Below, piece after piece: positions 1-64,000 of a stretch of 64,000 bases of DNA. Positions within the stretch are counted from its first letter, which is position 1. Every line of letters begins with the position of its first letter. The notes beneath the pieces are model-generated. The model was not told the DNA's origin. It was given only the letters and a program-made list of their open reading frames with translations, and ran no database searches. The position numbers and the translations under genes were made by a program. Source of the stretch: Mobula hypostoma (taxonomy: Eukaryota); contig NW_026948140.1 of assembly GCF_963921235.1 (NCBI RefSeq), forward strand, positions 248,001 through 312,000, read 5' to 3'.

Positions 1-230
1 AGCGCCTTAAAACTATAGCCTCTCGTGCTAGCCATTTCAGCCCTGGAAAAAAGCCTCTGACTATCCACACGATCAATGCTTCTCATTATCTTGTACACCT
101 CTATCAGGTCACCTCTCATCCTCCGTCGCTCCAAGCAGAAAAGGCCAAGTTCACTCAACCTATTCTCGTAAGGCATTCAGGCAACATCCTTGTAAACCTC
201 CCCTGCACCCTTTCTATGGTTTCCACGTCC
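1..230 (-). mobile_element. CR1 LINE ORF2 3' fragment (subfamily B), cut by window edge
   Basis: Matches other minus-strand CR1 3' parts in the window (8200-8400, 12480-12647) that encode MRGDLIEVYK...FPRAEMA. Confidence 0.8.
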
Positions 231-3200
231 TATGGTTGGGAGAGGTTTACGTGTGATGTACTGGGCTGAATCCACGATCTTTTGTAGTACAGTATTTTCC
301 ATGCAAAGACCATACCAGGCTGTGATGCAGCAAGTCAATACACTCTCTGCTATGCATCTCTAGAAGTCTGTCAAAGTTATTGATGTTATGCAAATCTCCA
401 TAGACTCCTGAGGAAGTAGAGGTGCTGTTGTGTTTTCATAGAACATAGAATAGTACAGCACAGTACAGGCCCTTCGGTCCACAATATTGTGCTGAACCTC
501 AAACCCTGCCTCCCATATAAGCCCCACCCCAACTTAAATGCCTCCATATACCTGTGTAGTAGTCTCTTAAGCTTCACCAGTGTATCTGCCTCCACCACTG
601 ACTCAGGCAGTGCATTCCTCGCACCAACCACTCTCTGAGTAAAAAACCTTCCTCTAATATCTCCCTTGAACTTCCCACCCCTTACCTGAAAGCCATGTCC
701 TCTTGTATTGAGCAGTGGTGCCCTGGGGAAGAGGTGCTGGCTATCCACTCTATCAATTCCTCTTATTATCTTGTACACCTCTATCATGTCTCCTCTCATC
801 CTCCTTCTCTCCAAAGAGTAAAGCCCTAGCTCCCTTAATCTCTGATCATAATGCATACTCTCTAAACCAGGCAGCATTCTGGTAAATCTCCTCTGTACCT
901 TTTCTAATGCTTCCACATCCTTCCTATAGTGAGGCGACCAGAACTGGACACAGTACTCCAAATGTGGCCTAACCAGAGTTTTATAGAGCTGCATCATTAC
1001 ATCGTGACTCTTAAACTCTATCCCTCGACTTATGAAAGCTAACACCCCATAAGCTTTCTTAACTACCCTATCTACCTGTGAGGCTACTTTCAGGAATCTG
1101 TGAACATGTACCCCGAGATCCCTCTGCTCCTCCACACTACCAAGTATCCTGCCATTTACTTTGTACTCTGCCTTGGAGTTTGTCCTTCAAAAGTGTACCA
1201 CCTCACACTTCTCCGGGTTGAACTCCATCTGCCACTTCTCAGCCCACTTCTGCATCCTATCAATGTCTCTCTGCAATCTTTGACAATCCTCTACACTATC
1301 TACAACACCACCAACCTGTGTCGTCTGCAAACTTGCCAGCCCACTCTTCTACCCCAACATCCAGGTCGTTAATAAAAATCACGAAAAGTAGAGGTCCCAG
1401 AACAGATCCTTGTGGGACATCACTAGTCACAATCCTCCACTCTGAATGTACTCCCTGCACCACCACCCTCTGCCTTCTGCAGGCAAGCCAATTCTGAATC
1501 CACCTGGCCAAACTTCCCTGGATCTCATGCCTTCTGACTTTCTGAATAAACTTACCATGTGGAACCTTGTCAAATGCCTTACTAAAATCCAGATAGATCA
1601 CATCCACTGCACTACCCTCATCTATGTGCCTGGTCACCTCCTCAAAGAACTCTATCAGGCTTGTCAGACAGGTTCTGCCCATCACAAAGCCATGCTGATT
1701 GTCCCTGATCAGACCAAGATTCTCTAAATGCCCAGAGATCCTATCTCTAAGAATCTTTTACAACAGCTTTCCCACCACAGACATAAGGCTCACTGGTCTA
1801 TAATTACCCAGACTATCCCTGCTACCTTTTTTGAACAAGGGGAAAACATTCGCCTCCCTCCAATCCTCCGGTACCATTCCCATGGACAACGAGGACATAA
1901 AGATCCTAGCCAGAGGCTCATCAATCTCTTCCCTCACCTCATGGAGCAGCCTGGAGAATATTCCATCTGGCCCCGGGGACTTATCTGTCCTAATGTATTT
2001 TAACAACTCCAACACCTCCTCTCCCTTAATATCAACATGCTCCAGAACATCAACCTCACTCATATTGTCCTCACCATCATCAAGTTCCCTCTCATTGGTG
2101 AATACTGAAGAGGAGTATTCATTGAGGACCTCGCTCACTTCCACAGCCTCCAGGCACATCTTCCCACCTTTATTGCTAATCGGTCCTACCTTCAGTCCTG
2201 TCATCCTTTTTTTCTTCACATAATTGAAGAATGCCTTGGGGTTTTCCTTTACCCTACTCACCAAGGCCTTCTCATGCCCCCTTCTTGCTCTTCTCAGCCC
2301 CTTCTTAAGCTCCTTTTTTGCTTCCCTATATTTCTCAATGGACCCATCTGATCCTTGCTTCCTAAACCTCATGTATGCTGCCTTCTTCCACCTGACTAGA
2401 TTTTCCACCTCACTTGTCACCCATGGTTCCTTCACCCTACTATTCTTTATTTTCCTCACCGGGACAAATTTATCCCTAACATCCTGCAAGAGATCTCTAA
2501 ACATCGAACACATGTCCATAGTACATTTCCCTGCAAAAACATCATCCTAGTTCACACCCGCAAGTTCTAGCCTTATAGCCTCATAATTTGCCCTTCTCCA
2601 ATTAAAAATTTTCCTGTCCTTTCTGATTCTATCCTTTTCCATGATAATGCTAAAGGCCAGGGAGCGGTGGTCACTGTCCCCCAGATGCTCACCCACTGGG
2701 AGATCTGTGATACTGTGACAGGAATCCATCCTGGACACACTTAACAAACTCTGCCCCATCTAAACCCTTGGAACTAATCAGGTGCCAATCATTATCAGGG
2801 AAGTTAAAGTCACCCATGATAAAAACCCTGTTATTTTTGCACCTTTCCAAAATCTGCCTCCCAATCTGCTCCTCTGTATCTCTGCTGCTACCAGGGGACC
2901 TATAGAATACCCCCAGTAGAGTAACTGCTCCCTTCCTGTTCCTGACTTCCACCCATACTGACTCAAAAGGGGATCCTGCTACATTACCCACCCTTTCTGT
3001 AGCTGTAATAGTATCCCTGTCCAGTAATGCCACCCCTCCTCCCCTTTTTCCCCCTCTCTATCCCTTTTAAAGCACTGAAATCCAGGGATATTGAGAATCC
3101 ATTCCTGCTCTGGTGCCAGCCAAGTCTCTGTAATGGCCATGACATCATAATTCCATGTATGTATCCAAGCTCTCAGTTCATCACCTTTGTTCCTGATGCT

Positions 3201-4765
3201 TCTTGCATTGAGGTACACACACTTCAGTCCTTCTACCTTACTGTCTTTACACCGTTTATTCTGCTTCTCTTTCCTCAAAGCCTCTCTATATGTTAGATCT
3301 GGCTTTACTCCAGGCATTTCTTTCACTGCTCTATTTCTCTAGGTCCCATCCCCCTTGCAAATTAGTTTAAACCCTCGCGAACCAGGCCAGCAAACCTACC
3401 TGCAAGGATATTGCTCCCCCTCAAGTTCAGGTGCAACCCATCCAATCTGTACAGGTCCCACCTTCCCCAGAAGAGATCCCAATGATCCAAAAATCTAAAA
3501 CCCTGCTCCCTGCACCAACTCCTCAGCCACGCATTCAACTGCCGTCTCCTCCAATTCTTACCATCACTGTCACGTATACTGGCAGCAATCCTGAGAGCGC
3601 CACCCTTGAGGTCCTGTTCTTCAGCCTTCTGCCTAGTTCCCGAAACTCACACTTCAGGACCTTATCCCTCTTCCTGCCTATGTCATTGGTCCCAACATGT
3701 ATCACGACTTCTGGTTGTTTTCCCTCGTACCAGGACGTCGTGCACCTGGTCAGAGACACCCCGGACCCTGGCACCCGGGAGGCAACAAACCATGCGGGTG
3801 TCCTTCTCACGTCCACAAAATCTCCTGTCTGCTTCCCTGACTATAGAGTCTCCAATGACGACAGCTCTCTCTTCTCCGTCCCACCCTTCTGCACCACCGG
3901 GTCAGACTCAGTGCCAGGGGTCCTGTCACCGTGGCTCACACCTGGTCGGTCGTCCCCGCCAACAGTATTTTTTTTGCAATTACATTTATATGATGGGTCC
4001 AGGACAGATCCTACGAGATATTAACACCCAGAAATTTAAAGTTACTGACGCACTCCACCTCTGATCCTCTGATGAGAACTCACTCATACACCTCTGGTTT
4101 CCCTCTCCTGAAGTCTATAATTAGTTCCGTGGTCTTGCTGATATTGAGTGAGAGGCTGTTGTTATGACACCACTCACCAAATTTTCAATCTTCCTCCTGT
4201 ATGCTGATACAGCCCACAACAGTGGTGTCATCAGCAAACCTGAATACGGTGTTCGAGCTGTGCTTAGCCAGTGGAGCAGGGGCTAAGCACACAGCCCTGA
4301 GGTGCACCTGTGCTGATGGAGATTGTGGAGGAGATTTTGCTAATCTCAACTGACTGGGGTCTGCAGGTGAAGATATCCAAGGTCCAATTGCACAAGGTTG
4401 TACTGAGGCCCAGGTCTTGGAGCTTACTGATTAGTTTTGAGGGGATGATGGTATTGAATGCTGAGCTGTAATCAATAAACAGCATTCTTTGCTGTCCAAA
4501 TCTTCCAGGGTTGTGTGAAGAGCGAGTGAAATGGCATGTGCTGTGGACCTGTTGCTCTGGTAGGCAAATTGAAGTGGATCCAAGTCCTGACTCAGACAGG
4601 AGCCGATATGTTTCATTACCAGCCTCTCAAAACACTTCATCACTGTAGATATAAGTGCAACTGGTTGATAGTTCTTGGGAAAGTCACCACGCTTTTTTTG
4701 GGTACTGGTATGATTGAAGCCTGCTTGAAGCAGGTGGGTACCACACAATGCCAAATCAAGAGGAG
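231..4765 (-). mobile_element. Rex1/Babar-type LINE RT fragment in two parts (231-437 and 3968-4765), split by a CR1 insertion
   Basis: Minus-strand peptides [41 protein letters not shown] and FKFLGVNIS*DLSWTHHINVIAKK; the reading continues across the CR1 as QQHLYFLRSL. The same motifs occur in the Rex1 copy at 42438-43670. Confidence 0.85.
438..3968 (-). mobile_element. CR1 LINE subfamily A, truncated within ORF1, frameshifted
   Basis: ORFs 386-1135, 1296-1685, 1758-2519 and 2979-3326 give APE (CVYLNARSIRNK, MGDFNFP) and RT ([23 protein letters not shown]); esterase remnant VVIHVGTND; (atagaac)n tail at 438. Confidence 0.95.
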
Positions 4766-4767
4766 AA

Positions 4768-5324
4768 GATAGAAACATAGAAACATAGAAAATAGGTGCA
4801 GGAGTAGGCCATTCGGCCCCTCGAGCCTGCACCGCCATTTATTATGATCATGGCTGATCATCCAACTCAGAACCCAGCCTTCCCTCCATACCCCCTGACC
4901 CCTGTAGCCACAAGGGCCATATCTAACTCCCTCTTAAACATAGCCAATGAACTGGCCTCAACAGTTTGCTGTGGCAGAGAATTCCACAGATTCACCACTC
5001 TCTGTGTGAAGAAGTTTTTCCTAATCTCGGTCCTAAAAGGCTTCCCCTCTATCCTCAAACTGTGACCCCTCGTTCTGGACCTCCCCAACATCGGGAACAA
5101 TCTTCCCGCATCTAGCCTGTCCAATCCCTTTAGGATCTTATACGTTTCAATCAGATCCCCCCTCAATCTTCTAAATTCCAACGAGTACAAGCCCAGTTCA
5201 TCCAGTCTTTCTTCATATGAAAGACCTGCCATCCCAGGAATCAATCTGGTGAACCTTCTTTGTACTCCCTCTATGGCAAAGATGTCTTTCCTCAGATTAG
5301 GAGACCAAAACTGCACACAATACT
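4768..5324 (-). mobile_element. CR1 subfamily C 3' fragment (young)
   Basis: ORF 4867-5316 is nearly identical to the C-terminus of ORF 14709-16382; (atagaaac)n tail. Confidence 0.95.
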
Positions 5325-5956
5325 ATACAAATCTTTAGTATTCAACCATTGTCGGGAGTAGGCCAGTGGCGAGAGTAGAAGCAACAGTCTTTGGCTCAAA
5401 AAAGGCTTTGGCCCAGAAGAGGTGTCAGCTCTCTAAAGTGTCTGTTAAGGTTTCCTTTTTTTTTTCATTTTCCTCTCTTACTGTACCATTTAAATGGCGG
5501 TGGTATGCTCTTCGTGCTGGATGTTGGAGAACTGGGAGACCCAGAGTCTCCTGGGAAACTACATCTGCATGAAGGTCATCCGGCTGCAGCTCCTTGAAGA
5601 CCGTGTTAGGGATCTGGAGCAGCAACTGGTTGACCTTCGGCTTGTACAGGAGAGTGAGGAGATAATCAGAGTTACAGGGAAGTAGTCACCTCGAAGTTGC
5701 AGGAGGTGAGTAGCTGGCTGACTGTCAGGAGAAATAGAAATAGCTCGAGCAGAGACCCCTGTGGCCATTCCCTTCAAATACAAGTATACCGCTTTGGATA
5801 CTTTGTGGGGGATGACCTCCTGGGGGAATGCCGTGATGACCGGGTTTCAGGGACTGAGCATGGGTCTGTGGTGCAGAAGGGAAAGAGAGAGAAGAAGGGA
5901 GCAGTAGTGATAGGGGACTCGATAGTGAAGAGAACAGACAGGAGATTCTGTGGCAT

Positions 5957-5978
5957 ACCCTAATCCTAACCCTAACCC
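5957..5978 (-). repeat. Short interstitial telomeric-type repeat, ~3.5 units of (TTAGGG)
   Basis: Plus strand reads a-ccctaa-tcctaa-ccctaa-ccc inside CR1 ORF1, where sister copies encode REKDT. Confidence 0.7.
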
Positions 5979-8406
5979 GGTTGGTATGTTGCCTCCCAGG
6001 TACCAGGGTCAAGGATATCTCAGATCACGTCCACAACATTTTGGACAGGGAGAGAGAACAGCCAGATGTCTTGGTACATATTGGTACCAATGACATAGGA
6101 AGGAAGAGCAAAGAGGTCCTGAAAAAAGAATTTAGAGAGCCACGTAGAAAGCTGAGAAGCAGGACCTCCCGGGCAGTAACTTCTGGATTGGTGTCTGTGC
6201 CACATGCCAGTGAGGGTAGAAGCAGGATAATTTGGCAAAAGGAATTGCTCTAAAGGAAATAGATCCATACGTTACAGAGTACTCTTCACTCTTTGATGTC
6301 AAAAATCTCACAACCTCATTGTGACTAGAAACACGATCATTTGACAAAGTAATGTGTGGCTGACAAGCTGGTGCAGGGGGCAGGGCTTCAGGTTCTTGGA
6401 TCTTTGGGATCTCTTCTGGAGGAGGTATGACCTGTTCAAAAGTGACTGGTTGCACCTAAACCTGAGGGGAAAGAATATTCTTGTGGGCAGGTTTATTAGA
6501 GCCTTTGGGGAGGGCTTAAACTAATTTGGCAGGGGTGGGAACTGGAGTGAACAGACTCAGGATAGGACAGATGGTAAAAGAGTAAAGATAGCGTGCAGAC
6601 AGACTGTTAGGTAGGGCAGGCAGGTAATGGGACTTAGCTGCAGCCAACAGGCTGTGTATCAAATCATTAGGGATGCAGAGTCAGAAAGGACAGCAAATAT
6701 GGTACTCAAGTGTTGTATCTAAATATGCGTAGCGTAAGAAATAAGGTGAATGATCTTGTTGCACTATTACAGATTGCCAAGTATGATATGGTCATCTCTG
6801 AATCGTGGTTGAAGGATAGTTGTAGTTGGGAGATAAATGTCCAAGGTTACACATTATATTGGAGAGATAGGGAGGTAGGCAGAGGGGGTGGTGTGGCTCT
6901 ATTGGTGAAGAAGGACATCAAATCAGTAGAAAAATGTGACTCAGGATCGGAAGATGTTGAATCCTCGTGGGTTGAGTTAAGAAACTGCAAGGGTAAAAGG
7001 ACCTTGATGGCGAGTCAAAAGGGCAATGTTATGGTAGTCAGGGGAGATTTTAACATGCAGGTCGATTGGGAAAATCAGGTTGGTAATGGATCTCAAGAGA
7101 GTGAATTTGTTGAATGCCTAAGAGATGGCTTTTTTTGAGCAGTTTGTTGTTGAGCCTACTAGGGGATCAGCTATACTGGATTAGTTGTTATGCAATGAAC
7201 CGGAGGCGATTAGGGAGCTTAAGGTAAAAGAACCCTTAGGAACCAGTGATCACAATATGATTATGTTCAATTTGAAATTTGATAGGGGGAAAGTAAAGTC
7301 TGATGTAGCAGTGTTTCAGTGGAGTAAGGGAAATTACAGTGGTATGAGAGAGGAGTTGGCCGAAGTATATTGGAAGGAGCTGCTGGCTGGGATGTCAGCT
7401 GAGCAGCAATGGCGTGAGTTTCTGGGAAAAATGAGGAAGGTGCAGGACATGTGTATTCCAAAAATGAAGAAATACTCAAATGGTAAAATAGTACAACCGT
7501 GGCTGACAAGGGAAGTCAAAGCTGTTGTAAAAGCAAAAGAAAGGGCATACAACAAAGCAAAAATTACTGGGAAGATAGAGGAATGGGAAGTTTTTAAAAA
7601 TCTACAGAGACCAACTAAAAATCATTAAAAGGGAAAAGATGAAATATGAAAGCAACCTGGTAAATATTAGCTTAGTGGATAGTTAAAGTTTATCAAGTTA
7701 TGTTAAAAATAAAAGAGAAATGAGAGTGGATATAGGACCGCTAGAAAATGAGGCAGGAGCAATAATAATAGGGGAAAAGGAGATGGCAGAACAACCAAAT
7801 GAATATTTTGCATCAGTCTTCACTGTGAAAGACACTAGCATTTTGCCTGATGTTGTAGTGTGTGAAGGAAGAGAAGTGGGTGCAGTTACTATTACAAGAG
7901 AGAAGGCGCTCAAAAATTTGAAAGACCTAAAGGTACATAAGTCACCTGGACCAGATGAACTAGAAACGTAGAAAACCTACAGCACAATACAGCTCCTTGG
8001 CCCACAAAGCTATGCTCAACATGTACTTACTTTAGAAATTTCCTAGGGTTACCCATAGCCCTCTATTTTTCTGAGCTCCATGTACCTATCCGAGCCTCTT
8101 AAAAAACCCTATTGTATCCGCCTCCAACGTCGTCACCAGCAGCCCATTCCACACACTCACCACTCTCAGCATAAAAAACCTACCCCTGACATCTCCTCTG
8201 TACTTACTTCCAAGCACCTTAAAACTGTGCCCTCTCATGCTAGCCATTTCAGCCCTGGGAAAAAGCCCCTGACTATCCACACGATTAATGCCTCTCATCG
8301 TCTTATACTCCTCTATCAGGTTACCTCTCACCCTCCACTGCTTCAAGGAGAAAAGGCCAAGTTCATTCAACCTATTCTCATAAGGCATGCTCCCCAATTC
8401 AGGCAA

Positions 8407-8925
8407 TAGTCATAGTCATACTTTATTGATCCTGGGGGAAATTGGTTTTCATTACAGTTGCACAATAATAAATAGTAATAGAAATAATAATAGTAATACT
8501 ACTATTAGTAAATAGTAATAGTCATGGAAATAATAAATAGTAATAGACTAGTAATAGAAAAATAGTAATAAATAGTTAAATAGTCATATGTAAATTATGC
8601 TAGTAAATTATGAAATAAGTCCAGGACCAGCCTATTGGCTCAGGATGTCTGACCCTCCAAGGGAGGAGTTGTAAAATTTGATGGCCACAGGCAGGAATGA
8701 CTTCCTATGACGTTCTGTGCTGCATCTCAGTGGAATGAGTCTCTGGCTGAATGTACTCCTGTGCCCACCCAGTACATTATGTAGTGGATGGGAGACATTG
8801 ACCAAGGTGGCATGCAACTTAAGACAGCATCCTCTTTTCAGACACCACCGTGAGAGAGACCAGTTCCATCCCCACAACATCACTGGCCTTACGAATGAGT
8901 TTGTTGATTCTGTTGGTGTCTGCTA
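8407..8925 (-). mobile_element. Rex1/Babar-like 3' end with (tgacta)n tail
   Basis: C-terminal peptide SHPLHNVL...TERHRKSFLPVAIKFYN; minus-strand aataaa followed by tatgactatgacta; AT-rich (aatagt)n tract at 8465-8600. Confidence 0.75.
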
Positions 8926-9127
8926 CCCTTGTAAATCCTTGTAAATCTCCTCTGCACCCTTTCTATAGTTTCCACAACCTTCCTGTAGTAAGGGGAACAG
9001 AACTGAGCACAGTACTCCAAGTGGGGCCTGACCAGCATCCTATATAGCCAATGCATCGTATGCCTTCTTAACCACAGAGTCAAACTGCGCAGCAGATTTG
9101 AGTGTCCTATGGACTTGGACCCCAAGA

Positions 9128-9790
9128 TTAGATTAGATTAGATTATGAGGACACACAGTCCTCTTTTGTTGTCATTTAGTAATACATGCATTAAGAAATG
9201 ATACAATGTTCCTCCAAGATGATATCACAGAAACACAAGACAAACCAAGACTGAAAAACTGACAAAAACCACATAATTATAACATATAGTTACAACAGTG
9301 CAAAGCACTACTGTAATTTGATAAAGAACAGACCATGGGCACGGTAAAAAAAAAAGTCTCAAAGTCTCTCGAAAGTCCCATCTCATGAGGACAGTAGAAG
9401 GAAGAAAAACTCTCTCTGCCATGAGCTTCCAGCGCCACAAATTTGCTGATGCAGCACCCTGGAAGCACCCGACCACAGCCTACTCTTGAGTCCGTCCGAA
9501 AACTTCGAGCCTCCGACCGGCCCTCCAACACCGAGCACCATCTCTGCCGCGCGCTTCGACCCCGGCCCTGGCAACAGGCAATAGGCAAAGACGAGCATTT
9601 GGGGCCTTCCTCTCCAGAGATTCTGGACCACACAGTAGCAGCGGCAGCAAAGCGGGCATTTCAGAAGTTTCTCCAGATGTTCCTCTGTGCTTCTCACGTC
9701 TGTCTCCATCAAATCAGGTACCTACTTACAAATACGATATCATTTCGGAGCGGCTGCGCACGCTGCGTCGCCCTGTCATCTTCTCCTCCC
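9128..9790 (-). mobile_element. Non-coding ~0.66 kb retroposon (SINE-like), copy 1, (taatc)n tail
   Basis: Reverse complement aligns along most of its length with 11037-11720; tail reads (ttaga)n on plus; interrupts a CR1 that resumes on both sides. Confidence 0.85.
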
Positions 9791-11011
9791 CTCCTCCAAT
9801 CCTTGACACTGTCAAGAGTCTTACCATTAATACTATATTCTGTTATCATATTTGACCTACCAAAATGAACCACCTGACATTTATCTGGGTGATAACTGCA
9901 CCCAAGGGTTCTAAAAAAGATAGTATTACAGATCGTGGTGGCATTAGAAATGATCCTTCAAAAATCATTGGACTCTGGCATGGTGCCAGTGAACTGGAAA
10001 ATTGCAAATGTCACTCCACTCTTTAAGAAAGGAGGAAGGCAGCAGAAAAGAAATTATAGACGAGTTAGCCTGACCTCAGTGGTTGGGAAGATGTTGGAGT
10101 CAATTGTTAAGGATGAGGTGATGGAATATTTGGTGACGCAGGACAAGATAGTACAAAGTTATCATGGTTTCCTTCAGGAAAAATCCTGCCTGACGAACCT
10201 GTTGGAATTCTTTGAGGAGTTTACAAGTAGGATAGATAAAGTGGATAGATGCAGTGGATGTTGTATATTTGGACTTTCAGAAGGCCTTTGACAAGGTGAT
10301 ACACATGAGGCTGCTTACCAAGTTAAGAGCCCATGGTATTACAGGAAAGTTACTAAAATGGTTAGAGCATTGGCTGATTGGTAAGAGGCAGTGAGTGGGA
10401 ATAAAAGGATCCTTTTCTGTTTGGCTACCAGTGACTAATGGTGTTCCGCAGGGGTCGGTGTTGGGACCGCTTCTTTAAATGCTGTACATAAATAACTTAG
10501 ATGAGGAAATAAATGGCTTTGTTGCCAAGTTTACAGATGATATAAAGATTGGTGGAGGGGCAGGTAGTGTTGAGGAAACAGGTAGGATTGAGAAGGACTT
10601 AGACAGATTAGCAGAATGGGCAAGAAAGTGGCAAATGAAATACAAAACTGGAAAATGCATGGTAATGCACTTTGGTAGTAGAAATATATGTGCAGACTAT
10701 TTTCTAAATAGGGAGAAACTCCAAAAATCTGGGATACAAAGGGACTTGGGAGTCCTTGTGCAGAACACCCTAAAGGCTAACTTGTAGGTTGAGCCGGTGT
10801 TGAGGAAGGCAAATGCAATGTTAGAATTCATTTCAAGAGGTCTAGAATACAAGAGCAAGGATGTGACGCTATGGCTTTTTAAGACACTGGTGAGGCCTCA
10901 CCTTGAGTATTGTGAACTGCTTTGGGCCCCTCATCTTAGAAAAGATGTGAAGCATTGGAGGGGGTCCAGAGGAGGTTCATAAAGATGATTCCAGCAATGA
11001 AAGGGTTATCT

Positions 11012-11720
11012 TTCATTGGAGAGGATTGGAGCGTTGGAGAGGAGAAGATGGCCGCGCAACACAGCTCGCAGTGGCCACTCTGGTGGTGATGTCTGTTATT
11101 TGTCAAGCAGGGAGCTCTGTACAATCCTGATTTGATGGAGACGGATGTGAGAGCACAGAGGAACATCTGGTGAAACTTCTGAAATGCCTGCTTCGCTGCT
11201 GCTGCTACTGAGTGGTCCGAAATCTCCGAAGGCGAAGGCCCCGAGTCCTCGACTTTGCTTGTTGCTCGGCAGCCGGGGCGGGGTCGAAGCGCTTGGCAGA
11301 GGATGGTGCTCAGAGAGGCTGTGTTGGAAGGGCTGGTAGGAGGCTCGAAGTTTTCGGACGGACTCAGAGTCTACTGCGGTCAGGTGCTTCCAATGGTGCT
11401 GCATCGGCAAGTTTGCGGCGCTTGGAGGTTCATGGCAGGGAGAGTTTCTCCCTTCTACCGCCTGCGTGAGTGATGAGTCTATCGGGACTTGAGACTTTTT
11501 TTTTACCGTGCCCGTGGTCTGCTCTTTATCAAGTTATGGTACTGCTTTGCACTGTTGTAACTATATGTTATAATCATGTGATTTTGTAAGTTTTAGTCTT
11601 GGTTTGTCCTGTGTTTTTTTTTCATTCTGGAGGAATGTTGTATCATTTTTTTTAATACATGCATTTCTAAATGACAATAAATGAGGCCTGAGTGTCCTCA
11701 TAATCTAATCTAATCTAATC
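11012..11720 (+). mobile_element. Non-coding ~0.7 kb retroposon (SINE-like), copy 2
   Basis: Starts near ggagaagatggc; CpG-rich body; ends aaatgacaataaa, hairpin, (taatc)4. Splits the CR1 codons GLS|YKVRLM. Confidence 0.85.
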
Positions 11721-12244
11721 TTACAAGGTACGTTTGATGGCTCTGGGAATCGCTGGATTGCTGGAATTCAGAAGGATGAGGGGTATTCTTGTTGAAACCT
11801 TTGGAATGTTGAAAGGTACAGACAGAGTAGATGTGGAAAGGTTGTTTCCCATTGTGGGAGAGTCTAGGACAAGAGGACACAGCATCAGGAAAGAGGGGTG
11901 CCCTTTCAAAATAAAGACGCAGAGAACTTTCTTTAGCCAAAGGGTGGTGAGTTAGTGGAATTTCTTGCCACATGCAGCTGTAGCCAGGTCTTTGGGTGTA
12001 TTTAAGGCAGAGATTAATAGGTTCTTGATTGGACATGGCATTAAAGGTTATGGAGAGAAGGCCGGGAACTGGGATTGAGGTGGAAAAAAAAAGGATCAGC
12101 CATGATTGAATGGCGGAGCAGACTCGATGGGCCAGATGGCCTAATTCTGCTCCTATAGCTTCCGGTCTTATGGTCCTTTTCCCTGTCTGGACCAGATGCT
12201 TTCATTGCATTCACCCTCCTGAAGGCAGCTTCAGATACTTAAAA

Positions 12245-12647
12245 TATAGAAATCTACTGCACATTACAGGTCCTCCGGCCCACAATGTTGTGCCGACCAT
12301 GTGACCTGCTCTAGAAACTGCCTAGAATTTCGCTATCACATTGCCTTCTATTTTTCGAAGTTCCATCTACCTATGCAGGAGTCTTATATTCGCCTGCACC
12401 ACCTTAGCTGGCAGTACATTCCACACACACAGCACCTTCTGAGTGAAAAACTTACCTTTGACATCCCCCTTGTTCCAGCTTCCAAGCACCTTAAAACTGT
12501 GCCTTCTCGTGCTAGCCATTTCAGCCCTCGGAAAAAGTCTCTGGCTATCCACACAATCAATGCCTCTCATCATCTTATACACCTCTATCAGGTCACCTCT
12601 CATCCTCTGTCACTCCGAGGAGAATAGGCTAAGTTCACTCAACCTAT
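12245..12647 (-). mobile_element. CR1 subfamily B 3' fragment
   Basis: ORF 12367-12603 MRGDLIEVYKMMRGIDCVDSQRLFPRAEMA. Confidence 0.85.
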
Positions 12648-12711
12648 GGCTGTACTTTTTTTCCATAGGTGCTGCCTGGCCTGCTGAGTTCCTCCAGCGA
12701 TTTGTGTGTTG
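12648..12711 (+). mobile_element. Penelope terminal-repeat fragment (type 2)
   Basis: ctgtactttttttccataggtgctgcctggcctgctgagttcctccagc matches 25149-25196 and 22574-22619. Confidence 0.75.
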
Positions 12712-13848
12712 ATCCAACTCCTTTACTCAGTGTCCTGACTGATGAAGGTCAGTATGTGAAAAGCCCTTTACATTAATCTATTTATCTGTGAGGTTGCTTT
12801 CAGCAAACTGTGCACATGTTCCAGGTCTCTCTCTTCTAATATACTCACTAGTGCCCTACCATTCAAAATATAAGTCCTACACTGGTTTGACTTTCAAAAA
12901 TGCATCACTTCAGGACAACTAGTTGGAGAGTTGGGCCACTCCAGGACAATGGAGGGAATTTATGCTCAAACACTGGATATGGGTAAGATGATACTTTGCA
13001 TCAGTATTCACCAAGGACATAGAACAGTGCAGTGCAGGACCACTCCTTAGGACCACAATGCCTATCTAAATGAATCCCTTCTGCCTACGCAATGTGCCCT
13101 GTACATATATACATGTACTTATCCAAAAGCCTCTTAAAATACCTCTATTAAATTTGCCTTCACTACCCTCACACACCTTAAATGCCTAAGCTCTAACATT
13201 AGAGATTATAGAACATAGAATAGTACTGCACAGTACAGGCCCTTCGGCCCACAATGTTCTGCCGACCCTCAAACCTTGCCTCCCATATAAGCCCCACCTT
13301 AAATTCCTCCATATACCTGTCTAGTAGTATCTTAAGCTTCACGAGTGTATCTGCCTCCACCACTGACTCAGGCAGAGCGTTCCATGCACCAACCACTCTC
13401 TGAGGTAAAAACCTTCCTCTAATATCCTCCTTGAACTTTTCACCCCTTACCTTAAAGCCATGTCCTCTTGTATTGAGCAGTGGTGCCCTGGGGAAGAGGC
13501 GCTGGCTATCTACTCTATCTATTCCTCTTACTATCTTGTACACCTCTATCATGTCTCCTCTCATCCTCCTTCTCTCCAAAGAGTAAAGCCCTAGCTCCCT
13601 TAATCTCTGATCATAATGCATACTCTCTAAACTAGGCATCCTAGTAAATCTCCTCTATACCCTTTCCAATGCTTCCAAATCCTTCCTATAGTGAGGCGAC
13701 CAGAACTGGACACAGTACTCCAAGTGTGGCCTAACCAGAGTTTTATAGAGCTGACAACAGGAATTCTGCAGATGCTGGAAATTCAAGCAACACACATCAA
13801 AGTTGCTGGTGAACGCAGCAGGCCAGGCAGCATCTATAGGAAGAGGCG

Positions 13849-13885
13849 CAGTCGACGTTTCAGGCCGAGCCCCTTCGTCAGGACT
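13849..13885 (-). ncRNA. Minimal type I hammerhead ribozyme motif in Penelope terminal repeat
   Basis: Minus strand agtc-CTGACGA-aggggctcggcct-GAAA-cGTC-gactg: intact catalytic core, stem I agtc/gact, palindromic ACGT stem III. Confidence 0.8.
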
Positions 13886-14499
13886 AACTGAAGGAAGAGT
13901 GAGTAAGGGATTTGAAAGCTGGAGGGGGAGGGGGAGATGCAAAATGATAGGAGAAGACAGGAGGGGGAGAGATAGAGCCGAGAGCTGGACAGGTGATAGG
14001 CAGAAGGGGATATGAGAGGATCATGGGACAGGAGGTCTGGGAAGAAAGACGGAGGGGGGGGTGACCCAGAGGATGGGCAAGAGGTATATTCAGAGGGACA
14101 GAGGGAGAAAAAGGAGAGTGAGAGAAAGAATGTGTGCATAAAAAAGAGTAACAGATGGGGTACGAGGGGGAGGTGGGGCCTAGCGGAAGTTAGAGAAGTC
14201 AATGTTCATGCCATCAGGTTGGAGGCTACCCATACGGAATATAAGGTGTTATTCCTCCAACCTGAGTGTGGCTTCATCTTTACAGTAGAGGAGGCCGTGG
14301 ATAGACATGTCAGAATGGGAATGGGATGTGGAATTAAAATGTGTGGCCACTGGGAGATCCTGCTTTCTCTGGCGGACAGAGCGTAGATGTTCAGCAAAGC
14401 GGTCTCCCAGTCTGCGTCGGGTCTCACCAATATATAAAAGGCCACATCGGGAGCACTGGACGCAGTATATCACCCCAGTCGACTCACAGGTGAAGTGAT

Positions 14500-16480
14500 T
14501 AGCCAGAGAAAGTGGCTCACCTGAGGACTGGGAGAAATTCAGAGTTCAGCAGAGGAGGACAAAGGGCTTAATTAGGAAGGGGAAAAAAGATTATGAGAGA
14601 AAACTGGCAGAGAACATAAAAACGGACTGTAAAAGCTTTTATAGATATGTAAAAAGGAAAAGACTGATAAAGACAAATGTAGGTCCCCTGCAAACAGAAA
14701 CAGGTGAATTGATTATGGGGAGCAAGGACATGGCAGACCAATTGAATAATTACTTTGGTTCTGTCTTCACTAAGGAGGACATAAATAATCTTCCAGAAAT
14801 AGTAAGGGACAGAGGGTCCAGTGAGATGGAGGAACTGAGCGAAATACATGTTAGTAGGGAAGTGGTGTTAGGTAAATTGAAGGGATTGAAGGCAGATAAA
14901 TCCCCAGGGCCAGATGGTCTGCATCCCAGAGTGCTTAAGGAAGTGGCCCAAGAAATAGTGGATGCATTAGTGATAATTTTTCAAAACTCGTTAGATTCTG
15001 GACTAGTTCCTGAGGATTGGAGGGTGGCTAATGTAACCCCACTTTTTAAAAAAGGAGGGAGAGAGAAACCGGGGAATTATAGGCCGGTTAGCCTAACGTC
15101 GGTGGTGGGGAAACTGCTGGAGTCAGTTATCAAGGATGTGATAACAGCACATTTGGAAAGCGGTGAAATGATCGGACAAAGTCAGCATGGATTTGTGAAA
15201 GGAAAATCATGTCTGACGAATCTCATAGAATTTTTTGAGGATGTAACTAGTAGAGTGGATAGGGGAGAACCAGTGGATGTGGTATATTTGGATTTTCAAA
15301 AGGCTTTTGACAAGGTCCCACATAGGAGATTAGTGTGCAAACTTAAAGCACACGGTATTGGGGGTAAGGTATTGGTGTGGGTGGAGAATTGGTTAGCAGA
15401 CAGGAAGCAAAGAGTGGGAATAAACGGGACCTTTTCAGAATGGCAGGCGGTGACTAGTGGGGTACCGCAAGGCTCAGTGCTGGGACCCCAGTTGTTTACA
15501 ATATATATTAATGACTTGGATGAGGGAATTAAATGCAGCATCTCCAAGTTTGCGGATGACACGAAGCTGGGTGGCAGTGTTAGCAGTGAGGAGGATGCTA
15601 AGAGGATGCAGGGTGACTTGGATAGGTTGGGTGAGTGGGCAAACTCATGGCAGATGCAATTTAATGTGGATAAATGTGAAGTTATCCACTTTGGTGGCAA
15701 AAATAGGAAAACAGATTATTATCTGAATGGTGGCCGATTAGGAAAAGGGGAGGTGCAACGAGACCTGGGTGTCATTATACACCAGTCATTGAAAGTGGGC
15801 ATGCAGGTACAGCAGGCGGTGAAAAAGGCGAACGGTATGCTGGCATTTATAGCGAGAGGATTCGAGTACAGGAGCAGGGAGGTACTACTGCAGTTGTACA
15901 AGGCCTTGGTGAGACCACACCTGGAGTATTGTGTGCAGTTTTGGTCCCCTAATCTGAGGAAAGACATCTTTGCCATAGAGGGAGTACAAAGAAGGTTCAC
16001 CAGATTGATTCCTGGGATGGCAGGTCTTTCATATGAAGAAAGACTGGATGAACTGGGCTTGTACTCGTTGGAATTTAGAAGATTGAGGGGGGATCTGATT
16101 GAAACGTATAAGATCCTAAAGGGATTGGACAGGCTAGATGCAGGAAGATTGTTCCCGATGTTGGGGAGGTCTAGAACGAGGGGTCACAGTTTGAGGATAG
16201 AGGGGAAGCCTTTTAGGACCGAGGTTAGGAAAAACTTCTTCACACAGAGAGTGGTGAATCTGTGGAATTCTCTGCCACAGCAAACTGTTGAGGCCAGTTC
16301 ATTAGCTATGTTTAAAAGGAAGTTAGATATGGCCCTTGTGGCTACAGGGGTCAGGGGGTATGGAGGGAAGGCTGGGTTCTGAGTTGGATGATCAGCCATG
16401 ATCATAATAAATGGCGGTGCAGGCTCGAAGGGCCGAATGGCCTACTCCTGCACCTATTTTCTATGTTTCTATGTTTCTAT
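14500..16480 (+). mobile_element. CR1 subfamily C, 5'-truncated, uninterrupted RT frame (young)
   Basis: 557-aa ORF 14709-16382 without stops; (tttctatg)n tail; TSD gtgat at 14495-14499 and 16481-16485. Confidence 0.96.
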
Positions 16481-19400
16481 GTGATGCCTCACCTGGAAGG
16501 ACTGTTTGGGGCCCTGAATGGTGCTAAGGGAGGAAGTGTAAGGGCATGTGTAGCACTTGTTCCGCTTACACGGATAAGTGCCAGGAGGGAGATCAGTGGG
16601 GAGGGATGGGGGGGCGAATGGACAAGGGAGTTGTGTAGGGAGCGATCCCTGCGGAATGCAGAGGGGGGGGGAGGGAAAGATATGCTTAGTGGTGGGATCC
16701 CGTTGGAGGTGGCGGAAGTTACGGAGAATAATATGTTGGACCCGGAGGCTGGTGGGGTGGTAGGTGAGAACCAGGGGAACCCTATTCCTAGTGGGGTGGT
16801 GGGAGGATGGAGTGAGAGCAGATGTACGTGAAATGGGGGAGATGCGTTTAAGAGCAGAGTTGATAGTGGAGGAAGGGAAGCCCCTTTCTTTAAAAAATGA
16901 AGACATCTCCCTCGTCCTAGAATGAAAAGCCTCATCCTGAGAGCAGATGCGGTGGAGACGGAGGAATTGCGAGAAGGGGATGGCGTTTTTGCAAGAGACA
17001 GGGTGAGAAGAGGAATAGTCCAGATAGCTGTGAGAGTCAGTAGGCTTATAGTAGACATCAGTGGATAAGCTGTCTCCAGAGACAGAGACAGAAAGATCTA
17101 GAAAGGGGAGGGAGGTGTCGGAAATGGACCAGGTAAACTTGAGGGCAGGGTGAAAGTTGGAGACAAAGTTAATAAAGTCAACGAGTTCTGCATGCGTGCA
17201 GGAAGCAGCGCCAATGCAGTCGTCGATGTAGCGAAGGAAAAGTGGGGGACAGATACCAGAATAGGCACGGAACATAGATTGTTCCACAAACCCAACAAAA
17301 AGGCAGGCATAGCTAGGACCCATACGGGTGCCCATAGCTACACCTTTAGTTTGGAGGAAATGGGAGGAGCAAAAGGAGAAATTATTAAGAGTAAGGACTA
17401 ATTCTGCTAGATGGAGCAGAGTGGTGGTAGAGGGGAACTGATTAGGTCTGGAATCCAAAAAGAAGCGTAGAGCTTTGAGACCTTCCTGATGGGGGATGGA
17501 AGTATATAGGGACTGGACATCCATGGTGAAAATAAAGCGGTGGGGGCCAGGGAACTTAAAATCATCGAAAAGTTTAAGAGCGTGAGAAGTGTCACGAACA
17601 TAGGTCGGAAGGGATTGAACAAGGGGTGATAAAACAGTGTCGAGGTATGCTGCATCATTACATCACGACTCTTAAACTCTATCCCTCGACTTATGAAAGC
17701 TAACACCCCATAAGCTTTCTTAACTACCCTATCCACCTGTGAGGCAACTTTCAGGGGTCTGTGGACATGTACCCCGAGATCCCTCTGCTCCTCCACACTA
17801 CCAAGTATCCTGACATTTACTTTGTACTCTGCCTTGGACTTTGTTCTTCCAAAGTGTACCACCTCACACTTCTCTGGGTTTAACTCCATCTGCCACTTCT
17901 CAGCCCACTTCTGCATCCTATCAATGTCTCTCTGCAATCTTTGACAATTCTCTACACTATCTACAACACCACCAACATTTATGTCATCTGCAAACTTGCC
18001 AACCCACCCTTCTACCCCCACATCCAGGTCGTTAATAAAAATCACGAAAAGTAGAGGTCCCAGAACAGATCCTTGTGGGACTCCACTAGTCACAATCCTC
18101 CAATCTGAATATACTCCCTCCACCATGACCCTCTGCGTTCTGCAGGCAAGCCAATTCTGAATCCACCTGGCCAAACTTCCCTGGATCCCATGCCTTCTGA
18201 CTTTCTGAATAAGACTACTGTGTGGAACCTTGTCAAATGCCTTACTAAAATCCATGTAGATTACATCCACTGCACTATCCTCATCTATATGCCTGGTCAC
18301 CTCCTCAAAGAACTCTATCAAGCTTGTTAGACACGATCTGCCCTTCACAAAGCCATGCTGACTGTCCCTGATCAGACCATTCTCTAAATGCCCATGATTC
18401 TCTAAACGCCCAGAGATCCTATCTCTAAGAATTTTTTCCAACAGCTTTCCCACCACAGACGTACGGCTCACTGGTCTATAATTACCCGGACTATCCCTAC
18501 TACCTTTTTTGAACAAGGGAACAACATTCGCCTCCCTCCAATCCTCTGGTACCATTCCCATGGACAACGAGGACATAAAGATCCTAGACAGAGGCTCAGC
18601 AATCTCTTCCCTCACCTCGTGGAGCAGCCTGGGGAATATTCCATCAGGCCCCGGGGTCTTATCCGTCCTAATGTATTTTAACAACTCCAACACCTCCTCT
18701 CTCTTAATATCAACATGCTCCAGAACATCAACCTCACTCGTATTGTCCTCACCGTCATCAAGTTCCCTCTCATTGGTGAATACCAAAGAGAAGTATTCAT
18801 TGAGGACATCGCTCACTTCCACAGCCTCCAGGCACATCTTCCCACCTTTATCTCTAATCGGTCCTACCTTCACTCCTGTTATCCTTTCGTTCTTCACATA
18901 ATTGAAGAATGCCTTAGTGTTTTCCTTTAATCTACTCGCCAAGGCCTTCTCTTGCCCGCTTCTTGCTCTTCTCAGCCCCTTCTTAAGCTCCTTTCTTGCT
19001 TCCCTATATTCCTCAATAGACCCATCTGATCCTTGCTTCCTAAACTTCATGTGTGCTGCCTTCTTCCACCTAACCTGATTTTCCACCTCACTTGTCACCC
19101 ATGGTTCCTTCGCCCTACCATTCTTTATCTTCCTCACCGGGACAAATTTATCCCTAACATCCTGCAAGAGATCTCTAAATATCGAACACATGTCCATAGT
19201 ACATTTCCCTGCAAAAATATCATCCCAATTCACACCCGCAAGTTCTAGCCTTATAGCCATAATTTGCCCTTGCCAAATAAAAATTTTCCTGTCCTTTCTG
19301 ATTCTATCCTTTTCCATGATAATGCTAAAGGCCAGGGAGCAGTAGTCACTGTCACCCAGATGCTCACCCACTGAGAGATCTGTGACCTGACCCGGTTCAT

Positions 19401-21056
19401 TACCTAGTACTAGATCTAGTATGGCATTCCCCCTGGTCGGCCTGTCCACATACTGTGACAGGAATCCGTCCTGGACACACTTAACAAACTCTGCCCCATC
19501 TAAACCCTTGGAACTAATCAGGTGCCAATCAATATTAGGGAAGTTAAAGTCACCCATGATAACAACCCTGTTATTTTTGCACCTTTCCAAAATCTGCCTC
19601 CCAATCTGCTCCTCTGTATCTCTGCTGCTACCAGGTGGCCTATAGAATACCCTCAACAGAGTAACTGCTCCCTTCCTGTTCCTGACTTCCACCCATACTG
19701 ACTCAAAAGAGGATCCTGCTACATTACCCACCCTTTCTGTAGCTGTAATAGTATCCCTGACCAGTAATGCCACCCCTCCTCCCCTTTTTCCACCCTCTCT
19801 ATCCCTTTTAAAGCACTGAAATCCAGGAATATTGAGAATCCATTCCTGCCCTGGTGCCAGCCAAGTCTCTGTAATGGCCACTACATCATAATTCCATGTA
19901 TGTATCCAAGCTCTCAGTTCATCACCTTTGTTCCTGATGCTTCTTGCATTGAGGTACACACATTTCAGCCCTTCTACCTTACTGCCTTTACACTGTTTAT
20001 TCTGCTTCTCTTTTCTCAAAGCCTCTCTGTATGTTAGACCTGGCTTTACTCCAGGCACTTCTTTCACTGCTCTATCGCTCTGGGTCCCATCCCCCTTGCA
20101 AATTAGTTTAAACCCTCCTGAACCATGCTAGCAAACCTACCTGCAAGGATAATGCTCCCCTTCGAGTTCAGGTGCAACCCATCCAATCTGCACAAGTCCC
20201 ACCTTCCCCAGAAGTGATCTCAATGATCCAAAAATCTAAAACCCTGCTCCCTGCACCAACTCCTCAGCCACGCATTCAACTGCCATCTCCTCCAATTCTT
20301 ACCATCACTGTCATGTAGCACTGGCAGAAATCTTGAGAGCACCACCCTTGAGGTCCTGTTCTTCAGCCTTCTGCCTAGTTCCCAAAACTCACACTTCAGG
20401 ACCTCATCCTTCTTCCTGCCTATGTCATTGGTCCCAACATGTATCACGACTTCTGGATGCTTTCCCTCTCGTACCAGGATGTCGTGCACCCGGTCAGAGA
20501 CATCCGGGACCCTGGCACCCGGGAGGCAACAAACCATGCGGGTGTCCTTCTCACGTCCACAAAATCTCCTGTCTGCTCCTCTGACTATAGAGTCTCCAAT
20601 GACGACAGCTCTCCTCTTCTCCGTCCCACACTTTTGCACCATAGGGTCAGGCTCGGTGCCAAAGGCCGTGCCACCGTGGCTCACACCTGGTCGGTCGTCC
20701 CCGCCAACAGTATCCAGGACGGTAAACTTATTATTCAGGGGAATGGCTGCAGGGGTGCTCTGCACTACCTGTCTGCTCACCTTCACTTTTCCCCCTCTGA
20801 CTGTCACCCAACGACCTGCTTCCGACAGCCTAGGTGTGACTACCTCTCTGTAGCTCTCATCTATGACTGCCTCATTCTGCCTTATGAGTCGAAGGTCATC
20901 CAGCTGTATCTTTTGGCATTGTCTGTCTATGTAATGCGAATAGCAGTGGACATTGTGGGTTAGTGTTGTGTTTTTCAGTGGAAAAGCACGCATTTGACGC
21001 TGATTGCGGGATTGGTGCGTGATTTACATTGTGCGCTGTGGGTCGGATGCTCTGTT

Positions 21057-22222
21057 AGAAACCATAGAAACTACGGCACAGAAACAGGCCTTTTGGCCCT
21101 TCTTGGCTGTGCTGAACCATTTTCTGCCTAGTCCCACTGACCTGCACACGGACCTTATCCCTCCATACACCTCCCATCCATGTATCTGTCCAATTTATTC
21201 TTAAATGTTGATAAAGAACCCACGTTTACCACCTCATCTGGCAGCTCATTCCATACTCCCACCACTCTCTGTGTGAAGGAGACCCCGCTAAAGTTCCCTT
21301 TAAACTTTTCCCGCCTCACCCTTAACCCATGTTCTCTGGTTTTTTTTCTCCCCTTGCCTCAGTGGAAAAAGCCTGCTTGCATTCACTCTGTCTATACCCA
21401 TCATAATTTTATATACCTCTATCAAATCTCCCCTCATTCTTCTACGCTCCAGGGAATAAAATTCTGACCTATTCAACCTTTCTCTGTAACTGAGTTTCTC
21501 AAGTCCTGGCAACGTCCTTGTAAACCTTCTCTGCACTCTTTCAACCTTATTTATATCCTTCCTGTAATTTGGTGACCAAAACTGAACACAATACTCCAGA
21601 TTTGGCCTCACCAATGCCTTATACAACCTCATCATAACATTCCAGCTCTTATACTCAATACTTTGATTAATTAGGACCTATGTACCAAAAGTTCTCTTTA
21701 CGACCCTATCTACCTGTGACACCACTTTTAGGGAATTTTGTATCTGTATTCCCAGATCCCTCTGTTCCACTGCGCTCCTCAGTGCCTTACCATTAACCCT
21801 GTATGTTCTACATTGGTTTGTCCTTCCAACGTGCAATACCTCACACTTGTCTGTATTAAACTCCATCTGCCATTTTTCAGCCCATTTTTCCAGCTGGTCC
21901 AAGTCCCTCTGCAGGCTCCGAAAACCTTCCTCACAGTCTACTACACCTCCAATCTTTGTATCATCAGCAAATTTGCTGATCCAATTTACCACATTATCAT
22001 CCAGATCATTGATATAGATGACAAATAACAATGGACCCAGCACTGATCCCTGTGGCACACCACTAGTCACAGGCCTCCACTCAGAGAAGCAATTCTCTAC
22101 TACCACTCTTTGGCTTCTTCCATTGAACCAATGTCTAATCCAATTTACCACCTCTCCATGTATACCTAGCGACTGAGTTTTCCTAACTAACCTCCCATGC
22201 GGGACCTTGTCAAAGGCCTTAC
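21057..22222 (-). mobile_element. CR1 subfamily D 3' part (RT to tail)
   Basis: ORFs 21678-22286 ([21 protein letters not shown]) and 21300-21635; tagaaacca tail. Confidence 0.92.
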
Positions 22223-22502
22223 TGTTGGTTTGTTTGTTTATGCTCCGTGTTGCCTGGGTTGTCTCTGATGCTGTTGACACTGTCACAGTTCACTTCTATA
22301 TTATATCTATCAATTGCTGTTGCTTGTGAATCAACAGAGGCATTTATAGTAGGCACATAATGCTTGAAACTGACTTTCGAATGCCATGCATCTGGCCTTG
22401 CGAATACATATTACCATAGGGTACATCCCTCAGCACCATTACTGAATAATTCAGCCCCACTGTAGCACCAGCAAGAAAAAATCTCGGCGCCACTGCTGCC
22501 GC

Positions 22503-22635
22503 CCACTTCCTTTATAGGGCCTCTGCCCCCTCCCTCTTCAGTCCTGACAAAGGGTTCCGGCCCGAAACGTTGACTGCTCATTTCCATGGATGCTGCCCGG
22601 CCTGCTGAGTTCCTCCAGCGTGTTGTGCGTGTTGC
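22503..22635 (+). mobile_element. Penelope terminal-repeat fragment (type 2) with mutated hammerhead
   Basis: cagtc-CTGACAA-agggttccggccc-GAAA-cgtt-gactg at 22539-22576, then gatgctgcccggcctgctgagttcctccagc. Confidence 0.8.
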
Positions 22636-22835
22636 CAGATCGTTGCTCGTTGCTTCAGCCAGTGTGGTAAATCACGTTCTCGACCGCCTAGAATTGTGTA
22701 TTCCAAGTTCTGTTTCTGCGTTGTTTGCCTGTGTTAACTCAGTCTCTCGGCCGCCTAGAACTGTGTATTCTAAGCAACACACATCAAAGTTGCTGGTGAA
22801 CGCAGCAGGCCAGGCAGCATCTCTAGGAAGAGGTA

Positions 22836-22872
22836 CAGTCGACGTTTCAAGCCGAGACCCTTCATCAGGACT
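22836..22872 (-). ncRNA. Minimal hammerhead ribozyme motif
   Basis: Minus strand agtc-CTGATGA-agggtctcggctt-GAAA-cGTC-gactg. Confidence 0.75.
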
Positions 22873-23255
22873 AACTGAAGGAAGAGTAAGGGATTTGAAA
22901 GTTGGAGGGGGAGGGGGAGATCCAAAATGATAGGAGAAGACAGGAGGGGGAAGGGATGGAGCCAAGAGCTGGACAGGTGATAGGCAAAGGGGATAGAGAG
23001 GATCATGGGACAGGAGGTCCGGGAAGAAAGACGGGGAGGGGGAACCAGAGGATGGGCAAGGGGCATATTCAGAGGGACCGAGGGAGAAAAAGGAGAGTGA
23101 GAGAAAGAATGTGTATAAAAATAAGTAACAGATGGGGTACGAGGGGGAGGTGGGGCATTAGCGGAAGTTAGAGAAGTCGATGTTCATGCCATCAGGTTGA
23201 AGGCTACCCAGACGGAACATAAGGCCCTGATCCCTTACTCACTCTTCCTTCAGTT

Positions 23256-23292
23256 AGTCCTGACGAAGGGTCTCGGCCTGAAACGTCGACTG
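23256..23292 (+). ncRNA. Minimal hammerhead ribozyme motif
   Basis: agtc-CTGACGA-agggtctcggcct-GAAA-cGTC-gactg; predicted cleavage after position 23287. Confidence 0.82.
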
Positions 23293-23709
23293 TACCTCTT
23301 CCTAGAGATGCTGCCTGGCCTGCTGCGTTCACCAGCAACTTTGATGTGTGTTGCTTGAATTTCCAGCATCTGCAGAATTCCTGTTGTCTGTGTATTCTAA
23401 GTTTTGTTTTGCGCTGTTGTTTCGCTTTGTTAACTCTGCCTCTCCGTGTTAACAGGAGCATGGCATGCCGCCCACCGTTCTCCTCCCGCCACACCTCATC
23501 CCGCCGCCCGTCTGCACTCTCCGCCGGATCAGCGGTTAAACGCTGCGTTCTCATCGTAGTGACCTGGGTTTGATCCCTGATCCAGCCTCGCTCACTCCTC
23601 GGCTTTCCTCTGCCTAATCCTCGCTCCCCGGCCTTCTCTGCAACCATTAATACACACTCTTCTGATTAAGTGTCCTGCGTTTGGGTTCGCCCGTTTTCCG
23701 TGCAACACA

Positions 23710-24050
23710 GGCACAGTAATACTGGACAAGGAATGGAAGAAAGCAATAGTAATATAGCAATCCTGTAACATCAGGAAGAAAGATTGTGAGAAGCTGGAGA
23801 AAAACTAGGGATTGAAAGAGCAGATAGAAAGGATGTGGAAGGTCAAAACCAGAGTAATCCCGGTGGTGATAGGGGCACTTGGGGCTGTTACACCTGGACT
23901 GGGAGAGTAGCTTCAACAAATCCCGGGAACAACATCTGAGGTCTCGGTCCAGAAGAGCGCACTACTCGGAACAGCAAGGATACTGTGCTGAACCCGAGAC
24001 TGAGGGAAAAATCGCGCACACCACGCATGAGGGGTGACTATATATATATA
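23710..24050 (+). mobile_element. R4/Dong (Rex6-like) non-LTR element 3' end with restriction-like endonuclease remnant
   Basis: Manual translation across frameshifts and stops: VILDKEWKKAIVI...NIRKK..EKLEK..GLKEQIERMWKVKTRVIPVVIGALGAVTP...VQKSALLGTARIL; followed by (ta)n. Confidence 0.8.
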
Positions 24051-24537
24051 ATACCCTGTGTATTATATTCAATAAATAAAAAATAATTATTTACCAAATT
24101 CCTAGGTGAGACAAGAACTGTATTCTGAAATCATATTTGCGTTTAGCTTCAAGCAATTTAACATAAACAAAAAATTCTGAGGAAGCAACACTTCCTGCTT
24201 TTTTTTTCTGTCAGTGATATTGATAATGGTTTAATTCCCCCATATACTGATTACGGGTGGAGATCCCAGGAGCTTCGGCGCCCGGTGGATTTGGCGGTCC
24301 TGCGAACTTTTCATCGGCACTTCGTTCCCAGGGCTGCCGCCGATGAGGATTTAACTGGCGAAGGTTCCTCCCCACGGGAGTCACCTCTTCCCGCTCGACA
24401 TTATCCGTGCATCCCTGCGTCTCCTCTTCCCCAGCCCGACTGCCAGCCCCGTTTCTCCCCGACTAGTGTCACCCATCCCCATCTCTAGAGTTCTTTCCCT
24501 TCTGTTTGCAGTCATTCCATCACCGATCCCTCCTCAC

Positions 24538-24696
24538 CTTAATCGAATACACCATGGCAGTTAAGCCCAAGCAGCAGAAATTCATGTAGAACAGATTGAA
24601 GATGGACCAGGGCAGGTGATCGTGGACGGGAATCACGGCAGGCACCACCTGAACCGTGCGAGGAGCCATTGAGACCTGGTCACTTCTGTACTCCAT
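24538..24696 (-). CDS. Coding exon 1 of an IFITM/dispanin (CD225 family) gene, 53 codons
   Basis: MEYRSDQVSMAPRTVQVVPAVIPVHDHLPWSIFNLFYMNFCCLGLTAMVYSIK carries the CD225 signature (DH..WS.FN...N.CCLG..A..YS.K). It ends at the donor AAG|GTGAG at the conserved IFITM intron position; Kozak context agaATGG; CpG-rich surroundings. Confidence 0.9.
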
Positions 24697-24850
24697 TCTG
24701 GACTGGTGCGGGACAGCGGGGAGTGCAGGCAAGATGCGAAAAGGAGGGTTTCTCGAAACCAACGAACTGCGTAAACAGGTCAACAGAGGCGCGTGTGCTG
24801 GCACTCCAGATTTAGGAGGCGTGGCAAACGTTAACTGGGTGTGATGTGAC
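24697..24850 (-). promoter_or_regulatory. Putative 5'UTR/promoter of the IFITM-like gene with a GAS/ISRE-like palindrome
   Basis: CpG-rich non-TE sequence; ggtttc-tc-gaaacc at 24747-24760 fits TTNCNNNAA on the minus strand; adjacent gaaac/gaact half sites. Confidence 0.4.
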
Positions 24851-24959
24851 GATTGGACATGGGTGAACTAATTCCTCCTTCACCTGTGCTCCATGCCCCA
24901 CCATTCAGACGCGACAGAACTACAGAATTAAGTGATGGTAAGGACCCTGTATTTGGAGA

Positions 24960-26480
24960 GGTCATAGAGACACAAAGAAATACAGCACAGAAGCATGGTA
25001 AAGGAAAACAAGCGGAGTGTGAGGCAAAACCCTATGCTTGTAATAGCAACGCACACAAATTACTGGAGGAACTCAGCAGGCCAGGCAGCATCTATGGAAA
25101 AAAGTATAGTCGACGTTTTGAGCCTAGGGTTTTGGCTTGAAATGTCCACTGTACTTTTTTCCATAGATGCTGCCTGGCCTGCTGAGTTCCTCCAGCATTT
25201 CATGTGTTACTCGGATTTCCAGCATCTGCTGATTTTCTCATGTCTATGCTTATAGTAGTCAAAGTTAATGGAAAACCCATGAAAGCTCTTTTAGATCCTG
25301 GTAGCCACTGTAATTAATTAATGAATTATGCCCCTGTTTTGGTGTTGACTATAGTCACCAAACACCTGTCCAGTATGTACATGGTGACAGGAAGTCTAAG
25401 CCACTGGCAGAACTTGCAAGATGACCATAAGTACTTGCTGAACGTGGGGCGACTGGAGAAACTACCAGTTGACATGATTCTGGGGAGAGATTTGCCTGTG
25501 TTACAGGAGGAAGAGAAATAGCCACTCTATCTTTTACTCCAGTAGTGGATAGTGCTGTTTTGCATTTTGGCATGACTCATGCTAAAACGAAAGCAATGGT
25601 TGGGTTACACTCTATGCCTAATTTGGATGCTAGTCTGTGTGAGGGAGGAAACAAAAGGCCTAGAAGTCACTCCAGCAATGGTACCTTGGTTCTTCAGGCT
25701 CTGTTGATATTTGTACAGATTATGTATCTATTGAAGATGAAATGGAAGGGGTTGAAGAGTCCTGGTAGGTCCTGGGAAAGTTTACCTCTTCCATCTCGAT
25801 GGCTGCCAACCAACAGAGCTGCAGAGGTCTTTGCTGACTTTCCTGAGCTGTTCCAGCAGAGTCCAGAGCTGACAAACGTCCTAAAACATTCCATCAGGAT
25901 CAGAACACCAACACTGTTACCGAGTGCCGGAGTGACTTGTGGGGTCCTGCAGGATGAGATTCGAACTATGCTGGAGTTTGGAGTCATCGATATTTCAAAT
26001 AATGATTGGAGCAGTCCTATCATTATCGTCCCCAAGAAGGACAGCAGCCAGAGGATATGCATCGATTTCAGAAGTTGAATGCCATTTCTTTTCTTGATGC
26101 TTATCCTCTGCCCCACATTGATGACCTATTCATAAGGATTGGACTGGCAAACTAAATTACTACAGTGGACCTTTGCAAGAGCTACTGGCAGGTTCCCTGG
26201 ATGACCAGTCAGAACCCCTCACTGCCCCTGGGTCTGTTTTCGTTCACTGTGATGCACTTTGTTCTTCATGGTAGAGCAGCAGTTCTGTGAGGACCGCAAT
26301 ACAACCTACCTGGATGAAGTGGTTATTTCCAGCCAGATGTATTCAGAGCAACTGGACCAACTGCACAGGGTCTTGGGGAATATTCGTGCTGTAGGTCTCA
26401 CCCTCAATCTACAAATATGTGAGTGGGCAAAATGGGATACCAGAGACCAGATATGTTGGCTACCAGCTGGGACATGGAGA
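24960..26480 (+). mobile_element. Decayed Gypsy/Ty3 pol remnant (protease and RT)
   Basis: VKVNGKPMKALLDPGS (aspartic protease), WSSPIIIVPKKDSSQRICIDFR, DAYPLPHIDDL, DLCKSYWQVP, YLDEVVISS. Confidence 0.85.
25047..25243. mobile_element. Fold-back Penelope terminal-repeat insertion (type 2)
   Basis: Arms ~25047-25118 and ~25133-25210 are reverse complements; degenerate TSD ctatgcttgtaatag (25032-25046) and ctatgcttatagtag (25244-25258). Confidence 0.88.
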
Positions 26481-26509
26481 CTCTACAGTAATTAGTAACT
26501 TTCACAATG

Positions 26510-26710
26510 ATTAGGTCTCCTATCACTACTGTTCTGTCTGACTATCCTTCCCTGCTGCGTCCCAGAGCCTGCCACCGTTCCACTGTCCTGGCTGCTGTTG
26601 CTTTACCCTGATAGGTCATTCCCCTCCCCCCTGCCAACAGTATCCAAAAGGATAATACTTGTTACTGACGTGAATGGCCACAGGGGAATCCTGTCCTGAT
26701 TTTTCACTCA
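26510..26710 (-). mobile_element. Degraded CR1 ORF1 fragment
   Basis: ccaacagtatcc...gaatggccacagggg and tctcctatcactact match ORF1 of other CR1 copies. Confidence 0.55.
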
Positions 26711-26899
26711 CCTTACAACATGCACCCAACCACGCCAGCTCCTGGTGTTTAGACATTCTAACTCTCCAGAGTGTGGATAGCTGACATGGTCCCTTTAAAG
26801 ATTCAGGAATGTCCTGAAAATTGACAATCATGCTTTGGATGCCAAGAACTGAGTATGGAAAGAGCACCCCGAATGGAGCCTCAGCGCTCAGGAAGGAAT

Positions 26900-27325
26900 T
26901 ATATCGACTTGACCTAGAATTGCATATACTATGTTTAATATTCCTTATATCTTGTTGGAAAACATCACTCTGGGGTGTGTAAGTTTTCTCATCATTATGA
27001 AACAGTTGAACACATTATATTACAATGTGAAGTATATAAGGTTGAAAGAAAGCAAATGCAGGCTTCACTACTATCTTTGGGGGTTGATAGTTTTCATTTA
27101 AAAATTTCACTAAGTTATGGAAGTAACTTTAATTTAATTCACAATATTGTCTTTCATTATTTATAATCTATAAGGCTTTCTGGGATAATTTAGTTTTCAC
27201 TTAATGAAGAACCAGTGGGAGTTTCATTTCCCAGCTCTCTACGTGGCACTCCAGTCCAGTTGGTGGCAGTAATGCAATGTTAAGTTGGACTGCCAACCAC
27301 CATTAAAAGTCAGACAAAGAAGAAG
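26900..27325 (+). mobile_element. Nimb/I-clade LINE 3' end
   Basis: GKHHSGVCKFSHHYETVEHIILQC (decayed C-terminal zinc knuckle); 3'UTR motif gtggcagtaatg...gccaacc.cc shared with 36131-36169; (gaa)n tail. Confidence 0.75.
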
Positions 27326-27369
27326 CCCCAGTGCTCATTTGTAAGCCCAACCAGAGATATTGTCTATTG

Positions 27370-28116
27370 CAACACACATCAAAGTTGCTGGCGAACGCAG
27401 CAGGCCAGGCAGCATCTGTAGGAAGAGGTACAGTCGATGTTTCAGGCCGAGACCCTTCGTCAGGACTAACTGAAGGAAGAGATAGTAAAAGATTTAAAAG
27501 TGGGAGGGGGAGGGGGAGGTTCAAAATGATAGGAGAAGACAGGAGGGGGAGGGATGGAGCCAAGAGCTGGACAGGTGATTGGCAAAGGGGATATGAGAGA
27601 ATCATGGGATAGGAGGTCTGGGGAGAAAGACAAGTGGGGGGGGGGGAACCAGAGGATGGGCAAGGGGTATAGTCAGAGGGACAGAGGGAGAAAAAGGAAA
27701 GTGAGAGAAAGAATGTGTGTATAAAAATAAATAACGGATGGGGTATGGGGGGAGGTGGGGTGGTAGCGGAAGTTTGAGAAGTCGATGTTCATGCCATCAG
27801 GTTGGAGGCTACCCAGACAGAATATAAGGTGTTGTTCCTCCAACCTGAGTGTGGCTTCATCTTTACAGTAGGGGAGGCCATGGATAGACATGTCAGAATG
27901 GGAATGGGATGAGGAATTAAAATGTGTGGCCACTGGGAGATCCTGCTTTCTCTGGCGGACAGAGCGTAGGTGTTCAGCAAAGCGGTCTCCCAGTCTGCGT
28001 CGGGTCTCGCCAATATATAGAAGGCCACATCGGGAGCACCGGACACAGTATATCACCCCAGCCGACTCACAGGTGAAGTGTCACCTCACCTGGAAGGATT
28101 GTTTGGGGCCCTGACA
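27370..28116 (-). mobile_element. Penelope 3' fragment (GIY-YIG and terminal repeat)
   Basis: ORF 27673-28056 IYCVRCSRCGLLYIGET; TSD atattgtctattg (27357-27369) and atatcgtctattg (28117-28129); hammerhead at 27431-27467 with a stem III CpG mutation. Confidence 0.93.
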
Positions 28117-29105
28117 ATATCGTCTATTGTTTTGTTTTGTGCTCAGTTCCTTAATCCAGTTTATTCTATTTCTCGATCCTAGCCTTGGATACACCAGCAT
28201 TTGAGTCCAAAACATCCTCATCAAGGACACTTGTCACACCTTACTCCTATTGTTTTATGTTGTTCTACCTCAATGTACTGTCTAATGAATTCATCGTTGT
28301 GAAGAGTATGCAAGACAAGCTTTTCACTGTACCTTGGTGCATATGATAATAATAAACCAATCCAATTCACTTTCTCTGCAATTAGAACACTTCTTTCTGT
28401 ATTCTGTTTTTCTTTGTACTATCTTGATGTGCTTGTGTGTAGAATGATCTGTCTGGAAGGCATGTAAAGCAAACTTACACAACAGAAAACATCAGAAGAA
28501 CCTCAGGCCTGCATTTGTAAATTCTGGCAGCTGCAGAGATGGGAGGAGAGACTAAGGGTGGAGCGTCAAACTGACCGTGACAAGGTGATACATGGGCCAC
28601 TCTCATTTGGACAGTGAAGATAAATGCAATGGTAATCGAAGGCAGTTCGAGAGGTAGATAGGAAAACATCACTTCCTGACCTAGTTAAAACTTGTATAAA
28701 TAATTGTGGGAGATGACATTTAGTGGTCAGCACAGTGGTTTTTGCTACTCTGATCACAGTCAGGCTGTTGACACAGGATAGAGATACTGGATGTTATGTG
28801 GTAAACAACTATGCAGATAATGTTTGAAGAGAGATCACAATCAGCTACCATCCATGCAGTGGTGATATCTATCTAATTTCGATCAGATGTGCATCTTCGC
28901 ACTTCTACTAAGAGTGAGTTTGAAAGAATATTTTGATACTGTTAGAGCTCTAAAAAATTACAAGGGTGCCAGGAAGGAGCTCAAGAATGAAATTTGGAGG
29001 GCTAGAGGGACCAATGAGAAGGCCTTGGTGAGCAGGATTAAGGAAAATCCCAAGTTATTCTATCAGTGTGTGAAGAGCAAGAGGATGAACTGTGTGAGAA
29101 ATGGA

Positions 29106-32100
29106 AATGAAGGGAGGAGAAGGGAAAGAACAATGAGTCAACATCCAGGTGTGTTAAACAGGAGGGAAGAAATTGATGATATAATTGATGATCCATTTAC
29201 ATTGGCAGAAATGGTGAGAGCAATAAAGAGATCGAGACCAACCTCCCCAGGGAAAGATCTGATGTGCTCTGTTATGCTAAAAAATCTAGGAGATGGATCA
29301 CTCTTGAAGTTGCTGCATTTTTATAACAGAGTGTGGGAGGAGGGAAGATTACCAAATGCATTGAAAGAAGCAGTAGTAATTCCATTAAGGAAACATGGCA
29401 AGGATCCGTCAAAACCCATTAGCTACAGACCCAACAGCATTAACATCAAATATATGCAAGATAATGGAAAGGATAATAACAGAAAGGTTATCGTATGAGC
29501 TTGAGAAGAGGGGAATGCTGGCAAGTTATCAGAGTGATTTTAGGAAGGGAAGGAGTTCCATGGACTCAGTGATAAGGTTAGAGACTGAAATAAGGAAGGC
29601 CCAGGCAAATAAAGAGTCTGTAGTTGCAGTGTTTTTTGACATCGAAAAAGCCTGTGATATGATGTGGAAGGAAGGATTGTTAATTAAACTGCACAAGATG
29701 AGGATTGGTCGGGGATTTTTTAATTGGATTAAAGATTTTTTGTTTGGTAGAAAAATTCAAGTTCGGTTTGGATCAGAATTATCAAAACAGTACGTAATGG
29801 AAAATGGCACATCTCAAGGTAGTGTGATTAGCCCGTTACTTTTCATCATTATGATCAATGATGTCTTCACAAAGGTACCAGGGGATATAGGTAGGTCACT
29901 GTTTGCAGATGATGGGGCCTTGTGGAAAAGAGGCAGGAACATGGAGCATATAATCAGGAAACTACAAGGAGCAATTGATGAAGTGGTAGAGTGGGGTTAT
30001 GATTGGGGATGTAGATTTTCAGTAGAAAAAACTCCAACTGTATTTTTCATCAGGAGAAGAATTGAGGTAGGGAAGAAGTTAAGGATGTATGGGATTGAAT
30101 TAGAAAGGGTTGGATCATTTACATTTCTGGGAATTATATTTGATTCACGATTAACATGGGCAGACCATATCAGGAAAGTTGAGGAGAAATGTGAAAAAGT
30201 AATAAATGTGATGAGATGTTTGACTGGTAGGGAATGGGGAGCAAGTTGTTCAGCGCTGAAGAGAATGTATGTGGCTTTAGTGAGATCTGTGTTGGACTAT
30301 GGAAATATAGCATATGGATCAGCTGCTAGGTCTCTTATAAGGAAACTGGATGTGATTCAGGCTCAGGCTTTGAGAGTGTGCAGTGGGGCTTTTAAAACAT
30401 CATCAGTGTCAGCCCTACGGGTAGAAATGGGAGTAATGCCTTTGGAACTAAGAAGGATGCAATTGATGGCAAACTACTGGGCTAATCTGCAGGGGCATAA
30501 TGATTCTCAGCCTGCTAAAGGAGTATTGCAGGAATGCTGGGAAAATGGGAGGTTTCAGAGGGATAACTTTAGTCGGGTAGGGAATGATATTGCTAAAGAA
30601 TGTGGAGTGTTTGATCCAAGAATAAGTCCTTCAGTAGTTTATCCGGTTGTAGCTCCATGGAAGCTTGTATGGCCTGACATAGACTGGCATTTGTTCGAGG
30701 TAAAAAGGAAAGGAAAATATAAAACTGATTTGGTAAATGCACTTAACTGTCATGTGATGGAAAAGTATAGTGATTATACTCAGATTTATACGGATGGTGC
30801 TAAGGAACCTGAAACAGGAGTGACAGGGTTTGGGGTGGCTGTACGAGCAAACGAAATTGGAATCAGCAGAAGAACATCTAATAAATTAGGGGTGTATACA
30901 GTGGAGATGCTGGCAGTGTTGGTTGCATTGCGATGGGTGGAGAAAGCTGGACAAGTCAAAGTGTTGATATGCTCAGATTCATCCTCAGTTCTAGCAAGTG
31001 TAAGGTCTTTACACTCAAACAGTCGGCAAGATGTACTTTATGAAGTCCTTCAGTTAGTCACAAGAATTGAAAATCAGGGAGGTCAGGTAAAATTTCTATG
31101 GGTTCCTGCACATGTAGGGGTGAAGGGGAATGAGAGGGTGGATGAGTTGGCAAAGAGGGCGTTAAAGAAAGAAAATATAGAAATGCACATTAGTATCAGT
31201 AAAGCAGAGATTAAGTGTGTAATCTGGGAAAAAAAATCAACCAAATGTGGCAAGAAAGATGGGACAGGGAGGGGAAAGGGAGGCATTTATATCAAATACA
31301 AAAGAGTGTTGCAGGTACTAGGGTAGGTAGTGGATACAGAAGAGAGGAAACTGTGTGGACTAGGTTAAGGCTGGGGCACTGTGCGTTAAACAAATCATTG
31401 AAAATGATAGGGAAACACCAGACAGGATTGTGTGAGGAATGTCAGGAAGAGGAGTCAGTAGAACATGTAGTTCTGAGTTGCTAGAAGTATGGGATACAGA
31501 GAGAGGTGATGATAATCAATCGAAGAGAACTGGGGGTGCAGGAACTCACATTAAAAGGGTTGCTGGGCATTGGTGAGAGAGCACAGGTCAGGATATTTTT
31601 AGCTTTCTTAAGGGATACGGGGGTTTTTTTATAGGATATGATGGATAAGCAGGAATAGGGTACTAGAATGACCAAAGGTGAGAGAATAAAGTGTAGGTTA
31701 GGGTATGTGTGTGTGTGATTGGGTGAAGGGATTTAGAATAGAAACATAGAAAATAGGTGCAGGAGTAGCCCATTCGGCCCTTCGAGCCTGCACCACCATT
31801 TAGTACGATCATGGCTGATCATCCAACTCAGAACCCTGTACCAGCCTTCCCCCCATACCCCCTGATCCCTTTAGCCACAAGGGCCATATCTAACTCCCTC
31901 TTAAATATAGCCAGTGAACTGGACTCAACTGTTTCCTGTGGCAGAGAATTCCACAGATTCACCACTCTCTGTGTGAAGAAGTTTTTCCTAATCTCGGTCC
32001 TAAAAGGCTTCCCCTTTATCCTTAGACTGTGACCCCTCGTTCTGCACTTCCCCAACAGTGGGAACAATCTTCCTACATCTAGCCTGTCCAATCCCTTTAG

Positions 32101-35100
32101 GATTTTATACGTTTCAATAAGATCCCCCCTCAAATTTCTAAATTCCAACGAATATAAGCCTAGTCAATCCAGTCTTTCATCATATGAAAGTCCTGCCATC
32201 CCAGGAATCAATCTGGTGAACCTTCTTTGTACTCCCTCTATGGCAAGGATGTCTTTCCTCAGATTAGGGGACCAAAACTGCACACAATACTCTAGGTGTG
32301 GTCTCACCAAGGCCGTGTACAACTGCAGTAGTACCTCCCTGCTCCTGTACTCGAATCCTCTTGCTATGAATGCCAACATACCATTCACCTTTTTCACCGC
32401 CTGCTGTAACTGCATGCCCACTTTCAATGACTGGTGTATAATGACACCCAGGTCTAGTTGCACCTCCCCTTTTCCTAATCGGCCACCATTCAAATAATAA
32501 TCTGTTTTCCTGTTTTTGCCACCAAAGTGGATAACCTCACATTTATCCACATTAAATTGCATCTGCCATGAATTTGCCCACTCACCTAACCTATCCAAGT
32601 CACCCTGCATCCTCTTAGCATCCTCCTCACAGCTAACACTGCCGTCCAGCTTCGTGTCATCCGCAAACTTGGAGATGCTGCATTTAATTCCCTCATCTAA
32701 GTCATTAATATATATTGTAAACAACTGGGGTCCCAGCACTGAGCCTTGTGGTACCCCACTAGTCACTGCCTGCCATTCTGAAAAGGTCCCGTTTATTCCC
32801 ACTCTTTGCTTCCTGTCTGCCAACTAATTCTCTATCCACATCAATACCTTACCCTCAATACCGTGTACTTTAAGTTTGCACACTAATCTCCTGTGTGGGA
32901 CCTTGTCAAAAGCCTTTTGAAAATCCAAATATACCACATCCACTGGTTCTCCCCTATCCACTCTACTAGTTACATCCTCAAAAAATTCTATGAGATTCGT
33001 CAGACATGATTTTTCTTTCACAAATCCATGCTGACTTTGACCGATGATTTCACCACTTTCCAAATGTGCTGTTATCACATCTTTGATAACTGACTCTAGC
33101 ATTTTCCCCACCACCGATGTCAGGCTAACCGGTCTATAATTCCCTGGTTTCTCTCTCCCTCCTTTTTTAAAAAGTGGGGTTACATTAGCCACCCTCCAAT
33201 CCTCAGGAACTAGTCCAGAATCTAAAGAGTTTTGAAAAATTATCACTAATGCACCCACTATTTCTTGGGCTACTTCCTTAAGCACTCTGGGATGCAGACC
33301 ACCTGGCCCTGGGGATTTATCTGCCTTTAGTCCCTTCAATTTACCTAACACCACTTCCCTACTAACATGTATTTCCCTCAGTTCCTCCATCTCACTGGAC
33401 CCTCTGTCCCCTACTATTTCCGGAAGGTTACTTATGTCCTGCTTAGTGAAGACAGAACCAAAGTAATTATTCAATTGGTCTGCCATGTCCTTGCTCCCCA
33501 TAATCAATTCACCTGTTTCTGTCTGTAGGGGACCTACATTTGTCTTAACCAATCTTTTTCTTTTCACATATCTATAGAAGCTTTTACAGTCAGTTTTTAT
33601 GTTCCTTGCCAGTTTTCTCTCATAATCCTTTTTCCCCTTCCTAATTAAGCCCTTTGTCCTCCTCTGCTGGACTCTGAATTTCTCGCAGTCCTCAGGTGAG
33701 CCACTTTTTCTGGCTAATTTGTATGCTTCTTTTTTGGAATTGATACTATTCCTAATTTCCCTTGTCAGCCAGGGGTGCACTACCTTCCTTTATTTATTCT
33801 TTTGCCAAAATGGGATGAACAATTGTTGTAGTTCATCCATGGGATCTTTAAATGCTTGCCATTGCATATCCACCGTCAACCCTTTAAGTGTCATTTGCCA
33901 GTCTATCTTAGCTAATTCACGTCTCATACCTTCAAAGTTACCCTTCTTTAAGATCAGAACCTTTGTTTCTGAATTAACTATGTCACTCTCCACCTTAATA
34001 AAGAATTTCACCACATTATGGTCACTCTTACCCAAGGGGCCTCTCACGACAAGATTGCTAATTAACCCTTCCTCATTACTCAATACCCAGTCTAGAATAG
34101 CCTGCTCTCCAGTTGGTTCCTTGACATGTTGGTTCAAAAAACCATCCCGTATACATTCCAAGAAATCCTCTTCCTCAGCACCCTTACCAATTTGGTTCAC
34201 CCAATCTATATGTAGATTGAAGTCACCCATTATAACTGCTGTTCCTTTATTGCACGCATTTCTAATTTCCTGTTTAATACCATCCCCAACCTCACTACTA
34301 CTGTTAGGTGGCCTGTACACAACTCCCACCAGCGTTTTCTGCCCCTTAGTGTTATGCAGCTCTACCCATATCGATTCCACATCCTCCCAGCTAATGTCCT
34401 TCCTTTCTATTGCGTTAATCTCCTCTCTAACCAGCAGTGTTACCCCACCTCCTTTTCTTTCATGTCTATCCCTCCTGAATATTGAATATCCCTGAATGTT
34501 GAGCTCCCATCCCTGGTCACCCTGGAGCCATGTCTCTGTGATCCCAACTATATCATATTCATTAATAACAATCTGCACTTTTAATTCATCCACCTTGTTA
34601 CGAATGCTCCTTGCATTGACACACAAAGCCTTCAGGCTCGCTTTTACAACACTCTTAACCCTTATACAATTATCTTGAAAAGTGGCCCTTTTTGATTTTT
34701 GCCCTGGATTTGCCGGCCTGCCACTTTTACTTTTCGCCTTACTACTTTTTGCTTCTACCCTCATTTTACACCCCTCTGTCTCTCTGCACTTGTTCCCATC
34801 CCCCTGTTGTGAACTAACCTCCTCTCGCCTAAACTCTTTAATTTGATTCCCACCCCCCCAACCATTCTAGTTTAAAGTCACCTCAGTAGCCCTCGCAAAT
34901 CTCCCCGCCAGGATATTGGACCCCTAGGCTTCAAGTGTAACCCGTCCTTTTTGACCAGGTCACACCTGCGCCAAAAGAGGTCCCAATGATCCAAAAACTT
35001 GAATCCCTGCCCCCTGCTCCAATCCCTCAACCACGCATTTATCTTCCACCTCATTGCATTCCTACTCTCACTGTCGCATGGCACAGACAGTAATCCCGAG

Positions 35101-36195
35101 ATTACTACCATTGCGGTCCTTTCTCTCAACTCCCTTCCTAACTCCCTATATTCTCCTTTCAGGACCTCTTCCCTTTTTCTACCTATGTCATTGGTACCTA
35201 TATGTACCATGACCTCTGGCTCCTCACCCTCCCACTTCAGGATATCTTGGATGCGATCAGAAATATCCCTGACCCTGGCACCAGGGAGGAAAACTACCAT
35301 CCAGGTCTCTGGACTGTGTCCACAGAATCGCCTATCTGACCCCCTTACTATCAAGTCCCCTATTACTACTGCCCTCCTCTTCCTTTCCCTACCCTTCTGA
35401 GCTATAGGGCCGGACTCTGTTCTGGAGGCATGGCCACTGTCGCTTCCCCCAGGTAAGCTGTCCCCCCCAACAGTACTCAAACAGGAGTACCTATTGTCAA
35501 GGGGCATAGCCACCAGGGTACTCTCTATTACCTGACTCTTCCCCTTCCCCCTCCTAACCGTGACCCACTTGTCTGCCTCCCGTGGCCCCGGTGTGACCAC
35601 CTGCCTGTAACTCCTCTCTGTCACCTCCTCACTCTCCCTGACCAGACGAAGGTCATCGAGCTGCAGCTCCAGTTCCCTAATGCAGTCCCTTAGGAGCTGC
35701 ATCTCGGCGCACCTGGTGCAGATGTGGACGTCCGAGAGGCTTGAAGACTCCAGGGCCTCCCACATCCGGCACTGAGAACAACAAACTGCCCTCACACTCA
35801 TACTGCCCCTCTCCTCAAATAACAACAAAAATGAATACCAAACCTTCCTCGCCTTGCTCGTTTCTGCCTAAGCCCATTCAGCCGAAACCCTTAAGCCTTC
35901 ACTCTGCTCCCGGCTCACTTCACCGCCCGCAAACTATGCTGCCCGCTGTATGAGGCTCTGTTCTTTTTAAATCTTCTGCGCTTCACTGCCCAACGTCACA
36001 CGCCTGCGCAGTCCCGCCTCTCTGAACGCTGATGGAAAAAAACCCGAAAAATTTAAAAATTGCTTCCTCTGCACTCCCGCTCCGATTCTCAGACTTCCTT
36101 CTTCGAATATTGCACACTCCGGAGTAGAAAGTGGCAGTAATGTACCAGTAAGCTGGGAGCCAACCGCCGTAAAACAAGATGGAGAAGAAGTAGAG
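29106..36195 (+). mobile_element. Nimb/I-clade LINE with RT, RNase H and CCHC, 5'-truncated; 3'UTR split by CR1-C
   Basis: ORF 29395-31326: FFDIEKA, QGSVISP, LFADD; RNase H IYTDG...E...SDS...WVPAHVGVKGNERVD; CEEC...EHVVLSC. 3'UTR resumes at 36105; TSD gaaatgga at 29098-29105 and 36196-36203. Confidence 0.92.
31741..36104 (-). mobile_element. Apparently full-length CR1 subfamily C (~4.4 kb)
   Basis: GC-rich 5'UTR; ORF1 34878-35828 (CSQC...CTRC, coiled coil, esterase); ORF2 in pieces 33790-34764, 32824-33780, 32164-32823 and 31828-32148; TSD gaata at 31736-31740 and 36105-36109. Confidence 0.95.
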
Positions 36196-37249
36196 GAAAT
36201 GGACCAATCAGGTGCAATAGCAGAAACATGTGCATGGAGCTGGAGGAGGTAGTGGAGGTAATTAATGAATGCTTTGCTTCAGTATTCACCAGTGCAAAGG
36301 ACCATGGCAATTGTGGGGATGACTTCCACTGGACTGAAATGCTTGAGTGCATAGACATTAAGAAAGAGGATGTGCTTGAGCTGTTGAAAGGTACTAAATT
36401 AGATAAATCACTGGGACCTGATGAGATATACCCCAGGCTACTGTGGGAAGTGAGGGAGGACATTGCTGAGCCTCTTGCAGTGATCTTTACATCATCAATA
36501 GGGATGGGAGAATACCAAAGGATTGGAGGGTTGCAAATGTCTTTCCCTTGTTCAAGAAAGGGAGTAGAGATAACCCAGGAAATTATAGACCAGTGAATCT
36601 TAATTTAGTGATGAGCAAGTTGTTGGAGAAGATCCTGAGAGGAAGGATTTATAAGCATTTGGAGAGACAGTCTGATTAGGGATAGTCAGCATGGTTTTGT
36701 CAAGAGCAGGTCGTGCTTTACGAGCCTAATTGAATTCTTTGAGGAGGTAACAAAACACATTGATGATGGTAGAGCAGTGGATGTAGTGTATATGGATTTC
36801 AGTAAGGCATTTCATAAGGTTCTCCATGCAAGGTTCATTCAGAAAGTAAGGTGGTATGGGATCCAAGGAGACCTTGCTTTGTGGATCCAGAATTGGCTTG
36901 CCCACAGAAGGCAAAGGATGGTTGTAGAAGGTTCATATTCTGCATTGAGGATGGTGACCAGTGGTGTTCTGCAGGGATCTGTTCTGGAACCCCTCCTCTT
37001 TATGATTTTTTTAAATGATCTGGCTGAGGAAGTAGAAGGGTGGGTTAATAAAATTGCTGATGACACAAAAGTTGGGGATGTTGTGGATTGTCTGGAGGGT
37101 TGTCAGAGGCTACAGTGGGACATCAGTAGGATGCAGAACTGGGCTGAGAAGTAGCAGATGGAGTTCAACCCAGATAAGTGTGAAGTGGTTCATTTTGGTT
37201 GGTCAAATTTGAAGACTGAATATAATATTAATGGTAAGACTCTTGGCAG

Positions 37250-38653
37250 TTGTTCAAAAAAGGTAGTAGGGATAGTCCGGGTAATTATAGACCAGTGAGC
37301 CTTACGTTTGTGGTGGGAAAGCTGTTGGAAAAGATTCTTAGAAATAGGATCTATGGGCATTTAGAGAAACACGGTCTGATCAGGGACAGTCAGCATGGCT
37401 TTGTGAAGGGCAGATCATGTCTAAGAAGCCTGATAGAGTTCTCTGAGGAGGTGACCAGGCATATAGATGAGGGTAGTGCAGTAGATGTGATCTACATGGA
37501 TTTTAGTAAGGCATTTGACAAGGTTCCACATGGTAGGCTTATTCAGAAAGTCAGAAGGCATGGGATCCAGGGAAGTTTGGCCAGGTGGATTCAGAATTGG
37601 CTTGCCTGCAGGAAGCAAAGGGTCGTGGTGGAGAGAGTACATTCAGATTGGAGGGTTGTGACTAGTGGTGTCCCACAAGGATCTGTTCTGGGACCTCTAC
37701 TTTTTGTGATGTTTATTAACGACCTGTATGTGGGGGTAGAAGGGTGGGTTGGTAAGTTTGCAGATGACACAAAGGTTGGTGGTGTTGTTGATAGTGTAGA
37801 GGATTGTTGAAGATTGCAGAGAGACATTGATAGAATGCAGACGTGGGCTGAGATGTGGCAAATGGAGTTCAACCCGGAGAAGTGTGAGGTGGTACACTTT
37901 GAAAGGACAAACTCCAAGGCAGAGTACAAAGTAAATGGCAGGATACTTGGTAGTGTGGAGGAGCAGAGGGATCTTGGGGTACGTGTCCACAGATCCCTGA
38001 AAGTTGCCTCACGGGTAGATAGGGTAGTTAAGAAAGCTTATAGGGTGTTAGCCTTCATAAGTTGAGGGATAGAGTTTAAGAATCGCGAGGTAATGATGCA
38101 GCTCTATAAAACTCTGGTTAGGCCACACTTGGAGTACTGTGTCCAGTTCTGGTCGCCTCACTATAGAAAGGATGTGGAAGCATTGGAAAGGGTACAGAGG
38201 AGATTTACCAGGATGCTGCCTGGTTTAGAGAGTATGCATTATGATCAGAGATTAAGGGAGCTAGGGCTTTACTCTTTGGAGAGAAGGAGGATGAGAGGAG
38301 ACATGATAGAGGTGTACAAGATAATAAGAGGAATAGATAGAGTGGACAGCCAGCGCCTCTTCCCCAGGGCACCGCTGCTCAATACAAGAGGACATGGCTT
38401 TAAGGTAAGGGGTGGGAAGTTCAAGGGGGATATTAGAGGAAGGTTTTTTACTCAGAGAGTGGTTGGTGCGTGGAATGCACTGCCTGAGTCAGTGGTGGAA
38501 GCAGATACACTGGTGAAATGTAAGAGACTACTAGACAGGTGTATGGAGGAATTTAAGGTGGGGGGTTATATGGGAGGCAGGATTTAAGGGTCAGCACAAC
38601 ATTGTGGGCCAAAGGGCCTGTACTGCACTATAGTATTCTATGTTCTGTGTTCT
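37250..38653 (+). mobile_element. CR1 subfamily A 3' half
   Basis: ORFs 37250-37810, 37814-38065 and 38093-38587 are near-identical to other A copies; (ttctatg) tail. Confidence 0.93.
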
Positions 38654-40567
38654 AACATCAGCAAGATCTTGGGGTCCATGTTTATAGGTCACTCAAAGCT
38701 GCTGCGCAGGTTGACAGTGTTGTTAAGAAGGCAATTGATGTGATGCCCTTCATTAACCATGGGATTGAGTTCAAGAGCTGTGAAGAGAGTACTGCCTCAG
38801 TTCTGGTCTTCTCAGTACAGGAAGGATGTGGAAACTATAGAAAGGGTGCAGAGGAGATTTACAAGGATGTTGCCTGGATTGGGGAGCATGTCTTATGAGA
38901 ACAGGCTGAGTGAACTCCGGCTTTTCTCCTTGGAGTGATGGAGGATGAGAGGTGACCTGATAGAGATGTATAAGATGATGAGAGGCATTGATTGTGTGGA
39001 TAGCCAGAGGCTTTTCCCCAGGGCTGAAATGGCTAACATGAAGGGATGTTTTGAAGTGCTTGGAAATGGGTACAAGGGGGATATCAGAGGTACGTTTTTC
39101 ACACAGAGTGGTGGGTGTGTGGAATGCACTACCAGCAACAGTGGTAGATGCAGATACAATAGGGTCTTTTAATAAACTGTTAGATAGGTATATGGAGGCT
39201 AGAAAAATAGAGGGCTATGTGGTAGGGTAATCTAGGCCGTTTCTACTGTAGTTTACATGGTCAGTACAAGATTGTGGGCTGAATGTCCTGTACTGTGCTG
39301 TACACTTCTATGATTCTCTACCCATTAATGATAGACTTTTCTGAAACTCCCAGAGTAGACTTGCTGCATGTGTTTCAATAAACAATCATACTATAGAGAA
39401 AGCAGTTTTTGAAAAAAACTTCTTTGACAGGTACATAGAGGGATTGAGGGTCTACCAGAGGCAGTATGTAGTGAGAATTTCAGAGTTGTATACTTTGATA
39501 ATAAATTAAGCTTTGAACCTTCAAGACTGCTAGCAAGGACAGGCAGTCCACGGGATGAGTTGTAATGTAAAAGGGAGACAAGGTCAAAAAAGGTGAATGC
39601 AGGATTGATGGTGTTCTATTTGAATGCATGTAGTATATGGAATAAGGTACTTGAACTTGTCGCACAGTTACAGATTGGCATCTGTGATGTTGTGGGCATC
39701 ACTGAATATTGGCTAAACAAAGACTATAGCTGGGAGCTTAACATCCAAAGAAACACGTTGTATTGAAAGGACAGACAGGTAGGCAGAAAGAGAGGGGTAG
39801 CTCTGTTGGTAAAAAATGAAATGACATCATTAGAAAAAGGTGACATAGGATCAGAAGGTGTAGAATCATTGTGGGTAGAGTTAAGAAACTACAAGTATAA
39901 AAAGACCATAATGGGAGTTGTAAGCAGACCTACAAATAGTAGCAAAGATGTGGTCTACAACTTACAATGGGAGATAAAGATGCATGTCAAAGGACAATGC
40001 TACAGTCGTCATGGGGAATTCAATATGCAGGTAGATTGGAAAAATCAGGTTGATACTGAATCCCAAGAGGGGAATTTGTAGAATGGCTTTGAGATGGCTT
40101 TTTAGAGCAGCTTGTGGTTGAGCCCACCAGGTGATCAGCTATTTTCGATTGGATGCTGTACAATGAACAAGGAATTGAAGGCTTAAAGAGGAAGACATGG
40201 AGGAATGGTCTACAGAGTCTCTGTGGTGGAAGTTAGGAACAGGAGGGGATCAAGAACTTAACTGTGTGTTTTTTATAGACTACCCAATAGTAACAGAGAC
40301 ATTGAGGAGCAGATAGGGAGATAGATTCTGGAAAGGTGTAAGAATAACAGGGTTGTCATGGTGGGAGATTTTAATTTCCCAAATATTGATTAGCATCTCC
40401 CAAGACCTAAGGGTTTAGATGGGGTGGAGTTTGTTAGGTGTGTTCAAGAAGGTTTCTTGACACATTATGTAGATAGGCCTACAAGAGGAGGGGCTGTTTA
40501 TGATCTGGTATTGGGAAATGACCTGGTCAGGTGTCAGATCTCTCCGTGGGAGAGCATTTTGGAGATA

Positions 40568-41941
40568 CAGGTTTCCCCTGCTATCCGAAGGTAGAGCGTT
40601 CCTATGAAAGGATTTGTAAGCCCAAATGTTGTAAAGTGAATAAGCAATTACCATTTATTAATATGGGGAAATTTTTTGAGCATTCTCAGACCCAGAAAAT
40701 AACCTACAAAATCATGCCAAATAAAACATAAAACCTAAAATAATAGTACATGTAGTAAAAGCAGGAATGATATGTTAAATACACAGCCTATATAAAGTAG
40801 AAATACTTTTCTGCAGCACTGTCCAGTGCAGCGAAAATCCCGCGGAAGCGCTCTCAGCAAAAACACGGCGCAAGCGCTCACGGCAGAAACACTCTCTTCA
40901 GTAACCTTTAAGCTATGAAGCTGACAAATCATACCAAATAACACATAAAAATACACAGCCTATATAAAGTAGAAATAATGTATGTACAGCATTGTTTCAC
41001 TTACCGGAATCTGGAAGACTCCAATAAATTGCAGTTTTGTCACAGTTAAACACTTGCTTATACGAATAACCACTTGACACAATTGGCAATCGCCTCTGAT
41101 CTGGGCCGACATTTACGTGCCGGGCGGCACCTAATTAACTAGCTTGTTTATTTCGGCTTTTTTCTTAAAGATGTGCTGGGTGCGTTCTGATTACCGCTGC
41201 ACCACTGCGTCCTACGCAGCAATGTATCGGTCAGCGGCCCGGAGGTAGGGGACCACTACTTAAACTATGAAGCTGCCCTCGCCTCAGAAACCGATCCATG
41301 ACTACCTTTAAATTCCACTTTCATCACCATCGTCCAGTGCTTTCTGTTTCAGCTTTTTAAAAAGACTGACTGATTTCTCCTTAAGTATAAGAAAACTTAA
41401 CGGAACACCACGCTTTTTACGCCCATCAATCCACTCAAGCAATAGACTTTCCATTTTATCCATTATTGGTTACAGACTAAGAGAGACCACTTTGCTACGA
41501 GCAAAACCAACAGTAACATCGGCAGCTTTCAAAATTCTTTCTCTCTGCGTATGAATAGTTTGAATGGTGGACGCAGGCAAGTTCAACGTGTGGACAGTGT
41601 TCTTACTTCATTCACCACGATTGAAACACTTAATTATGTCTAGTTTTACGCTAAGTGTAACACCCTTACGAGCTCTTTTAGGTTTTTCGGATACCTTAGA
41701 ACTCATCTTGCTAATGGATGCACAAAATAAATCAAGATAAAGCGTGTGCTTAAGCAATGCCGGCTCGAATGCCGTTCCGGGGAGGAGCTTGGCTGTTCGG
41801 GCGCACGCTGCCTTTTTTCGCACGCTGCCTTTTTTTGTAACAGTGAAAACACCTTCTGTTAGCGAAAATAGGTAACTAATGTAGATCTTTCGTAACAGCA
41901 ACGTGTTGTAAAGCGAATGTTCGGAAAACAGGGGCCACCTG
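40568..41941 (-). mobile_element. Tigger/pogo-type DNA transposon, internally deleted (1374 bp)
   Basis: Imperfect TIRs caggtttcccctgctatccgaa and ttcggaaaacaggggccacctg; TA duplicated within the CR1 sequence ggagaTAgtgatcac. CENP-B-like N-terminus MSSKVSEKPKRARKGVTLSVKLDII...MESLLLEWI from 41706 down to ~41280; no DDD domain seen. Confidence 0.92.
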
Positions 41942-42437
41942 TAGTGATCACAATTCTATCTCTTTCACCATAATATTGGAGAGGGATAGGAACAGACAAG
42001 TTAGGAAAGCATTTAATTGGAGTAAAGGGAAATATGATGCTATCAGGCAGGAACTTGGAAGCATAAATTGGGAACAGATGTTCTCAGGGAAATGTACAGA
42101 AGAAATGTGGCAAATGTTCAGGGGATATTTGCGTGGAGTTCTGCATTGGTATGTTCCAATGAGACAGGGAAAGGATGGTAGGGTAGAGGAACTGTGGTGT
42201 ACAAAAGCTGTTGTAAATCTTGTCAAGAAGAAAAGAAGAGCTTGCGAAAGGTTCAAAAAACTCAGTAAAGATAGAGATCTAGAAGATTTTAAGGCTAGCA
42301 GGAAGGAGCTTAAGAAAGAAATTAAGAGAGCCAGAAGGGGCCTTGGCAGACAGGATTAAGGAAAACTCCAAGGCATTCTACAAGTATGTGAAGAGCAAGA
42401 GGACAAGATGTGAGAGAATAGGACCAATCAAGTGTGA

Positions 42438-43670
42438 CACATACGTTCGAATGCTGTTCATAGACTTCAGTTCAGCATTCAACACAATCATCCCTGAGAA
42501 ACTGATTGGCAAGCTGAGCCTACTGGGCGTGAACACCTCCCTCTGCAACTGGATCCTAGACTTCCTGACTGGGAGACTTCAGTCAGTCCAGATCGGGAGC
42601 AGTATCTCCAACACCATCACACTGAGCACGGGGAGCCCAGGGCTGTGTGCTCAGTCCACTGCTGTTCACTCTGCTGACCCACAACTGTGCTGCAACACAC
42701 AGCTTGAACCACATCATCAAGTTCGCCGATGACACGACCATGGTGGGTCTCATCAGCAAGAACGATGAGTCAGCATACAGAGAAGAGGTGCTGCGGCTGA
42801 CAGACTGGTGCAGAGCCAACAACCTGTCTCTGAATGTGAACAAGACAAAAGAGATGGTTGTTGACTTCAGGAGGACACAGAACGACCACTCTCCGCTGAG
42901 CATTGACGACTCCTCCGTAGAGATCGTTAAGAGCACCAAATTTCTTGGTGTTCATCTGGCGGAGAATCTCACCTGGTCCCTCAGCACCAGCTCCATAGCA
43001 AAGAAAGCCCAGCAGCGTCTCTACTTTCTGTGGAGGCTGAGAAAAGTCTATCCCCCACCCCCCATCCTCACCACATTCTACAGAGGTTGTATTGAGAGCA
43101 TCCTGAGGAGCTCATCACTGCCTGGTACGGAAATTGCACCATCTTGGATCGCAAGACCCTGCAGCGGATAATGAGGTCAGCTGAGAAGATCATCGGGGTC
43201 TCTCTTCCTGCCATTACAGACATTTACACCACACACTGCATCAGTAAAGCAAACAGCATTATGAAAGACCTCATGCACCCCTCATACAAACTCTTCTCCC
43301 TCCTGCCATCTGGCAAAAGGCACCGAAGTATTCGGGCTCTCACAGCCAGATTATGTAACAGTTTCTTCCCCCAAGCCATCAGACTCCTCAATACGCAGAG
43401 CCTGGACTGACACCAACCTACTGCCTTCTACTGTGCCTATTGTCTTGTTTATTATTTATTGTAATGCCTGCACTGTTTTGTGCACTTTATGCAGTCCTGG
43501 GTAGGTCTGTAGTTTGGTGTAGCTTTTGTGTTGTTTTGCGTAGTTCAGTGTAGTTTTTGTATTGTTTCATGTAGCACCATGGTCCTGAAAAACATTGCCT
43601 CGTTTTTACTGTGTACTGTACCAGCAGTTATGGTCGAAATGACAATAAAAAGTGACTTGACTTGACTTGA
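42438..43670 (+). mobile_element. Rex1/Babar LINE 3' part with (acttg)n tail
   Basis: [49 protein letters not shown]; aataaa followed by gacttgacttgacttga. Confidence 0.92.
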
Positions 43671-44013
43671 CAGAGGTTCTTAATGAGTACCTTGCTTCAG
43701 TATTCACTACGGGAAAGGATTTTGGCGATTCTAGTGTTGACTTACAGCGGACAGAAAAGCTTGAGCATGTAGATATTAAGAAAGAGGAGATTGCTGAGCC
43801 TCTGGCAATGTGCTTTGCATCATCAAAGGGAATGGGAGAGATTCCAGAGGATTGGAGAGTTGCAGATGTTGTTCCATTATTCGAGAAAGGAAGTAGAGAT
43901 AGCGTAGGAAATTATAGACCAGTGACTGAGTCTTACTTCAGTGGTTGGTAAGTTGATGGAGAAGATCCTGAGAGACAGGATTTATGAACATTTGGAGAGA
44001 CATAAAATGATTA

Positions 44014-44372
44014 GGCAAACACGAGGAAATCTGTGGATGCTGGAATTTCAAGCAACACACATAAAAATTGCTGGCGAACACAGTAGGCCAGGCAGCATCT
44101 ATAGGAAGACGTACAGTTGACTTTGGGCTGAGACCCTTCGTCAAGACTAACTGAAGGAAGAGATAGTAAGAGATTTGAACGTGGGAGGGGGAGGGAGAGA
44201 TCGGAAATGATAGTAGAGGACAGGAGGGGGAGGGATAGAGCTAAGAGCTGGAAAGTTGATTGGCAAAAGGGATATAAGAGGATCATGGGACAGGAGGCTA
44301 AGGGAGAAAGAAAGGTAGGGGAGGGAAGCCCAGAGGATGGGCAAGGAGTACAGTCAGAGGGACAGAGGGAGA

Positions 44373-44403
<31 letters not shown>

Positions 44404-47400
44404 AAATAAACAAATAAACAAACAAACAAATACATAAATAAATAACGGATGGGGTATGAGGGGGAGGTGGGGCATTAACAGAAGTTAGAGAAGTCAATGT
44501 TCATGCCATCAGGTTGGAGGCTACCCAGACGGAATATAAGGTGTTGTTCCTCCAACCTGAGTGTGGCTTCATCTTTACAGTAGAGGAGGCCGTGGATAGA
44601 CATATCAGAATGGGGATGAGATGTGGAATTAAAATGTGTGGCCACTGGGATATCCTGCATTCTCTGGCGGACAGAGCGTAGATGTTCAGCAAAGCGGTCT
44701 CCCAGTCTGCGTCGGGTCTCGCCAATATATAGAAGGCCACATCGGGAGCACCAGACGCAGTATATCACCCCAGCCGACTCACAGGTGAAGTGTCGCCTCA
44801 CCTGGAAGGGCTGTCTGGGGCCCTGAATGGTTGTGAGGGAGGAAGTGTAAAGGCATGTGTAGCACTTGTTCCACTTACAAGGATAAGTGCCGGGAGGGAA
44901 ATCAGTGGGAAGCGATGTGGGGGACGAATGGACAAGGGAGTTGCGTAGGGAGCGATCGCTGCGGAAAGCAGAGAGGCATGGAGGAAAGATGTGCTTAGTG
45001 GTGGGATCCCGTTGGAGGTGGCGGAAGTTACGGAGAATCATATGTTGGACCCGGAGGCTGGTGGGGTGGTAGGTGAGGACCAGGGGAACCCTATTCCAAG
45101 TGGGGTGGCGGGAGGATGGGGTGAGAACAGATGTGCGTGAAATGGGAGAGATGCATTTGAGAGCAGAGTTGATGGTGGAGGAAGGGAAGCCCCTTTCTTT
45201 AAAAAAGGAAGACATCTCCTTTGTCCTGGAATGAAAAGCCTCATCCTGAGAGCAGATGTGGCAGAGACGGAGGAATTGCGAGAAGGGGATGGCATTTTTG
45301 CAAGAGACAGGGTGAGAAGACGAATAGTCCAGGTAGCTGTGAGAGTCCGTCGGCTTATAGTAGACATCAGGAAGATAAGCTGTCTGCAGAGATAGAGACA
45401 GAAAGATCAAGAAAGGGGAGGGAGGTGTCGAAAATGGACCAGGTAAATGGGCGATCTGGAAGACCGTGTAAGGAATCTGGAGCAGCAGCTAGATGACCTT
45501 CGACTCATAAGGGAGAATGAGGCAGTCATAGATGAGAGCTACAGGGAGGTAGCCACACCTAGGCTGTCGGAAGCAGGTCGTTGGGTGACAGTCAGAGGGG
45601 GGAAAGTGAAGGGGGGGAAAGTGAAGGTGAGCAGACAGGTAGTGCAGAGCACCCCTGTAGCCATTCCCCTGAATAATAAGTTTATCGTCTTGGATACTGT
45701 TGGCGGGGACGACCGACCAGGTGTGAGCCATGGTGGCAGGGCCTCCGGCACTGAGTCTGACCCTGTGGTGCAGAAGGGTGGCACGAAGAAGATGAAAGCT
45801 GTCGTCATTGGAGACTCTATAGTCAGGGGAGCAGACAGGAGATTTTGCGGACGTGAGAAGGACACCCGCATGGTTTGTTGCCTCCCGGGTGCCAGGGTCC
45901 CGGATGTCTCTGACCGGGTGCATGACATCCTGGTACGAGAGGGAAAGCAGCCAGAAGTCGTGATATATCTTGGGACCAACGACAGAGGCAGGAAGAGGTA
46001 TGACGTCCTGAAGTGTGAGTTTCGGGAACTTGGCAGAAGGCTGAAGAACAGGATCTCAAGGGTGGCGTTCTCAGGATTGCTGCCAGTGCTACGTGACAGT
46101 GATGGTAAGAATTGGAGGAGATGGCAGTTGAATGCGTGGCTGAGGAGTTGGTGCAGGGAGCAGGGTTTTAGATTTTTAGATCATTGGGATCTCTTCTGGG
46201 GAAGGTGGGGCCTGTACAGATTGGATGGGTTGCATCTGAACTCGAGGGGGAGCAATATCTTTGCAGGTAGGTTTGCTAGCATGGTTCGGAAGGGTTTAAA
46301 CTAATTTGCAAGGGGGATGGGACCCAGAGCGATAGAGCAGTGAAAGAAGTGCATGGAGTAAAGCCAGATCTAACATACAGAGAGGCTTTGAGGAAAGAGA
46401 AGCAGAATAAACGGTGTAAAGACAGTAAGGTAGAAGGGCTGAAATGTGTGTACCTCAATGCAAAAAGCATCAGGAACAAAGGTGATGAACTGAGAGCTTG
46501 GATACATACATGGAATTATGATGTAGTGGCCATTACAGAGACTTGGCTGGCACCAGGGCAGGAATGGATTCTCAATATTCCTGGATTTCAGTGCTTTAAA
46601 AGGGATAGAGAGGGCGGAAAAAGGGGAGAAGGGGTGGCATTACTGGTCAGGGATACTATTACAGCTTCAAAAAGGGTGGGTAATGTAGCAGGATCCTCTT
46701 TTGAGTCAATATGGGTGGAAGTCAGGAACAGGAAGGGAGCAGTTACTCTACTGGGGGTATTCTATAGGCCACCTGGTAGCAGCAGAAATACAGAGGAGCA
46801 GATTGGGAGGCAGATTTTGGAAAGGTGCAAAAATAACAGGGTTGTTATCATGGGTGACTTTAACTTCCCTAATATTGATTGGCACCTGATTAGTTCCAAG
46901 GGTTTAGATGGGGCAGAACTTGTTAAGTGTGTCCAGCATGGATTCCTATCACAGTATGTGGACAGGCCGACCAGGGGGAATGCCATACTAGATCTAGTAC
47001 TAGGTAATGAACCGGGTCAGGTCACAGATCTCTCAGTGGGTGAGCATCTGGGGGACAGTGACCACCGCTCCCAGGCCTTTATAATTATCATGGAACCCCA
47101 AGGCATTCTTCAATTATGTGTAGAAAAAAAGGATGACAGGAGTGAAGGTAGGACCGAGTAGAGATAAAGGTGGGAAGATGTGCCTGGAGGCTGTGGAAGT
47201 GAGCGAGGTCCTCAATGAATACCTCTCTTCAGTATTCACCAATGAGAGGGAACTTGATGATGGTGAGGACAATATGAGTGAGGTTGATGTTCTGGAGCAT
47301 GTTGATATTAAGGGAGAGGAGGTGTTAGAGTTGTTAAAATACATTAGGACAGGTAAGTCCCCGGGGCCTGATGGAATATTCCCCAGGCTGCTCCAAGAGG

Positions 47401-49668
47401 CGAGAGAAGAGATTACTGAGCCTCTGGCTAGGATCTTTATGTCCTCGTTGTCCACGGGAATGGTACCGGAGGATTGGAGGGAGGCGAATGTTGTTCCCTT
47501 GTTCAAAAAAGGTAGCAGGGATAGTCCGGGTAATTATAGACCAGTGAGCCTTACGTCTGTGGTGGGAAAGCTGTTGGAAAAGATTCTTAGAGATAGGATC
47601 TATAGGCATTTAGAGAATCATGGTCTGATCAGGGACAGTCAGCATGGCTTTCTGAAGGGCAGATCGTGTCTAACAAGCCTGATAGAGTTCTTTGAGGAGG
47701 TGACCAGGCATATAGATGAGGGTAGTGCAGTGGATATGATCTATATGGATTTGAGTAAGGCATTTGACAAGGTTCCACACGGTAGGCTTATTCAGAAAGT
47801 TAGAAGGCATGGGATCCAGGGAAGTTTGGCCAGGTGGATTCAGAATTGGCTTGCCTGCAGAAGGCAGAGGGTGGTGGTTGAGGGAGTATATTCATATTGG
47901 AGGATTGTGACTAGTGGTGTCCCACAAGGATCTGTTCTGGGACCTCTACTTTTCGTGATTTTTATTAACGACCTGGATGTGAGGGTAGAAGGGTGGGTTA
48001 GCAAGTTTGCAGATGACACAAATGTTGGTGGTGTTGTAAATAGTGTAGAGGATTGTCAAAGATTGCAGAGAGACATTGATAGGATGCAGAAGTGGGCTGA
48101 GAAGTGGCAGATGGAGTTCAACCCGGAGAAGTGTGAGGTGGTACACTTTGGAAGGATAAACTCCAAGGCAAAGTACAATGTAAATGGCAGGATACTTGGT
48201 AGTGTGGAGGAGCAGAGGGATCTCGGGGTACATGTCCACAGATCCCTGAAAGTTGCCTCACAGGTGGATAGGGTAGTTAAGAAAGCTTATGGGGTGTTAG
48301 CTTTCATAAGTCGAGGGATAGAGTTTAAGAGTCGCGATGTAATAACGCAGCTCTATAAAACTCTGGTTAGGTCACACTTGGAGTACTGTGTCCAGTTCTG
48401 GTCACCTCACTATAGGAAGGATGTGGAAGCATTGGAAAGGGTACAGAGGAGATTTACCAGGATGCTGGCTGGTTTAGAAAGTATGCATTATGATCAGTGA
48501 TTAAGGGAGTTAGGGCTTTACTCTTTGGAGAGAAGGAGGATGAGAAGAGACATGATAGAGGTGTACAAGATAATAAGAGGAATAGATAGAGTGGATAGCC
48601 AGCGCCTCTTCCCCAGGGCACCACTGCTCAATACAAGAGGACATGGCTTTAAGGTAAGGGGTGGGAAGTTCAAGGGGGATATTAGAGGAAGGTTTTTTAC
48701 TCAGAGAGTGGTTGGTGCGTGGAATGCACTGCCTGAGTCAGTGGTGGAGGCAGATACACTCGTGAAGTTTAAGAGACTACTGGACAAGTATATGGAGGAA
48801 TCTAAGGTGGGGGCTTATATGGGAGGCAGGGTTTGAGGGTCGGCACAACATTGTGGGCCGAAGGGCCTGTACTGTGCTGTACTATACTATTCTATCTTCT
48901 ATGTTCTATGTTCTATGTTCTATAAACTTGAGGGCAGGGTGAAAGTTGGAGGCAAAGTTAATGAAGTCAACGAGCTCAGCATGTGTGCAGGAAGCAGCGC
49001 CAATGCAGTCGTTGATGTAGCGAAGGAAAAGTGGGGGACTTATACCAGTACAGGCTTGGAACAAGGATTGTTCCACAAAGCCAACAAAAAGGCAGGCATA
49101 GCTGGGACCCATACGGATGCCCATGGCTACACCTTTATTTTGGAGGAAGTGGAAGGAGCCAAAGGAGAAATTATTGAGAGTAAGGACTAATTCCGCTGGA
49201 CAGAGCAGAGTGGTGGTAGAGGGGAACTGGTTAGGTTTGGAATCCAAAAAAAAGCAAACAGCTTTGAGATCTTCCTGGTGGGGGGTGGAAGTATATAGGG
49301 ACTGGACATCCATGGTGAAAATAAAGCGGTGGGGGCCAGGGAACTTAAAATCATCAAAAAAATTCAGAGTGTGAGAAGTGTTACGAACATAGGTAGGAAG
49401 GATTGAACAATGGGGTATAAAACAGTGTCGAGGTATACAGAAATGAGTTTGGTGGGGCAGGAGCAAGCTGAGACAATGGGTCTGCCTGGACATGCAGGTT
49501 TATGGATCTTGGGCAGGAGGTAGAAACGGGAAATGTGGGGTGTGGGAACTATAAGGTTGGTAGCAGTGGAGATCTTACTCCAGTGGATGGGAGATCCCCT
49601 GAGCGGATAAAGTTGGTGATGGTGTGGGAGACAACGGGTTGGTGCTCCTTAGTGGGGCACCAATTTTT
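44014..49668 (-). mobile_element. Penelope-like element B (44014-45447 plus 48923-49668), split by CR1-A
   Basis: ORFs 48906-49493 (RT core) and 44475-45410 (thumb, Cys linker, GIY-YIG); TSD ataaaatgatta at 44002-44013 and 49669-49680; decayed hammerhead at ~44114-44148. Confidence 0.94.
45448..48922 (+). mobile_element. CR1 subfamily A, near full length, with ~0.4 kb internal deletion
   Basis: ORF1 45447-46304, APE 46340-47093, RT 47133-48500; TSD taaa at 45444-45447 and 48923-48926. Confidence 0.95.
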
Positions 49669-52600
49669 ATAAAATGATTAAGAATAGTCAGCATGACTTT
49701 GTGAAAGGCAAGTCGTGCCTTACAAGCCTGATTGAATTTTTTGAGGATGTGATCAAACACATTGAGGAAGGTAGAGCAGTAGATGTCATGTATATGGATT
49801 TCAGCAAGGCATTTGACAAGGTACCCCATTCAAGACTGATTGAGAAAGTAAAGAGGCATGGGATCCAAGGGGATATTACTTTGTGGATCCAGAACTGGCT
49901 TACCCACAGAAGGCAAAGAGTGGTTGTAAATGGGTCATATTCAGCATGGAGGTCAGTCACCAGTGGTGAGCCTCAGGGATCTGTTCTGGGACCCCTACTG
50001 TTCGTGATTTTTATAAATGACCTGGATGAAGAAGTGGAAGGATGGGTTAATAAATTTGCTGATGACATACAAAGGTTGGGGCTGTTGTGAATAGTGTGGA
50101 GGGTTGTCAGAGGTTACAGCGGGATATTGATAGGATGCAAAACTGGGCTGAGAAGTGGCAGATGGAGTTCAACCTAGATAAGTGTGAGGTGGTTCATTTT
50201 GGTAGGTCAAATATGATGGCAGAATATCATATTAATTGTAAGACTCTTGGCAGTGTGGAAGATCAGAAGGATCTTGGGGTCCGAGTCCATAGGACACTCA
50301 AAGCTGCTGTGCAGGTTGACTCTGTGGTTAAGACAGCATAAAGTGCATTGGCCTTCATCAATCAGGGAATTGAATTTGGGAGCTTTGAGGTAATGTTGCA
50401 GCTACATAGGACCCTGGTCAGACCCCACATGGAGTACTGTGTTCAGTTCTGGTCGCCTCATTATAGGAAGGATGTGGAAACTATAGAAAGAGTGCAGAGG
50501 AGATTTACAAGGATGTTGCCTGGATTGGGGAGCATGTCTTATGAGAATAGATTGAGTGAACTCAGCCTTTTCTCCTTGGCGATGGAGGATGAGAGGTGAC
50601 CTGACAGAGGGGTATAAGATGATGAGAGGCATTGATTGTGTGGATAGTCAGAGACTTTGTTCCAGGGATGAAATGGCTAGCATGAGAGGGCACGGTTTTA
50701 AGGTGCTTAGAAGTAGGTACAGAGGGGATGTCAGGGGTAAGTTTTTTTACACAGAGAGTGGTGAGTGCGTGGAATGGGCTGCCAGCGACGGTGGTGGAGG
50801 CGGATATGATAGGGTCTTTTAAGACTACTGGACAGGTATATGGAGTTCAGAAAAGTGGAGGGCTCTGGGTAACCTTAGGTAATTTCTAAGGTAAGGACAT
50901 GTTCAGCGCAGCTTTGTGAGCCGAAGGGGCTGTATTGTGCTGTAGGTTTTTTATGTTTCTATGTTTCTATGTAAACGAACCCTTAGGGGCCAGTGATCAT
51001 AATATGATAGAATTCACTCAATTTGTGATGGAGAAACTAAAGTCAGATGTTTCGGTATTACAGTGATGTAAAGGGAATTACAGAGGCGTGAGAGAGGACC
51101 TGGCCTAAGCTGATGGAAAGGAACATTGGTAAGGATCACAGCGGAGCAGCAATGGCTGGAGTTTCTGGCAGCAATTCGGGAGGCACAGGATAAGTAAACA
51201 AAAAACCAACAGAAGGCAAATTTAAAAAGTCATAAATAAGGAAAAGATGGAATACGAAGGTAATCTAGCAATAATATTAATGAGGATACCAAAAGTTTCT
51301 TCAGATATGTAAAGTGTGAAAGAGAGGCGAGAGTAGATATGGGTGTGCTGGAAAATTATCTTGGAGAGTTTCCTTTACAGGTCAAGGAAATGGTGGATGA
51401 ACTGAATACGTATTTTGCATCAGTCTTCACTGTGGAAGACAATGGCAGTATGCCTGAAGTTTGAGAGTGTCATGTGGCAGTATTGAGTAAAGTTTTCATT
51501 ACTAGTTCTGATGTTAGATAAGTCACCTGCACCAGATTGTCTATACCCCAGGGTACTGAAAGAGGTGGATGAAGAGATTCTGGAGGCATTAATAATGCTC
51601 TTTCAAGAACCAATGGATTCTGGTGTTGTTCTGGTGAACTGAAAAATTGCAAATATCATTCCAATCTTCAAGAAGGGAGAGAGGCAGAAGAAAGGAAATT
51701 ATAGGACAGTTAGTCTGATCTCAGTGCTTGGGAGGATGTTTGAGTCAATCGTTGAGGATGTGGTTTTGGAGAAGAGGCATACGTTAAGGTAGGCTGACGT
51801 CAGCATGGTTTCCTCAAGGGAAAACCCTGCCTCACAAAACAGTTGAATTTTTTGATGCAATAACAAGCAGACTAGACAAAGGAGAATTTGTAGATGTAGT
51901 GTATTTGAATTTTCAGAATGCCTTTGACTAGGCACTGCACATGAGGCTGCTTAGAAAGATAAGAGCCCATCGTATTATAGGAAAGGTACTAGAATGGATA
52001 GAGCATTGGCTATTTGGGAGGAGGCAAAGAATGGTAATAAAGGGAGCCTTTCCTGATTGGCTGCTAGTGACTACTGGTGTTCTACTGGGGTCTGTGTTCC
52101 TTTTACGTTATATGTCAATGATTTGGATGATGGAATTGAAGGTTTCGTGGCCAAGTTTGCAGATGATATGAAGATTGGTGAAGGAGCAGGTCGTGTTGAG
52201 AAAGTAGAGGGGCTGCAGAAGGACTTAGCCAAATTAGAGTAGGTAAAGTAGTGTCAGATGAATACAGTGTGGGGAAGTGTATGGTCATGCACTCTGGTAA
52301 AAGAAATAAAAGTGTAGAGTATTTTCTAAGTGGTGAGAAAATTTAAAAATCTGAAGTGTAAAGGGACTTGGGAATCCCTTAAGGTTAATTTGCAATTTGA
52401 GTCAGTCGGTGGTGAGGAAGGCAAATATAATGTAAACATTCATTTTGAGAAGAACAGCATATAAATGCAAGGATGTAATGTTGATGCTTTATAGTGAGGC
52501 CTCACTTGTAGTATTGTAAGTAGTTTTGGGTCCCTTATCTAAGAAAGAGTGTGCTGATATTGGAGTGGGTTCAAAGGAGATTGACAAAAATGATTCCATA

Positions 52601-52784
52601 TGAAGAGCATTTGATGGTCCTGAACCTGTATCACTGGAATTCTGAAGAATGTTGGGGGACCACATTGAAACCTATCGAATGTTGAAAGATCTCAATAGAG
52701 TGGATCTGGAGAGGATGTTTCCATTGGTTGGTATGTTTAAGACTAGAAGATACAGCCTCAGAATAGAGGGATGTCCATTTAGAG

Positions 52785-54745
52785 CATCCATTTTTATCAG
52801 CGGTTCAGGCAAGAGGAGTGTGTATTGGGTCAGAGCCCTACGGAAGTCAGGAAAGATGGTAAAAGGAGAACATTTGGGCATGGTGGGTCCTTTTGAACTG
52901 CACAGGTGTGGAAAATGTTGCTGTCAGAGTCCTACCAAAGCTGCAAATAAAAGGAGGGTAGCCTCAAGCGGACGGCCATTGTTTGAAGTGGCTATTGGTG
53001 GTGTGCGCCAGTGATAGTGTGAGGTCTTTTGCTTGAACAGGCAGAGGCACAGTTAAGAAAAAGTAAAGCTTTTTCTCTTTGGTATGAGTAGTCAGGATGG
53101 AACACTCCTCCTAACAGATGTGGGAATTTGGGATACCTGACAGTTTGTCCGATGGCTAAATCTGTAGGAAGTGAACTCATCTTCAGCATCTGACTGACTG
53201 GGTCAAGGAGTTAGATGTACTCAGGATCATTTGGAAGGCTGAAGATGTTACACACAAAGCTTTTGAAGAGGTGGTCACAGCTAGAGCACAGGCTTCAGGC
53301 AGTTGATGGGTGACCACCAGGAGAGGTAAGGAGATTAAGAAGTCAGTGCAGGGTTTCCCTGTGGCCATTCCCCACAGCAATAAGTATCTTCCATTGGATA
53401 CTGCTGGGGAGTATGACCCATCAGATTACAGCAGTAGTTGCCTGGCTGGTGGTACTGTGGCTGGCTTTGAGCCTTGACAGCAAAGGGTAAAGCCAGGCAG
53501 TGTGGTAGTTATAGAGGACTAGATAGTTAGGGGGACAAAAAGGAGATTTTGTGGCTGCAAAAGAATCACCAGAATGATGTGGTACCTTGCAGGTGCTGGG
53601 GTCCATGATGTATCAGAGTGGCCGCAGCATATGCTCAAGGGGGATGGGGAGCAGCCAGAGGTCATGGTGTATGACACAAGTGACACAGGCAGAGAAAGAG
53701 AAGAGGTCTTATTCTGTGAGAATCTGGAATTAGGAAAGAGGCTGAAGAGAAAGACCTCCAAGGTTGTAATATCTGGATTACTCCCTGTGCCACAGGCTAG
53801 TGTCGGTGAAACTGGGTGATAAGCACAGATGAATGAGTGACAGCAGGGGGCGGGCTTTCAAGTTCCTGGGTCCTTGGAACCTTCTCTGGGGAAGGGGTGA
53901 CCTCTACAAGAGGGATAGGTTCCAACTGAACAGGAGGAGAACCAATATCCTGGCCAGGAGATTTGATGATGCTTCTTGAGGGAGTTTAAACTAGTTTTCT
54001 TGGGGGCTAGGAACCAGAGCTCCAGGTCAGTAAAGGAAGGATCGGACCAGAAAGTAGATGTCAGGAAAAGTATTGAAAGGCAAAATTGACATAACAGTTA
54101 TGATGAGTCAGATAATTTGAGGTATGTATATTTTAAAGATAAGAGTATTATGGGTAAGGGTGATAAACTTAGAGCATGGATCAGTACATGGGACTATGAT
54201 GTAGCTATTACTAAAACTTGGTTCATAGAGGGGCAGAAATGGGTGATTAAGGTACCAAGTTTTCCAAGTTTTAGTAAAGATAGAGGAGGAAGTAAAAGAG
54301 GAGGTGGAGTTGCACAACTAATCAGGGACACAATATCACAACTGTACTCAGAGGAGACATAATGGAGGGGTCAGGGTCAGAAGGTGGAACTGAGGGAGAT
54401 TTGGGTGGAACTCAGGAGTAAGGAAGAGTGCAATCACACTGATGGGATTGCTGACCCCTTAATAGCCACTGGGATATTGAGAAGCAGGTATGTAATAAGA
54501 TTAAGGAAATATGTAAAAATAACAGGGTTGTTGTCATGGGGGATTTCGACTTCCCAAATATAAACTGGGGCCGTCTTAATGTAAGAGGTTTAGATGAGGC
54601 AGAATTTGCTAAGTGCATCCAGGAAGGGTTCTTAAATCAATATATGGACAGTCTAGCGAGAGGAGGGGCTATGTTGGACCTGGTGTTGGGTAATGACTCT
54701 GGCCAGGTGACTGACCTTCAGTGGATGAACAGTCAGGGGACAGTG
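52785..54745 (+). mobile_element. Old CR1 5' part (decayed ORF1 and APE)
   Basis: GEQPEVMVY (ORF 53574-53819), DKLRAWISTWDYDVA, MGDFDFPNINW. Confidence 0.75.
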
Positions 54746-55591
54746 ACCACAACTCTATCTTTCAGCATACAGGTGACAGGACTGTCAGGAGAGGGAAGGA
54801 GGAATGTCAGACAGTGGAGAGCACCCGTGTGGCCATCCCCCTCGACAACAAGTACTCCATTTTGAATACTGTTGGGGGGAGGGGTGACCTACCTGGAGGA
54901 AGCAACAGTGGATGTGCCTCTGGCACTGAGTCTGGCCCTGTGGCTTAGAAGGGTAGGGAACTAAAGAGGATGGCAGCAGTTGTAGACAGGGGACCAGATA
55001 GGTGATTCTGTGGATGCAAAAAGGAAACACGGATGGTAGCTTGCCTCCCAGGTGCCAAGGTCCAAGATGTTTCTGGACATGCCCACAATATCCTGATACG
55101 GGAGGGTGAGCAGCCAGAAATCGTAGTACATATTGGTACCAATGACATAAGAGGAAAAAGGGAGGAGATCCTGAAAAAAGAATACAGGGAGTTAGGAAGA
55201 AAGCTGAGAAGCAGGACCTCAAGGTTAATAATCTTAGGATTGCTTCCTGTGCCATGCAGCAGTGAGGGTAGGAATGGAACGAGGTGGCAGATAAATGGGT
55301 GGCTGAAGAATTGCAGCAGGGGGCAGGGTTTCAGATTTTTGGATAATTGGGACTTCTTCTGGGGTAGGTGTGATCTGTACAAAAGGGGTGGGTTGCACTT
55401 GAATTCTAAGGGGACCTATATTTTTGTTGGCAGATTTACTAGAGCTGTTGAGAATAGTTTAAACTAATATGGCAGGGGAATGGGAAACAGGATGAGCCTG
55501 CAGGTCTACAAATAGATGATGGGTGTAATATGAATGTAAGGAAGGACAAACCACTGATTGGGTCCAAATGCAGACAGAGCAAAGAGTTACA

Positions 55592-56767
55592 TTGAGGCGA
55601 GGACATGGCGAGGCCTGGGTCCCTCGAGGCGAGGACATGCCGAGGCCTGGGTCCCTCGAGGCGAGGACATGCCGAGGCCTGGGTCCCTCGAGGCGAGGAC
55701 ATGCCGAGGCCTGGGTCCCTCGAGGCGAGGACATGCCGAGGCCTGGGTCCCTCGAGGCGAGGACATGCCGAGGCCTGGGTCCCTCGAGGCTTCGGTATGG
55801 ACTCCGAGCCAGAGACTGGGCAAGGACCCAGAACCTGGGTCTTGACTTGGGCTCGGACTCCAGAACTAGACGAAGACATGACGTGGCTACAGGACTGGAC
55901 GTGGAGCTCCTGCACAGGACGAGGCACATGGACAAGGCGAGGTTCTTGGACGTGGCTTGGACAGGGCGAGGGAACCCCAGCACCTGGCTAGGCGTGGTAC
56001 TCCTGGGTTGGGTGAGGCACATGGACAGGACGAGAACACGAAGCCTTGACTAGGTCGAGGGAAACAGGAACACAGAGCCTTGGTCTTTGGAGACAGAAAC
56101 GCAGAACCTCGGTTGAGGGAGGACAGGAATGCAGAGCCTTGGTCTTGAGAGGACAGGAACACAGAGACGTGGAACACAGGGCCAGGACCGCTCCTCGGGA
56201 ACAGGACTTGGGGCCAGGGCTCTACAGAGTCAGGACCCTTCCTAGGGAGCAGGACGTAGGGCCGGGACTCGTACACAGAACACAGAGAGACAGTTCTCAA
56301 CACAAGGTAGCAGCAAGTGGCCGGACCTACCTAGCGAAGGCGTGGACACAGATTTGGTTCCCAACACAAGGTAGTGGCAAATGGCCAGACCTACCTAGTG
56401 AAGGCGTGGACACAGAGAGATAGTTCCAAACAACGACAGACAGTTTCTTATCCTGACATAACAAGGCTCCGGTCTTGCTCCGACGGTTGAACTTGACAGT
56501 GGAGCAGGCGAAGGTTGCAGGCAAGGCAAGGCTTGCAGGTGAGGCAGGGCAAGGTTTCAGGAGGAAGGGACCAAAAAGGGATTCAGACAGGGGGCTTTGA
56601 CAGGAACAATCCAGCAACTGAAGCTGAACCAAGGAAGCTGAAGCTGAACCAAGGAGCTATTTATGTAGCCAGCCCAAAATGTGAATCAGCTGCCTCAATT
56701 AGAGCACCCAATAGAAAAAGGGAAAACCAGAAAACCTGGAATACGGAATGATGGACCGGACGTTACG
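55592..56767 (-). mobile_element. LTR-like non-coding element containing a minisatellite
   Basis: Minus strand begins cgtaacgtcc (a TGTAAC-like LTR start); ~55-bp internal duplication at 56298 and 56363; distal end missing together with part of the CR1 APE. Confidence 0.5.
55594..55790. repeat. 32-bp minisatellite, 6 copies plus 5 bp
   Basis: Unit gaggcgaggacatgccgaggcctgggtccctc, head to tail, with one substitution in unit 1. Confidence 0.95.
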
Positions 56768-58415
56768 AGACTGCAAGGGTAAAAAACCATTATGTAAATC
56801 ATATATAGACCTCCAATAGTAGCCAAGGTGTTGAGATTGTAAAGGGAGCTGGAAAAGGCATGTAATAAGGATAATGACACAATTGTAATGGGGGGACTTC
56901 AATATGCAAGGGGATTGGGAGAATCAGGTTGGTATCAGATCGCAAAAGAGGTCATTTGTTGAATGCCTATGAATGGCTTTTTAGAGCAGCTTGTGCTTGA
57001 GCCTAGTTGGGGAAAAGTTATCTTAGATTGGGTGTTGTATAATAACCCAGATCTTATTAGGGAGCTTAACATAAAAAACCATTAGGAGGCAGTGATCATA
57101 ATATGGTTGAATTCATATTGCAATTTGAGAGGGAGAAACATCACACACATGAATCTGTATTGTAATGGAATAAAGGGAATTACAGAGGCATGAGAGAGGA
57201 GCTAGCCCAGATGGATTGCAAGGGGATACTGGCGGGGATGACAGCAAAGCCAAGATGGCTGAAGTTTTTGGGAACAGTTCTAAAGGCACAGGATAGATAT
57301 GTCCCATAGAGGAAGAAGTTCTCAAACGGCAGGGGTAGGAAACCATGGCTGACAAAGGAAGTTAAGGACTGCATAAAAGCAAAAGAAAAGACATATAAGG
57401 TTAGCAAAAGTGAGTGGGAAGTTGGATGATTAGGAAGCTTTTAAAATCCAACAAAAGATAACTAAAAAAATATAAGAAGGTAAAAGGTGAAATATAAGGG
57501 CAAACTAGCCAATAATATAAAGCAGGATACCAAATGTTTTTTTCAGTTATATAAAGAATAAAAGGGATAGTTGATATTAGACCACTGGAAAATGATGCTG
57601 GTGAGGTAGTAATATGGAACAAAGAAACGTCAGATGAACTTAATGGGTACTTTTCAACTGTCTTTGCTGTAGAAGACACTAGCAGTGTGCCAGAGGTCTG
57701 TGACTGTCAGGGAGCAGGAGAGAGTGCCATTGTTATTATAAAGGAAAAGCTACTAGGCAAACTGAAAGGTGTTAAGGTGGATAAGTCACCTGGGCCAGAT
57801 AGACTACATCCCAAAGTCCTGAGAGAGGTTGCTGAAGAGATAACAGATACATTGGTCATGATTTTTCAAGAGTCACTTGACTCTGGCATGGTCCCAGAGG
57901 ACTGGAAGATTGCAAATGTCACTTTACTATTTAGGAAGGGAGGACGGCAAAAGAAAGGGGATTGTAGGCCAGTTAGCCTAACCTCAGTGGTTGGGAAAGT
58001 GTTGGAGTCTGTTGGATGAGGTTTCGAGGTACTTGGAGACTAATAATAAAATAAATCAAAGTCAACAGGGTTTCTGTGAAGGGAAATCTTGCCTGACAAA
58101 TCTGTTAGGGTTCTTCGAGGAAGTAACATGCAGGGTGGACAGAGGAGAGGTAGTGGATGTCATTTACTTAGATTATCAGAAGGCGTTTGACAAGGTGCCA
58201 CACATGAGGCTGTTTAATAAGATAAAATCCTGTGGCATTACAGGAAAGATGCTGGCATGGATAATGAAATGGCTGACAGGCAGGAGGCAGCGAGTGTGAA
58301 TAAAGGAGGCCTTTTCTGGTTGTCTACCGGTGACTCATGGTGTTCCTCAGGGGTCAGTATTGGGACAGCTGCTTTTCAAATTGTTTGTCAATAATTTAGA
58401 TAATGGAATTGATAT

Positions 58416-61400
58416 TTCTAATTTCCGGATTTTTTCCCATATCCCTTGATACCCTGACTAGTTAGATACCTATCAATCTCCTCCTTAAACACCCTCAATG
58501 ATCGGGCCTCCACAGTTGTATGTGGCAATGAATTCCATAAATCCACGACCCCCTGGCTCAAAAATGTTCTCCTCATCTCTGTTTTAAATGGGTACCCCCT
58601 AATTCTAAGACTGTGGCCACTTGTCCTGGACTCACCCACCAAGGGAAACAGCCTTTCCACATCTACTATGTCCAACCCTTTCAACATTTGAAATGTTTCT
58701 GTGAGAGCCCTCTCATCCTTCTATACTCTAATGAATACAGTCCAAGAGCCAACAAACACTCCTCATTCCAGGAATCATCCTTGTAAATCTTCTCTGAACT
58801 CTCTCCAACATCAGTACAGATCTTCTAAGATAGGTGGCCCAAAACTACACACGGTATTCCAAATGAGGCCTCACCAGTGCCCCATAGAGCCTCATCAACA
58901 CCTCCTTACTCTTATACACTATTCCTCTTGAAATGAATGCCAACATAGCATTCACTTTCCTTACTACCGATCCAACCTGGTGGTTAACCTTTAGGGTATC
59001 CTGCACGAGGAACCCCAGGTCCCTTTGCACTTCCGATTTTTGAATTTTCTCCCCATCTAAATAATAACCTGCCCGATTATTTCTTCTTCCAAAATGTACA
59101 ACCGTACATTTTTCAACACTGTATTTCATCTGCCATTTCTTTGCCCACTCTCCTAATCTGACCAAGTCTCTCAGCAATCTTTCCATTTCTTCAACACTTC
59201 CTGCTCCTCCACCTATCTTGGTGTCATCCACAAATTTAGGCACAAAACCATTTATCCATTATCTAAATCATTGATATACATTGTAAAAAGAAGCGGCCCC
59301 AACACCGACCCCTGCGGAACGCCACTAGTAACCAGCAACCAATCAGAATAGGATCCCTTTATTCCCACCCTTTGCTTTCTGCCTATCAGCCAATGCTCCG
59401 CCCATTCCAATATCTTTCCTGTAATTCCATGGGCTCTCATCTTATTAAGCAGCCTCTTATGCAGCACCTTATCAAAGGCCTTTTGAAAATCTAAATACAC
59501 AACATCCATAGCCTCTCCCCTGTCAATCTTATTTGAGATTACCTCAAAAAATTCCAATAGGTTGACGAGGCAGGATCTTCCCCTCATGAAACCATGCTGG
59601 CTTGGGCCTATCTTGTCATGCACCTCGAGGTATTTCATAACCTCGTCCTTGAGGATCGACTCCAATAACTTTCCAACTACTGATGTCAGACTAATAGGTC
59701 TGTAATTTTCTTATTGCTGCCTCCCTCCTTTCTTAAACAGCGGAACTACATTTGCGACCTTCCAGTCCTCCGGAACCGTGCCAGAATCTATTGATTCCTG
59801 GAAGATCATTTCCAATGCCTCCACAATCTCCAAAGCCACCACCTTCAGAACCCGTGGGTGCACCTCATCCGGTCCGGGAGACTTATCTATTCTTAGTCCA
59901 TTTAGCTTCCCAAGCACTTTCTCTCTAGTAATCTTGACTGTACCTAATTCTATTCCCTGAGACCTCTGGCTATCAGGTATGTTGCTAATGTCTTCCACTG
60001 TGAAGACTGATGCAAAATACTCATTTAGTTCCTCTGCCATCTCTTTGTTACCCATTATAATATCTCCAGCATCGTTTTCAATCGGTCCTATATCTACCCG
60101 TGCCACTCTTTTACTCTTCATATATTTAATAAAACTCTTAGTATCCTTTTTTATGTTAATCGCCAACTTCCTTTCATAATTCATCTTTTCTTTCCTAATG
60201 ACTTTCTTAGTTTCCTTCTGTAAGTTTTTAAAAGTCGTCCATTTCTCAGTTTTCCCACTAATTTTTGCTTCCTTGTACGCCGTCTATTTGCTTTTATTTT
60301 AGCCTTAACCTCTCTCGTTAACCACATTTGTGCCATTTTTCCATTCATGATTTTCTTTTTTCTTGGAATATATATTTTCCTGCACTTTCCTTATTTATTG
60401 TAGGAATTTCATCCAATTCTGCTCTACCATCCCTCCATCTAGCTTACTTTTCCAGTCGACTTGGGCCAGTTCCTCTCTCATACCACTGTAATTTCCTTTA
60501 TTCCACTGAAATATTGATACACCTGATACCAGCTTCTCCTTTTCAAATTTGAAACTGAACTCAATCATATTATGATCACTACTTCCAAGGGGTTCCATTA
60601 CCTCCAGCTCAATAAAGTACGACTATGACTATGACTAATCACCTCAGGTTCATTACACAGCACCCAATCCAAAACAGCCGGTCCCCTGGTGGGCTTATGG
60701 ATAAGCTGCTCTAAAAAGCCATCCCGTAGGCATTCTACAAACTCCTCTCCTAAGATCCAGTACCTTCCTGACTTTCCCAATCCACTTTCATATTAAAATC
60801 CCCCATAAATATCTTGACATTTTCCTTCTGACACGCTTTTTCTATTTCCAGCTGTAACTTGAGTTCCTCATCCCAGCTGCTGTTTGTAGGCCTGTATATA
60901 ACTGCTATTAGTGTCTTTTTATCCATTTCTTAACTCAACCCATAAGGATTCTACCTCTTCTGATCCTATGTCCCTTCTTTCTAGTGATTTGATATCATTG
61001 CTTACCATCAGGGCCACGCCACCCCCTTTACCTACCTTCCTATCTTTCCTATACACTGTGTATCCTTGGACATTCAGCTCCCAATCACATCCATCATTTA
61101 GCCATGACTCGGTGATGGCCACAATGTCATATCTTTTAACCTGTAGCTGTACAACAAGGTTATCCACTTTATTTCTAATGCTGCGTGCATTTAAGTACAG
61201 TACATTTAGATCAGTATCTGTTACCGATTTTGCTATATTTCTATTGCACAGCAAATTATCCTGTCTATTCACCTGCCAGTCTTTCTTGCGATCTTTGCTG
61301 CACAGTATCTTAGAGTTATTTCTATTTTCCTCTTCCTCGACCCTAACACCCTTCCCCTTGCCAACTTAGTTTAAACCCTCCATAACAGCTATATCAAACA

Positions 61401-62106
61401 ATCCCGCCAGGATATTAGTACCCTTTGAGTTCAGGTGTAACCCATCGTTTTTGTATAAGTCATACCTCCCCCAAAATAGATCCCAATGATTCAAGAATTT
61501 GAAGCCCTGTCCCCTGCACCAGTTACTTAGCCACACATTCATCTGCTTAACTCTACTATTCTTACCTTCATTAGCGTGCAGCTCAGGCAGCAATCCTGAG
61601 ATTATTACTCTGGAGGTCCGGCTTTTCAATTTTCTTCCTAGCTCCCAGTAATCTTCCTTCAGGACCTCCTCTCTTTTTCTGTCTATGTCATTGGTACCAA
61701 CATGTACCAAGACTTCTGGCTGCTCGCCCTCTCCCCTCAGAATACTCTGGACCCAATCTGAGACATCCTGTACCTGGGCACCAGGGAGGCAACACACCAT
61801 CCGGGTATCCTTGTCCGGCTCGCAGAATCTCTTGGCTGTTTTCCTCACTATGGAATCCCCTATAATTGCTGCATTTCTCCTTGCTCTCTTGATCATGACA
61901 CTGGGCAGAGTGTCAGAGTCCTGTTCGCTGTTGTCTTCCTCTGTCAGTTCAACCTCTCCAACAGTATCTAAAACGATATATTGATTTCTGAGGGGGACTG
62001 TCACAGAGGTTCTGTCCACTATCTCTCTATAGGTATTATCAATCACCTCCTCACTTTCCCTAATTAGCTGAAGGTCATCAAGTTGTAGCTCCAGATCCCT
62101 AACACT
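58416..62106 (-). mobile_element. CR1 subfamily E, truncated in ORF1
   Basis: ORF1 esterase (IIGDSIV, HVGTND) in 61366-62106; APE 60919-61272; RT 59711-60184, 59252-59665, 58845-59243 and 58418-58687. Confidence 0.93.
60609..60637 (+). mobile_element. Ultra-short Rex1-like tail insertion
   Basis: tcaataaagtacgactatgactatgacta matches the 3' terminus of the element at 8407-8925. Confidence 0.75.
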
Positions 62107-63282
62107 AGGATGAAGAAACCAGATCAACAATACAAGGAAAGAATACAAAATGCAGAGCTTTTTCTGCGACTGGAGACAGAACAAGTGGAAAAGAATTATA
62201 TTAAAGAGAAGAAAGCAACAGTGAAGGAATTTGAAGATAAAAAGATTGAATTAGAAGAAAAGAAAAAGTTGATTGAGAATGAGAGGCTAACAATGGAACT
62301 TACAGGAGATTCTATGGAGGTAAAGCCAATAATGACTAGGAAACTAAGGAGGAGACGTAATGACCCTGCTCCAATTACAGACAAAAGACGAAAACCTGCA
62401 CCTGCGCAGATAAATTACTTGTTAACAGATGAACAGATAATGGAAGATCTGCGAACTCTCAATAAGCTTAAATCTCCGAAAAGACCAGCATCTCCATCTT
62501 CTCCTGAGCATCTTCCCAGCACTCCTGCTGAATCACCAGCACAAAGATATGAAGCACGAATAGAAGATGAAAAGTTATATTATGATAAGAGATGGTATCA
62601 TAAAGGTCAGGCTATCTATTTGGAATCTAAGGAGAATACAAAGACTGGCTATGTAGTTAGCTCAGTTGGAATAAATGAGATATGGGTAAGGAAGACGAGT
62701 GATAGCACAAAGGTGTGTATATATCTAGGACAGTTGTACAGAGGAGTCTTCATTATATAGAGGCATTCTGCTGCCTAGAACTCTTAGCAAGTTGGAGGCA
62801 CACATCTTCTTAACTCCCTATGCTCAGAGGTCAACTGTTCATGACTTTTATATGGAAATCCATATTAAAACAAACAAGTTTATTGACAGACTGAAGAACA
62901 CACTATTTGAAGATACTTTCCAATGCCATCTCAGTTTTGGTGATTGTACATATTTTTAAGAATAACATTCACCTTTTCACGGATTTCACTTTGCTTTCGT
63001 CATCTTTGCAAGATGGAGGTGACCATTCTTTATGGCTGGAACCTGCCAATTTGTGGATTGTTCAATTTATTCCAGACAATAGAGTGAAGACCTATTTGCT
63101 TCAGTCCCGGACAATCTAGAGAAGACCCCCCCCCCCCGAGACTTGAGCTATAAATGGGTCTTAGACCAAAAGTTTTAAAAAAAAGGCTTCTTGTAATTCA
63201 ATATTATTACATTACTTTGTTATAATTTGATAATATTAAGTTGCTAAGTAAACAAAAATTGTAGGCATTTGTATGTTAAGGG
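62107..63282 (+). pseudogene. SUDS3: SUDS3 (Sin3-HDAC complex subunit SDS3) processed retrocopy, 5'-truncated, with probable 3'UTR
   Basis: Intronless ORF 62110-62760 matches vertebrate SUDS3 as I recall it ([58 protein letters not shown]). N-terminus absent, KENLIAEL missing, premature TAG before RHSAA* (62761-62778). Right boundary uncertain. Confidence 0.92.
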
Positions 63283-63288
63283 TTGTTT

Positions 63289-63545
63289 GTTGTTGTTGTT
63301 GTTGTTGTTCGTCCTTCGTAGTCGAAGATGACCATGGCTTCAAAGTCAAATGGGAGATTGGTGGCTGTGGGTCCGGAGGTGACTGATGAGGCCAGTCCGG
63401 GCCCTGAAGGCTCGCCCACATGTGGGACACAAGTGGGTGGGTGCTGGCGTGGCAGTGGATGCTGCTCGAGCCTTGCGCACAGCACGCTTTCGTTGCGCCT
63501 CGATGATGCGCCTGACTTCAGCTGCCCGGGCTCCTGTGGTGATCT
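63289..63545 (-). mobile_element. RTE-clade LINE 3' end with (caa)n tail
   Basis: Minus-strand translation EAQRKRAVRKAR...CPTCGRAFRARTGLISHLRTH (terminal C2H2 finger); possible TSD ttgttt at 63283-63288 and 63548-63553. Confidence 0.82.
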
Positions 63546-64000
63546 ATTTGTTTAGCATAATGCCACAGTAAAAAAAAACAGATGATACAATATTAAAATA
63601 AAAGGGGAGGAGTGTACCGTATAGCCTACATTATGAAAGAGACTACTTTATGTTTCAGTAACACATCGTTGTATGTGTTTTTTGGCGCGTATTGAGCATG
63701 CGCTATTAGATGTGTATGGCTCTGTATATATGTGTGCTGAGTTCGGATTCTACCAGCAAAGAACCATAAAACCATAAACTCCCCATCTCCAGCGTTTTTA
63801 TTAATAGCATTGTTGTGTAACCAGGCCACATTCACAACATTTTTCTTTATCTTTATCCACACTTTTCTTTTTCACTTTATCCATGCTTCTCCAATCTGTT
63901 GAACACACCCCCATACTACTTAGTTTGGAGCCCTGTCCACAGCCCTGGTTATGTGATTTGCTCGGATCAGGTCCCATCGCGGTTCAAGTGGAGTGCATCC

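Follow-up and report, generated by a model that had tools for sequence, protein, structure and literature searches.

The 37-nt motif at positions 23256–23292 of the window (the whole 64,000-nt stretch of DNA analyzed here) is, judged on its sequence, a minimal type I hammerhead (min-HHR) sequence, and it lies in the pseudo-LTR of a Penelope-like element (PLE) that is young and of Neptune type. Our preferred reading, to which we assign a probability of roughly 0.55, is that this hammerhead would cut rarely, as a dimer and probably aided by the element's own protein, and that most inserted copies stem from uncut RNA and are likely inert. The hammerhead and the PLE copies in the window are given below, with + and − offsets counted here and throughout from C17 (window position 23287), the base 5′ of the predicted cut.

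23256–23292 (+): anchor minimal hammerhead, a descriptor match whose identical 37-mer occurs 32,520 times in the genome
23230–23388 (+): inverted arm of a PLE insertion, from −57 to about +101, ending at the long (tail) 3′ end
22775–23224 (−): other arm of the same insertion, from −391 to about +65, with the short (tail-less) 3′ end and the hammerhead at 22836–22872
22761–22774 (+): left copy of the 14-bp target-site duplication
23388–23401 (+): right copy of the 14-bp target-site duplication
13754–14499 (−): 3′ portion of a young copy of the PLE, which shares 98% identity with a full unit found elsewhere
16481–17650 (−): RT–thumb–linker part of the 13754–14499 copy (RVT_1, E = 1.9e-5, below the Pfam cut-off)
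27369–28114 (−): 5′-truncated PLE copy (92%) with the hammerhead at 27431–27467
44015–45447 (−): older PLE copy (88%) with a CX4CxxC linker and GIY-YIG endonuclease (GIY-YIG E = 8.5e-4, below the cut-off)
48923–49657 (−): RT part continuing the 44015–45447 copy across an inserted LINE, where unit positions −1298 and −1295 meet
22540–22612 (+): short copy of the second subtype (loop UCCG, G10.1–C11.1), carrying G8A and C17U
25034–25238 (unstranded): two short arms of an older subfamily folded back head to head, with their junction near 25118–25126
12639–12710 (+): decayed remnant of sequence from downstream of the hammerhead, lacking the core and absent from the original prediction

The anchor consists of the 5′ helix I strand AGUC (23256–23259), CUGACGA (23260–23266), an extra A (23267), stem II (23268–23279; G-U, G-C, G-C, and U-G pairs with a CUCG loop), GAAA (23280–23283), CG (23284–23285), U16.1 (23286), C17 (23287), and the 3′ helix I strand GACU (23288–23292). 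An ACGT palindrome occupies 23283–23286, and helix III is absent. The original prediction had placed intact cores at three sites, and all three coordinates and strands hold: the layout AGTC-CTGANGA-A-GGG-N6-CCT-GAAA-CG-TC-GACT, with every core letter, occurs at 23256–23292 (+), 22836–22872 (−), and 13849–13885 (−). The 5′ end that it expected at 23288 agrees with our placement, since C17 lies at 23287 and cleavage would fall at 23287/23288. The complete min-HHR core is present (C3 U4 G5 A6 N7 G8 A9 / G12 A13 A14 A15.1 / U16.1 H17), together with a helix I of 4–5 bp, helix II, and the extra nucleotide that separates position 9 from 10.1, which is A in 159 of 167 aligned copies. The 10.1–11.1 pair is G-U in the three intact window copies, as opposed to the usual G-C. 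In the predicted fold of the isolated 37-mer, the pairs of helix I and stem II have probabilities of 0.85–0.97.

A scan of the window with a type I hammerhead descriptor, which the original prediction had proposed as a check, returned four minimal matches (the three intact copies and 27431–27467), compared to 0.03 per window in 100 Markov shuffles. The companion check with a covariance model failed to recover the motif: an Rfam scan of the window found no hammerhead family at E ≤ 5, a silence that is expected because the motif lacks helix III. The attributes of a canonical type I hammerhead (helix III, a 6-bp helix I with tertiary contacts, and an Rfam match) were not found in the motif, and the folding energy of 23240–23392 was not unusual (z −0.87). 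If the motif resembled a hammerhead only by chance within a repeat, Rfam, covariation, and folding energy would all be expected to lack signal, as they do, and the high copy number would represent one sequence multiplied; we nonetheless consider chance very improbable, given the rate of matches in shuffled windows, the conservation between lineages described below, and features outside the descriptor (the extra nucleotide, G10.1, palindromic 15.2–16.2, and the pseudo-LTR position) that fit the published class. Position and anatomy thus largely refute this explanation. A minimal hammerhead on the sense strand of a PLE pseudo-LTR, as the original prediction stated, is an arrangement of a published kind (PMC4209133).

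Within the window, the hammerheads at 22836 (−) and 23256 (+) are inverted arms of one insertion, not separate copies, and because they are inverted they cannot pair as a cis dimer or supply two sense ribozymes to one transcript. The young copy at 13754–14499 holds the end of the endonuclease, the 3′ UTR, the intact hammerhead at 13849–13885, and a tail to +100; a CR1-type LINE (about 14498–16480) splits it from its upstream part at 16481–17650, which a second LINE cuts off at 17649. The copies with hammerheads at 13849, 27431, and 44114 extend upstream into coding sequence with RT and GIY-YIG similarity (below Pfam cut-offs). The hammerhead at 27431–27467 carries G16.2A, which breaks the ACGT palindrome and leaves the rest of the core intact, and that at 44114–44148, about 330 nt past the stop codon, has decayed through C3U, G12A, and a 2-nt deletion. 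Among the damaged copies listed in the original prediction, those at 22540, 27431, and 44114 are as described; 25105–25152, however, is a fold-back junction without CUGANGA in either arm, the arms stopping inside the hammerhead at −6 and −20 relative to C17.

The window is dense in CR1/L2-type LINE fragments, and CR1-type LINEs at 14498–16480 and 45447–48923 sit within two PLE copies. Because one of the interrupted copies matches a full young unit at 98% identity, CR1 and the PLE have both been recently active. Other frames were characterized by eye: 29389–31326 (+) is a 645-aa frame with an RT and an RNase H-like C-terminal part, of a LINE type unlike the surrounding CR1, and a frame at 25473–26078 (+) resembles a gypsy-type protease–RT junction. 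A short tandem repeat with repetitive open frames on both strands lies at 55439–56053. There is also a 223-aa open frame at 62089–62760 (−), which resembles a processed copy of an SDS3/SUDS3-type host gene.

Full PLE units measure 3.5 kb and occur in direct tandems at loci elsewhere in the genome. Three direct hammerheads at locus L181 are spaced by 3,493 and 3,497 nt, and loci L188 and L190 have two each, spaced by 3,513 and 3,512 nt. C17 follows the ORF stop by about 330 nt and precedes by 138 nt the first ATG common to the three tandem loci, two of which have an extra in-frame ATG at +61; all three full-unit loci are frameshifted. The element has one ORF with an RT plus, at its C terminus, a GIY-YIG endonuclease with CCHH, as in endonuclease-containing (EN+) PLEs, and the hammerhead lies on its sense strand, in the pseudo-LTR. 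It also has partial tandem pseudo-LTRs, an inverted 5′-truncated copy, a tail of 30–40 nt at one end, and a target duplication, and features of these kinds have been described for EN+ PLEs (PMC8557442). A CX2-5CxxC linker between RT and endonuclease is present as CKRNKCYTC, and this linker is common to the Neptune and Nematis clades (PMC8557442); we infer Neptune from the linker, shared as it is with Nematis, together with the vertebrate host. The family is young, because its scored RT matches are 99–100% identical (40 scored of 1,589 candidates).

The element is abundant. The exact 37-mer counts given above come from a 3.48-Gb genome, to judge by its repeats probably that of a cartilaginous fish, in which the reversed control had 0 matches, and a 35-place pattern (A6; N7 and loop free) has 54,669. 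In a random 1.2-Mb sample, made up of 120 pieces of 10 kb at round coordinates on nine large contigs, a profile search found 223 fragments, compared to 0 in reversed sequence, which extrapolates to ~650,000 genome-wide; 28 of these fragments pass a fixed-geometry intact descriptor (~81,000 by extrapolation), and the PLE covers 5.5% of the sample. Neighbors within 300 nt of each other in the 1.2 Mb comprised 33 head-to-head, 9 same-strand, and 4 tail-to-tail pairs. Short non-coding hammerhead tandems, the mark of a non-LTR retrozyme, are not what we found; the direct repeats are 3.5-kb coding units. At loci L199 and L188, the long inverted arms of one insertion differ, over about 390 nt, by 5+1 and 9+2 changes, similar to the differences between separate insertions, and the inverted arm of L199 is nearer to L190 (2 changes) than to its own partner arm. 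From these sequences, separate RNA molecules may have given rise to the two arms of a single insertion.

To assess constraint on the motif, comparison between lineages is the informative one. Majority sequences taken from 15 copies of a clade with C at position 6 (C6) and from 10 copies of an older grade match the young copy at 34 and 35 of the 37 hammerhead positions, respectively, whereas matches elsewhere are 50–51% in the 3′ UTR, 47–53% at +6..+20, 77% at +21..+55, and 84–88% in endonuclease coding sequence. Hammerhead identity between lineages (92–95%) is far above that of the UTR (about 50%), and the hammerhead is therefore under constraint, although constraint nearby is not unique to the ribozyme because +21..+55 is also conserved. 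Conservation begins exactly at helix I and stops at the helix I 3′ strand (the ends are loose in one comparison). The letters that differ between lineages are N7, loop II, and 11.1, plus position 6 in one lineage.

Across inserted copies, the original prediction had anticipated an excess of core over flank conservation, and the core proved only slightly better preserved than the downstream block. Core changes numbered 76/1,193 compared to 405/4,260 in the downstream block (0.064 vs 0.095; raw p=0.0006), but none of four base classes, tested over 79 full-span rows, showed a significant excess. Among 33 young copies, there were 0/297 core changes and 12/594 flank changes (p=0.011, bases pooled). 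The near-neutral decay of inserted copies makes this core-versus-flank test a weak one. As to the stems, which the original prediction described as persisting across repeat subtypes, their identity does persist but covariation was not seen: the aligned copies contain no compensatory double stem change, and the sole subfamily-level stem change is the one-sided C11.1U. U2.1–A1.1 occurs in 4 of 120 rows, where it is inseparable from CpG decay, and helix I covariation in the oldest copies was examined on too few rows to read.

If the hammerhead routinely processed its own RNA at C17 and thereby defined the ends of the element RNA, as the strong form of the original prediction holds, the ends of inserted copies would be expected to record it. 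The 3′ ends fell at +57..76 or +95..104 in 46/48 random young copies and in 60/60 copies picked by a motif at +14..+52, and none of the 108 copies had a 3′ end at C17. Such a two-site 3′ tail signature reflects internal RT initiation, as shown for an Anolis element (PMC11167929). These 3′ ends lie beyond the cut site, and the hammerhead-bearing copies were thus made from RNA intact at that site; nearly all inserted copies read through it. At the other end, 5′ ends at +1 were found in 0/48 random young copies and 1/60 motif-picked copies. A further 18 of the 60 motif-picked copies (18/56 at risk) had 5′ ends at −39..−10, a rate of 0.011 per nt compared to 0.0004–0.0016 beyond −72. This pile-up of 5′ truncations spans the 5′ half of the hammerhead at about ten times the rate further upstream, and an RT pause or a transcription start is a possible cause. 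A recurrent 5′ end at −57 (7/30 loci), which we had also entertained as a candidate site, was a selection effect of the query junction and was absent from unbiased samples.

Genome-wide, where a 5′ end was counted when a copy's three upstream bases all mismatched, we found 486 ends at +1, compared to 77 at 0, 178 at +2, 138 at +4, and 183 at −2. This peak speaks for routine processing, but it amounts to about 1% of copies and consists mostly of inversion junctions: of the first 40 listed +1 cases, 29 were inversion junctions, 7 arose by direct joining or small deletion, and 4 were joined to host DNA, and the first 20 listed +2 cases comprised 10, 6, and 4, respectively. In 27 of the 29 inversions at +1, the partner arm ends at −12..−36, inside the hammerhead, compared to 0 of 10 at +2, a pattern that cut RNA held together by helix I could produce. 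Twenty of the 29, however, carry a 3–5 nt BLAST overlap (GACU from helix I, GAC from stem II), and host-joined ends, scaled to the full counts, come to about 49 for +1 and 36 for +2 (4/40 vs 4/20, Fisher p=0.42). We therefore reject the +1 peak as a cleavage footprint, since most of it is accounted for by microhomology at the junctions, and no excess of host-joined ends was seen in these small samples. From the sequences, the peak appears real, small, and explicable without cleavage, with cut RNA held by helix I a possible contributor. Together with the lack of 3′ ends at C17 among the 108 copies, these results make routine self-processing improbable, whereas self-processing of the element RNA as such, as the original prediction inferred from the motif, is plausible.

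Variation in the core itself bears on whether the motif cuts at all. U11.1, and with it G10.1–U11.1, is fixed in the youngest subfamily, the anchor included; C11.1 is found in a slightly older one, and the typical G10.1–C11.1 pair is present in older subfamilies. At position 6, 153 random fragments had C in 21 and T in 2, the strict pattern gave 579 C compared to 174 T, and a subfamily pattern with position 6 free had 1,159 matches, with C in 95 of the first 100 listed. Sixteen copies (15 C, 1 T) form a clade on their own endonuclease sequence (support 0.93), in a tree that kept 122 of 593 hits after leaving out rows with <90 aligned endonuclease residues upstream; its midpoint root fell on a badly aligned copy, and we drew from it the C6 clade only, not the order of A6C. 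Thus, an older endonuclease-bearing lineage spread widely with A6C, keeping the remainder of the hammerhead. None of the seven window copies in the original prediction shows C6. Contigs of four sequencing runs aligned to a C6 copy partly retain C, a hint that the C6 lineage is shared with relatives. In C6 copies L291–L320, the stem II loop is mostly UUCG and its first position is U in 24 of 30, and A6C with U7 recreates CUGA three bases downstream, predicted to pair with an upstream UCAG. A predicted upstream hairpin hides the core of the youngest subfamily in its native context (hammerhead pairs p≤0.05). As a conserved upstream off-switch in the youngest subfamily and U7 C6 copies, such a hairpin was rejected, because, of 16 copies, a single one outperformed shuffled upstream sequence at the 5% level. 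The predicted dimer helix is only 4 bp, −1.7 kcal/mol as a bare duplex, and two copies are predicted to favor a longer, non-hammerhead duplex.

Because the A6C lineage amplified and the youngest subfamily lost G10.1–C11.1, catalysis may be weak or absent. One can ask, then, whether the motif no longer cuts and has been kept for another role, such as a translation or promoter element, a fold bound by RT, or the joining of inverted arms through helix I complementarity. The fixation of A6C in a lineage with its own endonuclease fits such a loss, as does the reading-through of the site by inserted copies, and helix I and stem II complementarity accounts for many inversion junctions. The same substitution strongly lowers Mg-dependent cutting in other hammerheads, and in that of phage Bcep176 it lowers such cutting and favors Mn (PMC3088659, PMC7151607), and Naiad PLEs proliferate without canonical hammerheads (PMC8557442). 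We nevertheless regard this alternative as doubtful, because the conserved block is bounded by the two helix I strands, its variable letters are mostly those that hammerheads leave free (N7, loop II, and the wobble-preserving 11.1), and A6C hammerheads retain some activity, with good activity in Mn (PMC7151607).

We therefore return to rare, dimeric cutting of the Neptune-type element, for which we propose the following course. Transcription through a tandem would yield one RNA with two hammerheads, whose ACGU palindromes could pair to form helix III. Cutting would be slow and probably protein-assisted by analogy with Anolis, where the PLE hammerhead cut only with protein, in vitro insertion did not require it, and RNA-seq showed no ends at the site (PMC11167929). 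An occasional double cut would free a 3.5-kb unit that ligation could close into a circle. Reverse transcription would begin internally, near +65 or +102, and because a cut linear unit, ending at C17, would lack the 3′ start site, copies holding a hammerhead could come only from a circle or from uncut read-through RNA. Among the cut products, the circle alone would keep the 3′ UTR and the RT start site in line, and more than one round of copying on it would rebuild the upstream pseudo-LTR. This rebuilding, needed by new master copies, would keep the motif selected even though most single insertions skip its use. Tandem repeats within an insertion are near-identical (0 mismatches and 1 gap at L190, 0–3 mismatches at L181, over about 390 nt), compared to mostly 6–14 mismatches between insertions. 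At these two loci, the near-identity would fit one circular template, and recent duplication at the DNA level or a tandem source would fit too. A bolder version, which we put forward tentatively and think unlikely, holds that the rare cut closes the circle that rebuilds the pseudo-LTR, that lineages with weakened cores still spread, and that the +1 ends are a fossil of the cut in a vertebrate germline; the weakened cores would be A6C, or G10.1–U11.1 with a masking upstream hairpin, in tens of thousands of copies.

Min-HHRs are known in metazoan PLE pseudo-LTRs, including those of the fish elements Xena, Poseidon, and Neptune (Cervera and de la Peña, 2014; PMC4209133), and because such fish hammerheads have been in print since 2014, the presence of one here is ordinary. 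For the question of what PLE hammerheads do (PMC8557442, PMC11167929), this genome is a very large sample, with near-identical copies in the tens of thousands, complete tandem units, and three natural core or stem variants, and it allows the role of the hammerhead to be tested by junction statistics and a few cleavage assays. What this genome usefully adds is evidence for read-through, an explanation of the +1 peak, and a lineage with A6C that can serve as test material. A literature search that included shark and cartilaginous-fish terms found no report of this PLE family, and a search for A6C in a PLE likewise found none, although either could be listed in supplementary material or figures.

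The element shares with the published min-HHRs a type I architecture, a helix I of 4–5 bp, the extra nucleotide between 9 and 10.1, the lack of helix III beyond palindromic 15.1–16.1, a pseudo-LTR site, mostly single dispersed copies, opposite-strand pairs 100–700 bp apart, and direct pairs about 3 kb apart (PMC4209133). Its stem II is short (3–4 bp), compared to 7–8 bp in the Schistosoma min-HHR, and its youngest subfamily has G10.1–U11.1 in place of the G10.1–C11.1 typical of min-HHRs. The sections of PMC4209133 consulted here report U3–A8 and leave A6C unmentioned; the study calls about 4,000 copies in coelacanth and 9,000 in Xenopus remarkable, compared to the 54,669 pattern matches here, although the descriptors differ. 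As in Poseidon of Anolis carolinensis (Frangieh et al., 2024; PMC11167929), there are two RT start sites downstream of the hammerhead, 3′ end classes about 35–40 nt apart, and copies made through the uncut ribozyme. The Anolis ORF, in contrast, begins inside stem II, with the cut 26 nt into the ORF, whereas the first shared ATG here lies 138 nt past the cut; the Anolis element also belongs to another clade, and the linker zinc-finger motif is present here. Phage Bcep176 carries the same A6C substitution as the older C6 lineage (PMC3088659, PMC7151607), but in a single phage ribozyme with full helices, whereas here A6C is fixed on a minimal scaffold in one multi-copy lineage of an animal retrotransposon. 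The animal non-LTR retrozymes (Li et al., 2026; 10.64898/2026.07.22.740005), for which one chondrichthyan was sampled, also have type I hammerheads of PLE origin; they are short, ORF-less tandem repeats, whereas the hammerheads described here belong to a 3.5-kb coding element whose truncated ends occur mostly solo or head-to-head.

What the first reader, a model, noticed from the sequence alone, without database searches (positions are those of the whole stretch)
24538..24696. Intact IFITM/CD225 first exon buried in a TE pile-up, with no exon 2 in the downstream 24.5 kb
Seen: a clean 53-codon exon with the CCLG motif, a good Kozak context and a GT donor; it is the only host coding exon I found. 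I found no SRDRK-type exon 2 between 24537 and 1. Established: IFITM genes usually have two coding exons, split after YS(V/I)K, and mammalian ones are compact. Inference: either the intron has grown beyond 24 kb by nested insertion or this is an orphaned paralog of an antiviral gene cluster.
Basis: partly seen in the sequence, partly recalled or inferred. Interest (0 to 1): 0.7.

Follow-up and report, generated by a model that had tools for sequence, protein, structure and literature searches.

The report
Ray IFITM gene with long intron
This is the first coding exon of an ordinary, already annotated two-exon IFITM-like membrane-protein gene of a ray, and its second exon most likely lies beyond the window edge because jumping genes have stretched the intron past 24 kb.

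Summary
Observation confirmed. 24696-24538 (-) is an intact 53-codon CD225 exon (Pfam 33.2 bits) with strong Kozak and AAG|GTGAGG donor; no exon 2 lies anywhere in the window (tblastn, HMM, DNA motif). It is 53/53 identical to the start of RefSeq XP_062895189.1, a complete 109-aa Mobula hypostoma dispanin-A2b-like model, one of three paralogs on one contig, each with its own exon 2. The exon 2 given to this copy groups (99/99) with stingray orthologs, so the pairing is old and an orphan is unlikely. Three RNA-type runs join exon 2 (SRDRKVVGDI) exactly at 24538, but contigs reaching copy-diagnostic sites belong to a paralog, so splicing of this copy is not shown. Nested insertion is visible: LINE > Penelope-like > LINE at 13.2-20.9 kb. 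TE-swollen introns are normal in elasmobranchs. The true intron length could not be measured. The scan noted a sibling IFITM gene 76 kb away before (e1-7813945). Side lead: skate and Narcine RefSeq isoforms splice two different CD225 first exons onto one exon 2. Verdict: known gene, low interest.

The parts
24538..24696 (-). Coding exon 1 (53 codons) of a dispanin subfamily A 2b-like / IFITM-like gene: variable N-terminus, amphipathic-helix region, CC motif, ends in phase 0 after YSIK
   Evidence: 53/53 identical to XP_062895189.1 residues 1-53
24532..24537 (-). 5' splice donor GTGAGG
   Evidence: RNA-type contigs of the family leave the genome exactly at 24538 (table 7)
24697..24760 (-). Putative 5' UTR / proximal promoter, CpG-enriched; likeness to the paralog transcript ends at 24728; one palindromic TTC-N2-GAA site at 24750-24757 (chance level)
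   Evidence: CpG o/e 0.72-0.88 against window median 0.30
1..24537 (-). First 24.5 kb of intron 1 (inferred); 82% matches other repeat copies in the window, 12,402 bp at 90% identity or more
   Evidence: no exon 2 and no second CD225 first exon
13208..20906 (-). Outer CR1-type LINE (esterase ORF1, endonuclease-RT ORF2), split at 17649/13753 by a later insertion, 4-bp duplication
   Evidence: 94% identical to the copy at 45486-48900 on both sides of the break; Pfam; junctions
13754..17648 (-). Middle layer: Penelope-like retroelement inserted in the outer LINE (class label recalled; RT hit below Pfam cut-off)
14498..16480 (+). Inner layer: 5'-truncated CR1-type LINE of a second family with 8-bp repeat tail, inserted in the Penelope-like element; 5-bp duplication read by eye
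   Evidence: 94.5% identical to 31738-33718; tail; junctions printed
437..3968 (-). Second long young copy of the outer LINE family
   Evidence: 94% identical to 45486-48900

Best explanation
The exon is coding exon 1 of a normal two-exon dispanin-A/IFITM-like gene, one of at least three tandem paralogs in a myliobatiform ray. Transcription starts just upstream on the minus strand; the phase-0 donor at 24537 is spliced to the gene's own exon 2 (SRDRK..., the 'type B' C-terminus shared with stingrays), which lies left of the window, giving a 109-residue membrane protein. The intron exceeds 24.5 kb because CR1-type LINEs and Penelope-like elements kept inserting, partly into one another. Shown: exon identity, donor position used in the family, absence of exon 2 in the window, nested insertions, existence of a full-length model and of orthologs. 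Inferred: that this copy is itself transcribed and spliced, where exon 2 lies, and that the protein acts like IFITM1-3 (palmitoylated at the CC motif, oligomerising through GxxxG, stiffening membranes against fusion).
For: 53/53 identity to a complete RefSeq model. Three models on one 729,289-bp contig (XP_062895188, 189, 190) have three distinct first halves and three distinct second halves. The exon 2 paired with this exon groups with Hypanus XP_059832278.1 and Hemitrygon XP_072903842.1 at 99/99 support, each paired there with a first exon 44-46/53 identical to this one. 3 of 3 RNA-type runs laid (2 studies) end on the genome at 24538 and continue with exon-2 letters, while the DNA run continues into the intron. 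All 7 amino-acid differences from the expressed paralog lie in residues 5-25, none in the CD225 core 26-53. Nested insertions. Elasmobranch introns are known to be lengthened by CR1-like and Penelope-like elements (10.1101/443036; 10.1101/2025.06.08.657570); repeats are 61-66% of batoid genomes (10.64898/2026.10.27.761883).
Against: The junction evidence is not copy-specific: the RNA-type contigs that reach the 10 diagnostic sites carry the paralog's letters, and the junction contig of X20 covers only a stretch without such sites. The RefSeq model is a prediction whose RNA support and coordinates I could not see. This copy has the longest exon-1 branch among its class (0.12) and 8 non-synonymous against 2 synonymous differences from the paralog (my count), compatible with relaxed constraint on the N-terminus. 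Exon 2 was never located: no genome is held for this window.
Confidence: 0.8

Rival explanations
1. Orphaned or silenced duplicate: the exon (or the whole gene) is no longer expressed in this species and the RefSeq model merely chains it to a distant exon 2 by protein similarity.
For: Junction contigs that can be assigned belong to a paralog. An intact 53-codon frame with donor is weak proof of function: in a toy simulation it survived 2-6% neutral change in 54-15% of trials. The downstream DNA has taken up many young insertions, more bases of them in the gene's sense orientation than against it (5,580 against 3,293 for one LINE ORF). An unchecked note reports a spare half-exon in a sibling gene.
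Against: Three exon 1 and three exon 2 sequences pair off on one contig; the partner exon 2 is intact and has orthologs in two stingrays; no amino-acid change in the CD225 core; strong start, donor and CpG-rich flank.
Confidence: 0.1
2. Variable first exon: the exon is one of several CD225 first exons that share or swap exon 2s across the cluster, so the long gap exists because it must jump over another first exon or reach a neighbour's exon 2.
For: In Amblyraja, Leucoraja and Narcine, RefSeq isoforms X1 and X2 have identical exon 2 and different CD225 first exons (19-22 of the last 30 residues alike); this exon is of the X1 class. An unchecked note describes two exon-1 cassettes and one exon 2 in a sibling gene 75,847 bases left of the window. 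Known in bats (PMC11801718).
Against: No second first exon within the 24.5 kb. The three Mobula models are separate records without isoform labels, and no X2-type protein of a myliobatiform ray was among the 120 listed of 398 hits or the 39 hits.
Confidence: 0.07
3. Single-exon truncated product: transcripts read through the donor (…YSIK-VRRDR-stop, 58 residues) or end on a TE-derived last exon, giving a half-CD225 peptide.
For: The frame stays open for 5 codons past the donor; 12 AATAAA/ATTAAA words lie downstream on the sense strand, the first at 24235.
Against: All three RNA-type runs show the canonical junction at 24538; the only 3 candidate hydrophobic phase-0 last exons are inside repeats; the conserved dispanin splice site is at this place (PMC3282796).
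Confidence: 0.02

Closest known systems
RefSeq XP_062895189.1, dispanin subfamily A member 2b-like, Mobula hypostoma (P0002)
   Same: Residues 1-53 identical to this exon; the break falls at the K|S of YSIK|SRDRK.
   Different: Nothing in exon 1; the model's remaining 56 residues are not in the window.
Paralogs XP_062895190.1 and XP_062895188.1 (P0003, P0011); Torpedo marmorata DSA2B (Q91499, P0007)
   Same: Same length class (107-109 aa), same MEYR-type first exon (45-46/53 identical for the paralogs), same junction.
   Different: They carry the 'type A' C-terminus (32-33/56 identical in exon 2); the RNA contigs that could be assigned match the XP_062895190-type letters.
Mammalian IFITM1-3
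   Same: CD225 domain, two coding exons split at the same site, CC motif, GxxxG (G61-G65 of P0002), clustering in tandem.
   Different: Intron over 24 kb; third palmitoylation cysteine replaced by serine; no YxxPhi endocytic motif in the N-terminus; no ISRE core within 1.3 kb upstream; orthology to IFITM1-3 not established.
Rhinolophus sinicus IFITM with alternative first exons (PMC11801718) and batoid X1/X2 isoform models
   Same: A CD225 first exon of the X1 class that in skates and Narcine shares exon 2 with a second first exon.
   Different: No second first exon found here in 24.5 kb; this copy is annotated as a gene of its own.

Membership tests
CD225 / dispanin family | CD225 domain (PF04505) above the curated cut-off | tested here: met
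   exon alone 33.2 bits, full model 89.8 bits, cut-off 27.1
CD225 / dispanin family | [quoted passage not shown] | tested here: met
   phase-0 donor after YSIK; family RNA-type contigs join SRDRK at 24538; feature from PMC3282796
CD225 / dispanin family | Double-cysteine motif in the first hydrophobic segment | tested here: met
   C41, C42 invariant
Dispanin subfamily A / IFITM-like | Two coding exons, 102-157 residues | tested here: inconclusive
   RefSeq model of 109 aa fits; exon 2 not located in DNA, splicing of this copy not seen
Dispanin subfamily A / IFITM-like | Tandem cluster of paralogs | tested here: met
   three models on one 729,289-bp contig; paralogous genomic contig with 10 differences in 149 nt; spacing not measured
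Dispanin subfamily A / IFITM-like | Synteny with B4GALNT4 / ATHL1 | not testable with these tools
   no genome held; no neighbouring gene in the window
Immune IFITM1-3 type | GxxxG oligomerisation motif | tested here: met
   G61-D-I-E-G65 in P0002, encoded by exon 2 outside the window; feature from PMC7665892
Immune IFITM1-3 type | Third palmitoylated cysteine (C105 of IFITM3) | tested here: not met
   serine in the batoid proteins where rodent P0125 has cysteine
Immune IFITM1-3 type | YxxPhi endocytic motif (IFITM2/3) | tested here: not met
   N-terminus reads MEYRSD; no YxxPhi, as in IFITM1-like proteins
Immune IFITM1-3 type | ISRE in the promoter | tested here: inconclusive
   no GAAA-N1/2-GAAA core within 1.3 kb upstream, one at 1,397 bp (0.6 expected per 2.5 kb); one GAS-like palindrome at chance level; patterns recalled, shark consensus unknown
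Immune IFITM1-3 type | Interferon induction and restriction of virus entry | not testable with these tools
   needs cells

The most novel reading that the evidence does not exclude
Batoid IFITM clusters work as variable/constant arrays: several CD225 first exons, each with its own promoter, are spliced combinatorially to more than one exon 2 over tens of kb. This exon would then be a cassette that can join either its own type-B exon 2 or the type-A exon 2 of the sibling about 100 kb away, an arrangement kept since skates, electric rays and stingrays split.
Probability: 0.07. Interest if true: 0.5.

Novelty: already known. Interest (0 to 1): 0.13.

Why it matters
As it stands it matters little: an annotated paralog whose intron is longer than the DNA in view. 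It is a tidy example of how a 330-bp coding sequence can sit in a gene tens of kb long in a repeat-rich ray genome, with the growth mechanism (three nested retroelements) readable in the sequence. The only lead of wider interest is outside the window: predicted alternative CD225 first exons sharing one exon 2 in three batoid species, which would extend the bat-type IFITM diversification strategy to cartilaginous fishes; no paper holding both 'IFITM' and 'elasmobranch' was found.

Tried and rejected
Whole-genome search for exon 2: no genome is held for this window, so the intron length stays open. PDB sequence search with the exon: 0 hits. Sequencing-run search: no listed holder on record as RNA; blank, no evidence either way. 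In the 3 RNA-type runs laid (4 of 24 listed runs were laid), no listed contig carried this copy's letters at the diagnostic sites and none covered the intron side; contigs drop rare variants and 157 pieces were not shown, so this is not evidence of silence. Exon 2 or its remnant in the window, either strand: rejected. Second first exon or remnant of the exon's flanks in the window: rejected. Allele or RNA editing as the cause of the 10 differences in RNA: rejected, the same 10 stand in a separate genomic contig and match paralog P0003. Assembly gap: no N, and DNA contigs tile 24050-24951 without differences (possibly the source sample, so not independent). Rfam: 0 matches. Promoter motifs: nothing above chance. 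TE orientation bias as a test of transcription: too few elements to decide. Exon-1 tree: 10 of 16 inner branches open, so gene conversion between paralogs could not be established. The script missed the 5-bp duplication of the inner LINE because its search range was set too narrow; it was read by eye. Look-ups of earlier findings by sequence, near place and words returned nothing.

Full report
Observation. The minus strand from 24696 to 24538 gives 53 codons without a stop, with the CCLG motif at residues 41-44. The start has A at -3 and G at +4, and the exon ends in phase 0 at AAG|GTGAGG. Pfam finds the first half of CD225 (PF04505, 33.2 bits, cut-off 27.1, profile positions 2-30 of 68). The flank is CpG-enriched (o/e 0.72-0.88 against a window median of 0.30). 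Exon 2 is absent from the whole window on both strands: tblastn with the exon-2 parts of 8 batoid proteins gave nothing better than E 0.06; an HMM from 116 of 123 fetched homologues scored at most -1.8 bits, against at least 68 bits for its own training exons, while the matching exon-1 HMM, built without the identical protein, found this exon alone at 66.7 bits; a 20-base motif from the true start of exon 2 had no match at 3 mismatches. There is no N in the window.

Identity. The exon is 53/53 identical to the start of XP_062895189.1, a 109-residue 'dispanin subfamily A member 2b-like' RefSeq model of Mobula hypostoma. Two paralog models, XP_062895188.1 and XP_062895190.1, are on record for a contig of the same length, 729,289 bp; their first halves are 45 and 46 of 53 identical to this exon, their second halves only 32 and 33 of 56 identical to that of XP_062895189.1. 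So three first exons and three second exons pair off. The second exon assigned to this copy forms a clade with Hypanus XP_059832278.1 and Hemitrygon XP_072903842.1 (99/99; 16 exon-2 rows, the three X2 rows left out because they duplicate X1). The gene lineage is therefore older than the split of devil rays and stingrays, which argues against a stray exon. I could not see the model's coordinates or RNA support.

Splicing. Four of 24 listed runs were laid on 24050-25030. All three RNA-type runs (two studies; RNA status is the tool's guess) stop matching exactly at 24538 and go on with letters that I translated by hand as S-R-D-R-K-V-V-G-D-I, the start of exon 2; the DNA run continues into the intron. 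This fixes the junction for the family. It does not fix it for this copy: where contigs reach the 10 sites that separate this copy from its paralog they carry the paralog's letters, the same 10 differences stand in a separate genomic contig, and they translate to the XP_062895190-type protein. The seven amino-acid differences all lie in residues 5-25, none in the CD225 core, which fits constraint on the domain or recent conversion of its 3' part; the exon-1 tree is too poorly resolved to decide. Likeness between paralogs is confined to the exon and about 30 bases of 5' UTR.

The gap. 82% of 1-24537 matches other repeat copies within the window (64% upstream of the exon), and 12,402 bases match at 90% identity or more. 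Using elements from the upstream part as references, a CR1-type LINE spanning 20906-13208 is broken at 17649/13753 with a 4-bp duplication; the 3.9-kb insert is a Penelope-like element, itself broken by a 2-kb 5'-truncated LINE of another family at 14498-16480 with a 5-bp duplication (read by eye). Endonuclease, RT and esterase domains are from Pfam; the class names CR1 and Penelope are recalled. [quoted passage not shown] An unchecked note of this scan places a 20,398-base sibling IFITM gene 75,847 bases left of the window (e1-7813945). If that is right and the genes are not interleaved, the intron here is 24.5-100 kb and a sibling already spans about 20 kb. I could not check this.

How it most likely works. 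A promoter just upstream drives a long minus-strand pre-mRNA; the strong donor is joined to the type-B exon 2; the 109-residue product has the CC motif and the GxxxG motif, which in IFITM3 serve palmitoylation and oligomerisation-dependent membrane stiffening (PMC9716219 and PMC7665892, passages). It lacks the third cysteine and a YxxPhi motif, and no ISRE core lies within 1.3 kb, so it is a member of dispanin subfamily A by domain and splice site (PMC3282796, passages; PMC3424830, passages), while interferon induction and antiviral action are extrapolated, not shown. Confidence 0.8; orphan or silent copy 0.1; shared or swapped exon 2 0.07; truncated read-through 0.02.

Side lead. RefSeq isoforms X1 and X2 of Amblyraja, Leucoraja and Narcine have identical second exons and different CD225 first exons (19-22 of the last 30 residues alike). 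The exon here is of the X1 class. The skate X2 exons group with the first exon of a neighbouring skate paralog (99/98), so they may be duplicated first exons that lost their own exon 2, or read-through models. Alternative first exons of IFITM are known in horseshoe bats (PMC11801718, passages and two sections). No such cassette lies in this window, and no X2-type protein of a myliobatiform ray was listed (120 of 398 hits shown; 39 hits). Searches for papers on elasmobranch IFITMs found none devoted to them; 'IFITM' with 'elasmobranch' gave 0 papers in the held library.

Verdict. A real, intact exon of an already annotated gene; the missing exon 2 is best explained by a TE-swollen intron running off the window. 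Already known; interest 0.13.

Noticed in passing
window 62110-62778 (+): Intronless SUDS3 (SDS3)-like retrocopy: 216 open codons, three PDB SDS3 fragments match (best E 1.7e-33), a stop six codons before the apparent natural end, 5' end abutting a LINE at about 62100, an A-rich run near 63172-63186.
   Followed up: partly
   Followed up: partly
run X20, contig laid at window 24563-24610: A more distant dispanin-A transcript (8 differences in 48 nt) whose junction side reads, by hand, ...AVAFSVKAR, an IFITM5/10-like signature (label recalled).
   Followed up: no
window 24523-24537 (-): Read-through past the donor gives VRRDR-stop, which resembles the SRDR start of exon 2; probably chance.
   Followed up: partly
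window 40566-41968: 1.4-kb stretch not repeated in the window, with the highest CpG o/e (0.85-1.0) and internal short direct repeats; may be a DNA transposon remnant (guess); no Rfam match.
   Followed up: no
window 28866-31326 (+): Nearly intact non-LTR element of another clade with RT and RNase H (645-codon frame).
   Followed up: partly
window 55594-55790: Tandem array, 6.2 copies of a 32-bp unit at 99% match, within a region of further short tandem repeats.
   Followed up: no
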